From assembly GCA_963741945.1 (NCBI GenBank), contig CAVUKA010000001.1:320001-384000 (forward strand): 64,000 nt of DNA. The letters are read 5' to 3'. Below the pieces are notes generated by a model. The model was not told where the DNA came from. It did not search any database and saw only the letters and a list, made by a program, of their open reading frames with translations. This document shows, piece after piece, positions 1-64,000 of this stretch (the stretch's first letter is position 1; the number at the start of each line of letters is the position of its first letter). The DNA is from an uncultured Gemmatimonadales bacterium. Its GTDB lineage: Bacteria; Gemmatimonadota; Gemmatimonadetes; Longimicrobiales; RSA9. A program made the translations under genes and the position numbers.

Positions 1-361
1 CGCCGGCCAGGGCGTGGCCGTGAACGGCCGCGATCACGGGGCGGGGATGGCGACGCATGGTGACGAGCAGGGCGCCGAGCGCCTCGGCATCGGCGAGGTT
101 GGCTGCGGGATCGGCGTTCTCGGCCATGCGCTCGAGCGCGGCCAGGTCCGCGCCCGCGCAGAAGTCCGGCCCCTCGGCGCGGAGGAGGATCACATGGGTG
201 TCGGGATCCGCGGCCGCGTCGATGAAGGCGTGGCGGAGCGCGGCCACGAGCGCGGGGTCCAGGGCGTTCCGCTTGTCGGGCCGGCTGAGGGTGAGCGTGA
301 GGACGCCGCCGCTGCGGTCCACCGCGAGCGGACCGGTGCGACCCGGCTCGGCGGACGACAT
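1..361 (-). CDS. Enoyl-CoA hydratase/isomerase (crotonase) family, 3' end runs off the window
   Basis: Manual translation: MSSAEPG...TLSRPDKRNALD...FCAGADL...PVIAAVHGHALAG; ATG at 361 overlaps the upstream stop. Confidence 0.85.
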   Translation of the reverse strand, partial: MSSAEPGRTGPLAVDRSGGVLTLTLSRPDKRNALDPALVAALRHAFIDAAADPDTHVILLRAEGPDFCAGADLAALERMAENADPAANLADAEALGALLVTMRRHPRPVIAAVHGHALAG

Positions 362-693
362 CAGACGCCCATGGCGTGTGGGAGATCGATTTCCATGCGG
401 AGCATGGCAGTGGAGAAGGTCTTCCCCTGGGCGTCGGTCATGAGCGACACGGTGCCGCCGCCGCCCAGGGCGTTATGGAGCAGGAAGTTCAGCGCGCCGA
501 GGTTCGGCAGCTCGAAGCGCTCCACGCTCCCGCGGACCATGTCGCCGAAATGCTCCTTGACGCGCTCGGTCGTGAGCTGCTCCACGAGCAGGTCGTAATG
601 GGCGGGGTCGTAGGCGATGACGCCCACGTTGACGGTGTCGCCCTTGTCGCCTGAGCGGGCGTGGGCGATGTCCTTGAGCTGGATCCTGGGCAT
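361..693 (-). CDS. AtuA-related small protein (AtuA C-terminal-like domain)
   Basis: AHARSGDKGD and LGGGG..SL..DAQGK motifs. Confidence 0.85.
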   Translation of the reverse strand: MPRIQLKDIAHARSGDKGDTVNVGVIAYDPAHYDLLVEQLTTERVKEHFGDMVRGSVERFELPNLGALNFLLHNALGGGGTVSLMTDAQGKTFSTAMLRMEIDLPHAMGV

Positions 694-811
694 CTGTACA
701 AGCCTCGGTTGTTCACGCGTTCTCGTAGCCGCCGGCGCGAACGCTCGCGCCGGGGGGCGCGGGCTTTCGGCGCCGTCCCGCCCGATCTGTTCCCCTGCTC
801 CCGCCGACGCG

Positions 812-2200
812 CTACGCCTCGGTCACCTCCACGCGGAGTCCCGCCTCGATCTCTTCCCGATCGATGAGGGCGGGCCAGAAGGCCATGATCTCCTGGACGC
901 GCGGGCGGCCGCCCGCGAAGCCGGTCACGGACGGCGGCCCGGAGAGGATGAGCGGGGCGATCTCGCGGGTGAAGCGCTCCACGAGCTTGCGCCTGTCGCT
1001 GCGGACGGCGATGCGGAGCTGCACTTCGGGGAGATTCTCCGGCGGCGGTCCGGCCAGGTGGCCGTGTGTGGCGTTCCAGCCCACGAACTCGGTGAGGATC
1101 TCGTCGAACTCGAGCCCGAGCCGTTCGAGGCGCTCGCGCAGCACGCGGTCCGCGGCCCTGGCCTTCTTGATGGCGTCGGGCCACGAATAGACGAGGGTTC
1201 CCACGGCTTTCCATCCGGCCTGGTAGGCGATGGAAACCTTCAGCTTGTCCGTCTTCGGACGCCCCTTCACGCCCCGGACGCGGACCCGGTTCTCTCCCTC
1301 CTGGTTCAGGCGGATGGTGGTGAAATCGGCCACCACATCGGGGGTGATATACTCCCGCGGGTCGCCCATCTCGTACAGGAGCTGCTCCTTCACGACGGCG
1401 GTCGTGATCCGGCCGCCGGTGTTCTCGTGCTTGGTGACCACGAAGCTGCCGTCGGCGAACGCCTCGATGATGGGATAGCCGATCCCGGCCAGGTCGGGGA
1501 CGAGCTCCCAATCCACCAGGCAGTTGCCGCCGCTGGCCTGGGCCCCGCACTCGTTGATGTGCCCCGCCACGACGCCCGCCGCCAGGCAGTCCCACGCGTC
1601 GGGGGCCCAGCCGAACTCATGCATCATCGGGCCGTACGTGAGCGCCGTGTCGGTGGACCGTCCGGTGACCACGACGGTGGCGCCGCGCTGTAGCGCGGTG
1701 ACGATGGGCTCGGCGCCGATATAGGCGTTCGCGGAGGCCACGCGGTCCAGAACGTCGGCGAGCGGCGCCCCGGTTTCCATGTGCCGGAGCTCGTGTCCCT
1801 GGTCGATGAGGCGATCGAGCCGCCCGAGCAGGTCGTCCCCCATGACCACGCCGATCCTCGCCCGCTCGCCGCTCGTGCCCGTGGTGCCGCGCGCGGCCTC
1901 CACGAGGGCGTCACGGCACGCCTCGAGGTTCACGCCCCCGGCGTTGGTGACCACGCGGATGCCCCGGGCGAGGAGGTCCGGGAACAGCTCCTCCATGAGC
2001 GGGACGAAGTCGCGGGCGTATCCCTGGGAGGGATCACGGGACTTCTGCTTCTGGAGGATGGACATGGTCACTTCCGCCAGGTAGTCCATCATCAGGTATT
2101 CGATGGGCCCGTTCCGGACCTGTTCGACAGGGGCGTCGAGGCGGTCGCCCCAGAAGCCCTGCCCGCTCGCGATCCGCACCCGTTTCTGGTCCCTCGTCAT
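812..2200 (-). CDS. Acyclic terpene utilisation AtuA family protein (DUF1446)
   Basis: [46 protein letters not shown]; start trimmed to MTRDQK. Confidence 0.88.
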
Positions 2201-3591
2201 GCCACCGCCCTCTCTTCCGTCTCCGCCCGAGCCGACGGGATGGCTCGCAGCAACAAATAGCCCACCACGCCGGCAACCAGCGACGCGCAGAGGATTCCCA
2301 CCTTGACCTGCTCGAGCACGGCGCCATCGAATGCCAGGTCGGCAATGAAGAGCGACATGGTGAAACCGATCCCCGCGAGCAGCCCCGCGCCGGCAATGTG
2401 TCCGCCTCCGATGCCTTCCGGCAGTCCTGCCATGCCGACGCGCACGGCCAGCCATGCGAGGGCGCCGACGCCGAGGGGCTTGCCGATGAGGAGCCCGAGC
2501 GCAACGCCGACGACGACCGGGCTGGTCAGCCCCCGGACGACTTCCGATTGGAGCGCCACGCCGGCGTTGGCCAGCGCGAAGAGCGGCATGACGCCGAACG
2601 CCACCCAGGGGACCAGGGCGTGCTCGATGCGGAGCAGAGGCGACTGGACGTCCTCGGCCGCGCTTTCCAGCTGCTCCAGCGCCACTTCCTGCCGCTCGGT
2701 CAGCGGGTGGGCGGGATCCGGGCGCAGCCCGTCCGCCTCGAACTGCCGCAGGTAGTCACGCGCGCTGGCGACGAAATGCGGCACGTCGATGCGGGTGCGG
2801 GCGGGGATCGTCGTCGCCAGCAGCACGCCGGCGATGGTCGCGTGGACGCCGGAGCGGAGGAAGAAGAACCAGAGTACGACGCCGAGGAGCCCGTACACGG
2901 CCGGTCGGCGGACGCCGCCCCGATTCAGGCCGATGAGAACCACGAAGGTCATCAGACCATAGGAGAGGGCGGCCCAGTCGACGCCCTGGGAGTAGAAGAG
3001 GGCGATGACCAGGACGGCGCCGAGGTCGTCGACAATGGCGAGCGCAGCCAGGAAGATGCGGAGCCCCGGCGGAACGCGATCGCCGAGAATGGCGAGGACG
3101 CCGAGGGCGAACGCGATGTCCGTGGCCATGGGCACCCCCCATCCCCGCACTTCGGGGGTGCCGGCGTTGAACGCGACGAAGATCAGCGCGGGCACGGCCA
3201 TTCCGCCGATGGCGGCGGCGATGGGGAGCGCGGCCTTGCGCGGCGAAGCGAGCTCGCCCACCTGCACTTCGCGCTTGATCTCCAGCCCCACCATGAAGAA
3301 GAAGACGGCCATGAGGCCGTCGTTGATCCAGTAGTGGAGGGAGTAGTCGAGGTGAACGGGCCCGCCGCCGACCGTCAGGTGCGTCTCCCACAGGTGGAAA
3401 TACGACGGGGCCCATGGCGAGTTGGCCCAGAGCAGCGCGACGGCCGCGCAGCCCAGAAGCACGATGCCGCTGGCCGACTCCGCGTGGAAGAACTCCTGGA
3501 ACGGGAGGACGAGCCGGCGCACCAGTGTGGGCCGACTGCGGCCCGTGGGGGCCGGAGGGATCGGCGGCCCCGGGGCCGTGGGTCCGCTCAT
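2197..3591 (-). CDS. nhaA: Na+/H+ antiporter NhaA
   Basis: [44 protein letters not shown]. Confidence 0.95.
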
Positions 3592-5204
3592 GCGCCTTCC
3601 AGCGCGCCGAAGGGGCCAATGTGCGGGCCCGCGTTGTGCAGCGCCGCCCGCAGCACGAACGCGAGCGTGGGCCGGACCTGCTCCGGGCGGAGGATGGAAT
3701 CGACGAAGCCGCGGGCGGCGGCGTGGCGAGCATCCAGCTGGCGCTCGTAGTCGGCCCGAACGGCATCGAGCCTGGCCTGGAGCTCCGCATCGGGCTGCCG
3801 CTTCTCCTTCTTGAGCTCTTCGAGCTGCGGACCGAAGAGCGCCACGACCGCGCTCTCCCCCTCCATCACTCCCATGCGGCCCGTCGGGAGGGTGAAGATG
3901 AAGTCGGGATCGAAGCCCTGCCCGGCCATGGCGTAGTAGCCGGCCCCCGACGCGTGATTCAGCGTGAGCACGACGATGGGCACGGGCGCCGTGGCCATGG
4001 CCTCGACGAAGCGGGCGCCCGCGCGGATGATCCCGGACTGCTCCGCTTCGATCCCGACCATGAAGCCGCTCACGTCCTGCACGAACAGGATGGGCGTCCC
4101 GTGACGGCTCATGGTTTCGATGAAGTAGGCGGACTTCTCGGCACTCTCCGTGTAGATGATCCCGCCGAACCTGGGCGCCCCGCCCTTCACGTTCTCGATC
4201 ATCCCGCGCCGGTTCGCCAGCACGCCCACGGCCACGCCATCCAGGCGGGCCGTGGCGCACAGCATCTCGGGCGCGCGGTCGGCCTGGAACTCATCGTAGT
4301 CGCCACCGTCGAGGAGAGCCCGGAGCACAGCATCGATGTCGTACGGCTGTCGGTGGTCCTCCGGGAGGACATCATAGAGGGAGTGGGCGGGCGCGGCCGC
4401 GGGCTCGTCCTCCGCGACGGCCGCGCGTGGAGGCTCGTACGGGATCTCCTCCACGAGCTGACGGATGCGATCGAGGCATGCGCGGTCGTCCGGGGTCCGG
4501 TAATGGGCCACGCCGCTGAGCGCGTTGTGCGTCCACGCCCCGCCCAGCTCCTCCGACTCCACGGTGGCGCCGGTGGCGCCCTTGACGAGGTTGGGGCCGC
4601 CGAGCCCCATGAAGCTGGTGCCCTCCACCATCAGGATGACGTCCGAGAGCGCCGGGAGGTAGGCGCCGCCGGCGATGCACGGTCCCATGACGGCGGCGAT
4701 CTGCGGCACGTTCAGGTAGTGCCGCATGATGGAGTTGTAGTAGAAGAGCCTGGCCGCGCCGTACTGCCCCGGAAAGACACCGCCCTGGTAGGGCAGGTTC
4801 ACCCCCGCGCTGTCCACCAGGTAGATGATGGGGATGCGGCAGCGCATGGCGATCTCCTGCGCCCGCAGCATCTTCGTGATGGTCTCCGGCCACCAGGAGC
4901 CCGCCTTGACGGTGGCGTCGTTGGCGATGACCACCACCGGACGGCCCTGGACGGAGCCCAGGCCGGTGACCACGCCGGCGCCGGGAGCCTGGCCATCATA
5001 GCGGTCATGGGCCACGAGGAGGCCCACTTCGTGGAAGGGGGTTCGCGGATCCAGGAGCAGCGCGATCCGCTCGCGCGCGGTCAGCTTGCCAGCCGAATGC
5101 TGGCGCCGGATCTTCGCCTCGCCACCACCCTGCCGGAGCTTCGCCTCGAGCTCGTCCAGCTCCGACGTCAGGCGGCGCAGCCGCGACTCGATCCGCTGCG
5201 CCAC
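3588..5204 (-). CDS. Acyl-CoA carboxylase carboxyltransferase (beta) subunit, methylcrotonyl/geranyl-CoA carboxylase-like
   Basis: GKLTARERI, ANDATVKAG, YLVDSAGVNL, GPCIAGGAY; GTG start inferred. Confidence 0.9.
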   Translation of the reverse strand: MAQRIESRLRRLTSELDELEAKLRQGGGEAKIRRQHSAGKLTARERIALLLDPRTPFHEVGLLVAHDRYDGQAPGAGVVTGLGSVQGRPVVVIANDATVKAGSWWPETITKMLRAQEIAMRCRIPIIYLVDSAGVNLPYQGGVFPGQYGAARLFYYNSIMRHYLNVPQIAAVMGPCIAGGAYLPALSDVILMVEGTSFMGLGGPNLVKGATGATVESEELGGAWTHNALSGVAHYRTPDDRACLDRIRQLVEEIPYEPPRAAVAEDEPAAAPAHSLYDVLPEDHRQPYDIDAVLRALLDGGDYDEFQADRAPEMLCATARLDGVAVGVLANRRGMIENVKGGAPRFGGIIYTESAEKSAYFIETMSRHGTPILFVQDVSGFMVGIEAEQSGIIRAGARFVEAMATAPVPIVVLTLNHASGAGYYAMAGQGFDPDFIFTLPTGRMGVMEGESAVVALFGPQLEELKKEKRQPDAELQARLDAVRADYERQLDARHAAARGFVDSILRPEQVRPTLAFVLRAALHNAGPHIGPFGALEGA

Positions 5205-5208
5205 CGCC

Positions 5209-5625
5209 CTACGCCTGGCCCGCGTGCCGCTCCGCGAACCACTCGCGGATGTACTCGATCGGCTCACCCGTGGGCGTGCCCGGACCGAAGAGGCGCCCCA
5301 CGCCCATCTCCCGCAGCGCCTCCATGTCCTCCTCCGGGATGATGCCGCCACCCGACAGGAGGATGTGATCCGCGCCCTCCTCGCGGAGCAGCTCCAGCAC
5401 GCGCGGGAAGAGCGTCATGTGGGCACCCGAGAGAATGCTGAGCGCCACGACGTCCACATCTTCCTGCACCGCGGCGCTCACGATCATCTCGGGCGTCTGG
5501 TGCAGCCCCGTGTAGATGACCTCGAACCCCGCATCGCGCATGGCGCTGGCCATCACCTTCGCCCCGCGGTCGTGGCCATCGAGCCCCGGCTTCGCCACCA
5601 GCACCCGGATCTTCCGTTCCACCAT
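5209..5625 (-). CDS. Acyl-CoA mutase small (cobalamin-binding) subunit
   Basis: [11 protein letters not shown] (DxHxxG), SILSGAH, GGGIIP. Confidence 0.93.
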
Positions 5626-5698
5626 TGTCCCCGCCTCCATGCTGCCGGAATCGCTGCCGGAAAGTATAGGCGACGGGAACGCCTCGGCAACGTCGTGG

Positions 5699-6466
5699 TC
5701 AGCGTCGTTCCGCCCGCAGGATCAGCCGCTCCGCCCCGGGAGTGAACGGCTCGCCGTCCCAGTCGCCCCACGCCGCGGCCGGACGGAGCCCGACGGAAGC
5801 CACCAGGGCGGTCAGCTCCGCGGCCGTGCGCAGGCGGAGCGAATGCCGGAGTCGACCGCCGCCGCCGGGGCCATCCCAGCGGAGGACCTCGTGGCTGATC
5901 CCGCGCTCCCGGTCCAGGCGACGCCGTGCCCGCACGACCGTCCCATCGTCCAGCCGCCACCGGTCGCGGGGAGCGAAGTGCGGCTCCACGTCCTCCCGGT
6001 GCATCCCCTCCAGGAGCAGGCGGCCGCCGGGGCGGAGGACGCGGGCAGCCTCCGCCAGCGCCGTCCGGGCGGGAGCGTCATCGAGGAAGAGGCCGAGGCT
6101 GGTGGCGAGGTTCAGCACCGCGTCGAAGGACGCGTCAGCGAAGGGGAGGGCGAGCATGGTGGCGCAGCAGAGCTGTGGGTGGGAGTGCTCCGCGGGATGC
6201 GGGCCCGGAGTGCGGGTAAGGGCAGCGGCCGCCTGGCGGAGGAGGGGCTCGGAGAGATCGAGCCCGACCACCCGGTGACCGGCCTCCCGGAGCAGCGCCA
6301 GGTGACGGCCCCAGCCGCAGCCGAGGTCGAGGAGGCGGTCCTCCTGAGAAAGTGCGAGCATCTCGCGCAGCCCGGCCACTTCCCGGCGCGCCTCCGCTTC
6401 GGTGTGGAACGGGGCGAGGACGCGGGCGTAAGCGTCGCCGAAGAACGATCGACCGGTAGCGGTCAC
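5699..6466 (-). CDS. Class I SAM-dependent methyltransferase
   Basis: [27 protein letters not shown]; start approximate. Confidence 0.88.
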
Positions 6467-6470
6467 GGGC

Positions 6471-7841
6471 TCAATCCGAGCCGGTCTCCGGACCGGGCGT
6501 GTCCAGGGGGGGCCGGGGCTCCAGGATGAGCGCCAGTCGCACGATCCGGCGACCGTCCATGGCCAGGACCCGGAACCGCCCCTCGTCGAAGCGGACCTCG
6601 TCGCCGGGATGGGCAATACGCCCGAGCCGGCTCATCACGTACCCGGCCACGGTCGTATAGTCGTCCTCGGGCACAGCGATGTGGAAGCGCTCGTTGACCT
6701 CCACCACCGTGACCGCGCCCGAAATGAGAGCCGCCCCCTCTTCCGTTTCCAGGATCTCGTCCTGTTCCTCTTCGTGCTCGTCGCGGATCTCGCCGACGAT
6801 CTCCTCGAGCAGGTCCTCGATGGTCACGATGCCCGCGGTGCCGCCGAACTCGTCCACCACCACGGCAAAATGGATCCGCTCGCGCTGCATGTCGCGCAGC
6901 AGGTCTTCCACGGACTTGCTCTCGGGGATGTAGCGGGCGGGCCGCATGACCTCCTTCAGGTCCACCACGCCGTCGCGCTGGGCTCGCCAGACCTCACGGG
7001 CCAGGACCATTCCCAGGACGTGATCCAGGTTCTCCTCGTAGACCGGCAGACGGGAGTGGCCCTCGGCGATCATGACGTCGCCCACCTGATCCACCGTGAA
7101 GTCCACCGGCACGGCCACCACTTCGGTGCGCGGCGTCATCACTTCGGCCGCGCTCGTCTCGGAGAGGTCGAACACGCCCCGGATCATCTCCACCGGCTCC
7201 TTGGAGAGGAAGCCGGACTCGTAGGTCTGGTTCAGGATCATCTCGATCTCCTCGGGACGGTGCACCCTCTCCATCTCCGTGGCCGCGCGAAGCCCCATCA
7301 TGCGCAACAGGAGGTTGGCGGAGCCGTTGAGAACATGGATGACCGGGGTGAAGACGCGGGAGAAGATGATCAGGGGCGGCGAAGTCCAGAGGCTCACGGT
7401 CTCCGGGAAGAGCAGCGCCACGGACTTGGGCGCGAGCTCGCCCAGGACGATGTGCATGACCGTGATCAGGCTGAAGGCCAGCGTCCCCGCAACGGTGTGG
7501 GCGGCCAGCGCATCGAACGGCGACGGCAGTCCATGGAACGCCTGCATGAACACGACGGACAGCGTGCTCTCGCCCACCCACCCGAGCCCGAGCGACGCCA
7601 GCGTGATACCGAGCTGAGTGGCCGAGATGTAGTGATCCAGGTGGGTGAGGACGTGGGCGGCCATTTTCGCCCGCCGGCTCCCCTCCGCGGCCATGTGCTC
7701 CATGCGTGTCCGGCGCGCGCCCACCAGGCCGAACTCCGCGGCCACGAAGAACGCGTTGCAGCCGACGAGGAGGAGCGCGGCTGAGAGCCGCCAGGCCACC
7801 TGGGCAGCAGTGAGCGTGGCGACCGGGTCCGCTTCCATCAC
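6471..7841 (-). CDS. Hemolysin/CorC-HlyC family (CNNM + CBS + CorC domains)
   Basis: [40 protein letters not shown]. Confidence 0.92.
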
Positions 7842-8518
7842 GGCACGCCGAGGAGCGTCGGGAGCTGCGTGATGCGGTCTATGCAGGCGACGTCGTCCCG
7901 AGGCTCATCCACGAGCAGGACCGCTCGGATCCCGGCCCGCCTGGCACCCACCACATCCACTTCGAACGTGTCTCCCACGTACACGGTCTCCTCCGGCGCC
8001 ACACCCATGGCGTCGCACGCCATTCTGAAAATCCGGGAGTCCGGCTTCTCGATCCCCACCACGGCGGAATCCAGGATGACCTCGAACAGGTCGGCGAGGC
8101 CAGCGGCTTCGAGGAACTCGGCCACGCGACCGTCCGCGTTCGAGATCACGCCGAGGCGAAGCCCTGCGGCCTTCAGCCCCTCGAGCATCGCGCGGGTTCC
8201 GGGGACGGGACGGATCCACAGCCGGCCTTCCGCGTGACGCTTCCGGATGTCCCCGGCCACCGCCTCCAGCCGCTCCGCCGGCAGCCCGAGATGGTCGAAC
8301 AACGCCGTGAACCAGGCACGCGCCCGTGTCGCATCGGTACCGGGGTCGTCCGACCGCAGGATGTCACCCACGGCCGCCTGGGCGTGGCGTCGGGCCGCGG
8401 CAAACGCCGCCGCGTCCGCCTGCACACCTTCGCGGGCGAGGCGGTCCAGGATGAATTCGTGATCCGGATGGATGAGCGTGCCCCCGGCGTCCAGGAGCAC
8501 GGCTCGGAGCGCGGGCAT
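7838..8518 (-). CDS. HAD-family hydrolase
   Basis: DAGGTL, ISNAD, EKPD..IF, YVGD...DVVGA. Confidence 0.88.
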   Translation of the reverse strand: MPALRAVLLDAGGTLIHPDHEFILDRLAREGVQADAAAFAAARRHAQAAVGDILRSDDPGTDATRARAWFTALFDHLGLPAERLEAVAGDIRKRHAEGRLWIRPVPGTRAMLEGLKAAGLRLGVISNADGRVAEFLEAAGLADLFEVILDSAVVGIEKPDSRIFRMACDAMGVAPEETVYVGDTFEVDVVGARRAGIRAVLLVDEPRDDVACIDRITQLPTLLGVP

Positions 8519-10246
8519 CAGAAGAAGACCGGCTCCCGGAAGCTGCCGTAGACCGACTCGAGGGCGTTGCGGATCTCGAACAGCGTACAGTAGGCGCGCA
8601 CGCACTCCAGCATCGGCTCCACCACGTTCTCCTCCCCGCGCGCGGCCTGGCGGAGGCGCTCCAGCGTGGCCTCCACCCGGCCATCGTCGCGCGCGCCCCG
8701 GAGCTTCGCCAGGCGCTCGTCCTGCGTGCGCGCGGCCTCCTCGCCCACTTTCAGGATCTCGATATCCGTCTCGTCGTTGCCGCCCAGGAAATCGTTGACT
8801 CCCACCACCACGCGCTCGCCACTGTCGATCTCCCGCTGCTGCCGCTCGGCGCTGCGGGCGATCTCGCGCTGAAAGTACCCCTGCTCGATGCCCGGCACCA
8901 CGCCGCCCATGGTCTCGATCTCATCGAAGATCGCTTCGGCCTCCGCCTCGAGACCGTCCGTGAGGCTCTCCACGAAATAGGAACCCGCCAGCGGGTCGAT
9001 CGTGTTCGCGACGCCGGTCTCGTAGGCGAGCACCTGCTGCGTCCGGAGCGCGATCCGCACGCTCTTCTCCGTGGGCAGCGCCAGCGTCTCGTCCATGGAA
9101 TTGGTGTGCAGGCTCTGCGTCCCGCCCAGTGCGGCCGCCATGGCCTGATAGGCCACGCGCACGATGTTGTTCTCCGGCTGCGGTGCGACCAGGCTCACGC
9201 CCGCGGTCTGCGCGTGCGTGCGAAGGCGCCAGCTCTCCTCCTTCTTCGCCCCGTACTCCTCCTTCATGCGCCTCGCCCAGATCCGGCGCGCGGCGCGGAA
9301 TTTCGCGATCTCCTCGAAGAAGTCGTTGTGGACGTCGAAGAAGAAGCTGAGGCGCGGCGCGAAGTCGTCCACGTCGAGCCCCCGCTCGATCCCGCGGCGG
9401 ACGTACTCGAAGCCGTTGCGAAGCGTGTACGCCAGCTCCTGGCCCGCGGTGGAGCCGGCCTCGCGGATGTGGTAGCCGCTGATGCTGATGGGGTTGTACT
9501 TGGGCGCGTTCGTGGCGCACCACTCGAACATGTCCACGATCAGCTTGAGCGCCGGCTCCGGCGGGTAGATCCACGCGTGCTGCGCCTGGTACTCCTTCAG
9601 GATGTCGTTCTGGACCGTGCCCCGGAGCTTGTCGGGGGACACGCCCTGCTTTTCCGCCGCCACGACGTAGAAGCAGAAGGCCATGATGGCCGGGCCGTTG
9701 ATGGTCATGGAGACGCTCACCCGGTCGAGCGGGATGCCGTCGAAGAGCGTCTCCATGTCGGCCAGGCTCGAGATGGCCACACCGCACTTCCCCACCTCGC
9801 CCAGCGAGCGCGGGTGGTCGCTGTCGTAGCCCATGAGCGTGGGGAAGTCGAACGCCACGCTGAGCCCCGTCTGTCCCTGCTCCAGCAGGTACTTGTACCG
9901 CTGGTTCGTCTCGAGCGACGTGCCGAAGCCCGCGAACTGCCGTTTCGTCCACAACCGGGTCCGGTACATCGTGGTGTACGGCCCGCGCGTGAACGGGTAT
10001 TCCCCGGGGAAGCCCAGCTTCGCCAGATAGTCCCAGTCGACCCCGAGGTCCGCCGGCGTGTACAGCGGGTTCACGGGCGTCCCGGAGATCGTGCTGAACC
10101 GCACATCCCGCTCGCCCACACCTTCGTACGCCCGCTCCCACTCCGCCAACCGGGCGCGGAGCGCGTCCAGCTCGCGCTCCTGCGCCTCGAGTCGCGCCTC
10201 GAGCTCAGCACCGTCCGCCGGCAGGTCCTTCTCGACTGTGTCCCAT
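8518..10246 (-). CDS. Acyl-CoA mutase large subunit (methylmalonyl-CoA mutase family; isobutyryl-CoA mutase-like residues); apparent +1 indel just after the ATG
   Basis: RQFAGF, GLSVAFD, GTVQNDILKEY, ISISGYHIREAG, GGTQSLHTN. Intact frame is 8518-10149. The RBS-preceded ATG at 10246 is out of frame by one G. Confidence 0.9.
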
Positions 10247-10503
10247 TCAGCTTCTCCGACCTGGATTCCGGGTCTCCGGGATCGAACGGGGATTTCCTAC
10301 CCGTGTGTGGCGCGCACGATCCGGACCTCGCGGGGCTCGGCCTCGCCGGACAGCCACAGCCGCGGCGCCGGCTCACGCAAAGGTCGGCCGGGGCGGGGGC
10401 CGCCGCAAGCGGATCACGCACGGAAACCCGGGGACGCGCCCGGCGATCCGCGTGTGGATCCGGGCGTCACCGCCGCGCCAGCCGGTGCTCCGCTCCCCTC
10501 AGC

Positions 10504-11654
10504 TCAGCGCACCGCGGCGTCGACCACGCGCGTCGCCACCTCGTAGGGCGAGACCTTCCCCGCGGCCAGGTCGTCGAGGGCGGCGTCCAGGACCGCAGTC
10601 CCCTCGGACTCCTTCCAGACGCGGGCGAGGAGCTGCTGCTGGACCGACATCGCGGACGCGCTCCTTCAGGCGCTCCAGGCGACGCCGGGCCAGCTCCCCG
10701 CTCTCCTCCAGCCAGCTCCAGTGGGCATCGAGACGCTCGAGCAGCTCCGGTACGCCGTCGCCGGTCTCGGCCGTGGTCAGCAGCACGGGGATCGGCCACG
10801 TCTCGACGCGCGACGGGTCGGCGGGCGAAGGCTCCGCCTCCGGCCGGGAGCCGGGTTCCGGGATCGGTTCGCCCTCTCCCGCCCGTCTCGCTTCCATCTT
10901 CGCCCTCGCCGTCTTCGCGCGGTTGAGCTGCACGCCGTGGTGCGCGGGGATGTTCTTCATGGCGTCGCCCAGGCGGAGGTGGAGCATCATCTCGACCTCC
11001 TTGGCGAGGCGGGGAGCGCCCGGGCGATCCGCCTTGTTGATGACGAAGGCGTCGGCGGCTTCCATGAGCCCCGCCTTCATGGTCTGGATGGCGTCGCCGG
11101 ACTCGGGGACCAGGACGACCACGGTGGTGTCCGCTGCGGCGGCGATGTCCAGCTCGCTCTGGCCGACGCCGACCGTCTCGACGAGGATGACGTCGAAGCC
11201 GAACGCGGCGAGGACGTCCATGGCCTCGCGGGTGGTGGCGGCGAGACCGCCGAGTGCGCCCCGCGTCGCCATGGACCGGACGAACACGCCCTCGCCCTGC
11301 GCCACCTCGTTCATGCGGATGCGGTCGCCGAGGAGCGCGCCGCCGGTATACGGGCTGGTGGGGTCCACGGCGATCACCCCGACGGTCTGTCCGCGCTCGC
11401 GGAAACGACGGATCAGGTCGGCCGTGAGCGTCGACTTCCCCGCCCCGGGCGGCCCCGTGATCCCTATGCGGCGGCTGCCGCGGATCCGGGAGTGCAGCGC
11501 GTCCAGGACCGCCTGGAACCCGGGCTGCTGGTTCTCGACAATGGAGATGACGCGGGCCAGCGCGGCACGCTTCCCGTCGCTGAATTTCTCGAGCAGGTCT
11601 TCCTGCGCTGGGGCTGAGCGGCTCGGCCGCGGCCCGGGACTGCTGTGTGTTCAT
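10504..11654 (-). pseudogene. meaB: MeaB/ArgK GTPase chaperone of B12 mutases, with two apparent frameshifts (~11610, ~10645); may be assembly errors
   Basis: GITGPPGAGKST, AVDPTSPYTGGALLGDRIRM, ETVGVGQSE, INKAD; C-terminal ..SPYEVA.. lies in a different frame. Confidence 0.8.
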
Positions 11655-11765
11655 GGGCGGAAGGTCGGGGGAAGGGAGGGAATCGTCAAACAGTGCGTGA
11701 GGACGGGAGCGGGGACCACCGGCCAGATCGGCGCACCCGTCCTTCCCGCCGCTCACGGCGGGCCG

Positions 11766-12875
11766 CTACCTCGCCCGGTTCACGTCCCGCTCGAAGTCGG
11801 AAACGGTCCGGGCCAACAGGGGGCCATAGACCTCGCGGGCGTTTGCCACGGTCTGGTCGCGCAGCAGCGCGCGGAATCGGTCGGGGCCGCCCGCCGCCCG
11901 GAGCCGGTCGAGGAACGCAGCGGCGACAGGGTAGAGGAGCGGCTCGGGCGCGCCTCTTCCGTCCTCCCACAGCGCGAGAACATCGACCGGTTCATCCGCA
12001 TCCGCGGCGGCGGCCCGGGCGACGGCCATGCGGTCGCGGCCGGAGAGATCGAGCAGAACGGCCACGCCCTCGTTCACGAACCGGGTGCTGCGGACGGGGT
12101 GGAGCGCGCTGAAGATCACCACGTGCGCCAGCTCGTGGCCGGGCGTCTGGTCCAGGCGACTGTGGACCACGCCGAGCTCCGGGGTGGCGAAACCGAGCGA
12201 CGGAAAGCCGGCCCTCCGGGCAGCCTCGCGGCCGGGCCACACGAAGATGTCCACGCGCTTCCCCAGGCTCACCGGGAACTCCGCCTGCAACACCCTGAAC
12301 GCACGCTCGCGGGACGCGGCAAAGGACGCGGCCGTGGCGTCGTCGATCGACGGCGGGTAATGCACGCGGACGTGCGCCTCCTCGATGGCCCGCCAGTCCC
12401 CGTACAGCGGGTCCAGCCCGGTGACACGGGCGAACCCGGCGGCGGAGCGGGCGGCGTTCGCCGTGAGCGAGGCCCGGGCGCTGTCCAGGGCGATGGCCGC
12501 CTCGGCGGTGCGGCCGAGGGTGAACAGGGCTACCGCGCGGTCGTGGTAGCACCAGTCGGACAGCCAGGTCCGCGCCGGCTCCGACGCGATCACGGAATCC
12601 AGGTGCGGCAGAGCCTCTTCCGACCGGCCCAGGGCGACGAGGGAGCGGCCCACGAGGCTGTGGTGGCGAACGTCCGCCGGATAGGCGGCCAGCGCCCGCT
12701 CCGATGCCCGCACCACCTCCTCGAATCGCCGGGCGCGAAAGAGCGAATAGAGGCTGTCCAGGTCCTGCGCCGCGGCTGTACGGGGGGCTCCCACGGCCGC
12801 GACGGCCGCCATCCACAACACGATGATGCAGACGGCGCCGACCGGACGGCGATGAGCGCTGCCATGGTACGACAT
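11766..12875 (-). CDS. Secreted TPR-containing protein with zincin-like (peptidase MA-like) motif
   Basis: Signal-like N-terminus, TPR-like helices, HELAH followed by FVNEGVA; start uncertain. Confidence 0.6.
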   Translation of the reverse strand: MSYHGSAHRRPVGAVCIIVLWMAAVAAVGAPRTAAAQDLDSLYSLFRARRFEEVVRASERALAAYPADVRHHSLVGRSLVALGRSEEALPHLDSVIASEPARTWLSDWCYHDRAVALFTLGRTAEAAIALDSARASLTANAARSAAGFARVTGLDPLYGDWRAIEEAHVRVHYPPSIDDATAASFAASRERAFRVLQAEFPVSLGKRVDIFVWPGREAARRAGFPSLGFATPELGVVHSRLDQTPGHELAHVVIFSALHPVRSTRFVNEGVAVLLDLSGRDRMAVARAAAADADEPVDVLALWEDGRGAPEPLLYPVAAAFLDRLRAAGGPDRFRALLRDQTVANAREVYGPLLARTVSDFERDVNRAR

Positions 12876-13253
12876 GGTGGTTCCCGGACCCAGGTACGAC
12901 GTGCAGCTGCCTCGAGTGCGGCGCCAGCCGCGCGCAGCAACCGGCGGTTCGGCCGCGGGAGGGGCTCGCCTGCACGATAGCCCGCCTGGGGCGGCCCGCC
13001 AACTGCGGGCGCGATGGGGGGGGTGGAGCGCCGCGCCGAGTTGACCACGGAAACCGCCGGGAAGTCGACATCACCCCCCGCAGGAGGAGCCGACCTGTCG
13101 AGTCGACCTCCCGGGGAACGGTGTGGAAGGTCCGGCCGCGCTCGCGGCGAGGGGGTCCGGCCGACGCCTGGTGCGCTCGAGGGGCGAATCCGGGTCGGGG
13201 CCGCACGGCTTCCGGAGCCGCACTGGCTTCGAGGCGGAGACCTCGCCGGCCGC

Positions 13254-14918
13254 CTACTCGCCCCGGCGCAACTCCTCGCCGACGCCGCGCGCGTGGCGCA
13301 GGGGGTTTTCCAGCAGGTGTGTGGGGACCACGATGGCGACCATGAAGAGCACGAGCGCCATGAGGAAGCCAGCGGCGAGGACCCACCATCGCGTGAAGGC
13401 GAGGAAGACCACGGCGGTGATGAGCGCCATGGTGGCGGCGAACAGGGAGATCTGGATGCGGCGGATCTGGAGCGAAAGGAACCGCTCGAGCTGGACCATG
13501 TCGCGGGGGTGTACGCGAACGCGCATCTCCTCGCGGTCGGCGCGGCGGATGAGGTCGCGCACGCCGGTGAGGGTGGCCCGGGCGTCGTCGAACAGGGACC
13601 TGGCCACTTCGGACGGCTCACGGGCGGCCACGCGCAGGAGCTCGGGGCGCATGCGCTCGACCACGACCCGGGAGACGTCCATGCCGTTGAAGGCGGGGTC
13701 GTAGCGGAGCCCGATCCCTTCGAGGAGCGCGGCGGCGCGGAAGAAGTAGACGAGCTCGCGCGGGAGCATGAGCGGCCACGTGTAGAACGTGTCCATGATG
13801 TCGCGAACGGCGTCCTGGACGCGGTCGACCCCCATCTCCCGCATGCGATCGAGGACGCCCATGATCTCGACGGCCGCATCCCGGATCTCGGCGCGGGAGA
13901 TGTCAGGGTCGATCATCCCGAGCTCGTACATGCCGTTGATGATCCCGTCCACATCCTCGCGCGCGGCGGCCATGGCGACGCGGATGATCAGGTCGCGGGT
14001 CGGAGGCCGGAGCTGGACCACCATCCCCCAGTCGAGGAGGACGATGCGCCCCTGGCGGTCCACCAGGATGTTGCCGGGGTGGGGATCGGCGTGCATGAGC
14101 CCCTCGACCAGGAGCATGCGGAGGTAGACTTCGGTGAGCGTCTCGAGGAGGTCGCGGAAGTCCAGCTCGCCGGATGCGAAGCGGGGGGCGAGCGTGTCGA
14201 CGCGGTCGCCGTCGATCCACTCCATGACCAGCACTCGCCGGCGAACGAATCCCTCCACGGCCACCGAGCCCCGCACGCGCGGGTCGTCACCGAAGTGGGT
14301 CTGGAACAGCTCCATGTGGCGCGCCTCGTCCCGGAAGTCCATCTCCACGCGAACGCGCGCGCTGAACTCGCGCACGGCGTGGGTCAGGGCTTTCACGTGG
14401 TGGTTCCGGAAGAGGATGTTCAGGAGGAACAGGATCCGGAAGCTGATCTCGAGGTCCACGGCGACGAGGGCTTCGACACCGGGCCGCAGCACCTTCACGG
14501 CCACATCCCTGCCCGCGAGCCGTGCCCGGTGGACCTGGCCGAGGCTCGCGGCGGCCACGGGTTCGCGATCGAACTGCTCGAACACCTCGTCCACGCCGCC
14601 GCCGAGCTCCGCCTGGATCACGCCCTCGATCTGCTCCGGCGGGTCCGGCGGAACCCGGTCCTGCAGACTGGCAATGGACGAGAGATAGGGCTCCGGCAGG
14701 ATGTCGGCCCGGGCCCCGAACACCTGCGCGAGCTTGATGAACGTGGGCCCCAGCCGCGCGATCGTGGCCGTCAGCTTCCTCGCCCGCCTGTCGTGCACCT
14801 CGTACGGCAACCGCCGCGGCCTGCCGAAGACGATCCACCGCCGGCGATCGCGCAGGAACGCAACGACGAACGGGACCAGCCGGAGCACGATGGTGAGTCC
14901 CCGGCGCCAGCGTCTCAT
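13254..14918 (-). CDS. ABC1/AarF/UbiB family kinase
   Basis: LGPTFIKLAQ, AAASLGQVH, VAVKV, HADPHPGN, LLDWGM. Confidence 0.92.
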   Translation of the reverse strand: MRRWRRGLTIVLRLVPFVVAFLRDRRRWIVFGRPRRLPYEVHDRRARKLTATIARLGPTFIKLAQVFGARADILPEPYLSSIASLQDRVPPDPPEQIEGVIQAELGGGVDEVFEQFDREPVAAASLGQVHRARLAGRDVAVKVLRPGVEALVAVDLEISFRILFLLNILFRNHHVKALTHAVREFSARVRVEMDFRDEARHMELFQTHFGDDPRVRGSVAVEGFVRRRVLVMEWIDGDRVDTLAPRFASGELDFRDLLETLTEVYLRMLLVEGLMHADPHPGNILVDRQGRIVLLDWGMVVQLRPPTRDLIIRVAMAAAREDVDGIINGMYELGMIDPDISRAEIRDAAVEIMGVLDRMREMGVDRVQDAVRDIMDTFYTWPLMLPRELVYFFRAAALLEGIGLRYDPAFNGMDVSRVVVERMRPELLRVAAREPSEVARSLFDDARATLTGVRDLIRRADREEMRVRVHPRDMVQLERFLSLQIRRIQISLFAATMALITAVVFLAFTRWWVLAAGFLMALVLFMVAIVVPTHLLENPLRHARGVGEELRRGE

Positions 14919-16321
14919 AGCAGGAAGTGGGTGGCCAGGCCGAGGAGGAGGAAGAAGCCGGTGATGTCCGTCGTCGCCGTGATGAAGACGGAGGAAGCGA
15001 CGGCGGGATCGAAGCCGATCCGCTCCAGGAGCACCGGGACGAAGGAGCCGGCGAGGGAGGCGACGATGACGTTGCCCCACATGGCCAGCATCACCACCAA
15101 CCCGAGCACGGAGCTGGGCGGCGGGTTGGTCGGTCCGATCCCCACCACGTGGAAGAGGACGTAGGCGAGGGCGCCGACGATGAGCCCGAGCGCGGCACCG
15201 TTGATCAATCCGACGAGCGCTTCCTTCGCCGCCACTCGCCACCGCCGTACCGCGCTCTCGCGCGTGAGCGCCAGTCGGCGGACGGTTACGGCCAGCGCCT
15301 GACTGCCGGCGTTGCCACCCAGGCCGGCCACGACGGGCATGATGGCCGCCAGAAAGGCCATCGCCTGGATGGTACTGTCGAACGTGAGGACCACGATGGC
15401 GCCAAGGGACGCGGTGATCACGTTGAGCGCCAGCCAGGGGAGCCGGCTGCGCACCGCCTCGTGCCAGGCGCCCTGCACCTCTTCCTCCGAACCGATCCCG
15501 GCGAGGCGCAGGATGTCCTCGGTCTGCTCGGCCTCGATGACATCCATGACATCATCCCACGTGATGCGGCCGAGCAGGATGTTGTTCGGCCCGACCACGG
15601 GGATGGACGGGACGTTGTAGCGGGCGATGAGCCGGCCGACCTCCTCCTGATCCATGGCGACGGGGACGATCACCACGGGAGGCTTGACCAGCGTGCCGAT
15701 GCGCGTGTCTGGGTCCGAGACAATGATGTCCTGCAGGCTCACCTGGCCCTGGAGCCGGCGCAGGAGATCGACCACGAAGATGTGGTAGAAATCACTGCCC
15801 AGCTCGCGCGCCTGCCGCCGGATCTCGCCGATGGCCTCCGCGACCGTCAGGTGCACGGAGATGGCCACCAGCTCGGTGCTCATGATCCCGCCGGCGGAGT
15901 CCTCCGGGTACGACAGCAGCTCCCGCAGCTCGACAGCGTCCATCGGCGCGAGCGTGGAGAGAACGCGCGCCTGCTCGTCCGGCGGGAGCTCGCCCACGAG
16001 GTCGGCGGCGTCGTCGCTGCTCAGCTCCCCGAGCAGCTCGCTGATGCGCTCCGGCTCGAGCGCGGCCAGGATCTCCTCGGGGTGCTGATGCGCCTCCATC
16101 TCGGCCAGCGTTTCGGACGCCAGCTCGGCGGGGAGCATGTCGAGGATCCGGACCCGGTCCTCTTCCTCCGCGGAATACTCGACCAGGTCGGCGATGTCGC
16201 TGGGGTGCAGGTCGGCCAGGAACTCGCGCAGCGCCCCGCCATCGTCGCCCGCCAGCAGCGCCCGCAGCCGGGCGAGGCGGTTCTGGAACTCGTCCACCTG
16301 CTGCAGCTCGGGCGAGCTCAC
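14915..16321 (-). CDS. mgtE: Magnesium transporter MgtE
   Basis: MgtE_N domain, YPEDSAGGIM, RLPWL, GGNAGSQ, DPAVAS.VFIT..TD. Confidence 0.95.
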   Translation of the reverse strand: MSSPELQQVDEFQNRLARLRALLAGDDGGALREFLADLHPSDIADLVEYSAEEEDRVRILDMLPAELASETLAEMEAHQHPEEILAALEPERISELLGELSSDDAADLVGELPPDEQARVLSTLAPMDAVELRELLSYPEDSAGGIMSTELVAISVHLTVAEAIGEIRRQARELGSDFYHIFVVDLLRRLQGQVSLQDIIVSDPDTRIGTLVKPPVVIVPVAMDQEEVGRLIARYNVPSIPVVGPNNILLGRITWDDVMDVIEAEQTEDILRLAGIGSEEEVQGAWHEAVRSRLPWLALNVITASLGAIVVLTFDSTIQAMAFLAAIMPVVAGLGGNAGSQALAVTVRRLALTRESAVRRWRVAAKEALVGLINGAALGLIVGALAYVLFHVVGIGPTNPPPSSVLGLVVMLAMWGNVIVASLAGSFVPVLLERIGFDPAVASSVFITATTDITGFFLLLGLATHFLL

Positions 16322-17010
16322 GGCGCCTCCGGAGCCATGTCGGAAGACGCGTCAAGCTTCATGGCGGCCGCTTCCGCGGTGGCGGCCGCGGCTCGCGCTC
16401 GCGCCGACGCCCCCGCCCCGTCCGGGGGGACGGCGCCCGCCGAGAGGATGTAGGTGAAGCCCTCCTCCACGGTGACCGGAAGGCGGATGATGCGGGATTC
16501 CGGCACGATGATGAGGAACCCGGTCACCGGATTGGGCGCGGTCGGCAGGAAGACGGTGACCCCGTTCTCGACCCGCCCCTCGAGCGCGCGCGGTGCCGTG
16601 CCGGTGATGAAGCCGAGCGTCCATTGCCCCGGCGACGGGTATTCGAAGAGCACGACCTCGCGGAAGAAGCGCCGCTCCTCTCCGCCGAACACGCTCCCGA
16701 TGATGCGCCGGGTGGCGCCGTAGAGGCGGCTGACCACGGGGATGCGGTCGAGCGTAGCGTGCCACCACTGCACCACCTGGGTGCCCACCATCTTCTCGGC
16801 GAGCCAGCCCACCACGAGCAGGAGGGCCAGGAGGAGGAGGAGTCCGAGGCCGGGAATGCGAAGCCCGATGACGGCATACAGCGAGCGGCCGAGGATGCCG
16901 TCCACGGCATTGAACAGCCACCAGAGGACGTACACCGTGACGGCCAGCGGGGCGAGAACGATGAGCCCCGCGATGAGGCGACGTCGAAGCAGGCGGCCCA
17001 CCGTGTTCAT
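16318..17010 (-). CDS. DUF502 membrane protein
   Basis: RIPVVSRLY, VLFEYP, FLPTAPNPVTGF. Confidence 0.85.
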   Translation of the reverse strand: MNTVGRLLRRRLIAGLIVLAPLAVTVYVLWWLFNAVDGILGRSLYAVIGLRIPGLGLLLLLALLLVVGWLAEKMVGTQVVQWWHATLDRIPVVSRLYGATRRIIGSVFGGEERRFFREVVLFEYPSPGQWTLGFITGTAPRALEGRVENGVTVFLPTAPNPVTGFLIIVPESRIIRLPVTVEEGFTYILSAGAVPPDGAGASARARAAAATAEAAAMKLDASSDMAPEAP

Positions 17011-17447
17011 TCGATCTCCAGCCCTTCCAGAATCCGCTCCTGGTGCTGCCACATCCCGCTCGACTCCCGCTCCTCCTCCGGGTGATCCCAGCCGAGGACG
17101 TGCAGCGTGCCGTGGATGGCGAGTCGCGCCAGCTCGCGGGCGGCCGCCTCGCCCAGCTCCGTCGCCTGGCGCACGGCCTGCTCCACGCCCAGGTACACAT
17201 CCCCGAGCGGCGGCTCCTGGTCGCCGTGCAGCGAGAACGCCAGCACGTCGGTAGGCGCGTCCTTCCCCTTCCACTCCCGGTTCAGCGACGCCATCCCGCC
17301 ATCATCCAGGAGTGTCACGGACAGCTCCGCATCCTCGACGCCCCGGTCCCGGAGCGTGGCCCGCACCGCGCGCTCCACGACGTCTTCATCCGCCGCCCCC
17401 GCCAGATCCCCGGAGACGTCCCGCTGGACGATGACGGTGGCCGGCAT
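17007..17447 (-). CDS. ybeY: rRNA maturation RNase YbeY
   Basis: LNREW.GKD.PTDVLAF, HGTLHVLGWDH. Confidence 0.95.
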   Translation of the reverse strand: MPATVIVQRDVSGDLAGAADEDVVERAVRATLRDRGVEDAELSVTLLDDGGMASLNREWKGKDAPTDVLAFSLHGDQEPPLGDVYLGVEQAVRQATELGEAAARELARLAIHGTLHVLGWDHPEEERESSGMWQHQERILEGLEIE

Positions 17448-19786
17448 CAGCGGGCGGGCGTCCCGGCCGCCGGGCCGGCCGGCTGGTCGGAGGAGTCTCG
17501 CGCGGTGCCGTCGCCGAGCGAGGGGGACGGATCTCCGTTGCCACTCTCCCCATTGCCCCCGTTCGGCGCCCGGTCAGGCCCCCGCGGCGGGTAGTCGATG
17601 CGCTGGTGGTACATGCCCGTGAGAACGGTGACGAACTGCTCCTTCACCGTGGTGATCTCGGCGATCGTGATGGGCGTCTCGTCGAGCTGTCCCGCGTCGA
17701 TCTTGGACTGGACGATCCTGTCCACGAGATCGCGGATGCTGTCGGGGCTCGGGTCGGGGAGGACGCGCGCGGCCGATTCCACCGAGTCGGCCAGCATGGC
17801 GATGGCCGTCTCACGGGACTGCGGCCGCGGTCCGGGATAGGCGAACTCGGCGGGGTCCAGCTCGGCGCCCGGATCGGTCTCCTTCGCCCGGTCGAAGAAG
17901 AAGCTGATGCCCTGCGTCCCGTGGTGCTCGACGATGAAGGCCTTGACGCAGTCGGGCAGTCCCTCCTCCTCAGCGAGCCTGAGCCCTTCCAGCACGTGGT
18001 TCCGGATCACCTGGGCGGAGAGCGCCGGCTTGAGCCGGTCGTGCGGGTTCCGCCCTCCGGGTTGGTTCTCGATGAAGAACTGGGGCCGCGCGATCTTGCC
18101 CACATCGTGATAGTAGACGCCCACGCGCACCAGCAGGGCCTGCGCGCCGATGGCGTCCGCCGCCGCCTCGGCCAGGTTGGCCACGGCGATGGAGTGGGCG
18201 TATGTCCCGGGCGCCTCCATGGACAGGCGTCGCAGGAGCGGGCGATTGGCGTCCGCCAGCTCCAGCAGCGTCTGGTCGGTGGTGATCCCCGTATACGTCT
18301 CGAACAGCGGGAGGAAGCCGAGTGCGGCGAACGCGCTGGCGACGGCGTTCACCGCACCCCATCCGGCGAAGCCGGCGAACTCCTGGAACGACCAGCTCCG
18401 GAGCAGCCCGAGCACGATGGCGACCACCACGTACGTGCCGGTGATCAGGGCGATGAAGACCCACGTTTGCGAGCGGCGCCGGACCACGCGCACGCTGAGC
18501 GAGGCCACGGCCCCGGCGGCCACGAGACTGAAGAGCGCGACAATGCCGAGGAAAGGCGCCTGCCCGCTCAGGAGCACGGCGGTGACCAGGGACAGGTTGA
18601 GCGCGAGACGCCCATCCCAGAGTGTGGCGACGACCAGTGCCGGGAACGCGATGGGGATGAGCGCCACGGGCCAGTCGTGCGACGCCAGCAGCGCGGCAAT
18701 GCCCACCACGGCAGCCAGCAGGAACGCGAGCAGCGACACCTGGCGGATCGCGGCATACACGCGCTGCCGATAGTAGAACAGCAGTGCGCCGAACAGGCCG
18801 ATGGTGATCAGGTTGAACAGCAGCACGCCGGTGGTCCGGGCAAAGCGCACGCGCAGGTTCTCACCCAGCTCACCCCGGCGGTCCAGCTCCGCCGTATACG
18901 CCCGGAGCTTCTCCATCTGCTCGTCCGTGACCCGCTCCCTCGCCGCAATGATGCGCTCGCCCTGGAGCACGTCCGTCTTGACGAGCGGGACGGCGGCGCG
19001 GGCACGGGTGCGCGCGGCCTGGGTCGCTTCCCAGTCGGGGCGTATGCTCGGGACGAGGAAGCGTACCAGGAGCAGGCGCTGCAGCTGCTCGTACCCGGCG
19101 GGCGCCGTGGCGGGGACGTAGAAGCGGGACCGGTTGTAGAAGTCGCGGCTGGTGCGGATCGAGTCGGCGGAGACCACGCGGTCCCGGCCCTGACCCAGCA
19201 GGCGCAGCTGGTCCGACTCCGCCTCATCCAGCTCCGAGGCCGCAGCGATCCCGCGCGGGAGCTCGTCGAGGATCAAGCGGCGGACCGTGCGCTCGAGATC
19301 GTTCCGATCGCGGGCGTTCAGCAGCAGGTCCACGTCGTCGGTCGAGTTCCCGGCGGGCGGCTGGAGCGCGTACGCCCCCAGCAGGTCCCGCATCCGACGG
19401 CGCTTGATCGACGCGGGCTCTGCCGCCGCGGCCACGCTGTCCACGCGCGCGAAGAAGCGATTCACGCCGCTCAGCATGGAATCCACGGCCGTGGAATCGA
19501 ACACGAAGATCGGCGTGATGCTGGCGGCCGCGTCCTGTCTCGCCCGCTCCAGCTCCTGCTCGCTGCGGTAGACCGGGAACGGGATCTCCGCGATCACGTC
19601 CTTGTCGGGCACCATCCCCTTCTCCACCACGGGGAAGTCGGGGAGCGGCGCAATGGGGAACAGGAGCGCTGTTGCCACGGCGAGGAGCACCAGGAGCAGG
19701 ACGCGCGCCCCATGATGGAGGACGCCCTCCGGCCAGGCCCGCTCGGGCGGGCGGCTCAGCACCCGGGTGAACTCGCGCCACGTCAT
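17447..19786 (-). CDS. 7TM-HDIG membrane phosphohydrolase (PgpH-like)
   Basis: Extracellular domain plus 7 TM segments; APGTYAHS, YYHDVGK, FFIENQ, EHHGT, YPGPRPQ, LADSVE. Confidence 0.9.
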   Translation of the reverse strand: MTWREFTRVLSRPPERAWPEGVLHHGARVLLLVLLAVATALLFPIAPLPDFPVVEKGMVPDKDVIAEIPFPVYRSEQELERARQDAAASITPIFVFDSTAVDSMLSGVNRFFARVDSVAAAAEPASIKRRRMRDLLGAYALQPPAGNSTDDVDLLLNARDRNDLERTVRRLILDELPRGIAAASELDEAESDQLRLLGQGRDRVVSADSIRTSRDFYNRSRFYVPATAPAGYEQLQRLLLVRFLVPSIRPDWEATQAARTRARAAVPLVKTDVLQGERIIAARERVTDEQMEKLRAYTAELDRRGELGENLRVRFARTTGVLLFNLITIGLFGALLFYYRQRVYAAIRQVSLLAFLLAAVVGIAALLASHDWPVALIPIAFPALVVATLWDGRLALNLSLVTAVLLSGQAPFLGIVALFSLVAAGAVASLSVRVVRRRSQTWVFIALITGTYVVVAIVLGLLRSWSFQEFAGFAGWGAVNAVASAFAALGFLPLFETYTGITTDQTLLELADANRPLLRRLSMEAPGTYAHSIAVANLAEAAADAIGAQALLVRVGVYYHDVGKIARPQFFIENQPGGRNPHDRLKPALSAQVIRNHVLEGLRLAEEEGLPDCVKAFIVEHHGTQGISFFFDRAKETDPGAELDPAEFAYPGPRPQSRETAIAMLADSVESAARVLPDPSPDSIRDLVDRIVQSKIDAGQLDETPITIAEITTVKEQFVTVLTGMYHQRIDYPPRGPDRAPNGGNGESGNGDPSPSLGDGTARDSSDQPAGPAAGTPAR

Positions 19787-19811
19787 CAGCGTCGCCTCCG
19801 GAGAGAGTGCA

Positions 19812-20894
19812 TCAGCGGCCCTTCAGGCCTCCATCGACCCGGTCATCCGCCCCTCCACCCTCCTGCTCGCCACCCGCCGCCGCGTAGGCGTCGATGATGT
19901 CCTTCACCAGTCGGTGCCGCACCACGTCCGCCGCCTCGAGGTAGATGAAGCTGATCCCCTCGATCCCCTTGAGGATCGCCTCCACTTCGAGAAGTCCCGA
20001 GTCGCTGCGCCGCACCAGGTCGATCTGGGTCTTGTCCCCCGTGATCACCGTTCGGCTGTTCAGCCCCAGTCGCGTCAGGAACATCTTCATCTGCGCCGTC
20101 GTGGCGTTCTGCGCCTCGTCGAGGATGACGAACGCATCCGAGAGCGTGCGGCCACGCATGTAGGCCAGCGGCGCGATCTCGATGGTGCGCATCTCGAGGT
20201 AGCGCCGCACCCGGTCGTGCGGGAGCATGTCCTCCAGCGCGTCGTAGAGCGGGCGCAGGAAGGGATCCACCTTCTCCTGCAGGTCACCCGGCAGAAAGCC
20301 GAGGCTCTCACCGGCCTCCACGGCCGGGCGCGCCAGGATGATGCGCTTCACCCGGTTCTTCAGCAGCGCGTCCACGGCCATGGCCACGGCCAGGTACGTC
20401 TTGCCCGTGCCCGCCGGGCCGATGGCGATGACGATGTCGTTCTTCGCGATCGCCTCGAGGTAGCCCTCCTGCCCTTCGCTGCGCGGCTGGATCACCTTTC
20501 GGACGCCCGGAAGCAGGATCCGCAGATCCTCCCGCCGGAGCCCACCATCCCTCTCGCCGGCCGTCAGCGCGGCCGTGCCGGGCAGTTCCAGGCCGGTGCG
20601 GTCCGCGTCGTTGTCGACATCGATCGCCGCGTTCGCCACCAGACGGCGGACGTCATCGACGTTGAAGGGCGACTGGAGCTTGGCCAGGTCGATGAGCTGC
20701 TGGGCCACGGGGATGGCGCGCTCGACGTCGTCGAGCTCGCCGGACAGGATCAGGTAGTCGCCACGCAGGATCACGCGACACCCCGTGAGGCTCGCCAGCT
20801 CCTGGAGGTGCGCGTCGTTGACTCCCGCGAGCAGGAGATAGTCGGCCCCCTCGGAGGGCAGCCTGTGCTGGATCACCGTCGGTTCGTCCGCCAT
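19812..20894 (-). CDS. phoH: PhoH family protein
   Basis: [38 protein letters not shown]. Confidence 0.93.
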
Positions 20895-20967
20895 TCCACT
20901 CCCGTTCATGCGTTGAAAGGTCGGCGCTCCGGGCGGCGAGGGGAAGGGACGGCCGCGGCCGCCCGCT

Positions 20968-22869
20968 TCACCTGTCCCTGGCCACCTGGACGTGGATCTC
21001 CCGCAGCTCGGCTTCCGCCACGGGCGCTGGCGAGCCCTCGAACAGGGCGCGCCCCGTCGTCGTCTTCGGGAACGCGATCACGTCGCGGAGGCTCGGCAGC
21101 CCGGCCATGACCATCACCAGCCGGTCGAAGCCGAACGCGAACCCGCCATGCGGCGGTACCCCGTAGCGGAACGCTTCCAGCAGGAAGCCGAACTTGGCGT
21201 CCGCTTCCTCCTGGTCCATGCCGAGCGCCCGGAACACCGCGCGCTGCAGCTCCGCGTCGTGGATCCGGATGCTCCCACTGGCCAGCTCGTTCCCGTTGTA
21301 GACCGCGTCGTACGCCCGGGAGCGCAAGGCGAGGTCGAACAGCCGCCGCCCGCGGGCGGCGTCCACCGGGCCGGCCGCCGTGGCCTCCAGCAGTGCCGGG
21401 ACGTCCTCCGGGTGGGCCATGGTGAACGCGTGGTGCGCGGCCACCAGCCGGTCGGCCTCCACGTCCCACTCGAACATCGGGAACTCGGTGATCCACACCC
21501 AGGCGTGGGCGCCGGGGTCCCGCAGTCCCAGCGCATCCCCGAGGTGCCGGCGCAGCGCGTCCAGCGCGGCCTCGGCCCCGTGAACGAGCGCCTCCTGCGA
21601 CGCGCCCCCGTGGCTCCCGGTGACCCGCGGCCGGCTCCAGAACCTGCCGATCACCACGACGAACACGTCCCCGGGCTCGATGCCGGCCGCCTCCGCCAGT
21701 GCGCTCCCGACAGCATCATCGAGGAACTTCGCGAACTGGCCCGACCAGCCCTCATCGGAGCGCTTCACCCACAGGCAGCCCGGCGCGCCCGCGCCCTGGG
21801 CCACGGGATTCAGCGCATCCAGGTCCTTGCGGCTCAGGACGTCCGCCCCGCCTTTCGCCACCACGCCCCGGACCCGATCCCCGCTCTCCCGCGTCCCCGC
21901 GAACAGGCGGAAGTCCGTTCTCTGGAGGATCTCGGTCACATCCACGAACGGCATCCCGAAGCGCAGGTCCGGCTTGTCCGTGCCGTACCGCTCCATGGCC
22001 TCGGAATGCGGCAGGCGGGGGAACGGGGTCTCCAGCTCGACGCCGAGGACATCGCGCCAGAGCCCGGCCAGCATGCGCTCGGCAGCCGCGAACACGTCCT
22101 CCTCGTCGACGAACGACATCTCCGCATCGATCTGCGTGAACTCCGGCTGCCGGTCCGCGCGCAGGTCCTCATCGCGCAGACACTTCGCGAGCTGGAAATA
22201 GCGATCGAAGCCGCTCACCATGAGCAGCTGCTTGTACAGCTGGGGGCTCTGCGGGAGGGCGTAGAACTCCCCCGCGTGCAGCCGACTCGGGACCAGGTAG
22301 TCCCTCGCCCCCTCCGGGGTCCGCCGCGTGAGCATCGGCGTGTCCACTTCCCAGAACCCCTCCGCCGTCAGGTGGCGACGGACGGACTGGAGCGCCCGGT
22401 GCCGGACCGCCAGCGCACGCTGAAGCGTCTGACGTCGCAGGTCCAGGTAGCGGTAGCGCAGCCGGAGGTCCTCGGCCGGGGGCTCCTCGCCCGGAACCTG
22501 GTAGACCGGGATGGGCGGCGTGTCGGCCCGCGCCAGGATCTCCAGCCCCGTCACGTGGACCTCGACCTCCCCCGTCACGAGATCGGGATTGGCCTGACCC
22601 TCCGGGCGACGCGCCACCTCGCCTTCCACGGCGATCACGCTCTCCGTCCCGACCGATGCCGCACGCTCCAGCGACACCGCGTCCGTGGTCTCCGGCCCGA
22701 GCGACAGCTGCACCAGTCCCGAGCGGTCCCGGAGGTCGATGAAGATCAGGCCTCCCAGGTCCCGCCGCCGGTGCACCCAGCCGGCGAGGCGTACGCGCTC
22801 ACCCACGTCCCGGGCCCGCAGCGAGCCCGCCGTGGTGGTGCGAAAGGCCGTCGGCAATTCCTGGCTCAT
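20968..22869 (-). CDS. aspS: Aspartate--tRNA ligase
   Basis: [58 protein letters not shown]. Confidence 0.97.
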
Positions 22870-23219
22870 CCCCTTTGTCCCCTTCCCAGCAGCCGGCGTG
22901 TGGCGAACAGGAACGTCCCCGCCCCGAGCACGTCGGCCGCCCAGTCCCGGATATCGGATTGGCGAAACGGCACGGACCGCTGGTGCAGCTCATCCAGCGC
23001 GCCCGTGAGCGCCACGGCGAGGAACGCGACGAGCGCCGCGCGTCGTCCCCGCCCCCGCACCGCCCACGCGGCCAGTGCCCCGCCAGCGCCATACATGAGA
23101 AAATGCGCCGCCTTGTCCGAGCCGGACGGAAGCGACGCCGTATGGATCTCCAGTCCGCCGATGAGGAGCACCACCGCGGCCCAGACGGCCAGCGGCAGGT
23201 AGGCCGCGGCGGTGCGCAT
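22866..23219 (-). CDS. VanZ family membrane protein
   Basis: DKAAHF..Y, DELHQ..VP.R, DW.AD. Confidence 0.85.
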   Translation of the reverse strand: MRTAAAYLPLAVWAAVVLLIGGLEIHTASLPSGSDKAAHFLMYGAGGALAAWAVRGRGRRAALVAFLAVALTGALDELHQRSVPFRQSDIRDWAADVLGAGTFLFATRRLLGRGQRG

Positions 23220-23680
23220 CACGCGCTTTCGGCCTCCCTCAGCGCCCGGAAGAACTCCTCTTCGTTGCTCGCCGCCGCGAGGCTCTCGCGCAGCTGTGGC
23301 TGGCGGACCAGGCGCGAGATGCGGCTGAGCGCCTTGATGTGGGGCCCGGCCTCGACTTCCGGTCCCACGAGCAGGAACACGAGCCGGACGGGCTCGCCAT
23401 CCAGCGCATCGAACGGGACCGGCTCCTTCGTCACGCCCGCGGCCAGCGACAGGGCGTGACAGGCGCCGGAGCGGCCGTGGGGAATGGCAATGCCGTTCCC
23501 GATGCCCGTGGAGAGCACCGCCTCGCGCTCGCGCACGACGCGCAGGACTTCCGGCCCATTTCCCACGCACTGGTCCTGCACGAGCAGGTCCACGAGCTCG
23601 GAAAGGAGCGCGTCCTTTGTCCTGGCCTCGAGCGGCACCTTCACGCGTGCCGACGTCAGCAGATCAGTAAGACGGACCAC
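23219..23680 (-). CDS. PTS sugar transporter IIA (PtsN-like)
   Basis: REAVLSTGIGNGIAIPH, FDALDGEPV; start approximate. Confidence 0.9.
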   Translation of the reverse strand: MVRLTDLLTSARVKVPLEARTKDALLSELVDLLVQDQCVGNGPEVLRVVREREAVLSTGIGNGIAIPHGRSGACHALSLAAGVTKEPVPFDALDGEPVRLVFLLVGPEVEAGPHIKALSRISRLVRQPQLRESLAAASNEEEFFRALREAESA

Positions 23681-23737
23681 CGCTTGCACCCAAGGGCTAC
23701 AACGGACCGATGAATCCGCGTAAGTTAACCGGCGCCC

Positions 23738-24838
23738 ATGACTGCGACAACCGAACGTCCCGACCTGAGCGGGCTGGTCCCCGACCATGCCCTCGCCGCG
23801 CTCCAGGCGCACTTCGAGCGCCGGGGGGTGCGCCCGTACCGCGTGCGCCAGACTCTCTCGTGGCTGTACGACAAGGTGGCCCTCTCCTTCGACGAGATGA
23901 CGGAGCTGCCCACCGCCGAGCGCGCCGCGCTGGCCGACGCCTTCGAGCTCACGGCCCCGGAGCTGGCGCGAGCCCAGGTGTCGCGCGATCACACGACCAA
24001 ACACCTGTGGCGCCTGGGGGACGGCGAGCTGGTGGAGAGCGTGCTGATCCCTGCTCCGGACCGCCTCACCCTCTGCCTCTCCAGCCAGGCCGGGTGCGCC
24101 ATGGCATGCACGTTCTGCGCGACCGGCTGGTCCGGGTACCGGCGGAACCTGACCACCGGCGAGATCGTGGCGCAGTACCGCGGCGCCCGGCGCTGGGCGG
24201 CGGACAACGGCTACGGCGCCATCACCAACATCGTCTTCATGGGAATGGGCGAGCCGCTCATGAACGCCGATGCGGTGCTGGACGCGCTGACGCTCCTGAA
24301 CCAGGGCTACGACGTGGGCGCGCGCCGGATCACCGTATCCACCGTGGGGATCGTCCCGGGGATCGATGCCCTGGCGGCGAGGCCGGAGCAGTTCAAGCTG
24401 GCCGTGAGCCTGCACGCCCCCACCCACGAGCTGCGGAAGAAGCTCGTTCCCGTGGAGAAGAAGTACCCGATCCCCGAGCTGCTGGAGGCGCTCCGCCGCT
24501 TCGAGACCGCCGGCGGACGGCGGATCACGTTCGAGTACGTCATGATCGATGGCATCAACGACGACCCGGAGCTCGCCGACCCGCTGGCGTCCATCGCCCG
24601 GGAGTTCCACGCCCACGTGAACCTCATCCCGTTCAACGCCGTGCCCGGCACCGGCTGGAGCGCTTCACCGGAGGGGCGGCTGCGCGCGTTTGCCGATCGT
24701 CTCGAAGCCCGCGGCGCCAACGCCACCGTCCGGGCCTCCCGGGGCCAGGACATTGCCGCCGCCTGCGGCCAGCTCGCGGCCGAGCACGGGCTGACGGCGC
24801 CGAAGCCGTTCGTGGCGCTGACGTCCGGCGCCAGCTGA
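23738..24838 (+). CDS. rlmN: 23S rRNA m2A2503 / tRNA radical SAM methyltransferase RlmN
   Basis: CLSSQAGCAMACTFC, FMGMGEP, SLHA, DIAAACGQL. Confidence 0.95.
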   Translation: MTATTERPDLSGLVPDHALAALQAHFERRGVRPYRVRQTLSWLYDKVALSFDEMTELPTAERAALADAFELTAPELARAQVSRDHTTKHLWRLGDGELVESVLIPAPDRLTLCLSSQAGCAMACTFCATGWSGYRRNLTTGEIVAQYRGARRWAADNGYGAITNIVFMGMGEPLMNADAVLDALTLLNQGYDVGARRITVSTVGIVPGIDALAARPEQFKLAVSLHAPTHELRKKLVPVEKKYPIPELLEALRRFETAGGRRITFEYVMIDGINDDPELADPLASIAREFHAHVNLIPFNAVPGTGWSASPEGRLRAFADRLEARGANATVRASRGQDIAAACGQLAAEHGLTAPKPFVALTSGAS

Positions 24839-24842
24839 AGGT

Positions 24843-25382
24843 TCAGCCGCCGCCGGCACCACCGCGCTGCCCGCCCGCCGCCTCCGTTTCGGTCAGTACC
24901 ACCTCGGCCAGCAGCCACGCGCCGTCCTGGCGGACGAAGGCGTGGCGGTAGCGAACGGGGATGTCGAACCCGTTGCCGTGCCACTCCCCGATGTAGGCGG
25001 TGCGGCCCGTGGCAATGGCGCTGTCACCCCGAACTGTGACCTGGCGCTCCTCCAGCACGAGTGGCCTCAGCGTTCGGTCGGGCAGGGCCACCGAAGCCAC
25101 GTACTGCGCCCGCGTCTCGGGTTCCGGGGAATCGGCGGCCCGCAGGACGAAGTCGGGCGCGAGGAGCACGGCCACGCCGGCGCTGTCCCGGGCGACGAGG
25201 GCCGCCAGCCAGCGCTCCTCGACCGCGCGGACCGCGGCTTCCACGCCCGACGCGGCGGCGGCGTCACCGCCGGAGTCTGCGCCCGGACCTGCGTCGCGGC
25301 AGCCGGGGACCGCCAGCAGCCAGGTCAGCGCGACCACGGCGGCCAGTGCCGTGGAGCCCGATACCGCCGACCCGCGCGTCAC
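24843..25382 (-). CDS. NTF2-like (DUF4440) probable lipoprotein
   Basis: Lipobox-like VPGC, LLAPDF, V.GD.A, W.L C-terminus. Confidence 0.65.
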   Translation of the reverse strand: MTRGSAVSGSTALAAVVALTWLLAVPGCRDAGPGADSGGDAAAASGVEAAVRAVEERWLAALVARDSAGVAVLLAPDFVLRAADSPEPETRAQYVASVALPDRTLRPLVLEERQVTVRGDSAIATGRTAYIGEWHGNGFDIPVRYRHAFVRQDGAWLLAEVVLTETEAAGGQRGGAGGG

Positions 25383-25693
25383 GGCGCGTACCCCTCCACC
25401 AGCAGCATGCGCGTCGACGCGCTCGCCTGCCGGAGCGCTTTCGCCGGGGCGTAGTCCCCCGACTCCCACCACTCCCTCGCCCGTGCCACACTCGGGAACT
25501 CAAGCACGACGAAGCGGTGCGTCGGCCACTCCCCCTCCAGCACCTCCGTCCGCCCCCCGCGCACGATGTAGCGGCCGCCGAACGCTTCCACCGACGCTTG
25601 CGCCATGGCCTTGTAGCGCTCGTAGCTGTCGGCGTCCTTCACCTCGATGTCCACCAGGACGTAGCCCGGCCCTGCACTGGTCTGTTCGCTCAT
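25379..25693 (-). CDS. DUF1330 protein
   Basis: FGGRYIVRGG, LEG.W, VVLEFPS, W.S..Y. Confidence 0.88.
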   Translation of the reverse strand: MSEQTSAGPGYVLVDIEVKDADSYERYKAMAQASVEAFGGRYIVRGGRTEVLEGEWPTHRFVVLEFPSVARAREWWESGDYAPAKALRQASASTRMLLVEGYAP

Positions 25694-25776
25694 GGCGCGA
25701 AGGTAGCGCGGCGCGAGGGAGGCGGCTACGGGAATGGCCGGCCGGGGCGCCCGGGGTCGCCCGCAGGGCGTCAGGA

Positions 25777-26151
25777 CTACTCCGCCGGATACACTTTCAC
25801 GGTGTCGAACCGCCGCAGCACCACTTCGCCCGCGGGCGCGCCCCGGCGCTTGCTCACGTCGGCCACGCGGCAGACGTGGACGGCCACCTTGCCGCGGGCG
25901 TTTCTCGCCTTGGAATGCCACGCGGCCAGGGCGGCCGCGCGCTCCACCACGTCCTTCGGCACATCGCCGGTCCTCCCGTCCATGGCGCGCACGAGGACGT
26001 GGCTGCCCGCATGACCGCCCGCGTGCAGCCACAGGTCGGTGGGCCGCCCCTCCCGCAGCGTGAGGCGGTCGTTGTCCCGGGCCGCCCTGCCCACCAGGAT
26101 CTCGAACTCCCCGGTGTCGCCCGCGGGGTACGTGCGCCAGCCTGCCGCCAT
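25777..26151 (-). CDS. Stand-alone NFACT RNA-binding domain protein (DUF814)
   Basis: ILVGR.ARDND.LT, DLWLHA...GSHV, AA.LAAWHSKAR. Confidence 0.85.
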   Translation of the reverse strand: MAAGWRTYPAGDTGEFEILVGRAARDNDRLTLREGRPTDLWLHAGGHAGSHVLVRAMDGRTGDVPKDVVERAAALAAWHSKARNARGKVAVHVCRVADVSKRRGAPAGEVVLRRFDTVKVYPAE

Positions 26152-26180
26152 GTGGTTTCGGCTCCCGGTGCGCTTCCCTG

Positions 26181-26642
26181 TCAATCCGGGAGCGACGAAT
26201 AGTCGCGGTGGAACGTGTGCACGAAGCAGTCCGCGCAGTCCTCGCCCAGCACCAGGAGGTCGTCGGTCGGACGCGTGGTGATGCTGGCGAGGTAGAAGGG
26301 CTCGAGGAGCTTCAGGTCGCGCACCGCGAACACCGGCTCGTCCGTATGCAGCACGTCGCCGTTCTCCCCGTGGGTGATGTGGAAGCGGGTGCGCTTCACG
26401 AGCGTGCGGTCCCCGGACGCGTCGGTCCGGTAGAGGAACAGGTCGCCATCGGCGTCGAGGACGAGCTGCTGCCCGTGTCCTTCGCTTTCGGGCGTGAGGG
26501 TGATGCCGGCAATGCCGCCCGTGGACTCGACCCACAGCCAGCTCCCGAACACCCACTTCGCGGTGTCCGGGGCCACGGGATCCGAGCAGGCCGTGAGAAG
26601 CGCGGCCAGGGCTAGGGCGGGGAGCGTGCGAGCTGCGCGCAT
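26181..26642 (-). CDS. Hypothetical lipoprotein
   Basis: LLTAC lipobox, W.WVESTGGIAG, C.DC; start may be 26672. Confidence 0.65.
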   Translation of the reverse strand: MRAARTLPALALAALLTACSDPVAPDTAKWVFGSWLWVESTGGIAGITLTPESEGHGQQLVLDADGDLFLYRTDASGDRTLVKRTRFHITHGENGDVLHTDEPVFAVRDLKLLEPFYLASITTRPTDDLLVLGEDCADCFVHTFHRDYSSLPD

Positions 26643-26679
26643 GATCCAGGTCCTGCGTCGAGCCCCGTTCATGGCAGCC

Positions 26680-27012
26680 TCACTTCCCCTCGCCGATCTC
26701 CAGCAGCTCCACGGGCGCGCCGTTCTCCAGGATGAACGCCACGCGGATCCCGGGAGACGGCGAGTTCGGCTGGATGATCACGTTCTTCCCCTCCAGCGCG
26801 GCGTCCAGGTCCTCGACCTGGAAGGCGACGTGAGGCACCGTCCGCACCAGGGCCGGGAGCGTGCATTCCGGGCCGAAGCGCATCCACTCCACGCCGTACG
26901 CGCTGGTCTCGTAGCCGGAGACGTAGAGGTCGAAGCCCGGCACCTCGCGCTCGCCGGCGCGCCGCTCGGTGGTGGGGATGCCGATGTGGTGGTAGCGGAG
27001 CTCCGGCTTCAC
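26680..27012 (-). CDS. VOC/glyoxalase-like small protein
   Basis: YHHIGIPT, PHVAFQVEDL, VAFI..GAPVEL. Confidence 0.8.
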   Translation of the reverse strand: MKPELRYHHIGIPTTERRAGEREVPGFDLYVSGYETSAYGVEWMRFGPECTLPALVRTVPHVAFQVEDLDAALEGKNVIIQPNSPSPGIRVAFILENGAPVELLEIGEGK

Positions 27013-27273
27013 TGCGTGCCTCCCGTGCTGTCGTGACCCGAGCCGAGGGCGGCGCAGCCGGCGAGCACGGACGGGAGCAGCGTCGCGAGAGGACTGCGCA
27101 TGATTCCTTCCCTCCAGCTCTGCGTGACCGGAAGCGCGGTGGGGCCGAAGACCAAGATGCACACCGCCGGAGCCGCAGGTCCAGGGTCGCGCGGCGCGCG
27201 GTCGAGCGGCCCGCCCCGGCCGTCGGCCCTTGCGAGCCCGCCGCCCCGCTCCCATCCTCCCGGTCCAGACGTT

Positions 27274-27322
27274 GGCGAAGGGGTTCGCCCGGATCGCGGC
27301 CGCGTGCCGCTGATGACTCCTC
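27274..27322 (+). ncRNA. Fluoride (crcB) riboswitch aptamer
   Basis: GGCGAAGGGGTTCGCC...GCTGATGACTCCT resembles the consensus GGCGATGG.GTTCGCC...GCTGATGAC.CCT and lies directly upstream of fluC. Confidence 0.85.
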
Positions 27323-27357
27323 CCACCGGCACAGGCGCCGGGCGGGGGGCTTTTTTT
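27318..27357 (+). terminator. Intrinsic terminator forming the riboswitch expression platform
   Basis: GC-rich hairpin (..CCCACCGGC..GCCGGGCGGGGG) followed by T7, overlapping the 3' end of the aptamer. Confidence 0.75.
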
Positions 27358-27366
27358 GGAGGCTGG

Positions 27367-27750
27367 ATGACGCTGCTCTTCATCGCGCTCGGCGGCGCCG
27401 CCGGAGCGCTGGCACGATACGGCCTGGCCGGCTGGGTGCAGGACCGGGCCGGCTTCGGGTTCCCCGCGGGCACCATGGTCGTGAACGTGCTCGGCTGCCT
27501 GCTCATCGGCTTCGCCATGCGCTACCTCGAAGCCGTGCGCCTTGCGCCCGACGTACGCGCGCTCGTAACCGTAGGAATGCTGGGCGCGTTCACCACGTTC
27601 AGCACGTTCAGCTACGAGACGGTGGCCCTCCTGGAGGACGGCGCGTGGACCCGCGCCGCGGGGTACGCGGCGGGGAGCGTCGTGCTCGGACTGGCCGCCG
27701 TGTACGCGGGCGTCTTCCTTTCCGCGTACGTCCTCCAGGCCAGGGGTTGA
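27367..27750 (+). CDS. crcB: Fluoride efflux channel FluC/CrcB
   Basis: GGAAGALARY, FP.GT..VN..GC..IG, G.LGAFTTFSTF. Confidence 0.95.
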   Translation: MTLLFIALGGAAGALARYGLAGWVQDRAGFGFPAGTMVVNVLGCLLIGFAMRYLEAVRLAPDVRALVTVGMLGAFTTFSTFSYETVALLEDGAWTRAAGYAAGSVVLGLAAVYAGVFLSAYVLQARG

Positions 27751-28115
27751 TGATGACGGAGCGATTCGAAGGCGAGCGCACGCTCATGCGCATCTTCATC
27801 GGCGAGAGCGACCGCTGCGCCGAGGGGCCCCACAAGGGGCGGCCGCTCTACGAGGCGCTGGTCTCCATGTTCCGCGAGCGTGGCTTCGCCGGCTGCACCG
27901 TGCTGCGCGGCATCACCGGCTTCGGCGCCAGCGCCAAGGTCCACACCGACCGCATCCTGCGCCTGTCCATGGACCTCCCCATCGTCGTGGAGGTGGTGGA
28001 CACCGAGGCGAAGATCGAGGAGGTGCGCCCCGAGCTGGCGCGCATGATTGGCGGCGGACTGGTCACCCTCGAGCGGGCGCACGTCATCCTGTACCGGCCG
28101 GCGGAGAAGGGCTAG
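27750..28115 (+). CDS. DUF190 PII-like protein (commonly follows crcB)
   Basis: MRIFIGESD, GCTVLRGITGFG, LSMDLPIVVEVVD, GLVTLE. Confidence 0.9.
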   Translation: MMTERFEGERTLMRIFIGESDRCAEGPHKGRPLYEALVSMFRERGFAGCTVLRGITGFGASAKVHTDRILRLSMDLPIVVEVVDTEAKIEEVRPELARMIGGGLVTLERAHVILYRPAEKG

Positions 28116-28164
28116 CGACGGCCCACCGCCCCGGCCAATCGCGCCGGCCCTCGGACGGCGGCGC

Positions 28165-29841
28165 CTACGGCCGCCGCGCGCCCGAGTCGGAGCGATCGCC
28201 CTGTCTCAGCGTCACTTCCTCCGCGCGCCCGCCTCTGACCGTGAACGCCACGCGGATGCTCGGGTTGTACACCACAGTGAACGCGTCCTCGCCCGCGGGA
28301 ACCAGGCGGCTCGGGGTGCCCGCGAATTCGGTCATGAGCCGCCCCGAGGAATCCGCGCCGTAGACCGTCAGCTCGAGGGTCTGCGAACCGACGGGCACGT
28401 CGTAGACCCCCTCGTACCGGCCCACCGCCCCGCCGTCCAGCGGCAGCCCTTCGTTCCCCGCGATCGCTCGCGACGGCGGGCACTCCGCGGACGCCCGCCT
28501 CCCGCGTCTGGCCCTTCCGTTGACGAACATGACGATCTCGGGCGCCTCGCCGGCCGGCTGCCTCGGGAACGCGAAGCTCCACTCCTCCCGCTTCGTGAAG
28601 AACAGCGTGTCCGTGGCGGCGTAGAGCCGCATCCGCACGTCCGTGGTGGGCTGGACCGTGAGAAAGCCATCGTCTTCCATCCGCACGTACCACGGGATGA
28701 AGTCGATGTAGTAGGTGCCCGCGAGGCGGGCGAGGTCCGCGGCCGGCACGTCCTCCTCCTCGATGGCGGACATCGGTGCATGGACGAGCAGGTCCGGGAC
28801 CAGGCTGTTGTCGAACTCTCTCGAGCTGGCGAGAAGGACCATCCCGACGCCACGCTCGGGATCGAACGCCATCCGGGCCGTGAAGCCATCCGTGTCGCCG
28901 CCGTGCTGGACGAGGCGGCGACCGTTGAGCGTGTAGCTCCACCACCCCAGACCCACGCTCCTGTCACCGGCCCCCATCGGACGCAGCGGCCGCTGCGTGT
29001 CGCGCATGGCGCGCCCGAGCTCGGTATCGGCGTCGCCGACGTTCGCGGCCAGGAACCGCAGCAGGTCCTCGACAGTCGAGCGGAGGCCGCCGGCCCCCTC
29101 CAGCGCCTCCGGGGCCTTCATCGGGGGGGCCACTCTTATCCCGTAGTGTCCCTCCACGAGCCGCTCCGCCGGCGTGCCTTCCGACCCGTAGTGGGTGTCG
29201 GCCATCCCCAGCGGGCCGAGAACGCGCTCCTCGATCAGCGATCGGAAGTCCGCCCCGGCCGCCCGGGCCAGCGCGAGGCCGAGGAGGCCCATCCCCACGT
29301 TCGAGTACTCGAACTCCACGCCTGGCTCCCTCTCCAGCCTGTAGTCGGAGAGAAGCGCGTACGCGTCGCCGACGGTCAGGTCGAAAGGGTCGGCCACGCC
29401 CCGTGCCGAGAGCAGCCCGACCATTGTCGCATCCGAAAGGCCGGACGTGTGGGTGGCCAGGTCCTCGAGGGTGATGGCCCGGCCATGGAACGCCCGCGCG
29501 CGGACCCCCGGCGGCAGGTACCTGGAGACCGGGTCGTCCAGCGCCACCTCTCCGCGCTCCACCATCTCCGCCAGGAGCGTGGCCGTGAAGACTTTCGTCA
29601 GCGAGCCGATCTCGAACGACGACCGGCTGTCCAGCGGCGCTCCTCCGTCCGCGACGCTCCCGTAGCTGACCACTCGCGTCGAGCCGTCCGCCTCGAGAAC
29701 GCCCAGAACGATGCCCGGCGCCTCGCCGTCTTCGACGAGGTAGCGGAGCATCAGCGCCAGGTCCGCGTCGCCGGGAAACGCCCGCGTCGGGCCGGCCGGC
29801 GCGCAGGACAGCGCCAGAAGACACGTCGCCGCGGCGATCAT
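28165..29841 (-). CDS. Serine hydrolase (class C beta-lactamase / AmpC-like family)
   Basis: SLTK (SxxK), YSN, HGG, LATHTSGL; signal peptide; start approximate. Confidence 0.88.
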   Translation of the reverse strand: MIAAATCLLALSCAPAGPTRAFPGDADLALMLRYLVEDGEAPGIVLGVLEADGSTRVVSYGSVADGGAPLDSRSSFEIGSLTKVFTATLLAEMVERGEVALDDPVSRYLPPGVRARAFHGRAITLEDLATHTSGLSDATMVGLLSARGVADPFDLTVGDAYALLSDYRLEREPGVEFEYSNVGMGLLGLALARAAGADFRSLIEERVLGPLGMADTHYGSEGTPAERLVEGHYGIRVAPPMKAPEALEGAGGLRSTVEDLLRFLAANVGDADTELGRAMRDTQRPLRPMGAGDRSVGLGWWSYTLNGRRLVQHGGDTDGFTARMAFDPERGVGMVLLASSREFDNSLVPDLLVHAPMSAIEEEDVPAADLARLAGTYYIDFIPWYVRMEDDGFLTVQPTTDVRMRLYAATDTLFFTKREEWSFAFPRQPAGEAPEIVMFVNGRARRGRRASAECPPSRAIAGNEGLPLDGGAVGRYEGVYDVPVGSQTLELTVYGADSSGRLMTEFAGTPSRLVPAGEDAFTVVYNPSIRVAFTVRGGRAEEVTLRQGDRSDSGARRP

Positions 29842-29980
29842 CAGGCGACGACGACGCGGGCGGCGAACCCGCTCGCCCGTCTCCACCGTCACGAGCCGGC
29901 CTCGCCCGCCACGATGCGCGACGGCCGTGGACGCCAGCACCGACGGCACCGGATGAGCCGCAGCGATTTCAACCGGCGAG

Positions 29981-30520
29981 TCACGAGAGCCGGGCCGGAA
30001 CGTAGGTCAACCGGATCACGTCCTCGCCGATCCGATCACTGGTCATGAGGCGCAGCCGCGGCCGCGGTCCCGCGAAATACGGAGTGCCGTGCCCGAGGAC
30101 GACCGGGTGCAGGTAGATTCGATACTCGTCGATCAGCCCGAGCTCGGTGAGGCTCTGCGCCAACGCCGGGCCGGCAACTTCGATCTCCCCGTCGCGCTCG
30201 GCCTTGAGGTCGCGGATCGCCGCCTCGAGATCATCACCGAGGAGCCTGGCGTTCGGGCCGACCGACTTCAACGAGCGCGATACCACCCATTTCGGCTGGC
30301 GCCGCCACGCCGCGGCGAAGGCGTGTTCGTCTGCATCCCATTCGGGATGATCGTCGTCCCAGTAACGCATGATCTCGTACATCGTCCGACCGTACACACT
30401 GCCCGCCTGCCCCTGAGCCTCCTCGATGAAGTGGCGGAAGAGCGTCGGGCCGGGCGCAAAGGCCGCATGGTCGACGTAGCCGTCCAGGGACTGGTTCATT
30501 CCGAACACGAGCCTGACCAT
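29981..30520 (-). CDS. Dihydrofolate reductase / RibD-C family protein; possibly an eroded terminal cassette
   Basis: SLDGYV, GRTMYE, PKWVVSRSL, GLIDEY, PVVLG.G. Confidence 0.88.
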   Translation of the reverse strand: MVRLVFGMNQSLDGYVDHAAFAPGPTLFRHFIEEAQGQAGSVYGRTMYEIMRYWDDDHPEWDADEHAFAAAWRRQPKWVVSRSLKSVGPNARLLGDDLEAAIRDLKAERDGEIEVAGPALAQSLTELGLIDEYRIYLHPVVLGHGTPYFAGPRPRLRLMTSDRIGEDVIRLTYVPARLS

Positions 30521-30602
30521 GCTACCTGCCCTCCTTGCGCGCAATGAATGGTAGGGCTTCATCACTGACGCGTGCGCCTGGCAATTCCGACACAAGCGCC
30601 TG

Positions 30603-30732
30603 AACCAACGTGCACTTCCCTACAGCATGAGCGCCGCAGACTGCGTCGAAACTGCGATCACCTCACCAGCTTCAACACGGCCGCGGCGGGTTCTCCGAAG
30701 CGACCGAAGGCCGCGAAGGCGCTCACCGTTTG
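30603..30732 (-). repeat. attC-like site 1 (left arm degenerate; core split by IS110, remainder at 31679-31685)
   Basis: CCTCACCAGCTTCAACACGG.CGCGGCGGGTTCTCCG..GC..CCG.AGGCCGCG.AGGCGC..ACCGTTTG is near-identical to site 3. Confidence 0.75.
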
Positions 30733-31678
30733 ATCTTACCAACAAGTCCCCTGGGTTCAGATAATGTCCTCAACTGTCAACCTGGAGGCGCACCATGCTG
30801 CACACGGGGATCGATCTGCATAAGCGCACCTGCGTCCTGGCTACCGTGGACGCGGACGGCGAGGTCGTAGCCGAAGCGGAGCTCCGCACCCGTCGGCCGG
30901 CCATCGCCCGCTACTTTGCACAGCTCCCGGGACCCCACCGGGCCACCGTAGAAGCCACCAGCGGCTGGTACTGGATCCGGGACCTGCTGGTCGCGGAAGG
31001 CGTGACGCTGACCCTCGCGCACGCCAAATTCCTGAAGGCCATCGCCTACGCGAAGGTGAAGACGGATGCCGTCGATGCCCTCACGCTGGCCCAGCTTCTC
31101 CGCGTCGGCATGATCCCGGAGGCGCACATGATCTCCGCTGAATTCCGACCGCTCCGCGACGTGATGCGGACCCGGCTCCGCCTGATCCAGAAAGAGGTCG
31201 GGACCCGCAACAGCATTCACCGGCTCCTTGAGAAGTACAACGTTCGGGGCGTCGCGGACCTGCCGCCCATGGCCCAGCTCCAGGCCGCCTGTCACCGGGA
31301 GCGGAGGGAGCTTCTCCGGGAGCACGTCCGCCGACTCGAGAAGAGCCTCCACCCGCACCTGGTGCCTGACCCCGACGTCCAGCGCCTGCTCGCGATCCCC
31401 GGGATCGGCAAGGTCGGGGCGTTCACGATTCTCCTGGAAGTGGACGGGATCGAGCGGTTCCCGAGCGAGCGACACTTCTTCTCCTACTGCCGCTTGGTAC
31501 CGGGGGCCGCGAACTCCGGTGGCAGGGACCGCCACGTCCGATTCGATACCCACTCCGGCCCGGCCAGACCTGCCGTCGCTCGCGGACTCGAGAAGCGTCG
31601 CACGATCGAAAAGCGAATCAGAATCTCTGATTCCGCACAGGATCATCGTGCTCCTTGACGAAGGACTTGTTAATGGTG
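30733..31678 (+). mobile_element. IS110-family element (IS1111-like sub-terminal IRs), internally deleted, inserted in attC-like site 1
   Basis: Sub-terminal IR AACAAGTCC / GGACTTGTT; TG at both junctions; removing it restores CCGTTTG|TTAAGTG. Confidence 0.8.
30795..31658 (+). pseudogene. IS110 transposase, C-terminally truncated
   Basis: GIDLHK, VEAT, KTDAVDA, IPGIG, SYCRLVP..NSGG; then family-like sequence is lost. Confidence 0.85.
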
Positions 31679-31739
31679 TTAAGTGACGTGGCGCCCAGCC
31701 AGCTCCATGGCGCTGACCGAACGGGCGGTTCTGCTGTTC

Positions 31740-31964
31740 CTATAGCAACGCCACGAACTCGTCCACCGACAGTCCAGCCTGTCGGATCAACGCGCGCAAC
31801 GTTCCCTTCCGCAGCTCTTTGTGGTCCGGAATCGTCAGGCGGCGATGAGGGGGTTCCGCCTGTCTCAGTATGATGTGACTTCCTCGCTGGCGATCGACAA
31901 CGTATCCGATCCTGCCGAACGCCTTGACCGCCTCGCGTCCGGAGACGACTGGCAGTTCGGCCAC
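31740..31964 (-). CDS. hicA: HicA-family toxin (cassette)
   Basis: RQRGSHIIL, TIPDHKEL.KGTL. Confidence 0.92.
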   Translation of the reverse strand: MAELPVVSGREAVKAFGRIGYVVDRQRGSHIILRQAEPPHRRLTIPDHKELRKGTLRALIRQAGLSVDEFVALL

Positions 31965-32171
31965 CTAGACCTCCACGATCTCCTCGTGAATGGAGGGAGG
32001 CACCGGTTCCTGGTGATCTTCGAGGCTCTCCAGATACCCTGCGATCGCCTCTCGGATGTTCTCGAGCGCCTCCTGCCGAGTCTCACCCTGGCTCACACAC
32101 CCGGGGAGCGCCGGCACCTCCGCCACGAAGAACCCGTCCTCGTCCTCCTCGATTAGCACCCGATACTTCAT
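31965..32171 (-). CDS. hicB: HicB-family antitoxin (cassette)
   Basis: VPALPGCVSQGETR.EALENIREAI. Confidence 0.92.
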   Translation of the reverse strand: MKYRVLIEEDEDGFFVAEVPALPGCVSQGETRQEALENIREAIAGYLESLEDHQEPVPPSIHEEIVEV

Positions 32172-32231
32172 CGAAGTCCTCCCGTTGGCAGCCGCCCCAA
32201 TCTAATGCATGAGGCGAACCCACGTGATGGC

Positions 32232-32388
32232 ACTTAACGTTCAAGAGCTGCGACGCCGGCGCGTCCTCACGGGCCTGCGCGGCTAATCTCTTCGATCCTT
32301 CCGGTACCGCTCCCAAGGGCCACACGCTTGCGCCGGTGTTCCCCGGAGCCGCGCGCAGCGCGGCGTAGGCGCAACTTGTTTGTTAACT
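32232..32388 (-). repeat. attC-like site 2 (divergent subtype)
   Basis: ACTTAAC...GCCGGCGC / GCGCCGGTG...CCGGAGCCGCGCGCAGCGCGGCGTAGG...GTTTGTTAACT. Confidence 0.75.
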
Positions 32389-32458
32389 GAAGTGCCGTGC
32401 ACCGATGGTTGATCCATCCATCCTCTCCCAGGCGGGTCAGCAGCTGCGAGGGGATGTC

Positions 32459-33283
32459 TCAGCGTCGGTACAGGCCGCCCACCAACCTGTACCCGAACTG
32501 CAGGGTCGACGGTGCTATTGGCACCGTAGTAGCAAGGGGATGGGTCCCTTCAATCACCCAGGCCGTATCAGGCGCGCATGCCCGTTCGCGGTGCCCGGCG
32601 AAAGCGATGCGTACAACTCCATTGAAGGGAGACGTCTGCGGAGGAACAAGGACTTGGGTCCCGGCAGAGCTTGATCCCCCTGATGTCGGGCCCTGCGGGG
32701 AGCAACTGATTCGCAGAGCGAGTCCCTCGAGGGTAACCGACGCTCGCCGCTCGCCCGACGGTGTCGTCGTGAGTCTTACGTCACCGTAGCTCGCATAGTG
32801 TCCCAGTTCCCTCATGTACGCCACGTAGGCCGAATCCGGAACCCAGAACTCCAGCTCAAGAAACGGGACGCCCAGGTCAAGATCAGTGTCCCCGACCGGG
32901 GCGATCCGGGCGAACCACAATCCCACGGCCCCTCCGTCGGGCCAATGTGGGCTTCTTCCGTTCAGCGCAAACTCACCCGCCTGGAGGATCTCAAGAAACG
33001 AGACGCCCCATTCACGCTGTGTCGGGTGGGCCTCTAGGTAGTCTTCCGCCCAAGACATCCCCGCGGAGGACAGGTCACCGAGAGAGACAAACCGAACACC
33101 GGGAGGGAGACGGTCGGACACGCGTTCCGGGTCAAAAGCACGCCAACTGACGATCTCCTCAGGGTCGCTGACGACCCACCTGGTGCCGGCTCCCTCCGGC
33201 AGCGCAGGGATCTGGCCGGCAACGAGACTGGGCTGGAGCCCAGCGAGACCAAGCAAGGCAAGCTCAATCCATGGGTGTTTCAT
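32459..33283 (-). CDS. Hypothetical secreted protein (cassette)
   Basis: 274 aa, signal-peptide-like N-terminus, fills the space between two att sites. Confidence 0.75.
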   Translation of the reverse strand: MKHPWIELALLGLAGLQPSLVAGQIPALPEGAGTRWVVSDPEEIVSWRAFDPERVSDRLPPGVRFVSLGDLSSAGMSWAEDYLEAHPTQREWGVSFLEILQAGEFALNGRSPHWPDGGAVGLWFARIAPVGDTDLDLGVPFLELEFWVPDSAYVAYMRELGHYASYGDVRLTTTPSGERRASVTLEGLALRISCSPQGPTSGGSSSAGTQVLVPPQTSPFNGVVRIAFAGHRERACAPDTAWVIEGTHPLATTVPIAPSTLQFGYRLVGGLYRR

Positions 33284-33394
33284 CGCTCGGGCCTCTCGGG
33301 GGGCATCAGCGCGGAGTCGGTGTGCAACCTACCAAGAAGTCGCTCCTTCTGATCTGGTCCAAGTGTCCGACTCAGTCGTTCCCGAAGGCATTTC

Positions 33395-33545
33395 AGATAA
33401 CGTCTCCAGGTTGGCGACCCGCCGCGCCGATACCTCTAGCACGCGATCACCTTCGAAACAGCGGCAGCCTCACCAGCTTCAACACGGTCGCGGCGGGTTC
33501 TCCGGAGCGGCCGCAGGCCGCGCAGGCGCCAACCGTTTGTTAACC
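33395..33545 (-). repeat. attC-like site 3 (subtype A)
   Basis: AGATAAC-N7-GGTTGGCG-ACCCGCCGCG...CGCGGCGGGT-[28 nt]-CGCCAACC-N4-GTTAACC. Confidence 0.85.
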
Positions 33546-33574
33546 GCCGTGTTCTGCCCACAGCCTGGCGGAGG

Positions 33575-33871
33575 TCACCTCCGGGCCTGCCAACGCTTCG
33601 GATCGCGGCGGGAATGGAAAACGGAGAGTACCACGATCTCTTCCGCGCTCACTCTGAAGAGAATGGCATATGGGAATCGCCGAACAACGGCCCTCCGGAC
33701 ATCCCGATACAGAATGGGAAATCGGAGAGGATTCCGCTCGATCGCTGAGAAAGCCGCATCGATGACGCGGACGAATTCCGCTCCCAAGCCCAAGGAACGC
33801 TCCGAATACCACGCTGCGGCTTCCTCGAGTTCGGCGTCGGCCGCAGGGCGAACAACGAAGCGGCGGCTCAC
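33575..33871 (-). CDS. RelE/ParE-family toxin (cassette)
   Basis: A..ELEEAAAWY, LG.EF, RRFPY.I.F, VFH.RRDP. Confidence 0.9.
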   Translation of the reverse strand: MSRRFVVRPAADAELEEAAAWYSERSLGLGAEFVRVIDAAFSAIERNPLRFPILYRDVRRAVVRRFPYAILFRVSAEEIVVLSVFHSRRDPKRWQARR

Positions 33872-34098
33872 CCGTACTTCTTGTACAACCGCTCCCGGAC
33901 TTCCTCCCAGGGAATAGCAGAATCCGGGTCCGCTTCATGTTCTGCCAGCCTACGGTCCAGTTCCGCCTTCTGGGCCTCAGTTAATGGATAGGCGTCCGCG
34001 TCCGTAGCGATGCTGTCCCACAGGTCCTCCACCAACTGAATCCGCTCAGCGACCGACAGCTTGAGCAGTTCCTCGATTGGTACACTCGACATCCGCAA
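33868..34098 (-). CDS. Putative addiction-module antitoxin component (cassette)
   Basis: LSVAERIQLVEDLWDSI, ELDRRL, IPWEEV. Confidence 0.9.
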   Translation of the reverse strand: MRMSSVPIEELLKLSVAERIQLVEDLWDSIATDADAYPLTEAQKAELDRRLAEHEADPDSAIPWEEVRERLYKKYG

Positions 34099-34158
34099 GC
34101 TCCTTCCCTGAAGTCCCTTGCTCCTAATCTGCTACAGAAACGCCGAGTGGAACATGGG

Positions 34159-34308
34159 GGTTAACGGACGAAGGCTGCTGATCCGGCCTCCTTCACCTGA
34201 CCAGCTCAGCAACTATCGAAACCATGAACTCCTCACCAGCGGCCGCCCTTCTCCGCCGGATACTCCGGAGCGACCGAAGGGAGCGAAGGCAGCAGCCGGT
34301 TGTTAACT
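34159..34308 (-). repeat. attC-like site 4 (subtype B)
   Basis: GGTTAAC-N7-GGCTGCTG-ATCCGGC...GCCGGAT-[28 nt]-CAGCAGCC-N4-GTTAACT. Confidence 0.85.
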
Positions 34309-35349
34309 GATGTCCCCCAGCAGTGAGGGTGGTACATCCGCTCCAAAGAAATCAGCCACGTCGTAATTCCACACGAAGAACGTCCCTCCCAAGGGGGCCA
34401 CCGGACCAACCTCAATCTCACCGTCGATACGGAAAACCTTTACGCGGGTCCCTAGCTTGCCGGTCTGTCGCAGATGTAGCTGGCCTCTCCTGGCGCGCTC
34501 CTCGGTGGTGAAGAAGCGGCAGGCTCCATCGAGATGAATCACAGCATCTCGGGCTTTTGAGAAGATGGCATGGAAGTAGCGACTGGGCACGCACCATTCA
34601 TGGTCCGGCTCGGGCACCTCTTCAACGGCCAAATGCACTTCTCCCCGCCGCGGACTCCAGTGGTAATCGGTGAATTCGCCGTGACTCAAGGATGAAGGAT
34701 GCCACCGGCCGAAAGCTTCTTTGTCGATCGTCCTCACATCATCCCACTTCAACGGCGGGCCATACCACAACATGCGGTAGGACATTCGCGGAAACGTGTC
34801 CGAGGGCCCATGCAGGAGAGGGTCAAGTCGAACTCGAGCAACCCGCCCAACCTCCTCTGCACCAAGCGCCCGTGTAAGCCAGTATGAAGAATTGACCCCT
34901 GGTGTGGGTGGAAGGACCGTGAATGCGTGCCCCCCTCGCACCAGCACACCGTCTTCAATATCGAACGCTGCAAGCGGCACGAGATTGTCCTCGCACAACT
35001 CCAAATCCTCAACGGCAGGCATACCGTACGGAGGCGGACGCCCGTCCCCGTTCTCTGCAGTCAACAAACCTGCGCGCTTGTCGCAGATCCGCCGGTTCAA
35101 CTCACGGATGACGACCCACTCTCGCGCAAACCACTCTCGCTTCTCATGAGGTAGATCGCCGTGGAGGCCCTCAAAGTGGCGATCCGCCTGCGCCTCTCTG
35201 ATTTCCTCCTCAGAAACACTGCCGAAAGCCAGCCGCATCTCGGAATTCAGCGGGTGGTCCCTGTCGACCTCGATCCGGCCTACTTCGAACAGCGGTCCTA
35301 TCGGGCTGGCGCCGAAATACTCCTCCAAAGCGGTCGGAATCGAAACCAT
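34303..35349 (-). CDS. Hypothetical protein, ~348 aa (cassette)
   Basis: Long ORF filling the cassette; TAA stop lies inside the att core; start taken at MVSIPT. Confidence 0.8.
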   Translation of the reverse strand: MVSIPTALEEYFGASPIGPLFEVGRIEVDRDHPLNSEMRLAFGSVSEEEIREAQADRHFEGLHGDLPHEKREWFAREWVVIRELNRRICDKRAGLLTAENGDGRPPPYGMPAVEDLELCEDNLVPLAAFDIEDGVLVRGGHAFTVLPPTPGVNSSYWLTRALGAEEVGRVARVRLDPLLHGPSDTFPRMSYRMLWYGPPLKWDDVRTIDKEAFGRWHPSSLSHGEFTDYHWSPRRGEVHLAVEEVPEPDHEWCVPSRYFHAIFSKARDAVIHLDGACRFFTTEERARRGQLHLRQTGKLGTRVKVFRIDGEIEVGPVAPLGGTFFVWNYDVADFFGADVPPSLLGDIS

Positions 35350-35379
35350 TTCAGCGGTCACGACGGTCTTGGGGATATC

Positions 35380-35530
35380 AGTTAACGTTTCCAGGTTGGC
35401 GACCCGCCGCGCCACACCCTCCAGCGCGCAGCCGCCTTCGACATCTCACGAACCTCACCAGCGTCAACCCGGCCGCGGCGGGTTCTCCGGAGCTCGCGAA
35501 GCGAGCGCAGGCGCCAACCGTCTGTTATCT
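35380..35530 (-). repeat. attC-like site 5 (subtype A)
   Basis: Same arms as site 3; branch hairpin GCTCGC-GAA-GCGAGC. Confidence 0.85.
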
Positions 35531-35572
35531 GACGTGAGCCGCACCTGTCCAGCCGCGAACGCGGCAGAAGAA

Positions 35573-35842
35573 TCAGGCCGCCTTGACGGGCGCCAGCTCT
35601 TCTGGGTCGGGCCTGCCCAATCCAAGCTTGTCGAACACGGCCATGATCTCATCGACCGACACGTAGCCTGGCGAGACAATCTCGATGCCGAGGGGCGCCC
35701 CGTCCTCTGCGTAGTCAATCAGGAGTTCGGGGGTGACTTCCTCGGTCCGCGCGCTCTTCTGCCCTGGCTTACGATCCAGGTAAACGTAGGCCGCGAACGG
35801 CTTTCCCTTCCGGTAGGTAACCTCTAGCGAGAGTCCGTTCAT
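35573..35842 (-). CDS. DUF2283-like protein (putative antitoxin; cassette)
   Basis: AAYVYL, LIDY..DG.PLGIEI. Confidence 0.75.
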   Translation of the reverse strand: MNGLSLEVTYRKGKPFAAYVYLDRKPGQKSARTEEVTPELLIDYAEDGAPLGIEIVSPGYVSVDEIMAVFDKLGLGRPDPEELAPVKAA

Positions 35843-36099
35843 ACGTCATCGCTCCTGGGGTATGCCGTCACCACCATGACGATCCGATTCTCATCGTCTG
35901 GCTCCACAACCACGATCCAAGACGTTCCTGCATGGCGCGTACGAACGAGCCAGCGGCCCGGCCGCTTCGAAGGGAGAAGCGCCATCCCGCCTTCCAGCAT
36001 GGCGCGGATTTCGACTTCCGAAAAGCCTCTCTCCTCCATCCTCAATTCGACGTGGGCCGTGAACGCCAGCGGCCAATCCCACCAGTCCGGACGTTCCAT
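35839..36099 (-). CDS. DUF4258-like protein (putative toxin; cassette)
   Basis: FTAHVELRMEERG, VVTAY; overlaps the DUF2283-like partner. Confidence 0.75.
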   Translation of the reverse strand: MERPDWWDWPLAFTAHVELRMEERGFSEVEIRAMLEGGMALLPSKRPGRWLVRTRHAGTSWIVVVEPDDENRIVMVVTAYPRSDDV

Positions 36100-36154
36100 C
36101 CTCTTCCTCCGCAGAGGGCCTCTCGCAAGCTAATGCTGCCGGGCGGCTCATGTC

Positions 36155-36306
36155 AGATAACGTTTCCAGGTTGGCGACCCGCCGCGCCACGACCTTTAGC
36201 GCGCGACCGCCTTCGAAACGACGATTCCCTCACCCAACTTCCAGACGGTCGCGGCGGGTTCTCCGGAGCGGCCGCAGGCCGCGGAGGCGCCAACCGTTTG
36301 TTATGC
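36155..36306 (-). repeat. attC-like site 6 (subtype A)
   Basis: Same arms and branch as site 3. Confidence 0.85.
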
Positions 36307-36425
36307 GCAGTGGCTTTTCCGCCTCCGTAGGACGGCAAATTCCCGCAGTTAGCCGCCTCCTGAGGTTGTGGAGTTGCCCCGAATCGGTGGACACCTCATG
36401 AGTGAGGGAGAGAGGAGGGTCCACG

Positions 36426-36734
36426 ATGGGACGCAATTCGTATCCGCCGGAGTTCCGGCGGCAGATGATCGAGCTGGTTCGGGCGGGACGCACGCCGGAG
36501 GAGCTGTCCCGGGAGTTTGAGCCATCCGCGGGCGCCATTCGCAACTGGGTCCGGCAGGCGGATCTGGACGAGGGCCGGCGGGAAGACGGGCTCACGACGG
36601 AGGAGCGCCAGGAGCTGCGCCGACTCCGCCGGGAAGTGAAGCAGCTGAAGACCGAGCGGGAGATTCTGGCAAAAGCCGCCGCCTGGTTCGCGGGGGAGAC
36701 GAAGCACGACCCGAAGAAGCGTTCGGGTTCGTGA
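36426..36734 (+). CDS. IS3 OrfA (HTH)
   Basis: YPPEFR, IRNWVRQ, E...LRRE..QL..EREIL.KAAAWFA. Confidence 0.92.
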   Translation: MGRNSYPPEFRRQMIELVRAGRTPEELSREFEPSAGAIRNWVRQADLDEGRREDGLTTEERQELRRLRREVKQLKTEREILAKAAAWFAGETKHDPKKRSGS

Positions 36735-37582
36735 AGGCGAATCAGGCGGAGTACCCGGTGACCGTGATGTGTGAGGTGCTGGGTGTCTCCCGAAGTGGGT
36801 ACTACGCATGGCTCGAGCGACCACCGTCGAAGCGAGCCATCGCGAACGAGGAGCTGACGGAGCGGATCCGGACGATCCACAAGAACAGCCGAGAGACGTA
36901 CGGCTCGCCCCGGATCCTGGCGGAGCTGAGAGACGAGGGGGAGCGGGTGGGCAAGAACCGGGTCGCTCGCCTCATGAGCGCGGCCGGCATCGAAGGCGTG
37001 AGCCGGAGGCGCCGCCGCGGCACCACGAAGAAGGACCGGGATGCTCGACCGGCGCCGGACCTGGTGGAGCGGGATTTCGCGGCTCCTACGGGGCCGGATC
37101 AACTGTGGGTGGCCGACATCACCTACATCCCCACGTGGGCGGGCTTCCTCTATCTCGCGGTCGTGGTGGACGCCTGGAGCCGCCGCGTGGTGGGCTGGGC
37201 CATGGCGAACCACCTCCGCACCGAGCTCGTGCTGGATGCCCTCAACATGGCGCTCTGGCAGCGTAAGCCGGAGGCTGTGGTCCATCACTCGGACCAGGGC
37301 ACGCAGTACACGTCCATTGCGTTCGGCCTGCGGTGCAAGGAAGCGGGAGTCCGGCCGTCCATGGGCTCCCGAGGAGATTGCTACGACAACGCAATGTGTG
37401 AGAGCTTCTTTGCCACCCTTGAGTGCGAGCTGCTGGACCGGCGGCGCTTTCGCACCCAGGCCGAGGCGAAGATGGCCGTCTTCGACTTCATCGAAGGCTT
37501 CTACAATCCGTGTCGCCGCCACTCGTCGCTGGGCCAGATGAGCCCGGTCAATTTCGAGAAAGAGCAAGCAACGGCGGCGTGA
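36731..37582 (+). CDS. IS3 OrfB DDE transposase
   Basis: VSRSGYY, YGSPRI, WVADITY, HHSDQGTQY, DNAMCESFF. Confidence 0.95.
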   Translation: MKANQAEYPVTVMCEVLGVSRSGYYAWLERPPSKRAIANEELTERIRTIHKNSRETYGSPRILAELRDEGERVGKNRVARLMSAAGIEGVSRRRRRGTTKKDRDARPAPDLVERDFAAPTGPDQLWVADITYIPTWAGFLYLAVVVDAWSRRVVGWAMANHLRTELVLDALNMALWQRKPEAVVHHSDQGTQYTSIAFGLRCKEAGVRPSMGSRGDCYDNAMCESFFATLECELLDRRRFRTQAEAKMAVFDFIEGFYNPCRRHSSLGQMSPVNFEKEQATAA

Positions 37583-37624
37583 AAACCTCAATGTTCACCT
37601 GTCCACTGAACCGGGGGAACTCCA

Positions 37625-37906
37625 GTCGTGCGGATTCCGGTTCGTTAACAGGATGGCAGGGAGGAGTTCCTCGGCATCTTCACCGTTGATCTGATGCCAT
37701 GAGAGGACCTCGTCCTCGAAATGCGCCCCAACAACTCCTCTGAGGATGACGGCTCCGGACCGGGATGCGGCATCAGCCATCCGGTCGAAATTCTGATAGA
37801 GGACGTCGAGGACAGGTTCCTTCCAGCCGTAATCCAGGAGGTACATGTAGCAGCGGCGCTCAACTCCCTCCGGGAGCTCCGCAAGCGAATGGATCATCAA
37901 ACCCAT
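37625..37906 (-). pseudogene. Cassette hypothetical protein truncated by IS3
   Basis: ORF MGLMIHSL...YLLDYGW...LPAILLTNRNPHD runs into the IS3 right end. Confidence 0.7.
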
Positions 37907-37960
37907 TGAGCCCTCACAGCTTCTTTACCTCGAGGCGACAAGAGCGCGTGTGCATGTGGC

Positions 37961-38114
37961 GTATAACGGATAAAGGCTCCTGATCCGGCCTCCAAAACCT
38001 CGACCGGCTCAGCAACTTTCGAAACTACTTGCATCTCACCACCGGCCAGGCGTACGCGGCCGGATACTCCTGCAGCGAGCGTCAGCGAGCGAAGGCAGGA
38101 GCCGGTTGTTAAAC
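37961..38114 (-). repeat. attC-like site 7 (subtype B)
   Basis: GTATAAC-N7-GGCTCCTG-ATCCGGC...GCCGGAT-[30 nt]-CAGGAGCC-N4-GTTAAAC. Confidence 0.85.
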
Positions 38115-38153
38115 GGCGTTGGCCGCCCGTCCGAAGGCGTTCCCTTCCGCCCA

Positions 38154-38666
38154 TCAGAAGCGTCTGGAAATGCCAACGGCGAACCTCGCTACGGTACCTG
38201 CGAAGGGATCGACCGCCCACACGCGTAGCTCCCCCAGGATTCCCCAGGCTTGCGATACCTGCAAACGGAGACCGCCTGCGCCCGACAACGTCCAGGTCCA
38301 ATCCTGTCCATCCGCAAAAGCCACCCGCGCACCACCAATGCCCCCGCCTACGTACGGACCAAAACGCCCCTCAAACGGCGTGAACTGCAACTGGACCTCT
38401 GGCATCAGATACCAGCGGTCCCGGGAAAACTGACTTCGATAATCGAAATAGGTCAGACCCGGTTCGATCGCGATCCACCGAATCGGATTGATCCGTATCC
38501 GGGCCGAGTAGACTTGGGTCCACCCAACGCCACTGAGGTCGTAGTTGGCCGGCCCGCCCGCCAGTGACACCTCGGTTCGCGGATACGCTTGCGCGGTGGT
38601 GACGGAGGGAAGCGCCAGCAACATGGCAAACGCCACCGTCATGACCTTCGTCGATACCCTTGCCAT
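38154..38666 (-). CDS. Outer-membrane beta-barrel protein (first cassette)
   Basis: GGAGGT RBS, signal peptide (AQA), PYVGGGIG, C-terminal Phe. Confidence 0.8.
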   Translation of the reverse strand: MARVSTKVMTVAFAMLLALPSVTTAQAYPRTEVSLAGGPANYDLSGVGWTQVYSARIRINPIRWIAIEPGLTYFDYRSQFSRDRWYLMPEVQLQFTPFEGRFGPYVGGGIGGARVAFADGQDWTWTLSGAGGLRLQVSQAWGILGELRVWAVDPFAGTVARFAVGISRRF

Positions 38667-38694
38667 CGAGACCTCCCTATCAAAGGCCAATGCC

Positions 38695-38725
38695 GTTTAA
38701 CGTTTGCGTTCCCGAACTCGGTTCG
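38695..38725 (-). other. Putative attI-like site at the head of the array
   Basis: Minus strand CGGGAAC-GCAAAC-G|TTAAAC at the first cassette boundary, with no attC-type arms beyond it. Confidence 0.45.
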
Positions 38726-39208
38726 CGTTCGCACGCCCTTTGCCTCGGCCGCGGCATCCTTCTCCGAATGCGGCTCGGGTAAGCTGCGATTCTCGCCAAT
38801 TTCCCGTACGCCATTCGCGAATCAGCCGTGCGGCGTCGATGGAGCGAACCGGGGTTCGGAAAAAAGCTTCTGGCTGCGAGAGCCAGGGCCTGGCGGCCAC
38901 GGCGCGAGGCCGCGGCGGCCTGGCGGGGCGCGGCCGGTGTCGCGTGGCCGGGCCCGGGACGCGAACGGCGGGTCGAACGGGGGTTCGGGAGGCTGCGAGC
39001 CGTCGGGTCCGAAGGCCAAGATGCCCCGGAGTCCGGGAGCCGGCAAGGAACGCGTGCCGGCGCGGGCGGTCAGTTGCGGGTGTGGATGGCCATGTCGACG
39101 GTCGTGGCGTGGGTCGGGGCGTCATTCGGGGCGAGGCGGATCCAGGGGCGAAATCCCCCCCCAGCCGGCGTGAGGGGATCCGGCCCGCGGCCCCCTTCCT
39201 TCCCGGCT

Positions 39209-39388
39209 TCAATCCGCCGACTTGTCCCTTCCCCGCCGGCTCCGGGCCACCCGCATCGTCGCCCAGACCAGCATCAGCACCAGCCACGGCAACGCGAGCC
39301 ACCAGTGTCCCGAAAGGCTGTCCCGCCAGTCGGCTAGCGGAGGCAGCTGGAAGAGGACGCCCACGAGCGCTCCCATCACAGCCGCCAT
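39209..39388 (-). CDS. Small hypothetical membrane protein (59 aa)
   Basis: Manual translation MAAVMGALVGVLFQ...WWLALPWLVLMLVWATMR; true start may lie upstream. Confidence 0.45.
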   Translation of the reverse strand: MAAVMGALVGVLFQLPPLADWRDSLSGHWWLALPWLVLMLVWATMRVARSRRGRDKSAD

Positions 39389-39463
39389 GACCAGGACCTC
39401 CCAGAGGGAGGGCGGGCGCCTCGGGCCCGGGTCCGGCCGACGACAACGGTGGCGCGACGGTCG

Positions 39464-40033
39464 CTACCCTCCGCCTTCCCCCCGGATCCGCTGCCAGAGC
39501 GAGGGCCTGGGCGCCGGCGGCGCCGGGGGCCAGTCGTCGCCGAGCACCACGGAAGCGTCGAGCACGAGCGTGCTGTCCACGGCCGTGGCGACGGAGTCGA
39601 TGCCCAGGGCTGCGGCCACGGCGCGGGCGCGGACGCCATCCCCCACGCGGTCCAGGACCACGCTGGCGTCGTGGTCGAAGCGGCCCGCGTTTCCGAAGAA
39701 GACCACGTCGAAGCCATCGGCCCGCAGGAGGCGGGTGGCATCGAGGGCGAGGCCGCCCCGGCCGGAGCCGTTGAGCACTTCCACGCGGACGTGGCCGAGC
39801 GCGGGATCGATGGGCTGGACGGCGGGGAGCGGCGCCGGGGGATCCGCGACGTGGCTGGCGGCTGCGCCCGGCGCGACATCGTCGTCCTCCCCATCGATGC
39901 CGGCGATGGCGGAGACGATGAAGGCCAGCACCAGCGCGGCGACCACGGCCAGGCCAATGCTGATGCCGCCGGAAGCGCGGGCAGCGCGGCCGCCGCCCGG
40001 CCCGTGTTTCCCGCCCCGCCTACGGCCGGCCAT
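39464..40033 (-). CDS. LytR C-terminal domain protein
   Basis: One TM segment then VEVLNGSGRGGLA, GFDV...GNA, VVLG.D. Confidence 0.85.
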   Translation of the reverse strand: MAGRRRGGKHGPGGGRAARASGGISIGLAVVAALVLAFIVSAIAGIDGEDDDVAPGAAASHVADPPAPLPAVQPIDPALGHVRVEVLNGSGRGGLALDATRLLRADGFDVVFFGNAGRFDHDASVVLDRVGDGVRARAVAAALGIDSVATAVDSTLVLDASVVLGDDWPPAPPAPRPSLWQRIRGEGGG

Positions 40034-40601
40034 CGAGCATTGCGTTCCAGAACGCCAGGGTCTGGGGCATGAGGGGTCGGCCTTTCATCAGGGAGCGCCC
40101 GATGCGGTGCGCGGCCACCTCGCGCAGGACGGCGTCCATGTCCGCGGGCACGCGTTCCCGCCATTCCGCGAGCTGTTCCGTCTCGTACTCGCGACCGGGC
40201 TCGGTGTAGTCGGCCAGGTAGAGCGCCTTGCCGAGCGGGCCGAAGTTCTCGTGGCCGAGCGTGTGCCAGGTGATGGCGAGCAGCAGCTCCTGGTCCTCGA
40301 CGCCGTCCCGCCTCAGCCGTTCGGCGGCGGCCGGCCCGTGGAGCAGCTTTCCGGGGGCGTCCTTGAACTCCAGCGGGACCAGCGCCCGGATCTGCTCGGG
40401 ATCGGCGTCATGGAGGGAGTCGTGGAGCAGCCCGGCGGCGCGCCAGCGGGCGACGTCGTCCTCGTCGAGATCCCGGGACCTCGCCCACTCCTCCAGCAGG
40501 TCCGCCACGCGGCCCACGTGCGCGCGCCGCTTCTCCTTCTTCACGCGGGCCCAGTCGGGGAGAACCCCGTCGGCCGCGCGCGCCAGTGCGGGGTGCAGCA
40601 C
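40020..40601 (-). CDS. HD-domain hydrolase (YqeK-like)
   Basis: RRAH, GLLHD, LLHGP, AITWHT.G, LYLADY.EPGR. Confidence 0.85.
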   Translation of the reverse strand: MLHPALARAADGVLPDWARVKKEKRRAHVGRVADLLEEWARSRDLDEDDVARWRAAGLLHDSLHDADPEQIRALVPLEFKDAPGKLLHGPAAAERLRRDGVEDQELLLAITWHTLGHENFGPLGKALYLADYTEPGREYETEQLAEWRERVPADMDAVLREVAAHRIGRSLMKGRPLMPQTLAFWNAMLDGRP

Positions 40602-40607
40602 GGTGAT

Positions 40608-41006
40608 CTACGTCGGCTCGATGCGGAGGGTGCTCCCCGCCCGCTCGCCGGAGTCCGTCTCCCGGATTCGATTGTTCGGGTCCACGAACACGATGCGCGG
40701 GCGGAAGCCATCGAGCTCGGCCTCGTCGAGCTCGGCGTACGACATGATGATGACCTTGTCGCCCGGCTGGACGAGGCGCGCGGCGGCGCCGTTCAGGACC
40801 ACGTCGCCGGAGCCCTCCGCCCCGCGGATCACGTACGTCTCGAAGCGGGCGCCGTTGTCGATGTCCACCACGTGCACCTTCTCGTACTCCAGGACGTCCG
40901 CGGCCGCCATGAGCATGGGGTCGAGCGTGATGGAGCCCTCGTAGGCGAGGTCCGCGTCCGTCACGGTGGCCCGGTGGATCTTGGATTTGCACATGCTTCG
41001 CCGCAT
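40608..41006 (-). CDS. panD: Aspartate 1-decarboxylase
   Basis: [30 protein letters not shown]. Confidence 0.97.
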
Positions 41007-41013
41007 GCCGCCC

Positions 41014-41895
<882 letters not shown>

Positions 41896-41911
41896 GGGCG
41901 ATCTCCGACGG

Positions 41912-42730
41912 TCAGTGGGAGTGCTCGGGACCCGGGTACTCGCCAGCGCGGACGGCCGCCGCGTACTCGCCCACGCCGCGCTTCGCCTCCTTCGCCAGCT
42001 CGGCGAAGCGGCGGAGGAACCTGGGCTTGAACGTGTCGTTCAGGCCGAGCATGTCGGGGAGGACCAGCACCTGTCCGTCACAGTGGGGCCCGGCCCCGAT
42101 GCCGATGGTGGGCACCGGCGAAGACGCGGTCAGCTCCTTCGCCAGGTCGGCCGGCAGCAGCTCGAGCACGATGGCGAACGCGCCGGCCTGCGCGAGCCCG
42201 GTCACCTCCCGGCGGAGGCGCTCGGCCGCCACGTCGTCGCGGCCCTGGACGCGGTAGCCGCCCAGCGCGTGCACGGACTGCGGCGTCAGCCCGATGTGGC
42301 CCATGACCGCGATGCCGGCATCCACCAGACGGGCGACGTGCTCACACGCCCGCTCGCTCCCGCCCTCCATCTTCACCGCCTCCGCGCCCGTCTCCTTGAG
42401 CACGCGGCCGCAATTGCGGATCGTGTCCTCGGGCGAGACCTGGAACGTGAGGAACGGCATGTCCACAACCAGCAGCGCGTCCTTCACGCCCCGGCGCACG
42501 GCAGCGCCGTGGTGGATCATGTCTTCGAGGGTGACGGGAACGGTGGAGTCGTAGCCGAGCATGACCTGCCCGAGGGAGTCGCCCACCAGGACGATGTCGA
42601 CGCCCGCCTCGTCGACCAGGCGGGCGAACAGGTAGTCGTAAGCAGTGAGCGCGACGATCTTCTCGCCGCGCTCCTTCATCTCCAGCAGCCGCCGCACCGT
42701 GGTGCGCTTGCGTGCCGATCCCGTGCTCAT
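41912..42730 (-). CDS. panB: 3-methyl-2-oxobutanoate hydroxymethyltransferase
   Basis: LTAYD, LVGDSLG, DMPF, KMEGG, GHIGLTPQ. Confidence 0.97.
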   Translation of the reverse strand: MSTGSARKRTTVRRLLEMKERGEKIVALTAYDYLFARLVDEAGVDIVLVGDSLGQVMLGYDSTVPVTLEDMIHHGAAVRRGVKDALLVVDMPFLTFQVSPEDTIRNCGRVLKETGAEAVKMEGGSERACEHVARLVDAGIAVMGHIGLTPQSVHALGGYRVQGRDDVAAERLRREVTGLAQAGAFAIVLELLPADLAKELTASSPVPTIGIGAGPHCDGQVLVLPDMLGLNDTFKPRFLRRFAELAKEAKRGVGEYAAAVRAGEYPGPEHSH

Positions 42731-42793
42731 GGGGCGGAAACCCGCGTAGTGTCGAGGTTTGACTGCGGTCGAAGCTAGATCCACTTTCGAAGC

Positions 42794-44465
42794 GTGTCAA
42801 ACCTGATCCGCTACGACTCGCTCCTGGTCCACTACCTCGCCCGCGAGCTCGACGAGCGCTTGCGCGCCCGTCGCCTGAAGAGCGTGTGGATGGATCACGG
42901 CAGCCGCCGGGTCGTGCTCGATCTCGATGATGCGGCGCTCATCTGGGACCTCCATCCGGAGCGGGGCTGGCTCCGGGAAGCCAGCGGCGATGCCGGTTCG
43001 GAAACCGCCCGCGGACCGGGGGCCCGGAAGATCGCGACCCAGCGCAGGCCCCGGGTGCGCGGGGTCTCGGCCCCGCCGGACGAGCGGACGCTGGAGATCG
43101 CCATCGACGCGGGAGGGGCCGGCCGGGCATCGCGACTGGTGCTCGAGCTCATGACCAACCAGTGGAACCTGCTGGCACTGGATCCCGATGGCTGGGTCGT
43201 GGCCGCGCTCTGGACCCGCACGGCGGGGGAGCGCCACCTCCGTTCCGGAATCCGCTACGTCCCGCCCTCGCCCGTGCGCCGGCGCGGGATCGATTCTCCG
43301 CTGCCGGAGCGTGCGTTCCGGGACCTGCTGGCGAGCGTGGAGCCGGAATTCCGGATGAGGGCGCTGGTGCGCGACGTCGCATGGACGAGCCCCATCAACG
43401 CCGCGTCCATCCTGGGGGAGGCGAGCGGCCATGCGGACGCCGGCCACCTTTCGGACGCGTGGGAGCGCTACGCGGCCCTCGCCGCCCGCCCGGAAGCTTC
43501 ACCGCAGCTGATCGAACGGGAGTCTCCACTGCCGTATCCGCTCCCGCTCCCCGGCGTGGCATCGAGGCCGCAGCCTTCGCTGCTGGCCGCGTTCGAATCG
43601 GTGACATCGACGGCGGGGTCCGCGGGCGTGGCGCCCGAAGTCCGGGCCGCGCTGGCGGCCGAGCTGGAGAAAGTGGCGCGGCGCGCGCTCCGGTTGCGGG
43701 CGGACGCGGAAGCGGCGCCGGAGGACGCGGTGCGGCTGCGCAGGGAAGCCGACCTCCTCATGGCGCAGCTCCACAGGGTCCAGCGCAGCGATGCGTCCGT
43801 GGAGCTGGACGATTTCGAGGGGGGGACCGTGACCCTGTCGCTCGATCCGGCGCGCACGGCCGCTGAGAACGCACAGGTGATGTACGAGCGCGCCAGGCGG
43901 CGGGAGCGGGCGGCCGCGAGGCTGCCGGAGCGGGTGCGGGCGGCCGTGGCGGAGCAGAACCGGCTCGAGTCGCTGCTGGAGTCCATCGACGCGGGGGATG
44001 CCGACCCCGCCGACGTGGCGCGGTGGGCGGCCCAGGCCATGCCGGCGGACGGCGGGCGGCAGGGCACCGGCGGGGAACAGGTCCCGTACCACCGTTTCAG
44101 AAGCTCGGGCGGGCTGGAGATCCGGGTCGGCCGGAGCGGTGGCGGGAACGACGAGCTGACCTTCCACCACTCGTCGCCCGACGACATCTCGGCTTCACGC
44201 CCGCGACAACGCCGGCGCGCACGTGATCCTGCGCTGGCCCGAGCGGAGCCAGAACCCGCCCCGGCGCGACCTGGTGGAAGCAGCGGTGCTGGCCGCACTG
44301 AACAGCCGCGCCCGGGGCTCGGCCACCGTCCCGGTGGACTGGACGCGCCGGAAGCACGTGCGAAAGCCGCGAAAGGCACCGCCGGGCCTGGTGATCCCGG
44401 AGCGGGTGACCACGATCTTCGTGCGGCCGGATCCATCGCTGCCGGATCGGCTGTCGCGGGAGTAG
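42794..44465 (+). pseudogene. Rqc2/RqcH (NFACT, FbpA-like) with one +1 frameshift at ~44189; likely assembly error
   Basis: LVLELM..QWNL, LDP...AAENAQ..Y, IRVGR...NDELT; GACATCTcGGCTTCAC restores DIWLHAR..GAHV if one base is removed. Confidence 0.8.
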
Positions 44466-44539
44466 GTCCCGCCGGGGATCGTCGGGGCCGCCACGGTGGA
44501 ACGCCCCGCGGCCACCGCGGCGGGGCGGCGGCCGCTCTT

Positions 44540-45328
44540 TTATGCTCCGGAGCCCGTCGGCAGGGCGGCGCGCAGCGATGCGACGAAGTCCGCCGCGCCA
44601 CGGATGCCGCGCTCGCGGAGCGCTTCGATCAGGGCGCTCCCCACCACCACCCCGTCGGCCATCCCCGCCACGGACGCGGCCTGCTCGGGCGTCGCGATGC
44701 CGAAGCCCACCACCACGGGGACCGAAGCGGCCAGACGGATCGGCGCGAGCTCATCGGCCAGCTCCCGTCGCAGATCCGTGGTACCGCCAGTGACACCCGT
44801 GCGCGAGATGTAGTACAGGAACCCCTGCGCGCGCTCGGCGATCCGGATGGCGCGGGCCGCGGGCGTGGTGGGCGCAATGAGCCGCACGAGCGCGAGCGGC
44901 GAGTCCTCGAACGAGCGCTCCAGCGCGGGGTCCTCCCCCAGCGGGAGGTCCGTGACCAGCACGCCGTCGGCACCGGCCGCGACCGCATCGGCCAGGAACC
45001 GCTCGACGCCGTATCGGAAGATCGGGTTCAGATACGAGAACAGCACCACGGGCGTATCGACGTCCCGCCGCCGGAATTCCGCGAGCGACTGGAGCGTGGC
45101 CGGGAGGGAGCCGCCGGCCTCAAGCGCGGCCTGGGAGCTGGCCTGGATGGTGGGGCCATCGGCGAGCGGGTCGCTGAACGGGACGCCCAGCTCGATGATG
45201 TCGGCGCCCGCGCTCGCCACGGCGGCCATGAGGTCGGGCGTGGCGGCGGGCGAAGGGAATCCGGCAGTGACGTAGGGGACGAGGAGCGGACGTGCTCCCG
45301 GTCCGCGACGCCCGAGCCGGGCGGTCAT
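44540..45328 (-). CDS. trpA: Tryptophan synthase alpha chain
   Basis: ELGVPFSDPLADGPTIQ, YLNP, GVTG, VGFGI, VVGSA. Confidence 0.96.
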   Translation of the reverse strand: MTARLGRRGPGARPLLVPYVTAGFPSPAATPDLMAAVASAGADIIELGVPFSDPLADGPTIQASSQAALEAGGSLPATLQSLAEFRRRDVDTPVVLFSYLNPIFRYGVERFLADAVAAGADGVLVTDLPLGEDPALERSFEDSPLALVRLIAPTTPAARAIRIAERAQGFLYYISRTGVTGGTTDLRRELADELAPIRLAASVPVVVGFGIATPEQAASVAGMADGVVVGSALIEALRERGIRGAADFVASLRAALPTGSGA

Positions 45329-45335
45329 GCGCGTG

Positions 45336-46778
45336 TCAGAGGAAGTAGGCGCCAATGTCGATTCCGTATCGAGCGGGGTTCGTGGTCTTGATGATCTGTC
45401 GCGGCGGCTGCCCGGGCGCCGGATCGGCCCCCAGGTTCACGGTGATCGGCTCCGTGATGGGCATGCCGCTGGCGTCGTAGATGATCTTGATCAAGGGCTG
45501 GTGGATCTTCGTCGGATCGGGGTTCGCGCCCGTGACCACGGCCATCTCGTACGTATCCAGGATCACCAGCGTGCCCACGGGGAAGATCCCGGTGACGTTG
45601 ATCATCGCTTTCACCAGGAGCGGGTCGTATCCCCGCTTCGGGTTGTCCCGCATCTCCTGCAGCGCGTCCTCCGGCCGCCACGCCCCGTCCATGTAGACGC
45701 GCTGGGTCGTGGCCGCATCGAACCCGTCGGCCACCGCCACGATCCGGCTGAAGAGCGTGGGACGACGCGGCCGCTGGTTCTTCGGGTAGCCGGAGAGGTC
45801 GCGCTTCATGTGGTGCTCGTACGCCATGAGCATGGCGCGGAACGGCACCTCGCCGAAGCCGTGCATGTTGAAGAGGGCCAGCAACCCCTCGGTGGTGTGC
45901 TGCTGCATCGCCCGGAACTCGGCATCCGTGAGCGGGTCCGTCTTGTTCGTGATCGCGGGGTCGACCCGCATCTTCCCGATGTCGTGGAAGAGGGCGCCGA
46001 GGCCCAGCTCGAACAGCTGGCGCTTGTCCAGCCCCAGCTTCTGGCCCAGCACCACGCTGAAGATGCAGACGTTCACGCAGTGGGTGAACGTGTAGTCGTC
46101 GTACTCGCGCAGCGCGGTCATGCCCATCATGGACGTCTCGTTGTTGAGCACCTGGTCCACGATGGACTGCACGGCCCGCTTCACCCGGCGCGCGTTGACG
46201 CTCTTCCCGAGACGCGTGTCCGCAAGGACCGTCTTCACCACTTCCACGGTCTGGAAATACGCCCGCTTCGCCGCTTCCTTGCTCTGGCTGTCCGTCTCAT
46301 CGAGCGCCGCGCGCTCCCGCTCCGGCCCCACTTCAATGTGCTGCACCGGAGTGGCATCGAAGCGGCGGAGGAAATCGTCGTAGGCTTCGTCCTCCGAGGC
46401 GGGCTTCTCCAGCAGGAGCGAGAGGAAGGGCGGCCACTCCGGGCGCGCGACGCCGGGGTGGATCTGGACCGCGCCGACCCGGTGGCGGTTCAGCGCGTTC
46501 GACAGGAGCGAGAAGGCGGCGTACGTGGACAGGTCCAGGCGGATCCGCACGTCATTGATGAAGATGAAGTCGCCGACCAGGCCGATGTCGACCGCCTCCT
46601 CTCGCTCAAGCAACGCCGTGGCGGCCGCGTGCAGATCGTCCAGCGCCTTCTGGACGGTCTGGTTCTCGAGGGGGAAGAGCTTGAGCGCCTGGAGCGCGGC
46701 GTAGAACGTCCCCAGGAGCGAGCGCCCTGTCTTCTGGAGTGCGGCCGTGCTGTCGACGGTGTAGCTGGGTGCACTCAT
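45336..46778 (-). CDS. HD-GYP domain protein
   Basis: DYTFTHCVNV, FHDIGK, EHH...SGYP, RIVAVADGFDA. Confidence 0.9.
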   Translation of the reverse strand: MSAPSYTVDSTAALQKTGRSLLGTFYAALQALKLFPLENQTVQKALDDLHAAATALLEREEAVDIGLVGDFIFINDVRIRLDLSTYAAFSLLSNALNRHRVGAVQIHPGVARPEWPPFLSLLLEKPASEDEAYDDFLRRFDATPVQHIEVGPERERAALDETDSQSKEAAKRAYFQTVEVVKTVLADTRLGKSVNARRVKRAVQSIVDQVLNNETSMMGMTALREYDDYTFTHCVNVCIFSVVLGQKLGLDKRQLFELGLGALFHDIGKMRVDPAITNKTDPLTDAEFRAMQQHTTEGLLALFNMHGFGEVPFRAMLMAYEHHMKRDLSGYPKNQRPRRPTLFSRIVAVADGFDAATTQRVYMDGAWRPEDALQEMRDNPKRGYDPLLVKAMINVTGIFPVGTLVILDTYEMAVVTGANPDPTKIHQPLIKIIYDASGMPITEPITVNLGADPAPGQPPRQIIKTTNPARYGIDIGAYFL

Positions 46779-48541
46779 CCGGCCAATGCCTCCCGGCGGA
46801 GCGCCCGTATGACGGCGTTCCTCACGATGGGATCGTCGTCTTCCCTCGACCGCTGCAGCGCCTCGCGGGCCGCGGCCGTGCCCGCCTCCCCCAGCGCCAG
46901 CGCCGCGCACGCCCGTTCTTCCGTGGGGCTCCGGCGTCCGAGGAATCCGCGGTCGTTCAGGATGCCGGCCATGCGCGATACCGCCCCGCTGCCGCCCACG
47001 GCGCCGTAGGCCTGGAAGAAGGCCATCTTCTCGGTCAGGTCGGCATCCCGGAGCCGGCGGCCATCGATGACTTCGGCCAGCGCCTCGCGCGCGGAGGCGA
47101 AGCGCAGCTCGCGGAGCGCGTTGGCGGCCGCGATGCGGACTTCGCGGTCCTCGTCGTCGAGGGCGCGGGCGAGCGCCTGGAGCGCGGGCGTCAGGCGCAT
47201 GTCCACCAGCGCCCGGACCACGGCGAGTCGAACATCACGATCCGGGTGCTCGAGGGCCCCCGCCAGCCCCGGCACCGCCTCCGCGAGCCGGGTGCGCCCG
47301 GCGGCGCGGGCAGCGCCGGCCACGATGCTGGCCTCGTCGCTCGCGAGCAGCCGGTTGACCTCGGCCGGGTGGCGGGCCGCGAGGCCGTTGATGGCGGAGG
47401 CGAGCCGGTGCTCGACACCGGCGTTCTGCGTCAGCTCCGAGAACCGGATGAGCACCGGCATGGCGGACGCGTGGAGGCGGCTGAAAAAGAGGCCCACGTC
47501 CTCGGAATCCGGCGATACGGCGCCGTCCTCCAGTGCCTGGACGAACTGCTCGAGGACGCGCGGGTCGCTGAGCCGGGCGAACAGGCGCTCCACCTCCTCC
47601 GCCAGGTCGCCGGCAAGGGGCCCTCCCTCCGCGCCGAGCCGATGCAGCTCCTGGAGGACCAGCGTGGCCTCGTGCAGGTGACCGCGGCTGAGGAAGAGCG
47701 GGACGAGCTGGTTCAGGATGTCCAGAATCTCCGCCTGCCGCTCCGGCCACTCCCGCTCCTCCAGCCGGTCGAACAGCGCGCTCAGGACGTCGACCCGGAG
47801 ATTTCGCTCCGCCTCCAGCGCCACTTCCTCGCGCAGGCTGGCCATCTCCCGCTCCTCCAGGAAATAGACCGTCTCATCGAAGTCCTCGCGCGTCAGCCCG
47901 GGCGCGCCCGGCGGCGGCGCCCCTCCCTGCGCTGTCTGGCCGGCTGGCGCGTCGGCCGGAGAAACGACATCCAGCTGCAGGTCCAGGGAGAGCGACGACC
48001 GGTCCACCGCGGGCGGCTGGTCCGTGTAGCCCGAGTCGGGGACGTCCAGCCCGTCCACCAGGAGGTCGACGTAGCCGTACTGGAGGCCCTCGATCTCCTG
48101 CTCCCACAGGATGGTGATGATGTCTTCAGCCTCGGCGTCGCGCCGCGTGGAACGCGTGAGGGCGTCCAGGAATCTCCCCACCTCGTTCTCGAACCCCGGC
48201 AGGAACTTCAGACTCCGGATGCCATCCTTGTAGAGCGCGAAGGAGAGCGACTCGCGCCCTTTGCCGATCCGGAACACCCCGCCACCGTAGCGGAAGCCGT
48301 CTTCGGTGACGCCGAGCTCCAGGGAATCCGCGCGCTCCCACACCTGGCGGAAGGAATCCCGGAGCAGGTCCTGGAAGCGGTGGAAGACCGGGTTGTTCGC
48401 CCGGTACATGTTGAAGGCACGCTGGGCCTTGGCCATGTTGGAGAGCAGAGCTTCGACCTCCTGCGCCGGCAGCGCGGGATCGTCGAGATCCGCAGTATCG
48501 AGCTGGGGCACGTTCTCCACCTCGCGCTCGTCTCCCTCCAA
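46775..48541 (-). CDS. HEAT-repeat protein
   Basis: C-terminal D.D.EVR.AA..AL repeats; N-terminal Y..NNP.. Confidence 0.8.
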   Translation of the reverse strand: MEGDEREVENVPQLDTADLDDPALPAQEVEALLSNMAKAQRAFNMYRANNPVFHRFQDLLRDSFRQVWERADSLELGVTEDGFRYGGGVFRIGKGRESLSFALYKDGIRSLKFLPGFENEVGRFLDALTRSTRRDAEAEDIITILWEQEIEGLQYGYVDLLVDGLDVPDSGYTDQPPAVDRSSLSLDLQLDVVSPADAPAGQTAQGGAPPPGAPGLTREDFDETVYFLEEREMASLREEVALEAERNLRVDVLSALFDRLEEREWPERQAEILDILNQLVPLFLSRGHLHEATLVLQELHRLGAEGGPLAGDLAEEVERLFARLSDPRVLEQFVQALEDGAVSPDSEDVGLFFSRLHASAMPVLIRFSELTQNAGVEHRLASAINGLAARHPAEVNRLLASDEASIVAGAARAAGRTRLAEAVPGLAGALEHPDRDVRLAVVRALVDMRLTPALQALARALDDEDREVRIAAANALRELRFASAREALAEVIDGRRLRDADLTEKMAFFQAYGAVGGSGAVSRMAGILNDRGFLGRRSPTEERACAALALGEAGTAAAREALQRSREDDDPIVRNAVIRALRREALAG

Positions 48542-48547
48542 CGGTTC

Positions 48548-49741
48548 CTAGTCGACCGACCCGGCCTCCACGACCTGGGCCACGTCCTTGTCGCCGCGGC
48601 CGCTCAAGTTGACGACCACGGGGCCCGCACCGGCCCACGCCCTTCCCTCCCGGAGCAGGAACGCCACCGCGTGCGCACTCTCCAGCGCCGGGATGATCCC
48701 CTCCAGGCGGGCTACACGGTGGAACGCGTCCAGCGCCTCCGCGTCATCCACGGCCACGTACCGGGCTCGCCCCGTCTCCCGCAGATGCGCGTGCTCCGGC
48801 CCCACGCCAGGGTAGTCCAGCCCCGCCGACACGGAATGCGCCGGGGCCACCTGGCCCGCTTCGTCCTGCAGCAGGAAGCTCAGTGAACCATGAAGAACGC
48901 CGGGCGTTCCGGCCGCGAGCGACGCCGCGTGCCGCCCCGTCGCCAGCCCGTCGCCAGCCGCCTCGACCCCCACCAGCTCGACGGCGTCATCCGGCACGAA
49001 CGCGTGGAAGATCCCCATGGCATTCGAGCCACCCCCCACGCACGCGACCACGGCGGCGGGCAGCCGCCCCGTGCGCTCCAGCAGCTGCTCACGCGTTTCC
49101 AGGCCGATCACGGCCTGGAAGTCGCGCACCATGCGCGGATACGGGTCTGGACCCACCACGGATCCAATAATGTAATGCGTGTCACGGACGTTCGTCACCC
49201 AATCGCGGATCGCTTCGTTCGTCGCGTCCTTCAACGTGCGGGTGCCCGAGCGCACCGGCCGCACCTCGGCGCCCAGCATCTCCATTCGCACCACGTTCAG
49301 CGCCTGGCGGCGCATGTCCTCCTCGCCCATGTAAACGACGCACTCCAGGCCGAAAAGGGCACAGACCGTGGCCGTGGCCACTCCGTGCTGCCCCGCCCCG
49401 GTCTCCGCGATGATCCGCCGCTTCCCCATGCGCCGCGCCAGCAGGACCTGCCCCAGCGTATTGTTGATCTTGTGCGCCCCCGTGTGGTTCAGGTCCTCCC
49501 GCTTGAGCCAGAGCTCGCACCCCGCCGCCTCTCCCAGGCGCTCCGCGCGGTAGAGCGGCGACGGCCGGCCCACGTAGTCCCGCAGCAGCCCCGCCAGCTC
49601 ACGGCCATAGTCCGCGTCGCCCAGCGCCGCCGCGTAGGCCTCCGTCAGCTCGTCCAGCGCGGTGATCAACGTCTCGGGGACGTACCGCCCGCCGAACTGC
49701 CCGAACCGACCCCCATCCCCCGGCCTTCCCCGCTCCGCCAT
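48548..49741 (-). CDS. trpB: Tryptophan synthase beta chain
   Basis: [48 protein letters not shown]. Confidence 0.97.
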
Positions 49742-49769
49742 TCCGCTCCCGCTCCCGTTCTCGTCGAAT

Positions 49770-50426
49770 CTAGACCGCGGCAGCCCGTGCCGCGGCAATG
49801 AACGCCCGCACCAGCGCAGGGTCCTTGCGCCCCACCAGCGACTCCACGCCGGAACTCACGTCCACGAGCGCCGGTCGGAAGCGACGGACCGCTGCGGCCA
49901 CGTTCTCCGGATCCAGCCCACCCGCCACCCCGACACGGACGTGCGCCGGCAGCCTGGCCATCCCGGCCGCCACTTCCGCCCAGTTGAACCGCGCCCCCAC
50001 ACCGCCGTGCCCGCGCGCGCTCCACCCCTCCACCAGCAGCAGATCCGCCTCCCCCCACCGGCGGGCGCCGTTCAGCAGCTCTTCCGCCGTGCTGGGCTTC
50101 ACCACCTTCCACACCGTCAGGCCCCGGGCGAGCAACGCCTCGACCTGCTCCGGCGGCTCCCTGCCGTGGAGCTGGACCACGTCGAGACCGAAATCCTCCG
50201 CCTCGGCCAGGATGATCCGCGTGGCCATGTCCACGTACACACCCACACGCCGGGCTCCCTCCGCCGCCGCGCAGATCCGCCGGACCAGCTCCGGCTTTCG
50301 CTCCCGCAGGCTGCCGGGAACACGGATCACCCCCACGTGCGTCGCGCCCGCCTCCACCGCGAGCGCCGCGTCGCCCGGGTCGCAGACACCGCAGATCTTC
50401 ACCTCGGGCACGACCTGCCCCGTCAC
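49770..50426 (-). CDS. trpF: Phosphoribosylanthranilate isomerase
   Basis: [30 protein letters not shown]. Confidence 0.93.
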
Positions 50427-51280
50427 CCGCCGACCGACCCGCCGGCCGCGCCGGATCCAGGACCGGCCTCCCTGGCGTCCGCGCTCCCGCGGGCGGACCG
50501 GCGACGCGCATGGCCCGCCAGCCGTGCCACTGCCGCCATGGCGTCATCCGCCTTCACCACGCTCTCCCCCACCAGCACGGCGTCCACGCCGGCATCACCG
50601 AGCCGGGCCACATCCCCGGCCTCACGGATCCCGCTCTCCGCCACCAGGACCACGTCCGCCGGGACCGACGGCGCCAGCGACTCGCTCACCGACAGATCCG
50701 TTTCGAAGCGAGCCAGGTCCCTGTTGTTGATCCCCACCACCCGCGCCCCCGCCGCCAGTGCCCGCTCCACTTCCGCAGCATCGTGCGTCTCGACCAGCGC
50801 CATCATCCCGAGCTCGACCGTGAGCGACAGGAGGTCCCGCAGCGATCCGGACTCCAGCGCGCGCACGATCAGCAGCAGCGCGTCGGCGCCCATGGCACGT
50901 GACTCGTACACCTGCACCGGATCCACGATGAATTCCTTGCGCAGGACCGGCAGCGCCACGGCCCCGCGCACCGACTCCAGGTCCTCCCGCGATCCCCCGA
51001 AATGCGCCGCGTCCGTCAGCACGCTCACGGCCGCCGCACCCCCGTGCGCGTACATCGACGCCAGCCCGGCCGCGTTGAGATCGCGACGGATCCAGCCGGC
51101 CGACGGCGAGCGCCGCTTCACTTCCGCGATCACCGCCACCTCGTCGCCCGCCCGCAGCGCGCCCGCGAGATCCCTCGCCGGCGACGCCTCCTCCGCCTGC
51201 CGCCGAAGCGCCGCCTTCCACGGCGTCAGACGCCCCACTTCCGCCCGCTTCTCGCGCACGATCTGGTCGAGAATCGACAT
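50423..51280 (-). CDS. trpC: Indole-3-glycerol phosphate synthase
   Basis: IAEVKRRSPSAG, SVLTD, LRKEF, GINNRDL, AESGI. Confidence 0.96.
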   Translation of the reverse strand: MSILDQIVREKRAEVGRLTPWKAALRRQAEEASPARDLAGALRAGDEVAVIAEVKRRSPSAGWIRRDLNAAGLASMYAHGGAAAVSVLTDAAHFGGSREDLESVRGAVALPVLRKEFIVDPVQVYESRAMGADALLLIVRALESGSLRDLLSLTVELGMMALVETHDAAEVERALAAGARVVGINNRDLARFETDLSVSESLAPSVPADVVLVAESGIREAGDVARLGDAGVDAVLVGESVVKADDAMAAVARLAGHARRRSARGSADAREAGPGSGAAGGSVGG

Positions 51281-51345
51281 GACCCTTGCGTTTCGGGTGC
51301 TGTTCGGTTTACACTGCCTTCGGACTTTATTCGGAGGCCGCCCGA

Positions 51346-51969
51346 ATGCTGCAACAGAAGAAGCCGCTGACCAAGAGGCAGAAGGAGATCCTCGACTTCA
51401 TCGAGGAGTTCGCCGACACCCACGGCTACGCGCCCAGCTTCGAAGAGATCGCGGATCGCTTCGGATACACCTCGCTCGCCACCGTGCACGAGCACCTGGA
51501 GAATCTGCGGGCGAAGGGGTACATCCGAAAGAGCTACAACGAGAGCCGCTCGATCCAGGTGGTGCCCGAGGAGACCCGGCTGGAAGCGGTGGCGCTGCCG
51601 CTGGTCGGGATGGTGGCCGCCGGGCTGCCGATCGAGGCCGTGGACCAGCAGGATACCGTGGCCGTGCCGGACGAGATGCTGGGGCGGGGCGAGCACTACG
51701 TGCTGCGCGTCCAGGGCAACTCGATGATCGAGGAGCAGATCCGGGATGGCGACTACCTCGTGGTGCGTCACCGTGAGACGGCAGAGAACGGAGACGTGGT
51801 GATCGCGCTGGTGGACCGGGAAGCCGCCACGGTGAAGCGGTTCTACCGGGAGAAGGACGGCCGGGTGCGGCTCCAGCCTGCGAACGAGACCATGGCGCCC
51901 ATGTACTATGGCGCCGACAGGATCCAGGTTCAGGGGGTGGTGATGGGCGTGATGCGGAGGTTCTCGTGA
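51346..51969 (+). CDS. lexA: SOS repressor LexA
   Basis: LT.RQ.EIL, PS..EI, VAAG.P (Ala-Gly cleavage site), G.SM, TVKR. Confidence 0.95.
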   Translation: MLQQKKPLTKRQKEILDFIEEFADTHGYAPSFEEIADRFGYTSLATVHEHLENLRAKGYIRKSYNESRSIQVVPEETRLEAVALPLVGMVAAGLPIEAVDQQDTVAVPDEMLGRGEHYVLRVQGNSMIEEQIRDGDYLVVRHRETAENGDVVIALVDREAATVKRFYREKDGRVRLQPANETMAPMYYGADRIQVQGVVMGVMRRFS

Positions 51970-52168
51970 AGCGGAGTGACCGCCCGTTCGTCGTGGGCCG
52001 GCGGACACGCAAGGGCACCATGGTGGTGCTGCTGCCCCGGGCGCCACGGCCCGTGCTGCCCGGCCCCTGGACCGTCCAGGCCGTGATCACACCCGCCCGC
52101 CAGCCCTAGCGCCCGGTCGCACTGCCCGGACATCGCCGTGCCGCCCCGATCTCCGGCACCAGCCCGCG

Positions 52169-53248
52169 CTAGCCCCGCTTCCTCGAAAGGTGCCGCCCGG
52201 TTGCTTTCCGGAGCCGCTCGAGCGCGTCCAGTGCGGCGCCACCGTCCAGCGCTTCGGTGGAACGCTCGATCCCCTGCTCCAGGGACTCGGCCTTTCCGGC
52301 CACGAGCAGCGCCGCCCCGGCATTGAGGAGCACGGCCGCCCGTGCCGCGCCCCTGCGCTCGCCCCGCAAGACATCGAGAATGACGGCCGCGTTGTGGGCG
52401 GGATCGCCGCCCGCGAGGTCGGCTGGATCGGCGTCGCCCAGCCCGAGATCCGCCGGGTCGAGGAGGTAGCGCCGGAGGCGGTTTCCGTGGAGCTCGGCCA
52501 CGTCCGTGGGTCCGAGCGGGCTCAGCTCGTCGAGCCCGGGAACGCCGTGGACGACCATCGCGCGGAGGTGCCCGAGCTCCCGCAGCGCGCCGGCCACCAG
52601 GTCGATGAGCCCCGGGTCGGTGACGCCCACCACCTGCCGTCGTGCGCCGGCCGGGTTCGTCAGCGGCCCGAGGACGTTCATGATCGTGGGCATCCCGAGC
52701 TCCCGACGGATCGGCGCCACGTGTCGCATGGCCGGGTGCAGCAGCGGCGCGAACATGAACACGATCCCCGCCTCCGCCAGGACTTCGGCCATGGCCTCCG
52801 GCTTCAGCTCGATGGCGACGCCGAGCGCTTCCAGCACATCCGCGCTCCCGCACCGGGACGTGAACGATCGGTTGCCGTGCTTCGCGATGCGCACGCCGGC
52901 GCCCGCCGCCAGCAGCGCGGCGGCCGTCGAGATGTTGAACGTGGTGAGCCCGCCGCCCCCGGTCCCGCAGGTGTCCACCAGGGTATCCGGGTCCTCCGCT
53001 TCGACCGGCACCATCGCTTCCCGCAGCGCCCGCACCCCGCCGGCCACTTCCACGGACGTCTCGCCGCGGGTGCGCAGTCCCATCAGCAGGGCGGCGATCT
53101 GGATCTGCGACGCCCGGCCGCCCATCACCTCGTGGAACGCCACACGGGCGTCATCGGCGGACAGCTCCGCGCGCCCCGAGAGGCGGGCGATGAGCTCCTT
53201 CAGCGACGGGCCGGCCTCGATGTCCGGCGGGTTCGGTTCGGTGTGCAT
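52169..53248 (-). CDS. trpD: Anthranilate phosphoribosyltransferase
   Basis: DTCGTGG, FNIST, KHGNRS, GSADVLE, HPAM, GPLTNP. Confidence 0.96.
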   Translation of the reverse strand: MHTEPNPPDIEAGPSLKELIARLSGRAELSADDARVAFHEVMGGRASQIQIAALLMGLRTRGETSVEVAGGVRALREAMVPVEAEDPDTLVDTCGTGGGGLTTFNISTAAALLAAGAGVRIAKHGNRSFTSRCGSADVLEALGVAIELKPEAMAEVLAEAGIVFMFAPLLHPAMRHVAPIRRELGMPTIMNVLGPLTNPAGARRQVVGVTDPGLIDLVAGALRELGHLRAMVVHGVPGLDELSPLGPTDVAELHGNRLRRYLLDPADLGLGDADPADLAGGDPAHNAAVILDVLRGERRGAARAAVLLNAGAALLVAGKAESLEQGIERSTEALDGGAALDALERLRKATGRHLSRKRG

Positions 53249-53463
53249 GGCAGGGGGTGGAAACTCCCCGCGCGCGCGGCCGCCGTCAAGGTGGAGAGCC
53301 ATGGAGCGCCGGGCCCCGGGCGTGGGCCGAGGCGGATGGTACGTGCCGGAAGCGCCACGGATGGCGCCGCCGCTCCTGGCGGAACTCTTCCCGGCGGTGC
53401 CCATCTTGCAACGTTTCACCGGCATGCAGGCGCGAGTGAACAGCAGCATGAAGGAGGCTGACA

Positions 53464-53763
53464 ATGCCGGAAGCATGGTCGAACAAGGACGAGCGGATGT
53501 ACGAGCACGTCAAGGAGAGCGAGCGCGACAAGGGACGCTCGAAGGACCGTGCGAAGGAGATCGCCGCCCGGACCGTGAACAAGCAGCGTCGCGAGGCGGG
53601 CCGTACGCCGAACAAGACCACGCAGGGCACGGGGAACCCGACCCACTCGCTGGATGATCGGACGAAGGACGAGCTCTACAACCGGGCGAAGGAGCTGGAC
53701 ATCGACGGCCGGAGCAAGATGAACAAGGACGAGCTGGTGAAAGCGATCCGCCGCAAGGAGTAG
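53464..53763 (+). CDS. Small basic protein with a C-terminal Rho-N-like motif
   Basis: K.ER.YEHVK.S, A.EIAARTVNK.R, TKDELY..A....I.GRSKM.K.EL. Confidence 0.75.
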   Translation: MPEAWSNKDERMYEHVKESERDKGRSKDRAKEIAARTVNKQRREAGRTPNKTTQGTGNPTHSLDDRTKDELYNRAKELDIDGRSKMNKDELVKAIRRKE

Positions 53764-53850
53764 CGGCTCGGGTCACCGGACGGTGGTACGGACCGGTCCG
53801 TAGGCACCGCCGCGCGGGCGGGCGCGGATTTCCGGCCGCGCGGGCGGCGA

Positions 53851-53892
53851 GGATGGGTAGCTCGGGATGGGTAGCTCGGGATGGGTAGCTCG
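53851..53892. repeat. Tandem repeat, 3 x 14 bp (GGATGGGTAGCTCG)
   Basis: Three exact copies directly upstream of truA. Confidence 0.9.
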
Positions 53893-53920
53893 GCGACGGG
53901 TGGGGCCGTAGCTTGAGCCC

Positions 53921-54742
53921 GTGCCAACAGAACCCACCCGGCTGCGCCTGACGCTGCACTACGACGGCTCCGGCTTTCACGGATGGCAGGTCCAGCCGGA
54001 CCAGCGAACGGTGCAGGGCGAGCTCGACGCGGCGCTGTCCCGGCTGGCGGACCGGCCCGTCACGAGCGTGGGCGCGGGCCGGACGGATACCGGGGTGCAC
54101 GCCCTTGGACAGGTGGTCCATGTCGCCATGCCTGCGTCGTGGACACCGGCGGGGGTGAAACGGTCGCTGAACGCAATTCTCCCGGGCGATATCTGGGTGG
54201 CGGAAGCCGCCGCGGTGTCGCCCGCTTTTCACGCCCGTTATAGTGCCATCGCGCGCGGCTACGTGTATCGCGTGGGGACCACCCCGGCATCGCGGTCTCC
54301 GTTCCGGGCACCCTGGTGCTGGCCGCTGGCCGAGACGCCGGACCGCGCGCTCCTGGATGCGGGGGCGGCCGCGATCGCGGGGGAGCACTCGTTCCGCGGC
54401 TACGCCAAGGCGGGGCAACCGGAACGGGGGTACCGCTGTACGGTACTGCGCTCCGGGTGGCGGGAGTGGCCGGGTGGCGTGGAGTTCCAGGTGGTGGCGA
54501 ACCGATTCCTGCATCACATGGTGCGTTATCTGGTGGGCACCATGGTGGACGCGGCGCGAGGACGTCGGCCGCTCGAGGACGTAGGAGGCCTCCTGGAGGA
54601 GGCGAGGCTGGTGACGGAAACGAACCCCCACGGGTTGGAGACCAGCCCCCCGGCGCCACCGGAGGGATTGTTCCTGGCCCGGGTGTACTACGGCGAGAGC
54701 GAACTCAGCGAAAAGGCGTGGACGCATGAAGATCTTCCTTGA
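53921..54742 (+). CDS. truA: tRNA pseudouridine(38-40) synthase
   Basis: [42 protein letters not shown]. Confidence 0.96.
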
Positions 54743-55394
54743 TACGGCAGACCTGTCCGAGATCCGGCGGGCGGCGGACGCCGGCCTGATCGACGGAATC
54801 ACCACCAACCCGTCGCTGCTGTCGAAAGCGGCCGGGAGCGAAGGCCACCCGCGGGAGATCCTGGAAGAGATCTGCCGGACCGTACCGGGCCCGATCAGCG
54901 CCGAAGTAGTGGGCACGGACGCGGAGACAATGGTGCGGGAAGGGAAGAAGCTGGCGGCCATCGCGGACAACATCGTGGTGAAGGTGCCACTGACGGAGGG
55001 CGGCCTCGTCGCGTGCCGAAAGCTCCGGGCCGAGGGCATCAACGTGAATGTCACCCTGTGCTTCTCGCCGACGCAGGCGCTGCTGGCGGCGAAGGCGGAC
55101 GCAACCTACATCTCGCCGTTCGTGGGGCGGCTGGACGACATCTCCAGTGAGGGGATGGAGCTGATCCGGCAGATCCGCCTGATCTACGACAACTACGGTT
55201 TCGACACCGAGATCCTGGTGGCGTCGATCCGGCACCCGCAGCACGTGGTGGAGTCCGCGCTCATGGGCGCGGACGTGGGGACCATGCCCCCGAAAGTGCT
55301 CTGGCAGCTTCTGGAGCATCCGTTGACGGAAAAGGGCCTGGCGGCGTTTCTGGCGGACTGGGACCGGCTCCCGGAAGATCGGCGCGTGATCTGA
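54726..55394 (+). CDS. Transaldolase / fructose-6-phosphate aldolase (TalC/MipB type)
   Basis: [36 protein letters not shown]. Confidence 0.93.
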
Positions 55395-55410
55395 GCGGAG
55401 GGATCGTCGC

Positions 55411-56862
55411 ATGGGGAGAATCCCCGCATTTCTGCTGACGGGCCTGCTGTTCGCCGCGGTGGCGTGCAGCGAGCCGCCGTCGGCGGACGCGGCACCGACC
55501 GCGTTCCTGGACCAGGAGCCGGGGGCGAGGCAGCCGGGGCGGACGCTGGCGGAGCGGCAGGAGAACGTGGATGCGTCGCGCCGCACGGCGATCGTGGAAG
55601 CGGCGGAGCGGGTCGCGCCGGCCGTGGTCAGTGTGAACGTGATCCGGCGGGAGCGGGTGCAGCCGCGCTCCTGGTACGACCAGCTGTTCCTCCCGCCCGG
55701 CGCGGAGCGGCGGGTGCAGGGGCTGGGCTCGGGCTTCATCATCCACCCCGACGGGCTGGTGCTGACGAACGACCACGTGGTCCACGGCGCCAGCCAGATC
55801 GTGGTCACGCTGGCGGACGGGACCGACTACGGCGCGGAGCTGGTGGGCACGGATGAAGTCAACGACCTGGCGCTGCTCCGGCTGAAGACGGACGGCAAGG
55901 CGCTGCCCGTGGCGCCGCTCGGCCGCTCCGACGACCTGCTCATCGGCGAGTGGGTGGTGGCCATCGGCAACCCGTTCGGATACCTCCTGTCCAACACCGA
56001 GCCCACCGTGACCGCGGGCGTGGTGAGCGGCGTGCGCCGGAACATCATCCCGACGCAGGAGGACGAGAACCAGGGATACTACCTGGGCATGATCCAGACG
56101 GACGCGTCCATCAATCCGGGGAACTCCGGCGGACCGCTGGTGAACGCGAAAGGTGAGGTCATCGGGGTGAACTCCTCCATCTTCTCCCGCAGCGGTGGAA
56201 GCGAGGGACTTGGTTTCGCCATCCCCATCGACCGCGCCCGGCGGGTGGTCCTGGAGCTCGTCGACCATGGCGAGATCCAGCGGCCGTGGACCGGGCTGGA
56301 GCTGGAGCCGGCCAATCCCAACCAGTTCGGGCGCAGCCGGGAAGTGAAGGTGGCCCGCGTCGCCCCCGGCTCACCGGCGCAGAAGGCCGCCCTCAGGGCG
56401 GGTGAAGTGGTGCGCAGCGTGAACGGGCGGACGCTGCGGACGCCCCTGGACTGGGAGGCCGCCATGCTCGAGGTGGGCGTGGGCGACACGCTGCGCGTGG
56501 GAGTGGGCGACAGCGGAGAGCGAACGGTGCAGCTGGTCTCGGCCGATCTCCCGTCGATCTCCGCGGAGCGGGTGAACGCGCTCCAGGAGTTCGAGCTGGT
56601 CACGCTCACACCGGCCATCCAGAGCGAGCGCGGCCTCAGCAATGACCACGGGGCTCTCATCGTCAATGTCAGCGACAACGTCCGACGGACGCTGGGGCTG
56701 CGGCCGGGGGACCTGATCGTGGCCATCAACCGGTACGCCGTGCGCTCGGCGGAAGAGGCGGCGGACCTGCTGCGACAAATCCAGGACACCCCCGGCCGCG
56801 TGCCCGTGCGGATGCTGGTGGAGCGGTCGGGACGGGAGTTCTACACCGGGTTCCTGCTCTGA
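55411..56862 (+). CDS. HtrA/DegP-like serine protease (lipoprotein signal, PDZ domains)
   Basis: GSGFII, TNDHVV, DLALL, QTDASINPGNSGG. Confidence 0.93.
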   Translation: MGRIPAFLLTGLLFAAVACSEPPSADAAPTAFLDQEPGARQPGRTLAERQENVDASRRTAIVEAAERVAPAVVSVNVIRRERVQPRSWYDQLFLPPGAERRVQGLGSGFIIHPDGLVLTNDHVVHGASQIVVTLADGTDYGAELVGTDEVNDLALLRLKTDGKALPVAPLGRSDDLLIGEWVVAIGNPFGYLLSNTEPTVTAGVVSGVRRNIIPTQEDENQGYYLGMIQTDASINPGNSGGPLVNAKGEVIGVNSSIFSRSGGSEGLGFAIPIDRARRVVLELVDHGEIQRPWTGLELEPANPNQFGRSREVKVARVAPGSPAQKAALRAGEVVRSVNGRTLRTPLDWEAAMLEVGVGDTLRVGVGDSGERTVQLVSADLPSISAERVNALQEFELVTLTPAIQSERGLSNDHGALIVNVSDNVRRTLGLRPGDLIVAINRYAVRSAEEAADLLRQIQDTPGRVPVRMLVERSGREFYTGFLL

Positions 56863-58352
56863 TGGAGGCCCCATTGGACGACACGCGCGACCTGCTGGAA
56901 CAGCTGGCGGCAGCAGAGCCGGACGCCGGGACCGCGTACAGGAACCCGCTCATCGAGCGCTACGCTTCGCGGGAGATGAGCCGGATCTTCTCCCCCGCGT
57001 TCAAGTTCGGCATGTGGCGACGGCTGTGGCTCGCGCTGGCGGAGTCGGAGAAGGCGCTGGGGCTGCCGATCCCGGACGAGGCGACCGCCCAGATGCGGGC
57101 GCATCTCGACGACATCGACCTGGAGGCCGCGGCCGCGCACGAGCGTCGACTGAAGCACGACGTGATGGCGCACGTCCATCACTTCGGCGACGTGGCCCCC
57201 GCCGCCCGCCCGTTCATCCACCTGGGCGCCACCAGCGCCTTCGTCACGGACAACACCGAGCTCATCCAGCAGCGGGAAGCGCTGCGCCTCGTGCGACGCA
57301 GGCTCCTCGCCTGCATCGCCGCCCTCGCCCGCTTCGCCCGGGACCACCGCGCGCTCCCGACCCTCGGGTTCACCCACTTCCAGCCGGCGCAGCCCACCAC
57401 CGTCGGGAAGCGGGCCGCGCTCTGGCTGCAGGACCTCGTGCTGGACCTGGAGGAAGTGGACCACCGGCTCGGGACGCTGCGCGCCCGGGGGATCCGCGGC
57501 GCCACCGGCACACAGGCGTCCTTCCTGGAGCTGTTCTCCGGTGATCACGGGAAAGTCGACGCGCTCCAGCAGCGCGTCTGCGAGCGCCTCGGGTTCGACG
57601 AGGCGTACTGGGTCACCGGCCAGACCTATCCACGGAAAGTGGACTACGCCACGCTCTCGACACTCGCAGGGATCGGCACGACCACGTCCAAGTTCGCCCA
57701 CGACATCCGACTCCTTGCGCACCTCCGGGAAGTGGAGGAGCCGTTCGAGGCGTCGCAGATCGGGTCATCGGCCATGCCGTACAAGCGGAATCCGATGCGC
57801 GCGGAGCGGATCACCGGGCTGGCCCGTCACCTCATCACACTCTCCATCGATGCCGGGTTCACGGCCGCGACACAGTGGTTCGAGCGCACGCTGGACGACT
57901 CGGCCAATCGGCGCATCGCGCTGGCGGAAGCGTACCTGACGGCGGATGCCGTGTTGCTCCTGGCCCACAACGTGGCCGCGGGGCTGGTGGTCCGGCCGGA
58001 CGTCATCCGCCGGCGGCTCGAGCAGGAGATCCCGTTCCTGGCCACGGAGGCGATCCTGATGCACGCGGTGAAACGCGGTGGTGACCGGCAGGACCTGCAC
58101 GAGCGCATCCGCCAGCACTCGGTGGCCGCCGCCGACCGGCTGAAGGAGCGGGGAGATGAGAACGACCTGCCGGGTCGCATCGCCGGTGACCCGGCGTTCG
58201 AGATGACGGAGGCGGAAGTGCGCGGGATCCTCGACCCGAAGCTGCACGTGGGACGCTCGGCCGAGCAGGTCGAGGCGTTCCTGGTGGAGATCCGCCCGAT
58301 CCTGGAGGAGGCCACCGCCACGGCGGACGCCACGCCGGAGCTGCGGGCGTGA
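56862..58352 (+). CDS. purB: Adenylosuccinate lyase
   Basis: RYAS.EM, HDVMAHV, HLGATS, THFQPAQ, GSSAMPYKRNP. Confidence 0.95.
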   Translation: MEAPLDDTRDLLEQLAAAEPDAGTAYRNPLIERYASREMSRIFSPAFKFGMWRRLWLALAESEKALGLPIPDEATAQMRAHLDDIDLEAAAAHERRLKHDVMAHVHHFGDVAPAARPFIHLGATSAFVTDNTELIQQREALRLVRRRLLACIAALARFARDHRALPTLGFTHFQPAQPTTVGKRAALWLQDLVLDLEEVDHRLGTLRARGIRGATGTQASFLELFSGDHGKVDALQQRVCERLGFDEAYWVTGQTYPRKVDYATLSTLAGIGTTTSKFAHDIRLLAHLREVEEPFEASQIGSSAMPYKRNPMRAERITGLARHLITLSIDAGFTAATQWFERTLDDSANRRIALAEAYLTADAVLLLAHNVAAGLVVRPDVIRRRLEQEIPFLATEAILMHAVKRGGDRQDLHERIRQHSVAAADRLKERGDENDLPGRIAGDPAFEMTEAEVRGILDPKLHVGRSAEQVEAFLVEIRPILEEATATADATPELRA

Positions 58353-59266
58353 GGCCACCGCTGGAGCGCTCCGACCTCCCCTTCCCCCTCGTCACCCGTG
58401 GCAAGGTGCGGGAGATGTACGACATGGGTGGGGACCGGCTGCTCATGGTGGCCTCGGACCGGCTGAGCGCGTTCGATGTGATCATGGCGCAGCCGATCCC
58501 GCGGAAGGGAGAGGTCCTCACGGCCGTGACCGTGTGGTGGCTCGAGCAGCTGGGCGACCTGGTGGAGAGCCACCTGATCGCCAGTGAGCCGGACGCGATC
58601 ATCGCGGCAGTGCCCGCGCTGGCGGGAACGCGCGGGGAGTGGGCGGGGCGGAGTCTGCTGGTGCGCCGCACGTCGCCGATCCCGGTGGAGTGCGTGGTGC
58701 GGGGCTACATCGCGGGCTCGGCATGGGCGGAGTACCGCGAGCACGGCACGCTGGCCGGTGAGCCGCTCCCGGCGGGGCTGCGGCAGTCGGCCCGCCTCGA
58801 TCCGCCGATCTTCTCGCCTGCGACGAAGGCCGGCCACGGCCATGATGAGAACATCACGTTCGACGCCATGGCCAACCTTCTCGGGCGCGCGCTGGCCGGC
58901 CGGCTGCGGGAGCTGAGCATGGATGTGTACGGCCGGGGCCGTGAGCTCGCGGCGGAGCGCGGGATCATCCTGGCGGACACGAAGCTGGAGTTCGGCCTCG
59001 CCGGGGACCGGCTGCTCCTGATCGACGAGGTGATGACGCCGGACTCGTCCCGGTTCTGGCCGGAGGAGAGCTATGGCGCCGGACGCTCGCAGCCGTCGCT
59101 CGACAAGCAGCCCGTGCGCGACTACCTCGACGCGTTGACGCGGGACGGGCGGTGGAACAAGACGCCGCCGCCGCCCCGGCTCCCCGAGGACGTGGTGGCG
59201 GCCACCACGCAGCGCTACCTGGAGGTGCACCGGCGGCTGACGGGGCGGGAGCTCCCGAAGTGGTGA
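58349..59266 (+). CDS. purC: SAICAR synthase
   Basis: GKVRE.Y, SDRLSAFD, ECVVRGY, ADTKLEFG, DEV.TPDSSRFW. Confidence 0.96.
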   Translation: MRPPLERSDLPFPLVTRGKVREMYDMGGDRLLMVASDRLSAFDVIMAQPIPRKGEVLTAVTVWWLEQLGDLVESHLIASEPDAIIAAVPALAGTRGEWAGRSLLVRRTSPIPVECVVRGYIAGSAWAEYREHGTLAGEPLPAGLRQSARLDPPIFSPATKAGHGHDENITFDAMANLLGRALAGRLRELSMDVYGRGRELAAERGIILADTKLEFGLAGDRLLLIDEVMTPDSSRFWPEESYGAGRSQPSLDKQPVRDYLDALTRDGRWNKTPPPPRLPEDVVAATTQRYLEVHRRLTGRELPKW

Positions 59267-59436
59267 GCCCGCAGCTCGATGCCACGGGTGAGATCCTCTT
59301 CCTGGCGCTGGTCGGGGCCGCCGTGGTGGTGACGCTGGTGGCCGTCCGACTCGGCCGCTGGCCGCTCTGGCTGCTGGGCTACGGGCTCACACTGGCGGCG
59401 CTCGCCGTGACCTTCTTCTTCCGGGAGGGAGCGTGA
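59263..59436 (+). CDS. Small 2-TM membrane protein (possible Psd N-terminal remnant)
   Basis: GTGA overlaps with both purC and pssA; 57 aa, hydrophobic, ends TFFFREGA. Confidence 0.55.
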   Translation: MSPQLDATGEILFLALVGAAVVVTLVAVRLGRWPLWLLGYGLTLAALAVTFFFREGA

Positions 59437-60317
59437 ATCCCGCACGACGGCTGCAGGGCGGCGTGATCATCATTCCGAGCGCGCTCACGCTCGGAAACCT
59501 CTTCTTCGGCGTGTGGGCCATCGTGGCGGCATCGCGCGGCGCTTTCGCCACCGCCGCGTGGCTGGTGGTGCTGGCGGGCGTGGCGGATACACTGGACGGC
59601 CGCGTGGCCCGGATCACGCAGACCGGGAGCCGGTTCGGCGCGGAGCTGGACTCGCTCGTCGACGCCATCAGCTTCGGCGTCGCGCCCGCCCTGGTCATCT
59701 ACTACCTGGTCCTGGCGGATGGCGGTTGGGGATGGATCGTCTCCTTCGTCTACATCACGGGCGCCGTGGTCCGGCTCGCGCGCTTCAACGTGGAACAGGC
59801 GGGCCACGCGAAGGTGGCGTTCCACGGGCTCCCCTCCCCCGCATTGGGGATGACGCTCGCCACCTACTACCCGTTCAGCCAGACCGCCTTCTTTCACCAG
59901 TACCTGGGCGGCCTCCCGTGGAGCAACATCATGACCACGCTCATGCTGGGCCTGGCCATGCTCATGATGAGTCACGTGCTCTACCCGGTCGTGCCGAAGT
60001 TCGGGTTCCGCACCCTGAAAGGGGTCCTCGCGCTCGTCTTCCTCCTCGCGGTGGTGACGGCCGCGTTCACGGTGCCCTCGCTCTTCTTCTTCCCCGCCCT
60101 TCTCGCCTACGTGGCGTACGGGATGCTGAAAGCCACGGTCCTCGGGTTCTTCGAGCGGCTCCCCGACCGGGACCTGCTGCTGGACACGGAGGAAGAGGAC
60201 GAAGCGGATGCCGAGATCCGGCAGATCGACTACAATGAGCTCACACCGCCCCGGCGGCTGTGGTGGCCCGGGCGCGGCGAGCGTCGGTCTCAGGAAGAGC
60301 GGAAGCACGACCATTAG
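59433..60317 (+). CDS. pssA: CDP-diacylglycerol--serine O-phosphatidyltransferase
   Basis: D.LDG.VAR......FG.ELDSL.D.ISFG.AP, RLARFN, F.GLP.P. Confidence 0.9.
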   Translation: MNPARRLQGGVIIIPSALTLGNLFFGVWAIVAASRGAFATAAWLVVLAGVADTLDGRVARITQTGSRFGAELDSLVDAISFGVAPALVIYYLVLADGGWGWIVSFVYITGAVVRLARFNVEQAGHAKVAFHGLPSPALGMTLATYYPFSQTAFFHQYLGGLPWSNIMTTLMLGLAMLMMSHVLYPVVPKFGFRTLKGVLALVFLLAVVTAAFTVPSLFFFPALLAYVAYGMLKATVLGFFERLPDRDLLLDTEEEDEADAEIRQIDYNELTPPRRLWWPGRGERRSQEERKHDH

Positions 60318-60359
60318 ATCCGACGCCTTGCGAACCACGGAAACCGAACCGGGAGAACC

Positions 60360-60617
60360 GTGATCGAGTACAGCGTGGAAGTCAGGGTGACCCCCCGCGC
60401 GGGGCTGCTGGACCCCGAGGGCAAAGCGGTGGAGCACGCCCTTCGATCGCTCGGCTTCAGCGGAGCGGAACACGTGCGCATCGGGCGCCTCATCCGCATG
60501 GAGCTCAGCGCCGCCAGTGAGGCGGAAGCGCGCAGTCGCGCCGACGAGATGTGCCGGAAGCTCCTGGCCAATCCCGTCACGGAGGACTACGCGATATCCC
60601 TCACGGAGGCGTCGTAA
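60360..60617 (+). CDS. purS: FGAM synthase subunit PurS
   Basis: LDPEG, VRIG, MC.KLLANPV.EDY. Confidence 0.95.
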
Positions 60618-61338
60618 TGCGCGCGGCCGTAGTCACGTTCCCCGGCTCGAATTGCGACTACGACTGCTACAAGGCCATCACCGACGTCCTGGGGGAGGAC
60701 GCGTGGTTCGTCTGGCACCGCGAAACCGATCTGGGCGACCCGGACCTCGTCATCCTGCCGGGCGGCTTCTCCTACGGCGACTATCTGCGCGCCGGCGCCA
60801 TTGCCCGCTTTTCGCCGGTCATGGACGAGGTGATCCGCTTCGCTGCCGACGGCGGGCCGGTGCTCGGGATCTGCAACGGGTTCCAGATCCTGTGCGAGGC
60901 GGGCGTGCTGCCCGGCGCCCTGGTCCGCAACCGTGACCTCAGGTTCCTCGGGAAGGAGGTGCGCGTCCGGGTCGAGCGCACTGACACCATGTACACACGG
61001 CGGTACGACACCGGGCAGGTCCTCCGACTCCCGCTGGCCCACGGCGAGGGCAACTACCTGGCCGACGAGCCCACACTCGCCCGCCTCGAGGACGAGGGCC
61101 GCGTGGTCCTCCGCTACGTCGATGCGGAGGGGAATGCCACCGATGCCGCGAATCCCAATGGCTCGGCCCACAACATTGCCGGAATCATCAATGGCGGCGG
61201 CAATGTCTTCGGGTTGATGCCGCACCCGGAACGGATGGTGGAAGGGCTCATGGGCGGCACCGATGGCCTGCCGCTGTTCGAGTCGCTCCGCGACGCGATC
61301 GACGGCTCCGCCCGCCCCGCCCGCGAGGAGGTGGCGCC

Positions 61339-61342
<4 letters not shown>
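60617..61342 (+). CDS. purQ: FGAM synthase subunit PurQ
   Basis: [36 protein letters not shown]. Confidence 0.96.
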
Positions 61343-63657
<2,315 letters not shown>

Positions 63658-63717
63658 ATGGCCCCGCGGGAATTCGGGGGCCGACGCGATGCACCGTAGC
63701 ACAGGGGGCGGGGCGGC

Positions 63718-64000
63718 ATGTGCGGGATCGTAGGCGTCACCGGCGCGCAGGAGGCGGCCAAGCTGGCGTTCCTGGGCCTGTATGCCCTGCAGCACCGGGG
63801 GCAGGAATCGGCGGGAATCGCCGCCGTGGACGAGAATGGGAAGGCGCGCCTCATGAAGCGGGAGGGGCTCGTGGTGGAGAGCTTCGACGACCGCGACCTG
63901 GCCGCGCTCCCGGGCCACGTGGCCCTCGGCCACACCCGATACTCCACGGCCGGCGGTGCCGGTCTCGTCAATGCCCAGCCCATCGTGGTGAGCTACCGCG
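63718..64000 (+). CDS. purF: Amidophosphoribosyltransferase, 5' part (runs off the window)
   Basis: Manual translation MCGIVG...[10 protein letters not shown]...GHTRYSTAG. Confidence 0.93.

What the first reader, a model, noticed from the sequence alone, without database searches (positions are those of the whole stretch)
30603..38701. Integrase-less, non-canonical integron-like cassette array inside a housekeeping region
Seen: seven ~150-157 bp imperfect palindromes (30603, 32232, 33395, 34159, 35380, 36155, 37961). Each starts with ..AAC and ends with GTT.., and each separates 1-2 minus-strand ORFs with little spacer. One ORF stops inside the core (34303), and GC is visibly lower than in the flanks. 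No tyrosine-recombinase ORF is present anywhere in the 64 kb. Known: this layout is that of integron cassettes, and integrase-less clusters are called CALINs. Inference: most sites look intact and fall into 3 subtypes, so the array may be served in trans by a distant or divergent recombinase.
Basis: partly seen in the sequence, partly recalled or inferred. Interest (0 to 1): 0.85.

Follow-up and report, generated by a model that had tools for sequence, protein, structure and literature searches.

The report
Satellite cassette array, HARP-fused integrase
This stretch is a real array of seven mobile gene cassettes without its own recombinase, and it belongs to an integron-like system whose recombinase, half a megabase away, lacks the protein segment thought essential for integrons and carries a branched-DNA-binding (HARP) domain instead.

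Summary
Window 30603-38725 holds seven ~150-nt structured repeats on the minus strand, each closing a cassette of 1-2 minus-strand ORFs, in a low-GC island with no tyrosine recombinase in the 64 kb.

The repeats are attC-like. They have a TAAC/GTTA outer pair, an unpaired 4-vs-7-nt spacer, an 8-bp inner stem and a variable branched interior. Covariation is strong: 16 of 26 pairs are compensatory over 57 distinct copies.

They are not scattered. All 14 copies in the 4.09-Mb genome lie in this array or in a second array 498 kb away. The second array starts directly behind a 359-aa tyrosine recombinase, P0001.

P0001 lacks the IntI-specific insertion and has an N-terminal HARP domain. Its orthologs head the main array in 5 of 5 well-assembled relatives, and none of those five has an intact canonical IntI.

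One toxin-antitoxin cassette recurs in six arrays of four genomes. Its edges fall in the GTTA core in the five complete copies.

The same-genus relative G008 lacks the array at this locus.

Best reading: a CALIN-type satellite array, with its own attI-like head, served in trans by P0001.

Earlier notes of this scan report similar arrays with Xer-type integrases on other DNA (CPR, Bacteroidota, archaea, phages). I found no published description.

The parts
38693..38725 (-). attI-like head of the array: a short inverted repeat (CGAAC..GTTCG), the 15-mer GAGTTCGGGAACGCA, then AAC-GTTAAAC. The GTT is at 38701-38699.
   Evidence: 21/22-nt match to the site just downstream of P0001. The G008 attI-like site is alike. 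The exact 15-mer occurs only at these two places in the genome.
38154..38690 (-). Cassette 1 ORF, 178 aa, outer-membrane beta-barrel-like.
   Evidence: PF13505, E 1.9e-6, 28.6 bits, just under the 28.7 cut-off. GC 0.61.
37961..38114 (-). Long attC-like site 1 (subtype B).
   Evidence: R1 131.7 bits; fold.
37595..37906 (-). Cassette 2 ORF, 103 aa, no family.
   Evidence: No hit in Pfam, NCBIfam or PADLOC.
36402..37582 (+). IS3-family insertion (OrfA 36402-36734, OrfB 36731-37582) between the cassette 2 ORF and its site. The IS ends were not mapped.
   Evidence: PF01527, PF00665; NF033516 352.6 bits.
36155..36306 (-). Long attC-like site 2 (subtype A).
   Evidence: R1 157.7 bits.
35573..36099 (-). 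Cassette 3: DUF4258 (35839-36099) plus DUF2283 (35573-35842), a likely toxin-antitoxin-type pair.
   Evidence: Pfam. That it is a TA pair is inference from the arrangement.
35380..35530 (-). Long attC-like site 3 (subtype A).
   Evidence: R1 158.2 bits.
34303..35415 (-). Cassette 4 ORF, up to 370 aa, no family. Its stop codon lies inside the R'' core.
34159..34308 (-). Long attC-like site 4 (subtype B).
   Evidence: R1 138 bits.
33540..34098 (-). Cassette 5: antitoxin (Unstab_antitox, 33868-34098) plus a 132-aa partner (33540-33938). The whole cassette 33398-34166 recurs in five other arrays.
   Evidence: PF09720. 99.74% identity over 769 nt to L009:7242-8010. Six copies in four genomes with conserved edges.
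33395..33545 (-). Long attC-like site 5 (subtype A).
   Evidence: R1 159.2 bits.
32459..33283 (-). Cassette 6 ORF, 274 aa, no family.
   Evidence: A roughly 95%-alike copy lies on a groundwater metagenome contig (record 16).
32232..32388 (-). Long attC-like site 6 (divergent subtype C).
   Evidence: R1 83.4 bits.
31740..32171 (-). Cassette 7: HicB-like antitoxin (31965-32171) plus HicA toxin (31740-31964).
   Evidence: PF15919, PF07927. An 88% nt match lies in the main array of G008.
30733..31678 (+). Truncated IS110-family element inserted inside the R'' core (G|TTAA) of the last site.
   Evidence: PF01548, PF02371. NF033542 151.2 bits, profile 3-273 of 343. A longer relative lies in array 2. 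The same IS end stands at the same core position of another site copy in metagenome run X3 (table 7, place 33539).
30603..30732 (-). Long attC-like site 7: degenerate, with the R'' end displaced to 31679-31683 by the IS.
   Evidence: R1 68.8 bits (aligned as 30583-30736); sequence.
29981..30595 (-). RibD_C-family gene directly behind the last site, with island-like composition and no site of its own: the distal end of the island.
   Evidence: PF01872. GC 0.65, GC3 0.82. 83-85% nt identity to genes a few kb beyond the main arrays of G007 and G046.

Best explanation
Window 29981-38725 is a satellite gene-cassette array (a CALIN in integron terms). It belongs to a lineage-specific integron-like system of this Gemmatimonadota family.

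Each cassette is 1-2 promoterless minus-strand genes followed by a ~150-nt site. As a single strand the site folds into:
- an outer R pair (TAAC/GTTA);
- an unpaired 4-vs-7-nt spacer;
- an 8-bp L stem;
- a three-way branch: a conserved side hairpin on the R''-L'' arm plus a long distal stem with a variable tip.

Cassettes are cut out and inserted by site-specific recombination within the GTTA of the 3' core.

The enzyme is most likely not a canonical integron integrase. It is P0001 (C1:856671-857750, 498 kb away), a tyrosine recombinase with all catalytic residues, no IntI-specific (I2) insertion, and an N-terminal HARP domain. P0001 sits co-oriented at the head of the only other array of this site type. 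It would act on the window array in trans, docking new cassettes at the array's own attI-like head.

Shown: the anatomy, the fold covariation, the cassette sharing with exact edges, the recombinase-array linkage across genera, the missing insertion, and the HARP homology.

Inferred: that P0001 catalyses the reaction, that it does so on folded single strands, that the HARP domain reads the branched site in place of I2 and extrahelical bases, and that the window array is still active.
For: Sites and structure
- There are 7 sites in the window.
- Folds.
- 11 of 22 pairs are compensatory among 11 copies.
- Over 57 distinct copies from 6 genomes, 97.5% of 1460 cells pair and 16 of 26 pairs show double changes. 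0 of 500 shuffles reach any of the five measures. Slid controls pair at 23-49%.
- Variants of 95-118 nt keep the outer boxes.

Distribution
- All 14 of 14 genomic copies lie in the two arrays.
- 22 of 73 family genomes have copies, always clustered. The count includes one unpublished genome, G056; without G000 and G056 it is 20 of 71.

Mobility
- Cassette 33398-34166 is 99.74% identical to L009:7242-8010.
- It occurs in 6 arrays of 4 genomes with different neighbours.
- All six copies begin at C|GTTAACC. The five complete copies end at ACGTTA|. In the sixth (G008 main array) about 2 kb is inserted between the ORFs and the site.

Locus variability
- The same-genus genome G008 has the flanks 4.4 kb apart, against 11.4 kb here, and has no site there.

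Recombinase
- P0001 lies about 200 nt upstream of the first cassette of array 2, on the same strand.
- Its orthologs (51-89% identity) lie directly upstream of the largest array in 5 of 5 relatives from 5 genera.
- 0 of 5 of those genomes has TIGR02249 over the cut-off. They include the single-contig genome G032 with its 21-kb array.
- P0001 scores 208.5 bits against the TIGR02249 cut-off of 265, with profile positions 180-234 unmatched.
- 10 of 10 family members lack the 31+10-aa insertion present in both canonical IntIs of this genome, while R, K, H-x-x-R, H and Y are conserved.
- Box I to Box II spacing is 91-92 residues, against 133-134 in 8 IntIs.
- The P0001 family forms a clade separate from IntI: 98/93 for 13 rows, against 100/100 for the IntI clade.
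- The closest solved structure is VchIntIA, 2a3v.

HARP domain
- The profile of the N-terminal 88 aa finds 3769 proteins at E<=1e-3.
- Of the 10 I scanned with Pfam, 3 are SNF2 helicases with HARP over Pfam's cut-off (26.1-36.2 bits). 5 are tyrosine recombinases with 3-4 matched stretches of the domain, one of them with HARP at 27.6 bits. One further 374-aa protein has HARP at the cut-off (25.0 bits), and one has no family.
- Foldseek's top hit for the domain model is SMARCAL1 HARP, 4o66 (E 0.056, prob 0.91).
- VIA's top hits are the N-terminal domains of UvsW (Z 6.7) and XPB (Z 5.3).

attI-like head.

Separate systems
- The canonical IntIs sit beside short (~74-126 nt) attCs of another type.
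- They share no cassette with the long-type arrays.

Another phylum: in a Firmicutes MAG the contig with a P0001 relative ends in an ATAAC-type element, and that element recurs in an ORF-element array on another contig.
Against: - No experiment or read-level evidence shows recombination. Only assembled contigs with small shares were available.
- The window array has two IS insertions and a degenerate last site, so it may be decaying.
- The genome does encode two canonical IntIs. Such enzymes are known for loose attC specificity, so trans action by them is not excluded.
- The HARP-reads-the-branch idea rests on homology and on what HARP domains do in helicases (recalled), not on any test.
- Structural matches of the N-terminal domain are weak to middling (Foldseek E 0.056; Z 6.7 or less).
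- P0001's own Pfam HARP score is below the cut-off (16.1 against 25 bits).
- The covariation alignment A6 was fitted to the model's structure, which inflates pairing.
- No promoter-like site was found at the array head.
- Cury et al. 2016 (PMC4889954, section 18, read) concluded that recombinases without the IntI-specific region near attC sites are not integron integrases.
- How an attI-like site came to stand here without the recombinase is unexplained.
Confidence: 0.7

Rival explanations
1. The array is an ordinary CALIN served in trans by one of the genome's two canonical integron integrases (C1:1.40 Mb and contig C6). P0001 is an unrelated Xer-like enzyme that merely lies beside the other array.
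For: Two TIGR02249 matches score over the cut-off in this genome (328 and 361 bits). Canonical IntIs are known to accept structurally diverse attC sites (Bouvier 2009, PMC2727003, passages read). The long sites keep the AAC/GTT triplets and an unpaired spacer.
Against: - The canonical IntIs sit beside a different, short attC type and share no cassette with the long-type arrays.
- 5 of 5 relatives with long-site arrays have a P0001 ortholog at the array head, and 0 of 5 has an intact canonical IntI. G008 has a frameshifted copy and G007 a fragment.
- The attI-like motif of the window array matches the site next to P0001, not the junctions next to the canonical IntIs.
Confidence: 0.1
2. The window array is an inert relic. 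It would be a piece of a once complete element that was separated from its recombinase by rearrangement and no longer exchanges cassettes.
For: - There are IS110 and IS3 insertions, a degenerate terminal site, no recombinase within 64 kb and no promoter-like signal at the head.
- IS110 copies in both arrays could have mediated a rearrangement.
- Cury 2016 and Ghaly 2021 (PMC8618304, passage read) list rearrangement as one origin of CALINs.
Against: - 6 of 7 sites are intact, at 83-159 bits.
- One cassette differs by only 2 of 769 nt from its copy in array 2 (99.74%) although the neighbours differ, which points to recent exchange.
- The array starts with an attI-like site, not with a broken attC, which a simple split of one array would not give.
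Confidence: 0.15
3. The repeats are REP/MITE-type palindromic elements or transcription terminators that accumulated between genes, not recombination sites.
For: They are imperfect palindromes located between convergently packed genes.
Against: - No scattered copies: 14 of 14 lie in two arrays, all in one orientation.
- In 22 of 73 family genomes the copies are always clustered.
- Gene-plus-repeat units move as blocks with edges inside the core.
- Stop codons sit in the core.
- A dedicated recombinase is linked to the arrays.
Confidence: 0.02

Closest known systems
Sedentary chromosomal integrons and CALINs (IntI, attI, attC; IntegronFinder definitions, Cury et al. 2016, PMC4889954)
   Same: - Arrays of mostly promoterless, same-strand genes, each followed by a folded imperfect palindrome with AAC...GTT core triplets, an unpaired spacer and a variable tip.
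- The crossover lies in the GTT core.
- There is a docking site next to the recombinase gene.
- Toxin-antitoxin and unknown-function cassettes are frequent.
- Satellite arrays occur without a recombinase.
- Site sequences are homogeneous within a lineage.
- IS110/IS1111-type elements insert into the sites.
   Different: - The linked recombinase lacks the IntI-specific (I2) insertion that defines IntI and is reported as necessary for activity.
- It has an N-terminal HARP domain instead and forms its own clade.
- The sites are 150-157 nt. This is longer than the 57-141 nt usually quoted, a range I recall and did not find in the texts I read.
- The sites fold as a three-way branch with a conserved side hairpin rather than single extrahelical bases.
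- The strict RYYYAAC/GTTRRRY consensus (recalled) is met by 1 of 12 sites at each end.
'Inverted' integrons (integrase gene co-oriented with the cassettes, e.g. Treponema; Cury 2016, section 18)
   Same: [quoted passage not shown] The canonical integrons of this same genome are arranged in the same way.
   Different: Those integrases carry the IntI-specific domain; P0001 does not.
Xer recombinases (XerC/XerD, archaeal XerA) and the elements that exploit dif-type sites
   Same: The catalytic domain has no I2 insertion. Sequence scores to XerA (NF040815, 199.7 bits) are nearly as high as to IntI.
   Different: - Xer sites are short double-stranded sites at one chromosomal locus (recalled).
- Here ~150-nt hairpin sites form multi-cassette arrays.
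- P0001 scores below the cut-offs of the XerA, XerC and XerD models.
- It lies apart from the Xer group in the tree, though that split is only weakly supported at 68/75.
- The genome has a separate Xer-type gene (L007).
HARP-domain annealing helicases (SMARCAL1 type; bacterial HARP-SNF2 proteins)
   Same: The N-terminal domain of P0001 is homologous to their HARP modules.
   Different: Here the module is fused to a tyrosine recombinase, not to an SNF2 motor. I found no paper on such fusions.
IS1111/IS110 elements that target attC sites (ISKpn4, ISPst6; Siddiquee et al. 2024, PMC11187229, passages read)
   Same: An IS110-family element sits at a fixed position in the core of these sites. This is seen in the window and, independently, on a metagenome contig at another site copy.
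   Different: The target is the long, non-canonical site type. The window copy is truncated. The guide RNA and the IS ends were not analysed.
Earlier notes of this scan: integron-like arrays with Xer-type integrases in CPR, Bacteroidota, Chlorobium, DPANN archaea and phages
   Same: The same general arrangement: a recombinase without the IntI insertion next to attC-like cassette arrays.
   Different: - Those are other lineages, and the notes are unchecked.
- New here are the HARP fusion, the long branched sites, the coexistence with canonical integrons in one genome, and a satellite array with its own attI-like head.
- My quick look at two CPR loci (L015, L016) found no obvious repeats.

Membership tests
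Integron (IntI + attI + attC) | The recombinase is a tyrosine recombinase carrying the IntI-specific additional domain near patch III. | tested here: not met
   - P0001 has PF00589 uninterrupted (residues 185-345).
- TIGR02249 scores 208.5 against the 265 cut-off, with profile positions 180-234 unmatched.
- The 31+10-aa insertion is absent in 10 of 10 family members and present in both canonical IntIs.
- Box spacing is 92 residues against 133-134.
- IntegronFinder's intI_Cterm profile itself could not be run.
Integron (IntI + attI + attC) | Sites have inverted core triplets AAC...GTT at their ends (R'' and R' boxes). | tested here: met
   12 of 12 full copies have TAAC...GTTA. The strict 7-nt consensus (recalled) fits only 1 of 12 sites at each end.
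Integron (IntI + attI + attC) | The folded single strand has an R stem, an unpaired central spacer, an L stem and a variable terminal structure. | tested here: met
   Folds. Covariation. 95-216-nt variants keep the outer boxes.
Integron (IntI + attI + attC) | Two or three single extrahelical bases lie on the R''-L'' arm (Bouvier 2009). | tested here: not met
   The 8-bp L stem pairs without bulges. The asymmetry is a 4-vs-7-nt spacer and a conserved side hairpin on the R''-L'' arm.
Integron (IntI + attI + attC) | Cassettes move as gene-plus-site units with the crossover in the GTT of the 3' core. | tested here: met
   Comparative only. One cassette occurs in 6 arrays of 4 genomes with different neighbours. 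All six copies begin at C|GTTAACC, and the five complete copies end at ACGTTA|. No circles or experiments.
Integron (IntI + attI + attC) | An attI docking site lies next to the recombinase gene, and a cassette promoter is present. | tested here: inconclusive
   A conserved motif ending in GTTA lies about 200 nt downstream of P0001 and of its G008 ortholog, and at the head of the window array. No promoter-like site was found.
Integron (IntI + attI + attC) | Sites are recognised by IntegronFinder's attC covariance model. | not testable with these tools
   The model is not available here. Rfam has no match at gathering score in the window.
CALIN (cluster of attC sites lacking an integron integrase) | Two or more attC sites with no integron integrase nearby. 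| tested here: met
   There are 7 sites, no tyrosine recombinase in the 64-kb window, and no pseudogene at the head. This holds provided the long sites are accepted as attC.
REP / MITE-type dispersed palindromes | Copies are scattered singly through the genome, irrespective of gene boundaries. | tested here: not met
   14 of 14 copies lie in two arrays, in one orientation, each directly after a gene.
HARP domain (PF07443) | Match to the family profile at or above Pfam's gathering score. | tested here: inconclusive
   - P0001 scores 16.1 bits, P0064 17.5 and P0009 17.4, against the 25 cut-off.
- The profile of these N-termini retrieves proteins with HARP over the cut-off: P0130 27.6, P0177 27.6, P0211 26.1, P0187 36.2.
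- Foldseek's top hit is 4o66 HARP.
- Homology is well supported; the curated threshold is not met by P0001 itself.
Xer recombinases (XerC, XerD, XerA) | Match over the curated cut-off of an equivalog model. | tested here: not met
   XerA scores 199.7 against 220, XerC 180 against 335, and XerD 169 against 330. P0001 lies outside the Xer group in the tree, a weakly supported split.
IS110 family (attC-targeting IS1111/IS110 type) | DEDD transposase, and insertion at one fixed position of the target site. | tested here: met
   NF033542 scores 151.2 bits against the 140 cut-off. The insertion is at G|TTAA of the core in the window, and at the same place of another site copy in run X3. Subterminal repeats and guide RNA were not examined.

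The most novel reading that the evidence does not exclude
The P0001 family is a second, independent solution to recombining folded single-stranded cassette sites. In place of the I2 helix reading extrahelical bases, a HARP domain (a branched-DNA reader borrowed from annealing helicases) would recognise a three-way-junction attC.

This would give a cassette system that runs orthogonally to canonical integrons in the same cell. It may represent, or resemble, the pre-I2 ancestor of integrons. Relatives with one to four HARP copies would then be a large, unrecognised class of structure-specific recombinases spread over many phyla.
Probability: 0.35. Interest if true: 0.9.

Novelty: new variant of a known kind. 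Interest (0 to 1): 0.78.

Why it matters
Integron biology rests on the view that the IntI-specific I2 segment is what lets a tyrosine recombinase work on folded single-stranded attC sites. Sources for that view:
- Messier and Roy 2001, cited in Cury 2016;
- Escudero 2020, PMC7790495, abstract read;
- Ghaly 2022 preprint, passages read.

Detection tools therefore discard recombinases without that segment, and arrays like this one are filed as orphan CALINs.

Here a recombinase without I2 is linked to long, actively shuffled arrays across at least five genera. It sits in a genome that also holds canonical integrons with their own site type, which serves as a built-in control.

If P0001 is the enzyme:
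- many 'orphan' cassette arrays have an overlooked integrase;
- the cassette gene pool of soils and sediments is larger than integron surveys report;
- the HARP fusion offers a testable model of how proteins read branched DNA sites, and a possible new orthogonal recombination tool.

Tried and rejected
- Rfam at gathering score on the whole window gave 0 matches.
- R1 found no long-type site in 80 loci of distant P0001 relatives. The site sequence is lineage-specific, and the contigs of the closest relatives end right after the gene.
- There is no integrase pseudogene at the array head: tblastn of P0001 against 38001-41000 gave only E above 2. The weak hit at 20730-20963 falls in a frame that reads like a PhoH-type ATPase.
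- Read-level test for circles or excision: only 6 runs with 5-9% of the words, all kept as assembled contigs. The joints listed have short sides (37 nt or less), were laid at 90% likeness and link similar repeats. I do not count them as excision evidence, and I draw no habitat claim from them.
- The promoter scan at the head found 0 sites. One terminator-like site is within the chance expectation.
- PADLOC, NCBIfam and Pfam gave nothing for the four unknown cassette proteins.
- The repeat scan of two CPR loci (L015, L016), meant to test the scan's earlier notes, found no obvious array. This is inconclusive, since divergent sites escape that tool.
- The RibD_C homologs of G007 and G046 are not directly preceded by a site. 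So the reading 'RibD_C is a cassette' is unproven.
- Synteny beyond the genus could not be assessed: in G007, G010, G011 and G046 the left and right flanks lie on different contigs or far apart.
- Supplementary figures S1 and S5 of Cury 2016 show the few non-IntI recombinases found near attC sites. I could not see them, and they may bear on whether any P0001-like protein was met before.
- The attC length range of 57-141 nt and the 7-nt box consensus are recalled. I did not find them in the texts I searched.

Full report
**1. What is there**

The window is G000:C1:320001-384000. The genome has about 70% GC, 4.09 Mb and 8 contigs.

Between 30 and 39 kb the GC falls to 0.585-0.654, against 0.67-0.75 elsewhere. 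In that island repeat finder, nhmmer and a covariance model all find seven copies of a ~150-nt repeat. Exact ends are 37961-38114, 36155-36306, 35380-35530, 34159-34308, 33395-33545, 32232-32388 and a degenerate 30603-30732.

Each repeat follows one or two minus-strand ORFs:

| Cassette | Content |
|---|---|
| 1 | OMP-like, 178 aa |
| 2 | 103-aa unknown |
| 3 | DUF4258 + DUF2283 |
| 4 | 370-aa unknown |
| 5 | Unstab_antitox + 132-aa partner |
| 6 | 274-aa unknown |
| 7 | HicB + HicA |

Two stop codons lie inside the GTTAAC core. Two insertion sequences sit on the plus strand:
- An IS3 lies between the ORF of cassette 2 and its site.
- A truncated IS110-family element is inserted inside the core of the last site.

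The flanks are ordinary genes. On one side are a RibD_C gene and a beta-lactamase-fold gene. On the other are LytR_C, an HD-domain gene, PanD and PanC. The window holds no tyrosine recombinase.

**2. The repeats are structured recombination-type sites, not dispersed palindromes**

As single-stranded DNA each copy folds with these parts:
- an outer pair TAAC/GTTA;
- an unpaired spacer (AAAC against TGGAAAC);
- an 8-bp stem (typically GGTTGGCG/CGCCAACC);
- a branch, made of a conserved side hairpin on the 5' (R''-L'') arm and a long distal stem with a variable tip.

Covariation supports the fold:
- Among 11 copies, 11 of 22 predicted pairs keep pairing through changes on both sides.
- Over 58 copies (57 distinct) from six genomes, 97.5% of 1460 cells pair.
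- 16 of 26 pairs show double changes.
- 0 of 500 shuffles reach any of the five measures.
- Slid controls pair at 23-49%.
- That alignment was fitted to the model, which favours pairing. The size of the effect and the compensatory pairs still stand.

Shorter variants of 95-118 nt in a relative keep the outer boxes and lose the middle. That is the behaviour described for the variable terminal structure of attC sites (Bouvier 2009, PMC2727003, passages read).

The model finds 14 copies in the whole genome. All are in this array or in a second array at C1:846356-855744, and none is solitary. In 73 genomes of the family, 22 have copies, always in clusters, and mostly in the well-assembled genomes. 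One of the 22, G056, is unpublished; nothing else here rests on it.

**3. Cassettes move, with the crossover in the core**

The cassette at 33398-34166 (antitoxin, partner gene and site) is 99.74% identical over 769 nt to L009:7242-8010 in the second array. Copies also lie in two arrays of the same-genus genome G008 and in the main arrays of G007 and G046.
- In all six copies the shared segment begins at C|GTTAACC.
- In the five complete copies it ends at ACGTTA|.
- The neighbours differ each time. In the window the upstream site is even of another subtype.
- In the sixth copy (G008 main array) about 2 kb is inserted between the ORFs and the site.

That is the footprint expected of integron-type recombination at G|TT. 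The HicAB cassette also recurs in G008's main array at 88%.

At the syntenic locus of G008 the flanks are 4.4 kb apart instead of 11.4 kb. There is only a 36%-identical RibD_C paralog and no site.

**4. The linked recombinase**

The second array begins about 200 nt downstream of a 359-aa tyrosine recombinase, P0001 (L009:13671-14750, minus = C1:856671-857750). It lies on the same strand, 498 kb from the window array.

In five well-assembled relatives from five genera, the best P0001 ortholog (51-89% identity) lies directly upstream of the largest array, on the same strand, in 5 of 5.

None of those five has an intact canonical integron integrase:
- 0 of 5 score over the TIGR02249 cut-off.
- G008 has a frameshifted copy and G007 a fragment.
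- The single-contig genome G032, with a 21-kb array, has only the P0001 ortholog.

P0001 is not an IntI by definition:
- It scores 208.5 bits against a cut-off of 265, in two stretches that skip profile positions 180-234.
- Its PF00589 domain is uninterrupted.
- In an alignment, all 10 family members lack the 31+10-residue insertion present in the two canonical IntIs of this same genome. The catalytic R, K, H-x-x-R, H and Y are conserved.
- The Box I to Box II spacing is 91-92 residues, against 133-134 in eight IntIs and 89-99 in Xer proteins.

In a maximum-likelihood tree of 43 proteins the IntIs form one clade (100/100) and the core P0001 family another (98/93, 13 rows). Both lie on the same side of a weakly supported split (68/75) from bacterial XerC/D and archaeal Xer proteins. 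Three rows were left out: L006, L008 and L040. The root is midpoint only, and composition is heterogeneous.

The closest solved structure is the Vibrio integron integrase 2a3v.

The family is large. 120 clusters are listed at 42-100% identity, most of them at 94% query coverage or more. They come from Gemmatimonadota, Dehalococcoidia, Latescibacteria, Firmicutes and others. They are mostly on short contigs and are annotated only as generic recombinases.

**5. The N-terminal domain is a HARP domain**

Residues 1-75 of P0001 form a separate alpha/beta domain (pLDDT above 90) with two invariant tryptophans.

Pfam's HARP profile matches below its threshold at the same place in 3 of 5 family members scanned (E 0.003-0.008).

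A profile of nine such N-termini, searched against 1.84 billion proteins, finds 3769 proteins at E<=0.001 and 458 at E<=1e-10. The top hits hold 2-4 tandem copies. Of 10 hits that I scanned with Pfam:
- three are SNF2 helicases with HARP above the curated cut-off (26.1, 27.6 and 36.2 bits);
- five are tyrosine recombinases with 3-4 matched stretches of the domain, one with HARP at 27.6 bits;
- one has HARP at 25.0 bits;
- one has no family.

Foldseek's top hit for the domain model is the SMARCAL1 HARP substrate-recognition domain (E 0.056, probability 0.91). The XPB N-terminal domain follows. The second aligner ranks the N-terminal domains of T4 UvsW (Z 6.7) and XPB (Z 5.3) first, with HARP at Z 3.7. 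These scores are middling.

That HARP, XPB-N and UvsW-N serve helicases acting on forked or branched DNA is my recollection.

**6. How it most likely works**

Shown:
- cassette anatomy;
- a conserved, covarying branched fold;
- block transfer with edges in GTTA;
- a recombinase-array partnership across genera;
- absence of I2;
- presence of HARP.

Inferred:
- P0001 excises cassettes by site-against-site recombination.
- It inserts them at an attI-type site, on folded single strands as integron integrases do.
- The HARP domain recognises the three-way branch. The side hairpin sits on the same arm where canonical sites carry their extrahelical bases, so it would take over the role of I2.

The window array would be served in trans. 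It begins with an attI-like site:
- 21 of 22 nt plus the GTTA match the sequence just downstream of P0001. G008's site is alike.
- The exact 15-mer occurs only at these two places in the genome.
- Upstream of it, 38726-39463 shows no coding signal and no recombinase remnant.

How this second docking site arose is open.

**7. Two cassette systems in one genome**

G000 also has two nearly identical canonical IntI genes, at C1:1.40 Mb and on C6, both near contig ends.
- Short (about 74-126 nt) attC sites of another type lie downstream of their 3' ends.
- The long-type arrays share no cassette with these loci, only IS21 copies.
- No long site lies there.

This argues for two separate systems. It is the main evidence against the rival that the canonical IntIs serve the window array.

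**8. Beyond this family**

In a Firmicutes MAG, the contig with a 44%-identical P0001 relative ends after one gene in a GC-rich element beginning ATAAC. Further copies form an ORF-element array on another contig, with ATAAC...GTTAT ends. Bacteroidota relatives show a GTTAT-type motif about 100 nt behind the gene.

Earlier notes of this scan describe integron-like arrays with Xer-type integrases in CPR bacteria, Bacteroidota, Chlorobium, DPANN archaea and phages. These notes are unchecked, and my quick look at two CPR loci was inconclusive.

**9. What is in print**

Cury et al. 2016 (section 18, read) found only 50 PF00589 proteins without the IntI-specific region near attC sites. Four were intermediate between IntI and Xer, with fewer than three sites each. 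The authors concluded that such proteins are not IntI.

Ghaly et al. 2022 (preprint, passages read) and Escudero et al. 2020 (abstract read) treat the I2 region as defining and as the innovation behind single-strand recombination.

Gemmatimonadota are listed among phyla with integrons (Ghaly et al. 2021, PMC8618304, passage read).

Searches for attC-like arrays with other recombinases, for Xer-like plus attC, and for HARP plus recombinase found nothing describing this system. The library lacks most subscription journals, and supplements were closed.

**10. Verdict**

The array itself is a satellite of a larger system. That system is a new variant of the integron kind: the same logic, but a recombinase that fails the defining IntI feature and carries a HARP domain, and unusually long branched sites.

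Confidence that this is a genuine cassette array of that system is about 0.9. Confidence that P0001 is the enzyme and can act here in trans is about 0.7. Confidence that the HARP domain reads the branch is about 0.35.

Noticed in passing
G000:C1:1392695-1412694 (L010) and G000:C6:1-16000 (L011): Two canonical integron integrase genes, nearly identical to each other, lie near contig ends. Each has short attC sites downstream of its 3' end ('inverted' layout). L010 and L011 share 98.6-99.4% identical blocks, so they may be two copies or one locus assembled twice.
   Followed up: partly
L010:17771-18039 and L011:10888-11024: Long runs of 9-nt tandem repeats (units GGGCGTCGC and CCCGTGGAG) lie a few kb from the canonical integrase genes. 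Whether they are coding or not was not examined.
   Followed up: no
window 29981-30595; G007:C6:704259-704786; G046:C15:307552-308081; G010:C2:1176227-1176753: The RibD_C-family gene at the distal end of the array is 83-85% nucleotide-identical across genera, while housekeeping flanks are 69-73%. In G007 and G046 it lies a few kb beyond the last repeat of the main array.
   Followed up: partly
window 38726-39463: A ~740-nt GC-rich stretch between the LytR_C gene and the array head shows no frame with the high third-position GC of native genes and no family match.
   Followed up: partly
window 30733-31678; L009:5229-6311; metagenome run X3 at window place 33539: The same IS110-family element is inserted at G|TTAA of the site core in the window. 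It is present as a longer copy in array 2, and it stands at the same core position of a different site copy on a metagenome contig. This looks like an IS that targets these sites.
   Followed up: partly
L093:11667-13751 (G008:C2): In G008's main array the shared toxin-antitoxin cassette is separated from its own site by about 2 kb of inserted DNA. The cassette sequence overlaps by 5 nt at the two edges.
   Followed up: no
G008:C2:1322-2267: A canonical integron integrase gene is split over two frames (profile 1-170 and 169-315). It is either a pseudogene or an assembly error.
   Followed up: no
L009:8701-10883: An IS21-family element (IstA/IstB) is inserted in the second array. A further copy of IstB lies in L010.
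   Followed up: partly
L106:8910-9302, 10830-11283 and from about 12740 (Firmicutes MAG G073, contig C71): The attC-like elements of this array contain internal runs of 8-14-nt tandem repeats, making them 180-400 nt long.
   Followed up: no
proteins P0123, P0128, P0130, P0144, P0148: Tyrosine recombinases of 570-790 aa carry three or four tandem HARP-like modules in front of the SAM-like and catalytic domains. Their genomic context is unknown.
   Followed up: no
L011:1-300 and 3236-3535: A 300-nt exact duplicate sits at the start of contig C6, next to the canonical integrase gene.
   Followed up: no

Follow-up and report, generated by a model that had tools for sequence, protein, structure and literature searches.

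Integron recombination is the textbook example of a reaction at a structure-specific, single-stranded site, in which the choice of strand is credited to extrahelical bases, which are recognized by a domain found only in the integrase IntI. By analogy with Xer/dif, about 11 bp would be a natural length for a recombinase arm. Bouvier 2009 (PMC2727003) names the extrahelical bases of attC sites as determinants of strand choice that are read by the I2 region of IntI, and states that most cassettes pair with themselves past the 7-nt R boxes, to 9–11 nt. The mispair counts given in Nivina 2016 (PMC5027507) were 1.24 G:T per attC on the bottom strand versus 0.39 on the top strand, reported there as a strand bias. 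When XerC/XerD integrate the folded single-stranded DNA of CTX phage, as outlined in PMC3442271, a recombinase without I2 performs a single strand exchange in which one partner is the folded strand and the other a duplex site.

We analyzed a window of 64,000 nucleotides from an uncultured Gemmatimonadales bacterium, in which positions 31678 to 38701 form an integron-like array of seven gene cassettes with the minus strand as the coding strand. As in canonical integrons, AAC/GTT triplets end an imperfect hairpin, the R and L helices have an asymmetric unpaired spacer between them, each cassette consists of an ORF and a 3′ attC, and the next cassette owns the first bases past the crossover. The cargo is also typical, including toxin-antitoxin pairs, and the ends of a cassette are complementary past the 7-nt box, which the text of PMC2727003 gives as 9–11 nt for canonical cassettes. 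The arrays of this family differ from canonical integrons in that the recombinase lacks the IntI-specific domain and the attC sites are 136–143 nt long with a conserved branch hairpin in one arm. Furthermore, the end stem runs for 15–17 nt and always has a wobble at position 11, whereas the canonical stem simply ends at 7–14 nt.

Layout of the array in the window

The array and its neighboring elements are arranged as follows (coordinates of the window, strand, description).

30582–30736, +, attC of the same family, with its 3′ junction interrupted by an insertion sequence; R1 match of 63.9 bits; nhmmer match to model positions 49–145
30737–31677, +, IS110-family insertion immediately before the GTT of cassette 1; transposase ORF 30795–31658; Pfam DEDD_Tnp_IS110 and Transposase_20
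31678–32238, −, ORF segment of cassette 1; HicA/HicB pair; arms formed by the outermost ~17 nt on each side
32239–32381, +, attC body, 143 nt; folded site of cassette 2
32382–33401, −, ORF segment of cassette 2; 274-aa ORF with no Pfam match; arms paired to position 15, G/A at 11
33402–33538, +, attC body, 137 nt; belongs to and travels with cassette 3, as seen in its duplicate in L009
33539–34165, −, ORF segment of cassette 3; Unstab_antitox antitoxin and 132-aa partner; arms paired to position 16
34166–34301, +, attC body, 136 nt
34302–35386, −, ORF segment of cassette 4; 370-aa ORF with no Pfam match; arms paired to position 16
35387–35523, +, attC body, 137 nt
35524–36161, −, ORF segment of cassette 5; DUF4258/DUF2283 pair; arms paired to position 19
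36162–36299, +, attC body, 138 nt
36300–37967, −, ORF segment of cassette 6; 103-aa ORF; G/A at 11 retained, no pairing past 11
36402–37582 (orfA/orfB), +, IS3-family element disrupting cassette 6
37968–38107, +, attC body, 140 nt
38108–38701, −, ORF segment of cassette 7; outer-membrane beta-barrel-like, 178 aa; arms paired to position 17
38702–38725, +, possible attI remnant, based on a 15-nt block common to the junction of the second array

The 15-nt block recurs in the second array of this genome, where the first cassette meets the recombinase gene. These were the only two places in which it was found among the arrays examined, so it points to an attI remnant only weakly. No recombinase gene follows the block, and no recombinase homologue was detected in the window. 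With seven attC sites between 30582 and 38114 and no integrase nearby, the locus has the composition of a CALIN, the sites being those called by the family's own covariance model.

Complementarity and the fixed wobble at the cassette ends

All seven end pairs listed in the initial annotation were reproduced by comparing the left end of each cassette with the reverse complement of its right end. Position 11 was G versus A in every case, and the self-complementarity extended up to 19 bp as claimed, with identity to about position 12, 15, 16, 16, 19, 9, and 17 in cassettes 1 to 7, respectively. The weakest pair (36300/37967) was that of the cassette with the IS3 insertion. The left end of cassette 1 (31678/32238) is decayed, and its homologue in another genome (L015, 2063–2623) pairs through position 16.

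A covariance model of the attC family was used to align 150 sites from 22 sources. Among the 130 inter-site segments, 124 had unique end pairs, 109 had GTT at both ends, and 76 were identical at positions 5–7. The latter 76 non-redundant cassettes from 12 genomes comprised the analyzed set. They were chosen for matching ends, with selection on positions 5–7 only, and the unmatched end pairs to which missed attC sites give rise were set aside. De-duplication was by end sequence only, and related genomes have cassettes in common.

The asymmetry at position 11 and the extension both persisted in this larger set. Position 11 was G/A in 74 cassettes and G/C in two, both from G143 (identity 0.00). 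Identity was 0.97, 0.95, and 0.74 at positions 8, 9, and 10, and 0.95, 0.93, 0.91, 0.87, and 0.71 at positions 12–16; it was 0.47 at position 17 and at the background level from position 18 on. Some arms were perfect for 19–22 nt. When left and right ends were re-paired at random, identity at positions 12–15 was 0.28–0.52, indicating that the complementarity is cassette-specific and more than a shared consensus. Position 4 (A), position 8 (G), and position 11 were invariant throughout the family. At other positions of the stem, mismatches with G.T on the plus strand and A.C on the minus strand outnumbered the reverse by 23 to 5, indicating that the plus strand is the one kept foldable. There is a second, near-invariant G.T, present in 125 of 131 sites; it adjoins the AAC/GTT core on its inner side and is 11 bp away from the outer one.

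Arrays of Bacteroidota and Calditrichales carry the same mark. Position 11 was A/G in all 18 of their end-matched cassettes, four of which had one extra base, and these arrays adjoin a homologous tyrosine recombinase without the IntI-specific domain. Conservation of the signature thus spans Gemmatimonadota and Bacteroidota, but the canonical IntI cassettes tested do not have it.

The canonical control consisted of 88 cassettes (11 of class 1, 24 of Gemmatirosa, and 53 from ten further Gemmatimonadota genomes), whose complementarity ended at 7–14 nt, at variable positions and with mixed types of mismatch. Class 1 ends were identical for 4–12 nt without asymmetry at position 11, and aadA-type cassettes paired for 11–12 nt. 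In the Gemmatirosa array, pairing stopped at position 11 and the first unpaired position (12) was A/G in 12 of the 24 cassettes; thus, a weaker relative of the mark may exist in canonical systems. The first mismatch in the 53 Gemmatimonadota cassettes was at positions 8–16 and of mixed type, with no return of pairing after it (of the following 4 positions, 1.25 were identical). The canonical sets behaved as the literature describes, with pairing past the R box that is continuous and ends within ~9–13 nt; in the present family, pairing breaks off at a fixed position and then starts again, reaching positions 15–17.

The initial annotation had regarded the extension as outside the standard description of attC, but R-box pairing to 9–11 nt is stated in the published text of PMC2727003. 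Of the initial idea, R-box pairing to 9–11 nt and G:T enrichment on attC bottom strands were already in the literature (Bouvier 2009 and Nivina 2016, respectively). The fixed wobble with resumed pairing was absent from all 88 canonical cassettes. The distinctive part is the wobble at a fixed position and the pairing resumed after it. In the papers covered by our literature search, we found no fixed wobble within an extended, cassette-specific stem that goes with recombinases lacking the domain.

Folded site, strand assignment, and recombinase

The consensus fold of attC contains 27 modelled pairs, 22 of which show compensatory changes. In the alignment, 95.9% of the cells were paired, compared with 81.1% in shuffles and 23–42% with the partners slid. 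The sites are imperfect hairpins in which the AAC...GTT ends are conserved and the R and L boxes pair. Their spacer is asymmetric (7 versus 4 nt), a 28-nt branch is located on one arm, and single flipped bases are not clearly assignable from the sequence.

Cassette 3 is duplicated between two arrays of this genome. Positions 33398–34166 of the window and 6242–7010 of L009 share 99.74% identity, differing at 2 of 769 positions, and beyond TAAC...TAAC the flanks are no longer alike. Copies of cassettes were also found in other genomes. As in integrons, a cassette is mobilized as one discrete unit, and the crossover is in the core triplet. The duplicate shows that each ORF segment travels with the attC on its left (plus coordinates). 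The coding or top strand is therefore the minus strand, and the G.T is on the bottom (plus) strand and the A.C on the top strand, in agreement with the initial assignment. A cassette is an ORF segment with a folded attC 3′ of the ORF on the coding (minus) strand. The crossover is within TAAC/GTTA, and both outer arms are thus inherited with the cassette.

The inverted repeats at the cassette ends are the R-box stem of attC continued outward. In the excised circle, the cassette's own 5′ start pairs with the sequence directly upstream of its attC, and the stem on the bottom strand consists of 10 Watson-Crick pairs, the invariant G.T at position 11, and then 4–6 pairs. Because both ends of one cassette are needed, the long outer stem can form only in the excised circle, as had been anticipated. 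In predicted folding of the plus strand, the circle was 9.3 kcal/mol more stable than the array form (81 of 83 cassettes). The initial annotation proposed that these ends could bias the reaction toward integration, select the strand, or be a footprint of cassette genesis. The predicted effect of strand was small (1.7 kcal/mol; bottom strand more stable in 56 of 83), and no strand bias was predicted for the array form (38 of 83). The invariant G.T pairs fit the plus strand alone. Judging from these wobbles and by analogy with integrons, in which the folded bottom strand recombines and replication resolves the product, the recombined strand is probably the bottom one.

The tyrosine recombinase P0001, encoded beside the second array of the genome, is missing 42 residues exactly at the site of the extra domain in the canonical IntI of the same genome. 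It scored 208 bits against TIGR02249 (cut-off 265), does not contain the IntI-specific additional domain, and is nearest among solved folds to VchIntIA (2A3V). Its N-terminal module matched HARP weakly (E 0.009, 16 bits, cut-off 25). Homologues of P0001 adjoin 8 of the 18 array regions examined, with the 3′ end toward the array every time; no homologue was found within the DNA examined in the other 10, nor near the array in the window. Recombinases from the other phyla are 31–39% identical to P0001. The arrays with the signature are thus those of a tyrosine recombinase that is related to IntI but has no I2 domain and carries an extra N-terminal module.

Explanations of the end signature and its meaning

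Where the bottom strand has a G.T, the top strand has a C/A that does not pair, and Nivina 2016 (PMC5027507) proposes that this favors folding of the bottom strand. What is described there is a statistical enrichment within the site with no fixed place, whereas the present sites have two fixed wobbles, at R-arm positions 0 and 11, and the outer one is located in cassette-specific sequence outside the conventional attC. The mark also resembles the extrahelical bases in the description by Bouvier 2009 (PMC2727003), being a conserved irregularity of the helix on one arm of the folded bottom strand, and some relatives have one extra T beside the wobble on the same arm. In that description, the bases are flipped out and lie inside the R and L boxes or in the stretch that separates them; the present mark lies beyond the R box and takes the form of a wobble or mismatch, and the I2 reader domain is absent. 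The case of CTX phage and XerC/XerD differs in that a phage genome integrates at dif in the account of PMC3442271, whereas a cassette array is involved here. The sites are not of the Xer/dif type (such as plasmid dif modules), with two arms and a 6–8-bp spacer in a duplex, as their arms are 136–143 nt apart and joined only by folding.

The G and A at position 11 could be separate sequence contacts of two half-site consensuses (GTTAnnnGnnG and GTTAnnnGnnA) read in a double-stranded or array context, in which case the wobble would be incidental. This would agree with the invariance of positions 4, 8, and 11 whether or not the ends belong together, and with the persistence of G/A among ends that do not match (10 of 17 pairs, and 5 of 6 such pairs in Bacteroidota). 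However, positions 5–10 and 12–16 co-vary within cassettes, which only pairing explains. Variants at positions 10–11 (T.G, T.T, and an extra T on the same arm) keep the irregularity of the plus strand and not the sequence, and the other mismatches have the bias toward G.T on the plus strand noted above; separate contacts are thus unlikely. It is rather improbable that the signature is a general, documented property of ordinary integron cassettes. The pairing and the bottom-strand G:T bias stated in the texts of PMC2727003 and PMC5027507 point in that direction, as does the aadA-type pairing, but the canonical cassettes end variably with mixed mismatches and no resumption, whereas the present family has the mismatch fixed at position 11 (74 of 76 cassettes), followed by 4–6 nt of renewed pairing.

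Cassette-specific arms that are at times perfect for 19–22 nt might also be expected if the complementarity were a passive footprint of cassette genesis, for example one end copied from the other, without selection. We found no direct support for this origin and consider it very unlikely. The profile of 10 pairs, a wobble, and 4–6 pairs is sharply conserved across phyla despite the divergence of the recombinases, and an invariant mismatch would not arise from copying. Decayed copies exist, such as cassette 1 of the window compared with its L015 homologue, suggesting that the intact copies are being maintained. We give almost no credence to the segments being transposon-like elements with terminal inverted repeats instead of recombination cassettes, even though inverted repeats of 12–19 nt bound each ORF segment. 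None of them encodes a transposase that belongs to the segment itself, since those of IS110 and IS3 are secondary insertions; structured, co-varying attC sites are located between them; the arrays adjoin a tyrosine recombinase; and one adjacent attC is part of the mobile unit. Unlike insertion sequences or MITEs, copies were found only within arrays, between attC sites.

Overall, the signature is probably best explained as an extension of the R-box stem that makes the circle the favored substrate, with wobbles that mark the bottom strand, are read directly by the enzyme, or both. The long stem would provide a full-length duplex arm for the recombinase monomer at the R box. As a folded substrate, the free circle would be far superior to the hybrid sites of the array, and capture may consequently be favored over excision. 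The wobbles may replace the recognition of extrahelical bases, which is performed by the I2 domain in canonical IntI. A more specific form of this explanation is offered only tentatively: in a widespread I2-less family (Gemmatimonadota, Bacteroidota, and Calditrichales), the two G.T wobbles, one helical turn apart and bracketing a 10-bp R arm, might be a device for strand choice or recognition, possibly read by the N-terminal module, and the outer stem might bias the system toward capture by making the excised circle the preferred substrate.

Search tools that rely on the IntI domain and on R boxes of 7 nt would overlook such systems or set their boundaries wrongly, and the signature at position 11 is a simple means of matching the two ends of a cassette and of spotting sites that were missed. 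Large cassette arrays of at least two phyla depend on a related enzyme family without the I2 domain, and the structural mark on these cassettes is a different one, sharply conserved and located outside the conventional site. If this mark directs strand choice or binding, it would represent a second solution to the same problem and would bear on the evolution of integrases from Xer-like ancestors.

Layout, structure and cargo of the window array

The array consists of seven ORF-bearing segments separated by six structured elements. Features in and around it are listed below in window coordinates.

Features of the window array
30582-30736: seventh element of the attC family, its junction cut by an IS110-family insertion
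30737-31677: truncated IS110-family element with a 287-aa ORF, exactly between the attC end (…CCGTTT) and the GTT of cassette 1
31678-38701: seven segments bearing ORFs, every ORF on the minus strand, and six structured elements of 136-143 nt
36254-36281: example of a branch hairpin of about 28 nt, interrupting the 3′ arm (plus strand) between the two main helices
36402-37582, plus strand: IS3-family element (orfA/orfB) inside cassette 6
38702-38725: 15-nt block after the last cassette, common to both arrays of this genome (12437-12470 in the sister array, L009)

From its AAC, an element folds through a 7-nt spacer, one helix of 8 bp and another of 8-10 bp to a terminal region; the return arm has the conserved branch hairpin and ends in a 4-nt spacer followed by GTT. 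Among 146 distinct members of the family, compensatory changes were found in 22 of the 27 modelled pairs, and 95.9% of cells were paired; shuffling lowered this share to 81.1%, and sliding the partners lowered it to 23-42%. The structured elements are attC-like recombination sites. An Rfam search of 29500-39500 at E values up to 1 returned no match. The branch hairpin, in which two pairs co-vary, gives the attC bodies a three-way junction, which is unusual among attC sites.

The cassettes carry HicA/HicB, an Unstab_antitox module, a DUF4258/DUF2283 pair, an outer-membrane beta-barrel-like protein and three ORFs without a Pfam match, a cargo typical for sedentary integrons. The antitoxin cassette (homologues of window cassette 3) is widely shared; its copy in the related genome G001 (locus L010, oriented 7434-10148) measures 2715 bp against 627 bp and evidently holds an insertion of about 2 kb. 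By its position, the IS110-family element may resemble the published IS1111-attC group, which targets attC sites.

No recombinase was found in the window, and the array may represent an integron-like platform from which the recombinase has been lost. In the sister array, a 9-nt direct repeat lies before the 15-nt block and the recombinase gene comes after it. Among the array regions examined, this attI-like motif was found in these two arrays only, and is therefore no more than a tentative candidate for attI.

Pairing of the cassette ends and the position-11 mispair

We built an attC covariance model (R1) from 11 sites of the window's own genome. R1 detected 14 sites in that genome, in only two places (the window array and C1:846356-855744), and matched 27 of 151 related genomes, a tally that counts the window genome and the unpublished G020, from which no regions were taken. 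Twenty array regions from 11 genomes were re-searched with R1, yielding 166 matches at E values up to 0.1. The best 150 were aligned, with AAC and GTT in register in 131 and out of register in 19. The 130 inter-site segments had 124 unique end pairs, and in 109 of these both ends have GTT. The last filter, identity of the two ends over the classical R box (positions 5-7), is independent of the tested positions and left 76 cassettes (12 genomes). Position n denotes the nth base of the cassette end, and the left end on the plus strand was compared with the reverse complement of the right end.

The initial annotation had described G versus A at position 11 in the seven end pairs of the window, and all seven were reproduced. 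End identity in the 76 cassettes was 0.97, 0.95 and 0.74 at positions 8-10, 0.00 at position 11, then 0.95, 0.93, 0.91, 0.87 and 0.71 at positions 12-16, 0.47 at position 17 and background from position 18. The left-end G at position 11 faced A in 74 cassettes and C in two, both from the related genome G143. A looser selection gave G/A in 89 of 91 cassettes. In this set, the left end carried T at position 10 in 24, with C (a second wobble on the plus strand) as partner in 11, A (T.T) in 12 and T in one. When left and right ends were re-paired at random, identity at positions 12-15 dropped to 0.28-0.52. Both the extension and the asymmetry thus held up in the larger set and became sharper. The position-11 signature is real, non-chance and family-specific.

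Start or stop codons were considered as its cause and rejected, as the ORFs start and stop well inside the arms. Ends were unmatched in 17 of 108 segments, mostly long ones, which probably contain missed attC sites; G/A was still present in ten of the 17. Cassette 6, which bears the IS3-family element, is the sole window cassette whose arms stop pairing past position 11.

The strand was assigned using a cassette present in both arrays of this genome (33398-34166 in the window and 6242-7010 in L009; 2 mismatches in 769). Identity between the copies ends within TAAC on both sides, indicating that the mobile unit is the attC body on the left in plus-strand coordinates together with the ORF segment. 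Canonical integrons, whose IntI has the IntI-specific domain, likewise have the ORF followed by its attC on the coding strand, here minus, with crossover within the core. Read on the coding strand, the mobile unit makes minus the top strand and plus the bottom strand, in agreement with the earlier proposal of G.T on the bottom and A.C on the top strand at position 11. An inner wobble, G after AAC and T before GTT, was found in 125 of the 131 sites, 11 bp from the position-11 wobble, and was scored as GU in 136 of 146 rows of the pairing analysis. Other arm mismatches were G.T on plus and A.C on minus more often than the reverse (23 to 5). The inner wobble and this bias both indicate that it is the plus strand whose capacity to fold is maintained.

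In the array form, a site combines the upstream arm from one cassette with the beginning of the following one, and only the invariant positions can pair; the circle form is that of the excised cassette. With DNA parameters, the predicted fold energy of the plus strand averaged -47.7 kcal/mol for the circle form and -38.4 kcal/mol for the array form, with the circle form having the lower energy in 81 of 83 cassettes. In the circle form, the bottom strand was predicted to be more stable by 1.7 kcal/mol on average (56 of 83 cassettes), and in the outer stem alone by 1.6 kcal/mol (77 of 83). The array form showed no strand difference (38 of 83). Since the predicted gap between strands is small, the modelling argues that the wobble, if it matters, would act via recognition and not stability.

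Canonical integrons and the associated recombinase

We compared these ends with three canonical sets. Cassettes from six class 1 plasmids, whose end pairs were read by eye, showed no position-11 asymmetry.

Identical runs at the ends of class 1 cassettes (nt)
aadB: 12
dfrA14: 8
aadA7: 12
arr-3: 8
dfrA17: 7
dfrA12: 7
aadA2: 12
aadA5: 11
dfrA1-annotated cassette: 7
next cassette: 8
DUF1010 cassette: about 4

A hairpin scanner requiring the AAC/GTT pairs in the minimum-energy fold missed known sites. A relaxed scanner, which detected 4 of 6 known sites, was applied to canonical arrays only, where it recovered 22 of 25 sites of Gemmatirosa kalamazoonensis. On the megaplasmid of this species (NZ_CP007129.1, 841836-872804; L116), a canonical IntI is followed by at least 25 sites of 96-97 nt in the same orientation, which look aadA-type. 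End identity in 24 cassettes was 0.71-1.0 up to and including position 11, fell to 0.04 at position 12 and was at background beyond; the ends pair over exactly 11 nt. Position 12 was A/G in 12 of the 24, possibly a faint relative of the position-11 mark. The third set came from twenty loci of other Gemmatimonadota where IntI exceeded the curated cut-off. Sixteen of these loci yielded 89 segments; 82 were unique, of which 53, from 11 loci, were identical at positions 5-7. Identity at positions 8-13 was 0.96, 0.91, 0.70, 0.58, 0.49 and 0.49, with background after. The first mismatch fell anywhere from 8 to 16 and was of mixed type, and 1.25 of the next four positions were identical, indicating that pairing does not resume. 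A fixed wobble with a resumed stem was seen in none of the three sets (88 cassettes).

The end pairing of these 88 cassettes is as the literature describes. A passage in Bouvier et al. (2009, PMC2727003), crediting Rowe-Magnus 2003 and Sundstrom 1991, states that self-pairing in most cassettes passes the 7-nt R boxes and reaches 9-11 consecutive nt. Nivina et al. (2016, PMC5027507) count 1.24 G:T mispairs on the bottom against 0.39 on the top strand over 263 attC sites, and propose that this excess favours bottom-strand folding. The literature search (supplements excluded) found no paper on a fixed mispair outside the R box and none on arrays of the domain-less recombinase type. The extension had been thought to lie outside the standard attC description; the general principles were already published, and it is the fixed architecture and its association that were not found in print.

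Of 401 genomes sampled from the phylum, 165 had canonical IntI above the cut-off (a tally including three unpublished ones, from which no loci were taken), as does the window genome, so canonical and domain-less systems coexist at both levels. At the canonical loci that were examined, intI has the array downstream of it, an arrangement termed 'inverted'. Two canonical intI genes of the window genome exceed the curated cut-off, L001 (G000:C1:1400101-1403808) and L002 (G000:C6:2528-6229). Around them, self-BLAST detected no repeated attC family and the hairpin scan no sites; this genome therefore gave no canonical control. The L001 IntI has a different N-terminus and adjoins an ORF with a P-loop NTPase motif, a possible IS21-type IstB helper gene.

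The sister array adjoins P0001, a 366-aa tyrosine recombinase. Its best family match was the integron-integrase model (208 bits against a cut-off of 265), followed by XerA, XerC and XerD. Compared with the canonical IntI of its own genome, P0001 is missing 42 residues precisely where the IntI-specific insertion lies. Among solved structures, the closest to its predicted model (mean pLDDT 80) was that of the Vibrio integron integrase, 2A3V, with XerA next. P0001 also has an additional module, about 95 residues long, at its N-terminus. This module matched Pfam HARP at E 0.009, below the cut-off, which is only suggestive of a HARP-like module; the whole-chain fold search was uninformative on this module. 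Homologues of P0001 with 47-90% identity adjoin 7 of 16 array regions from relatives, or 8 of 18 with the own genome included, and in all eight the 3′ end of the gene faces the array, in the same direction as the cassettes. The stretches examined at the remaining regions held no recombinase homologue.

Distant arrays and possible meaning of the signature

Named genome contigs were scanned with an alignment of six domain-less recombinases. Relatives were found in Gemmatimonadota MAGs, and many also in Bacteroidota and other groups. On the strength of the Gemmatimonadota relatives and of a best plasmid hit to Gemmatirosa, we assign the host to Gemmatimonadota as the probable phylum. R1 gave 0 hits in 80 distant recombinase loci, and strict motif pairing found few sites there. 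As the distant sites were too different for R1, a second model (R2) was built from 11 sites of Flavobacteriia-type arrays and found 38 matches. These delimit 24 inter-site segments at eight loci from Flavobacteriaceae, Polaribacter, Winogradskyella, Gilvibacter, Jejudonia, two Bacteroidetes MAGs and a Calditrichales MAG.

Ends matched in 18 of the 24 segments, and in all 18 an A at the start of the cassette faced a G in the other arm. This A/G lay exactly at position 11 in 14, three of them with T.T at position 10. The other four cassettes (L037, L051 and L067; Bacteroidota and Calditrichales) have an extra T on the G-bearing arm just before position 10, which on the bottom strand would be a bulged base beside the wobble. 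Pairing picks up again for 3-4 nt after A/G. Unmatched segments retained A/G in 5 of 6, and the inner wobble was retained in 34 of 35 sites. The recombinases of the eight loci share 31-39% identity with P0001 over the best segment; since the mark is kept at such distance, the sequences indicate that it is old and maintained.

The window thus holds an integron-like array in which the outward extension of the R stem belongs to the cassette and bottom-strand wobbles are fixed at position 11 and position 0. The signature is linked to domain-less recombinases and absent from the canonical cassettes sampled. The general principles have been published; the fixed architecture and its association are new as far as the literature search reached. 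The outer stem may supply a full duplex arm for the recombinase monomer at the R box and would make the excised circle the favoured substrate. The wobbles may mark the strand, or the enzyme may recognise them, possibly as a substitute for the recognition of extrahelical bases.
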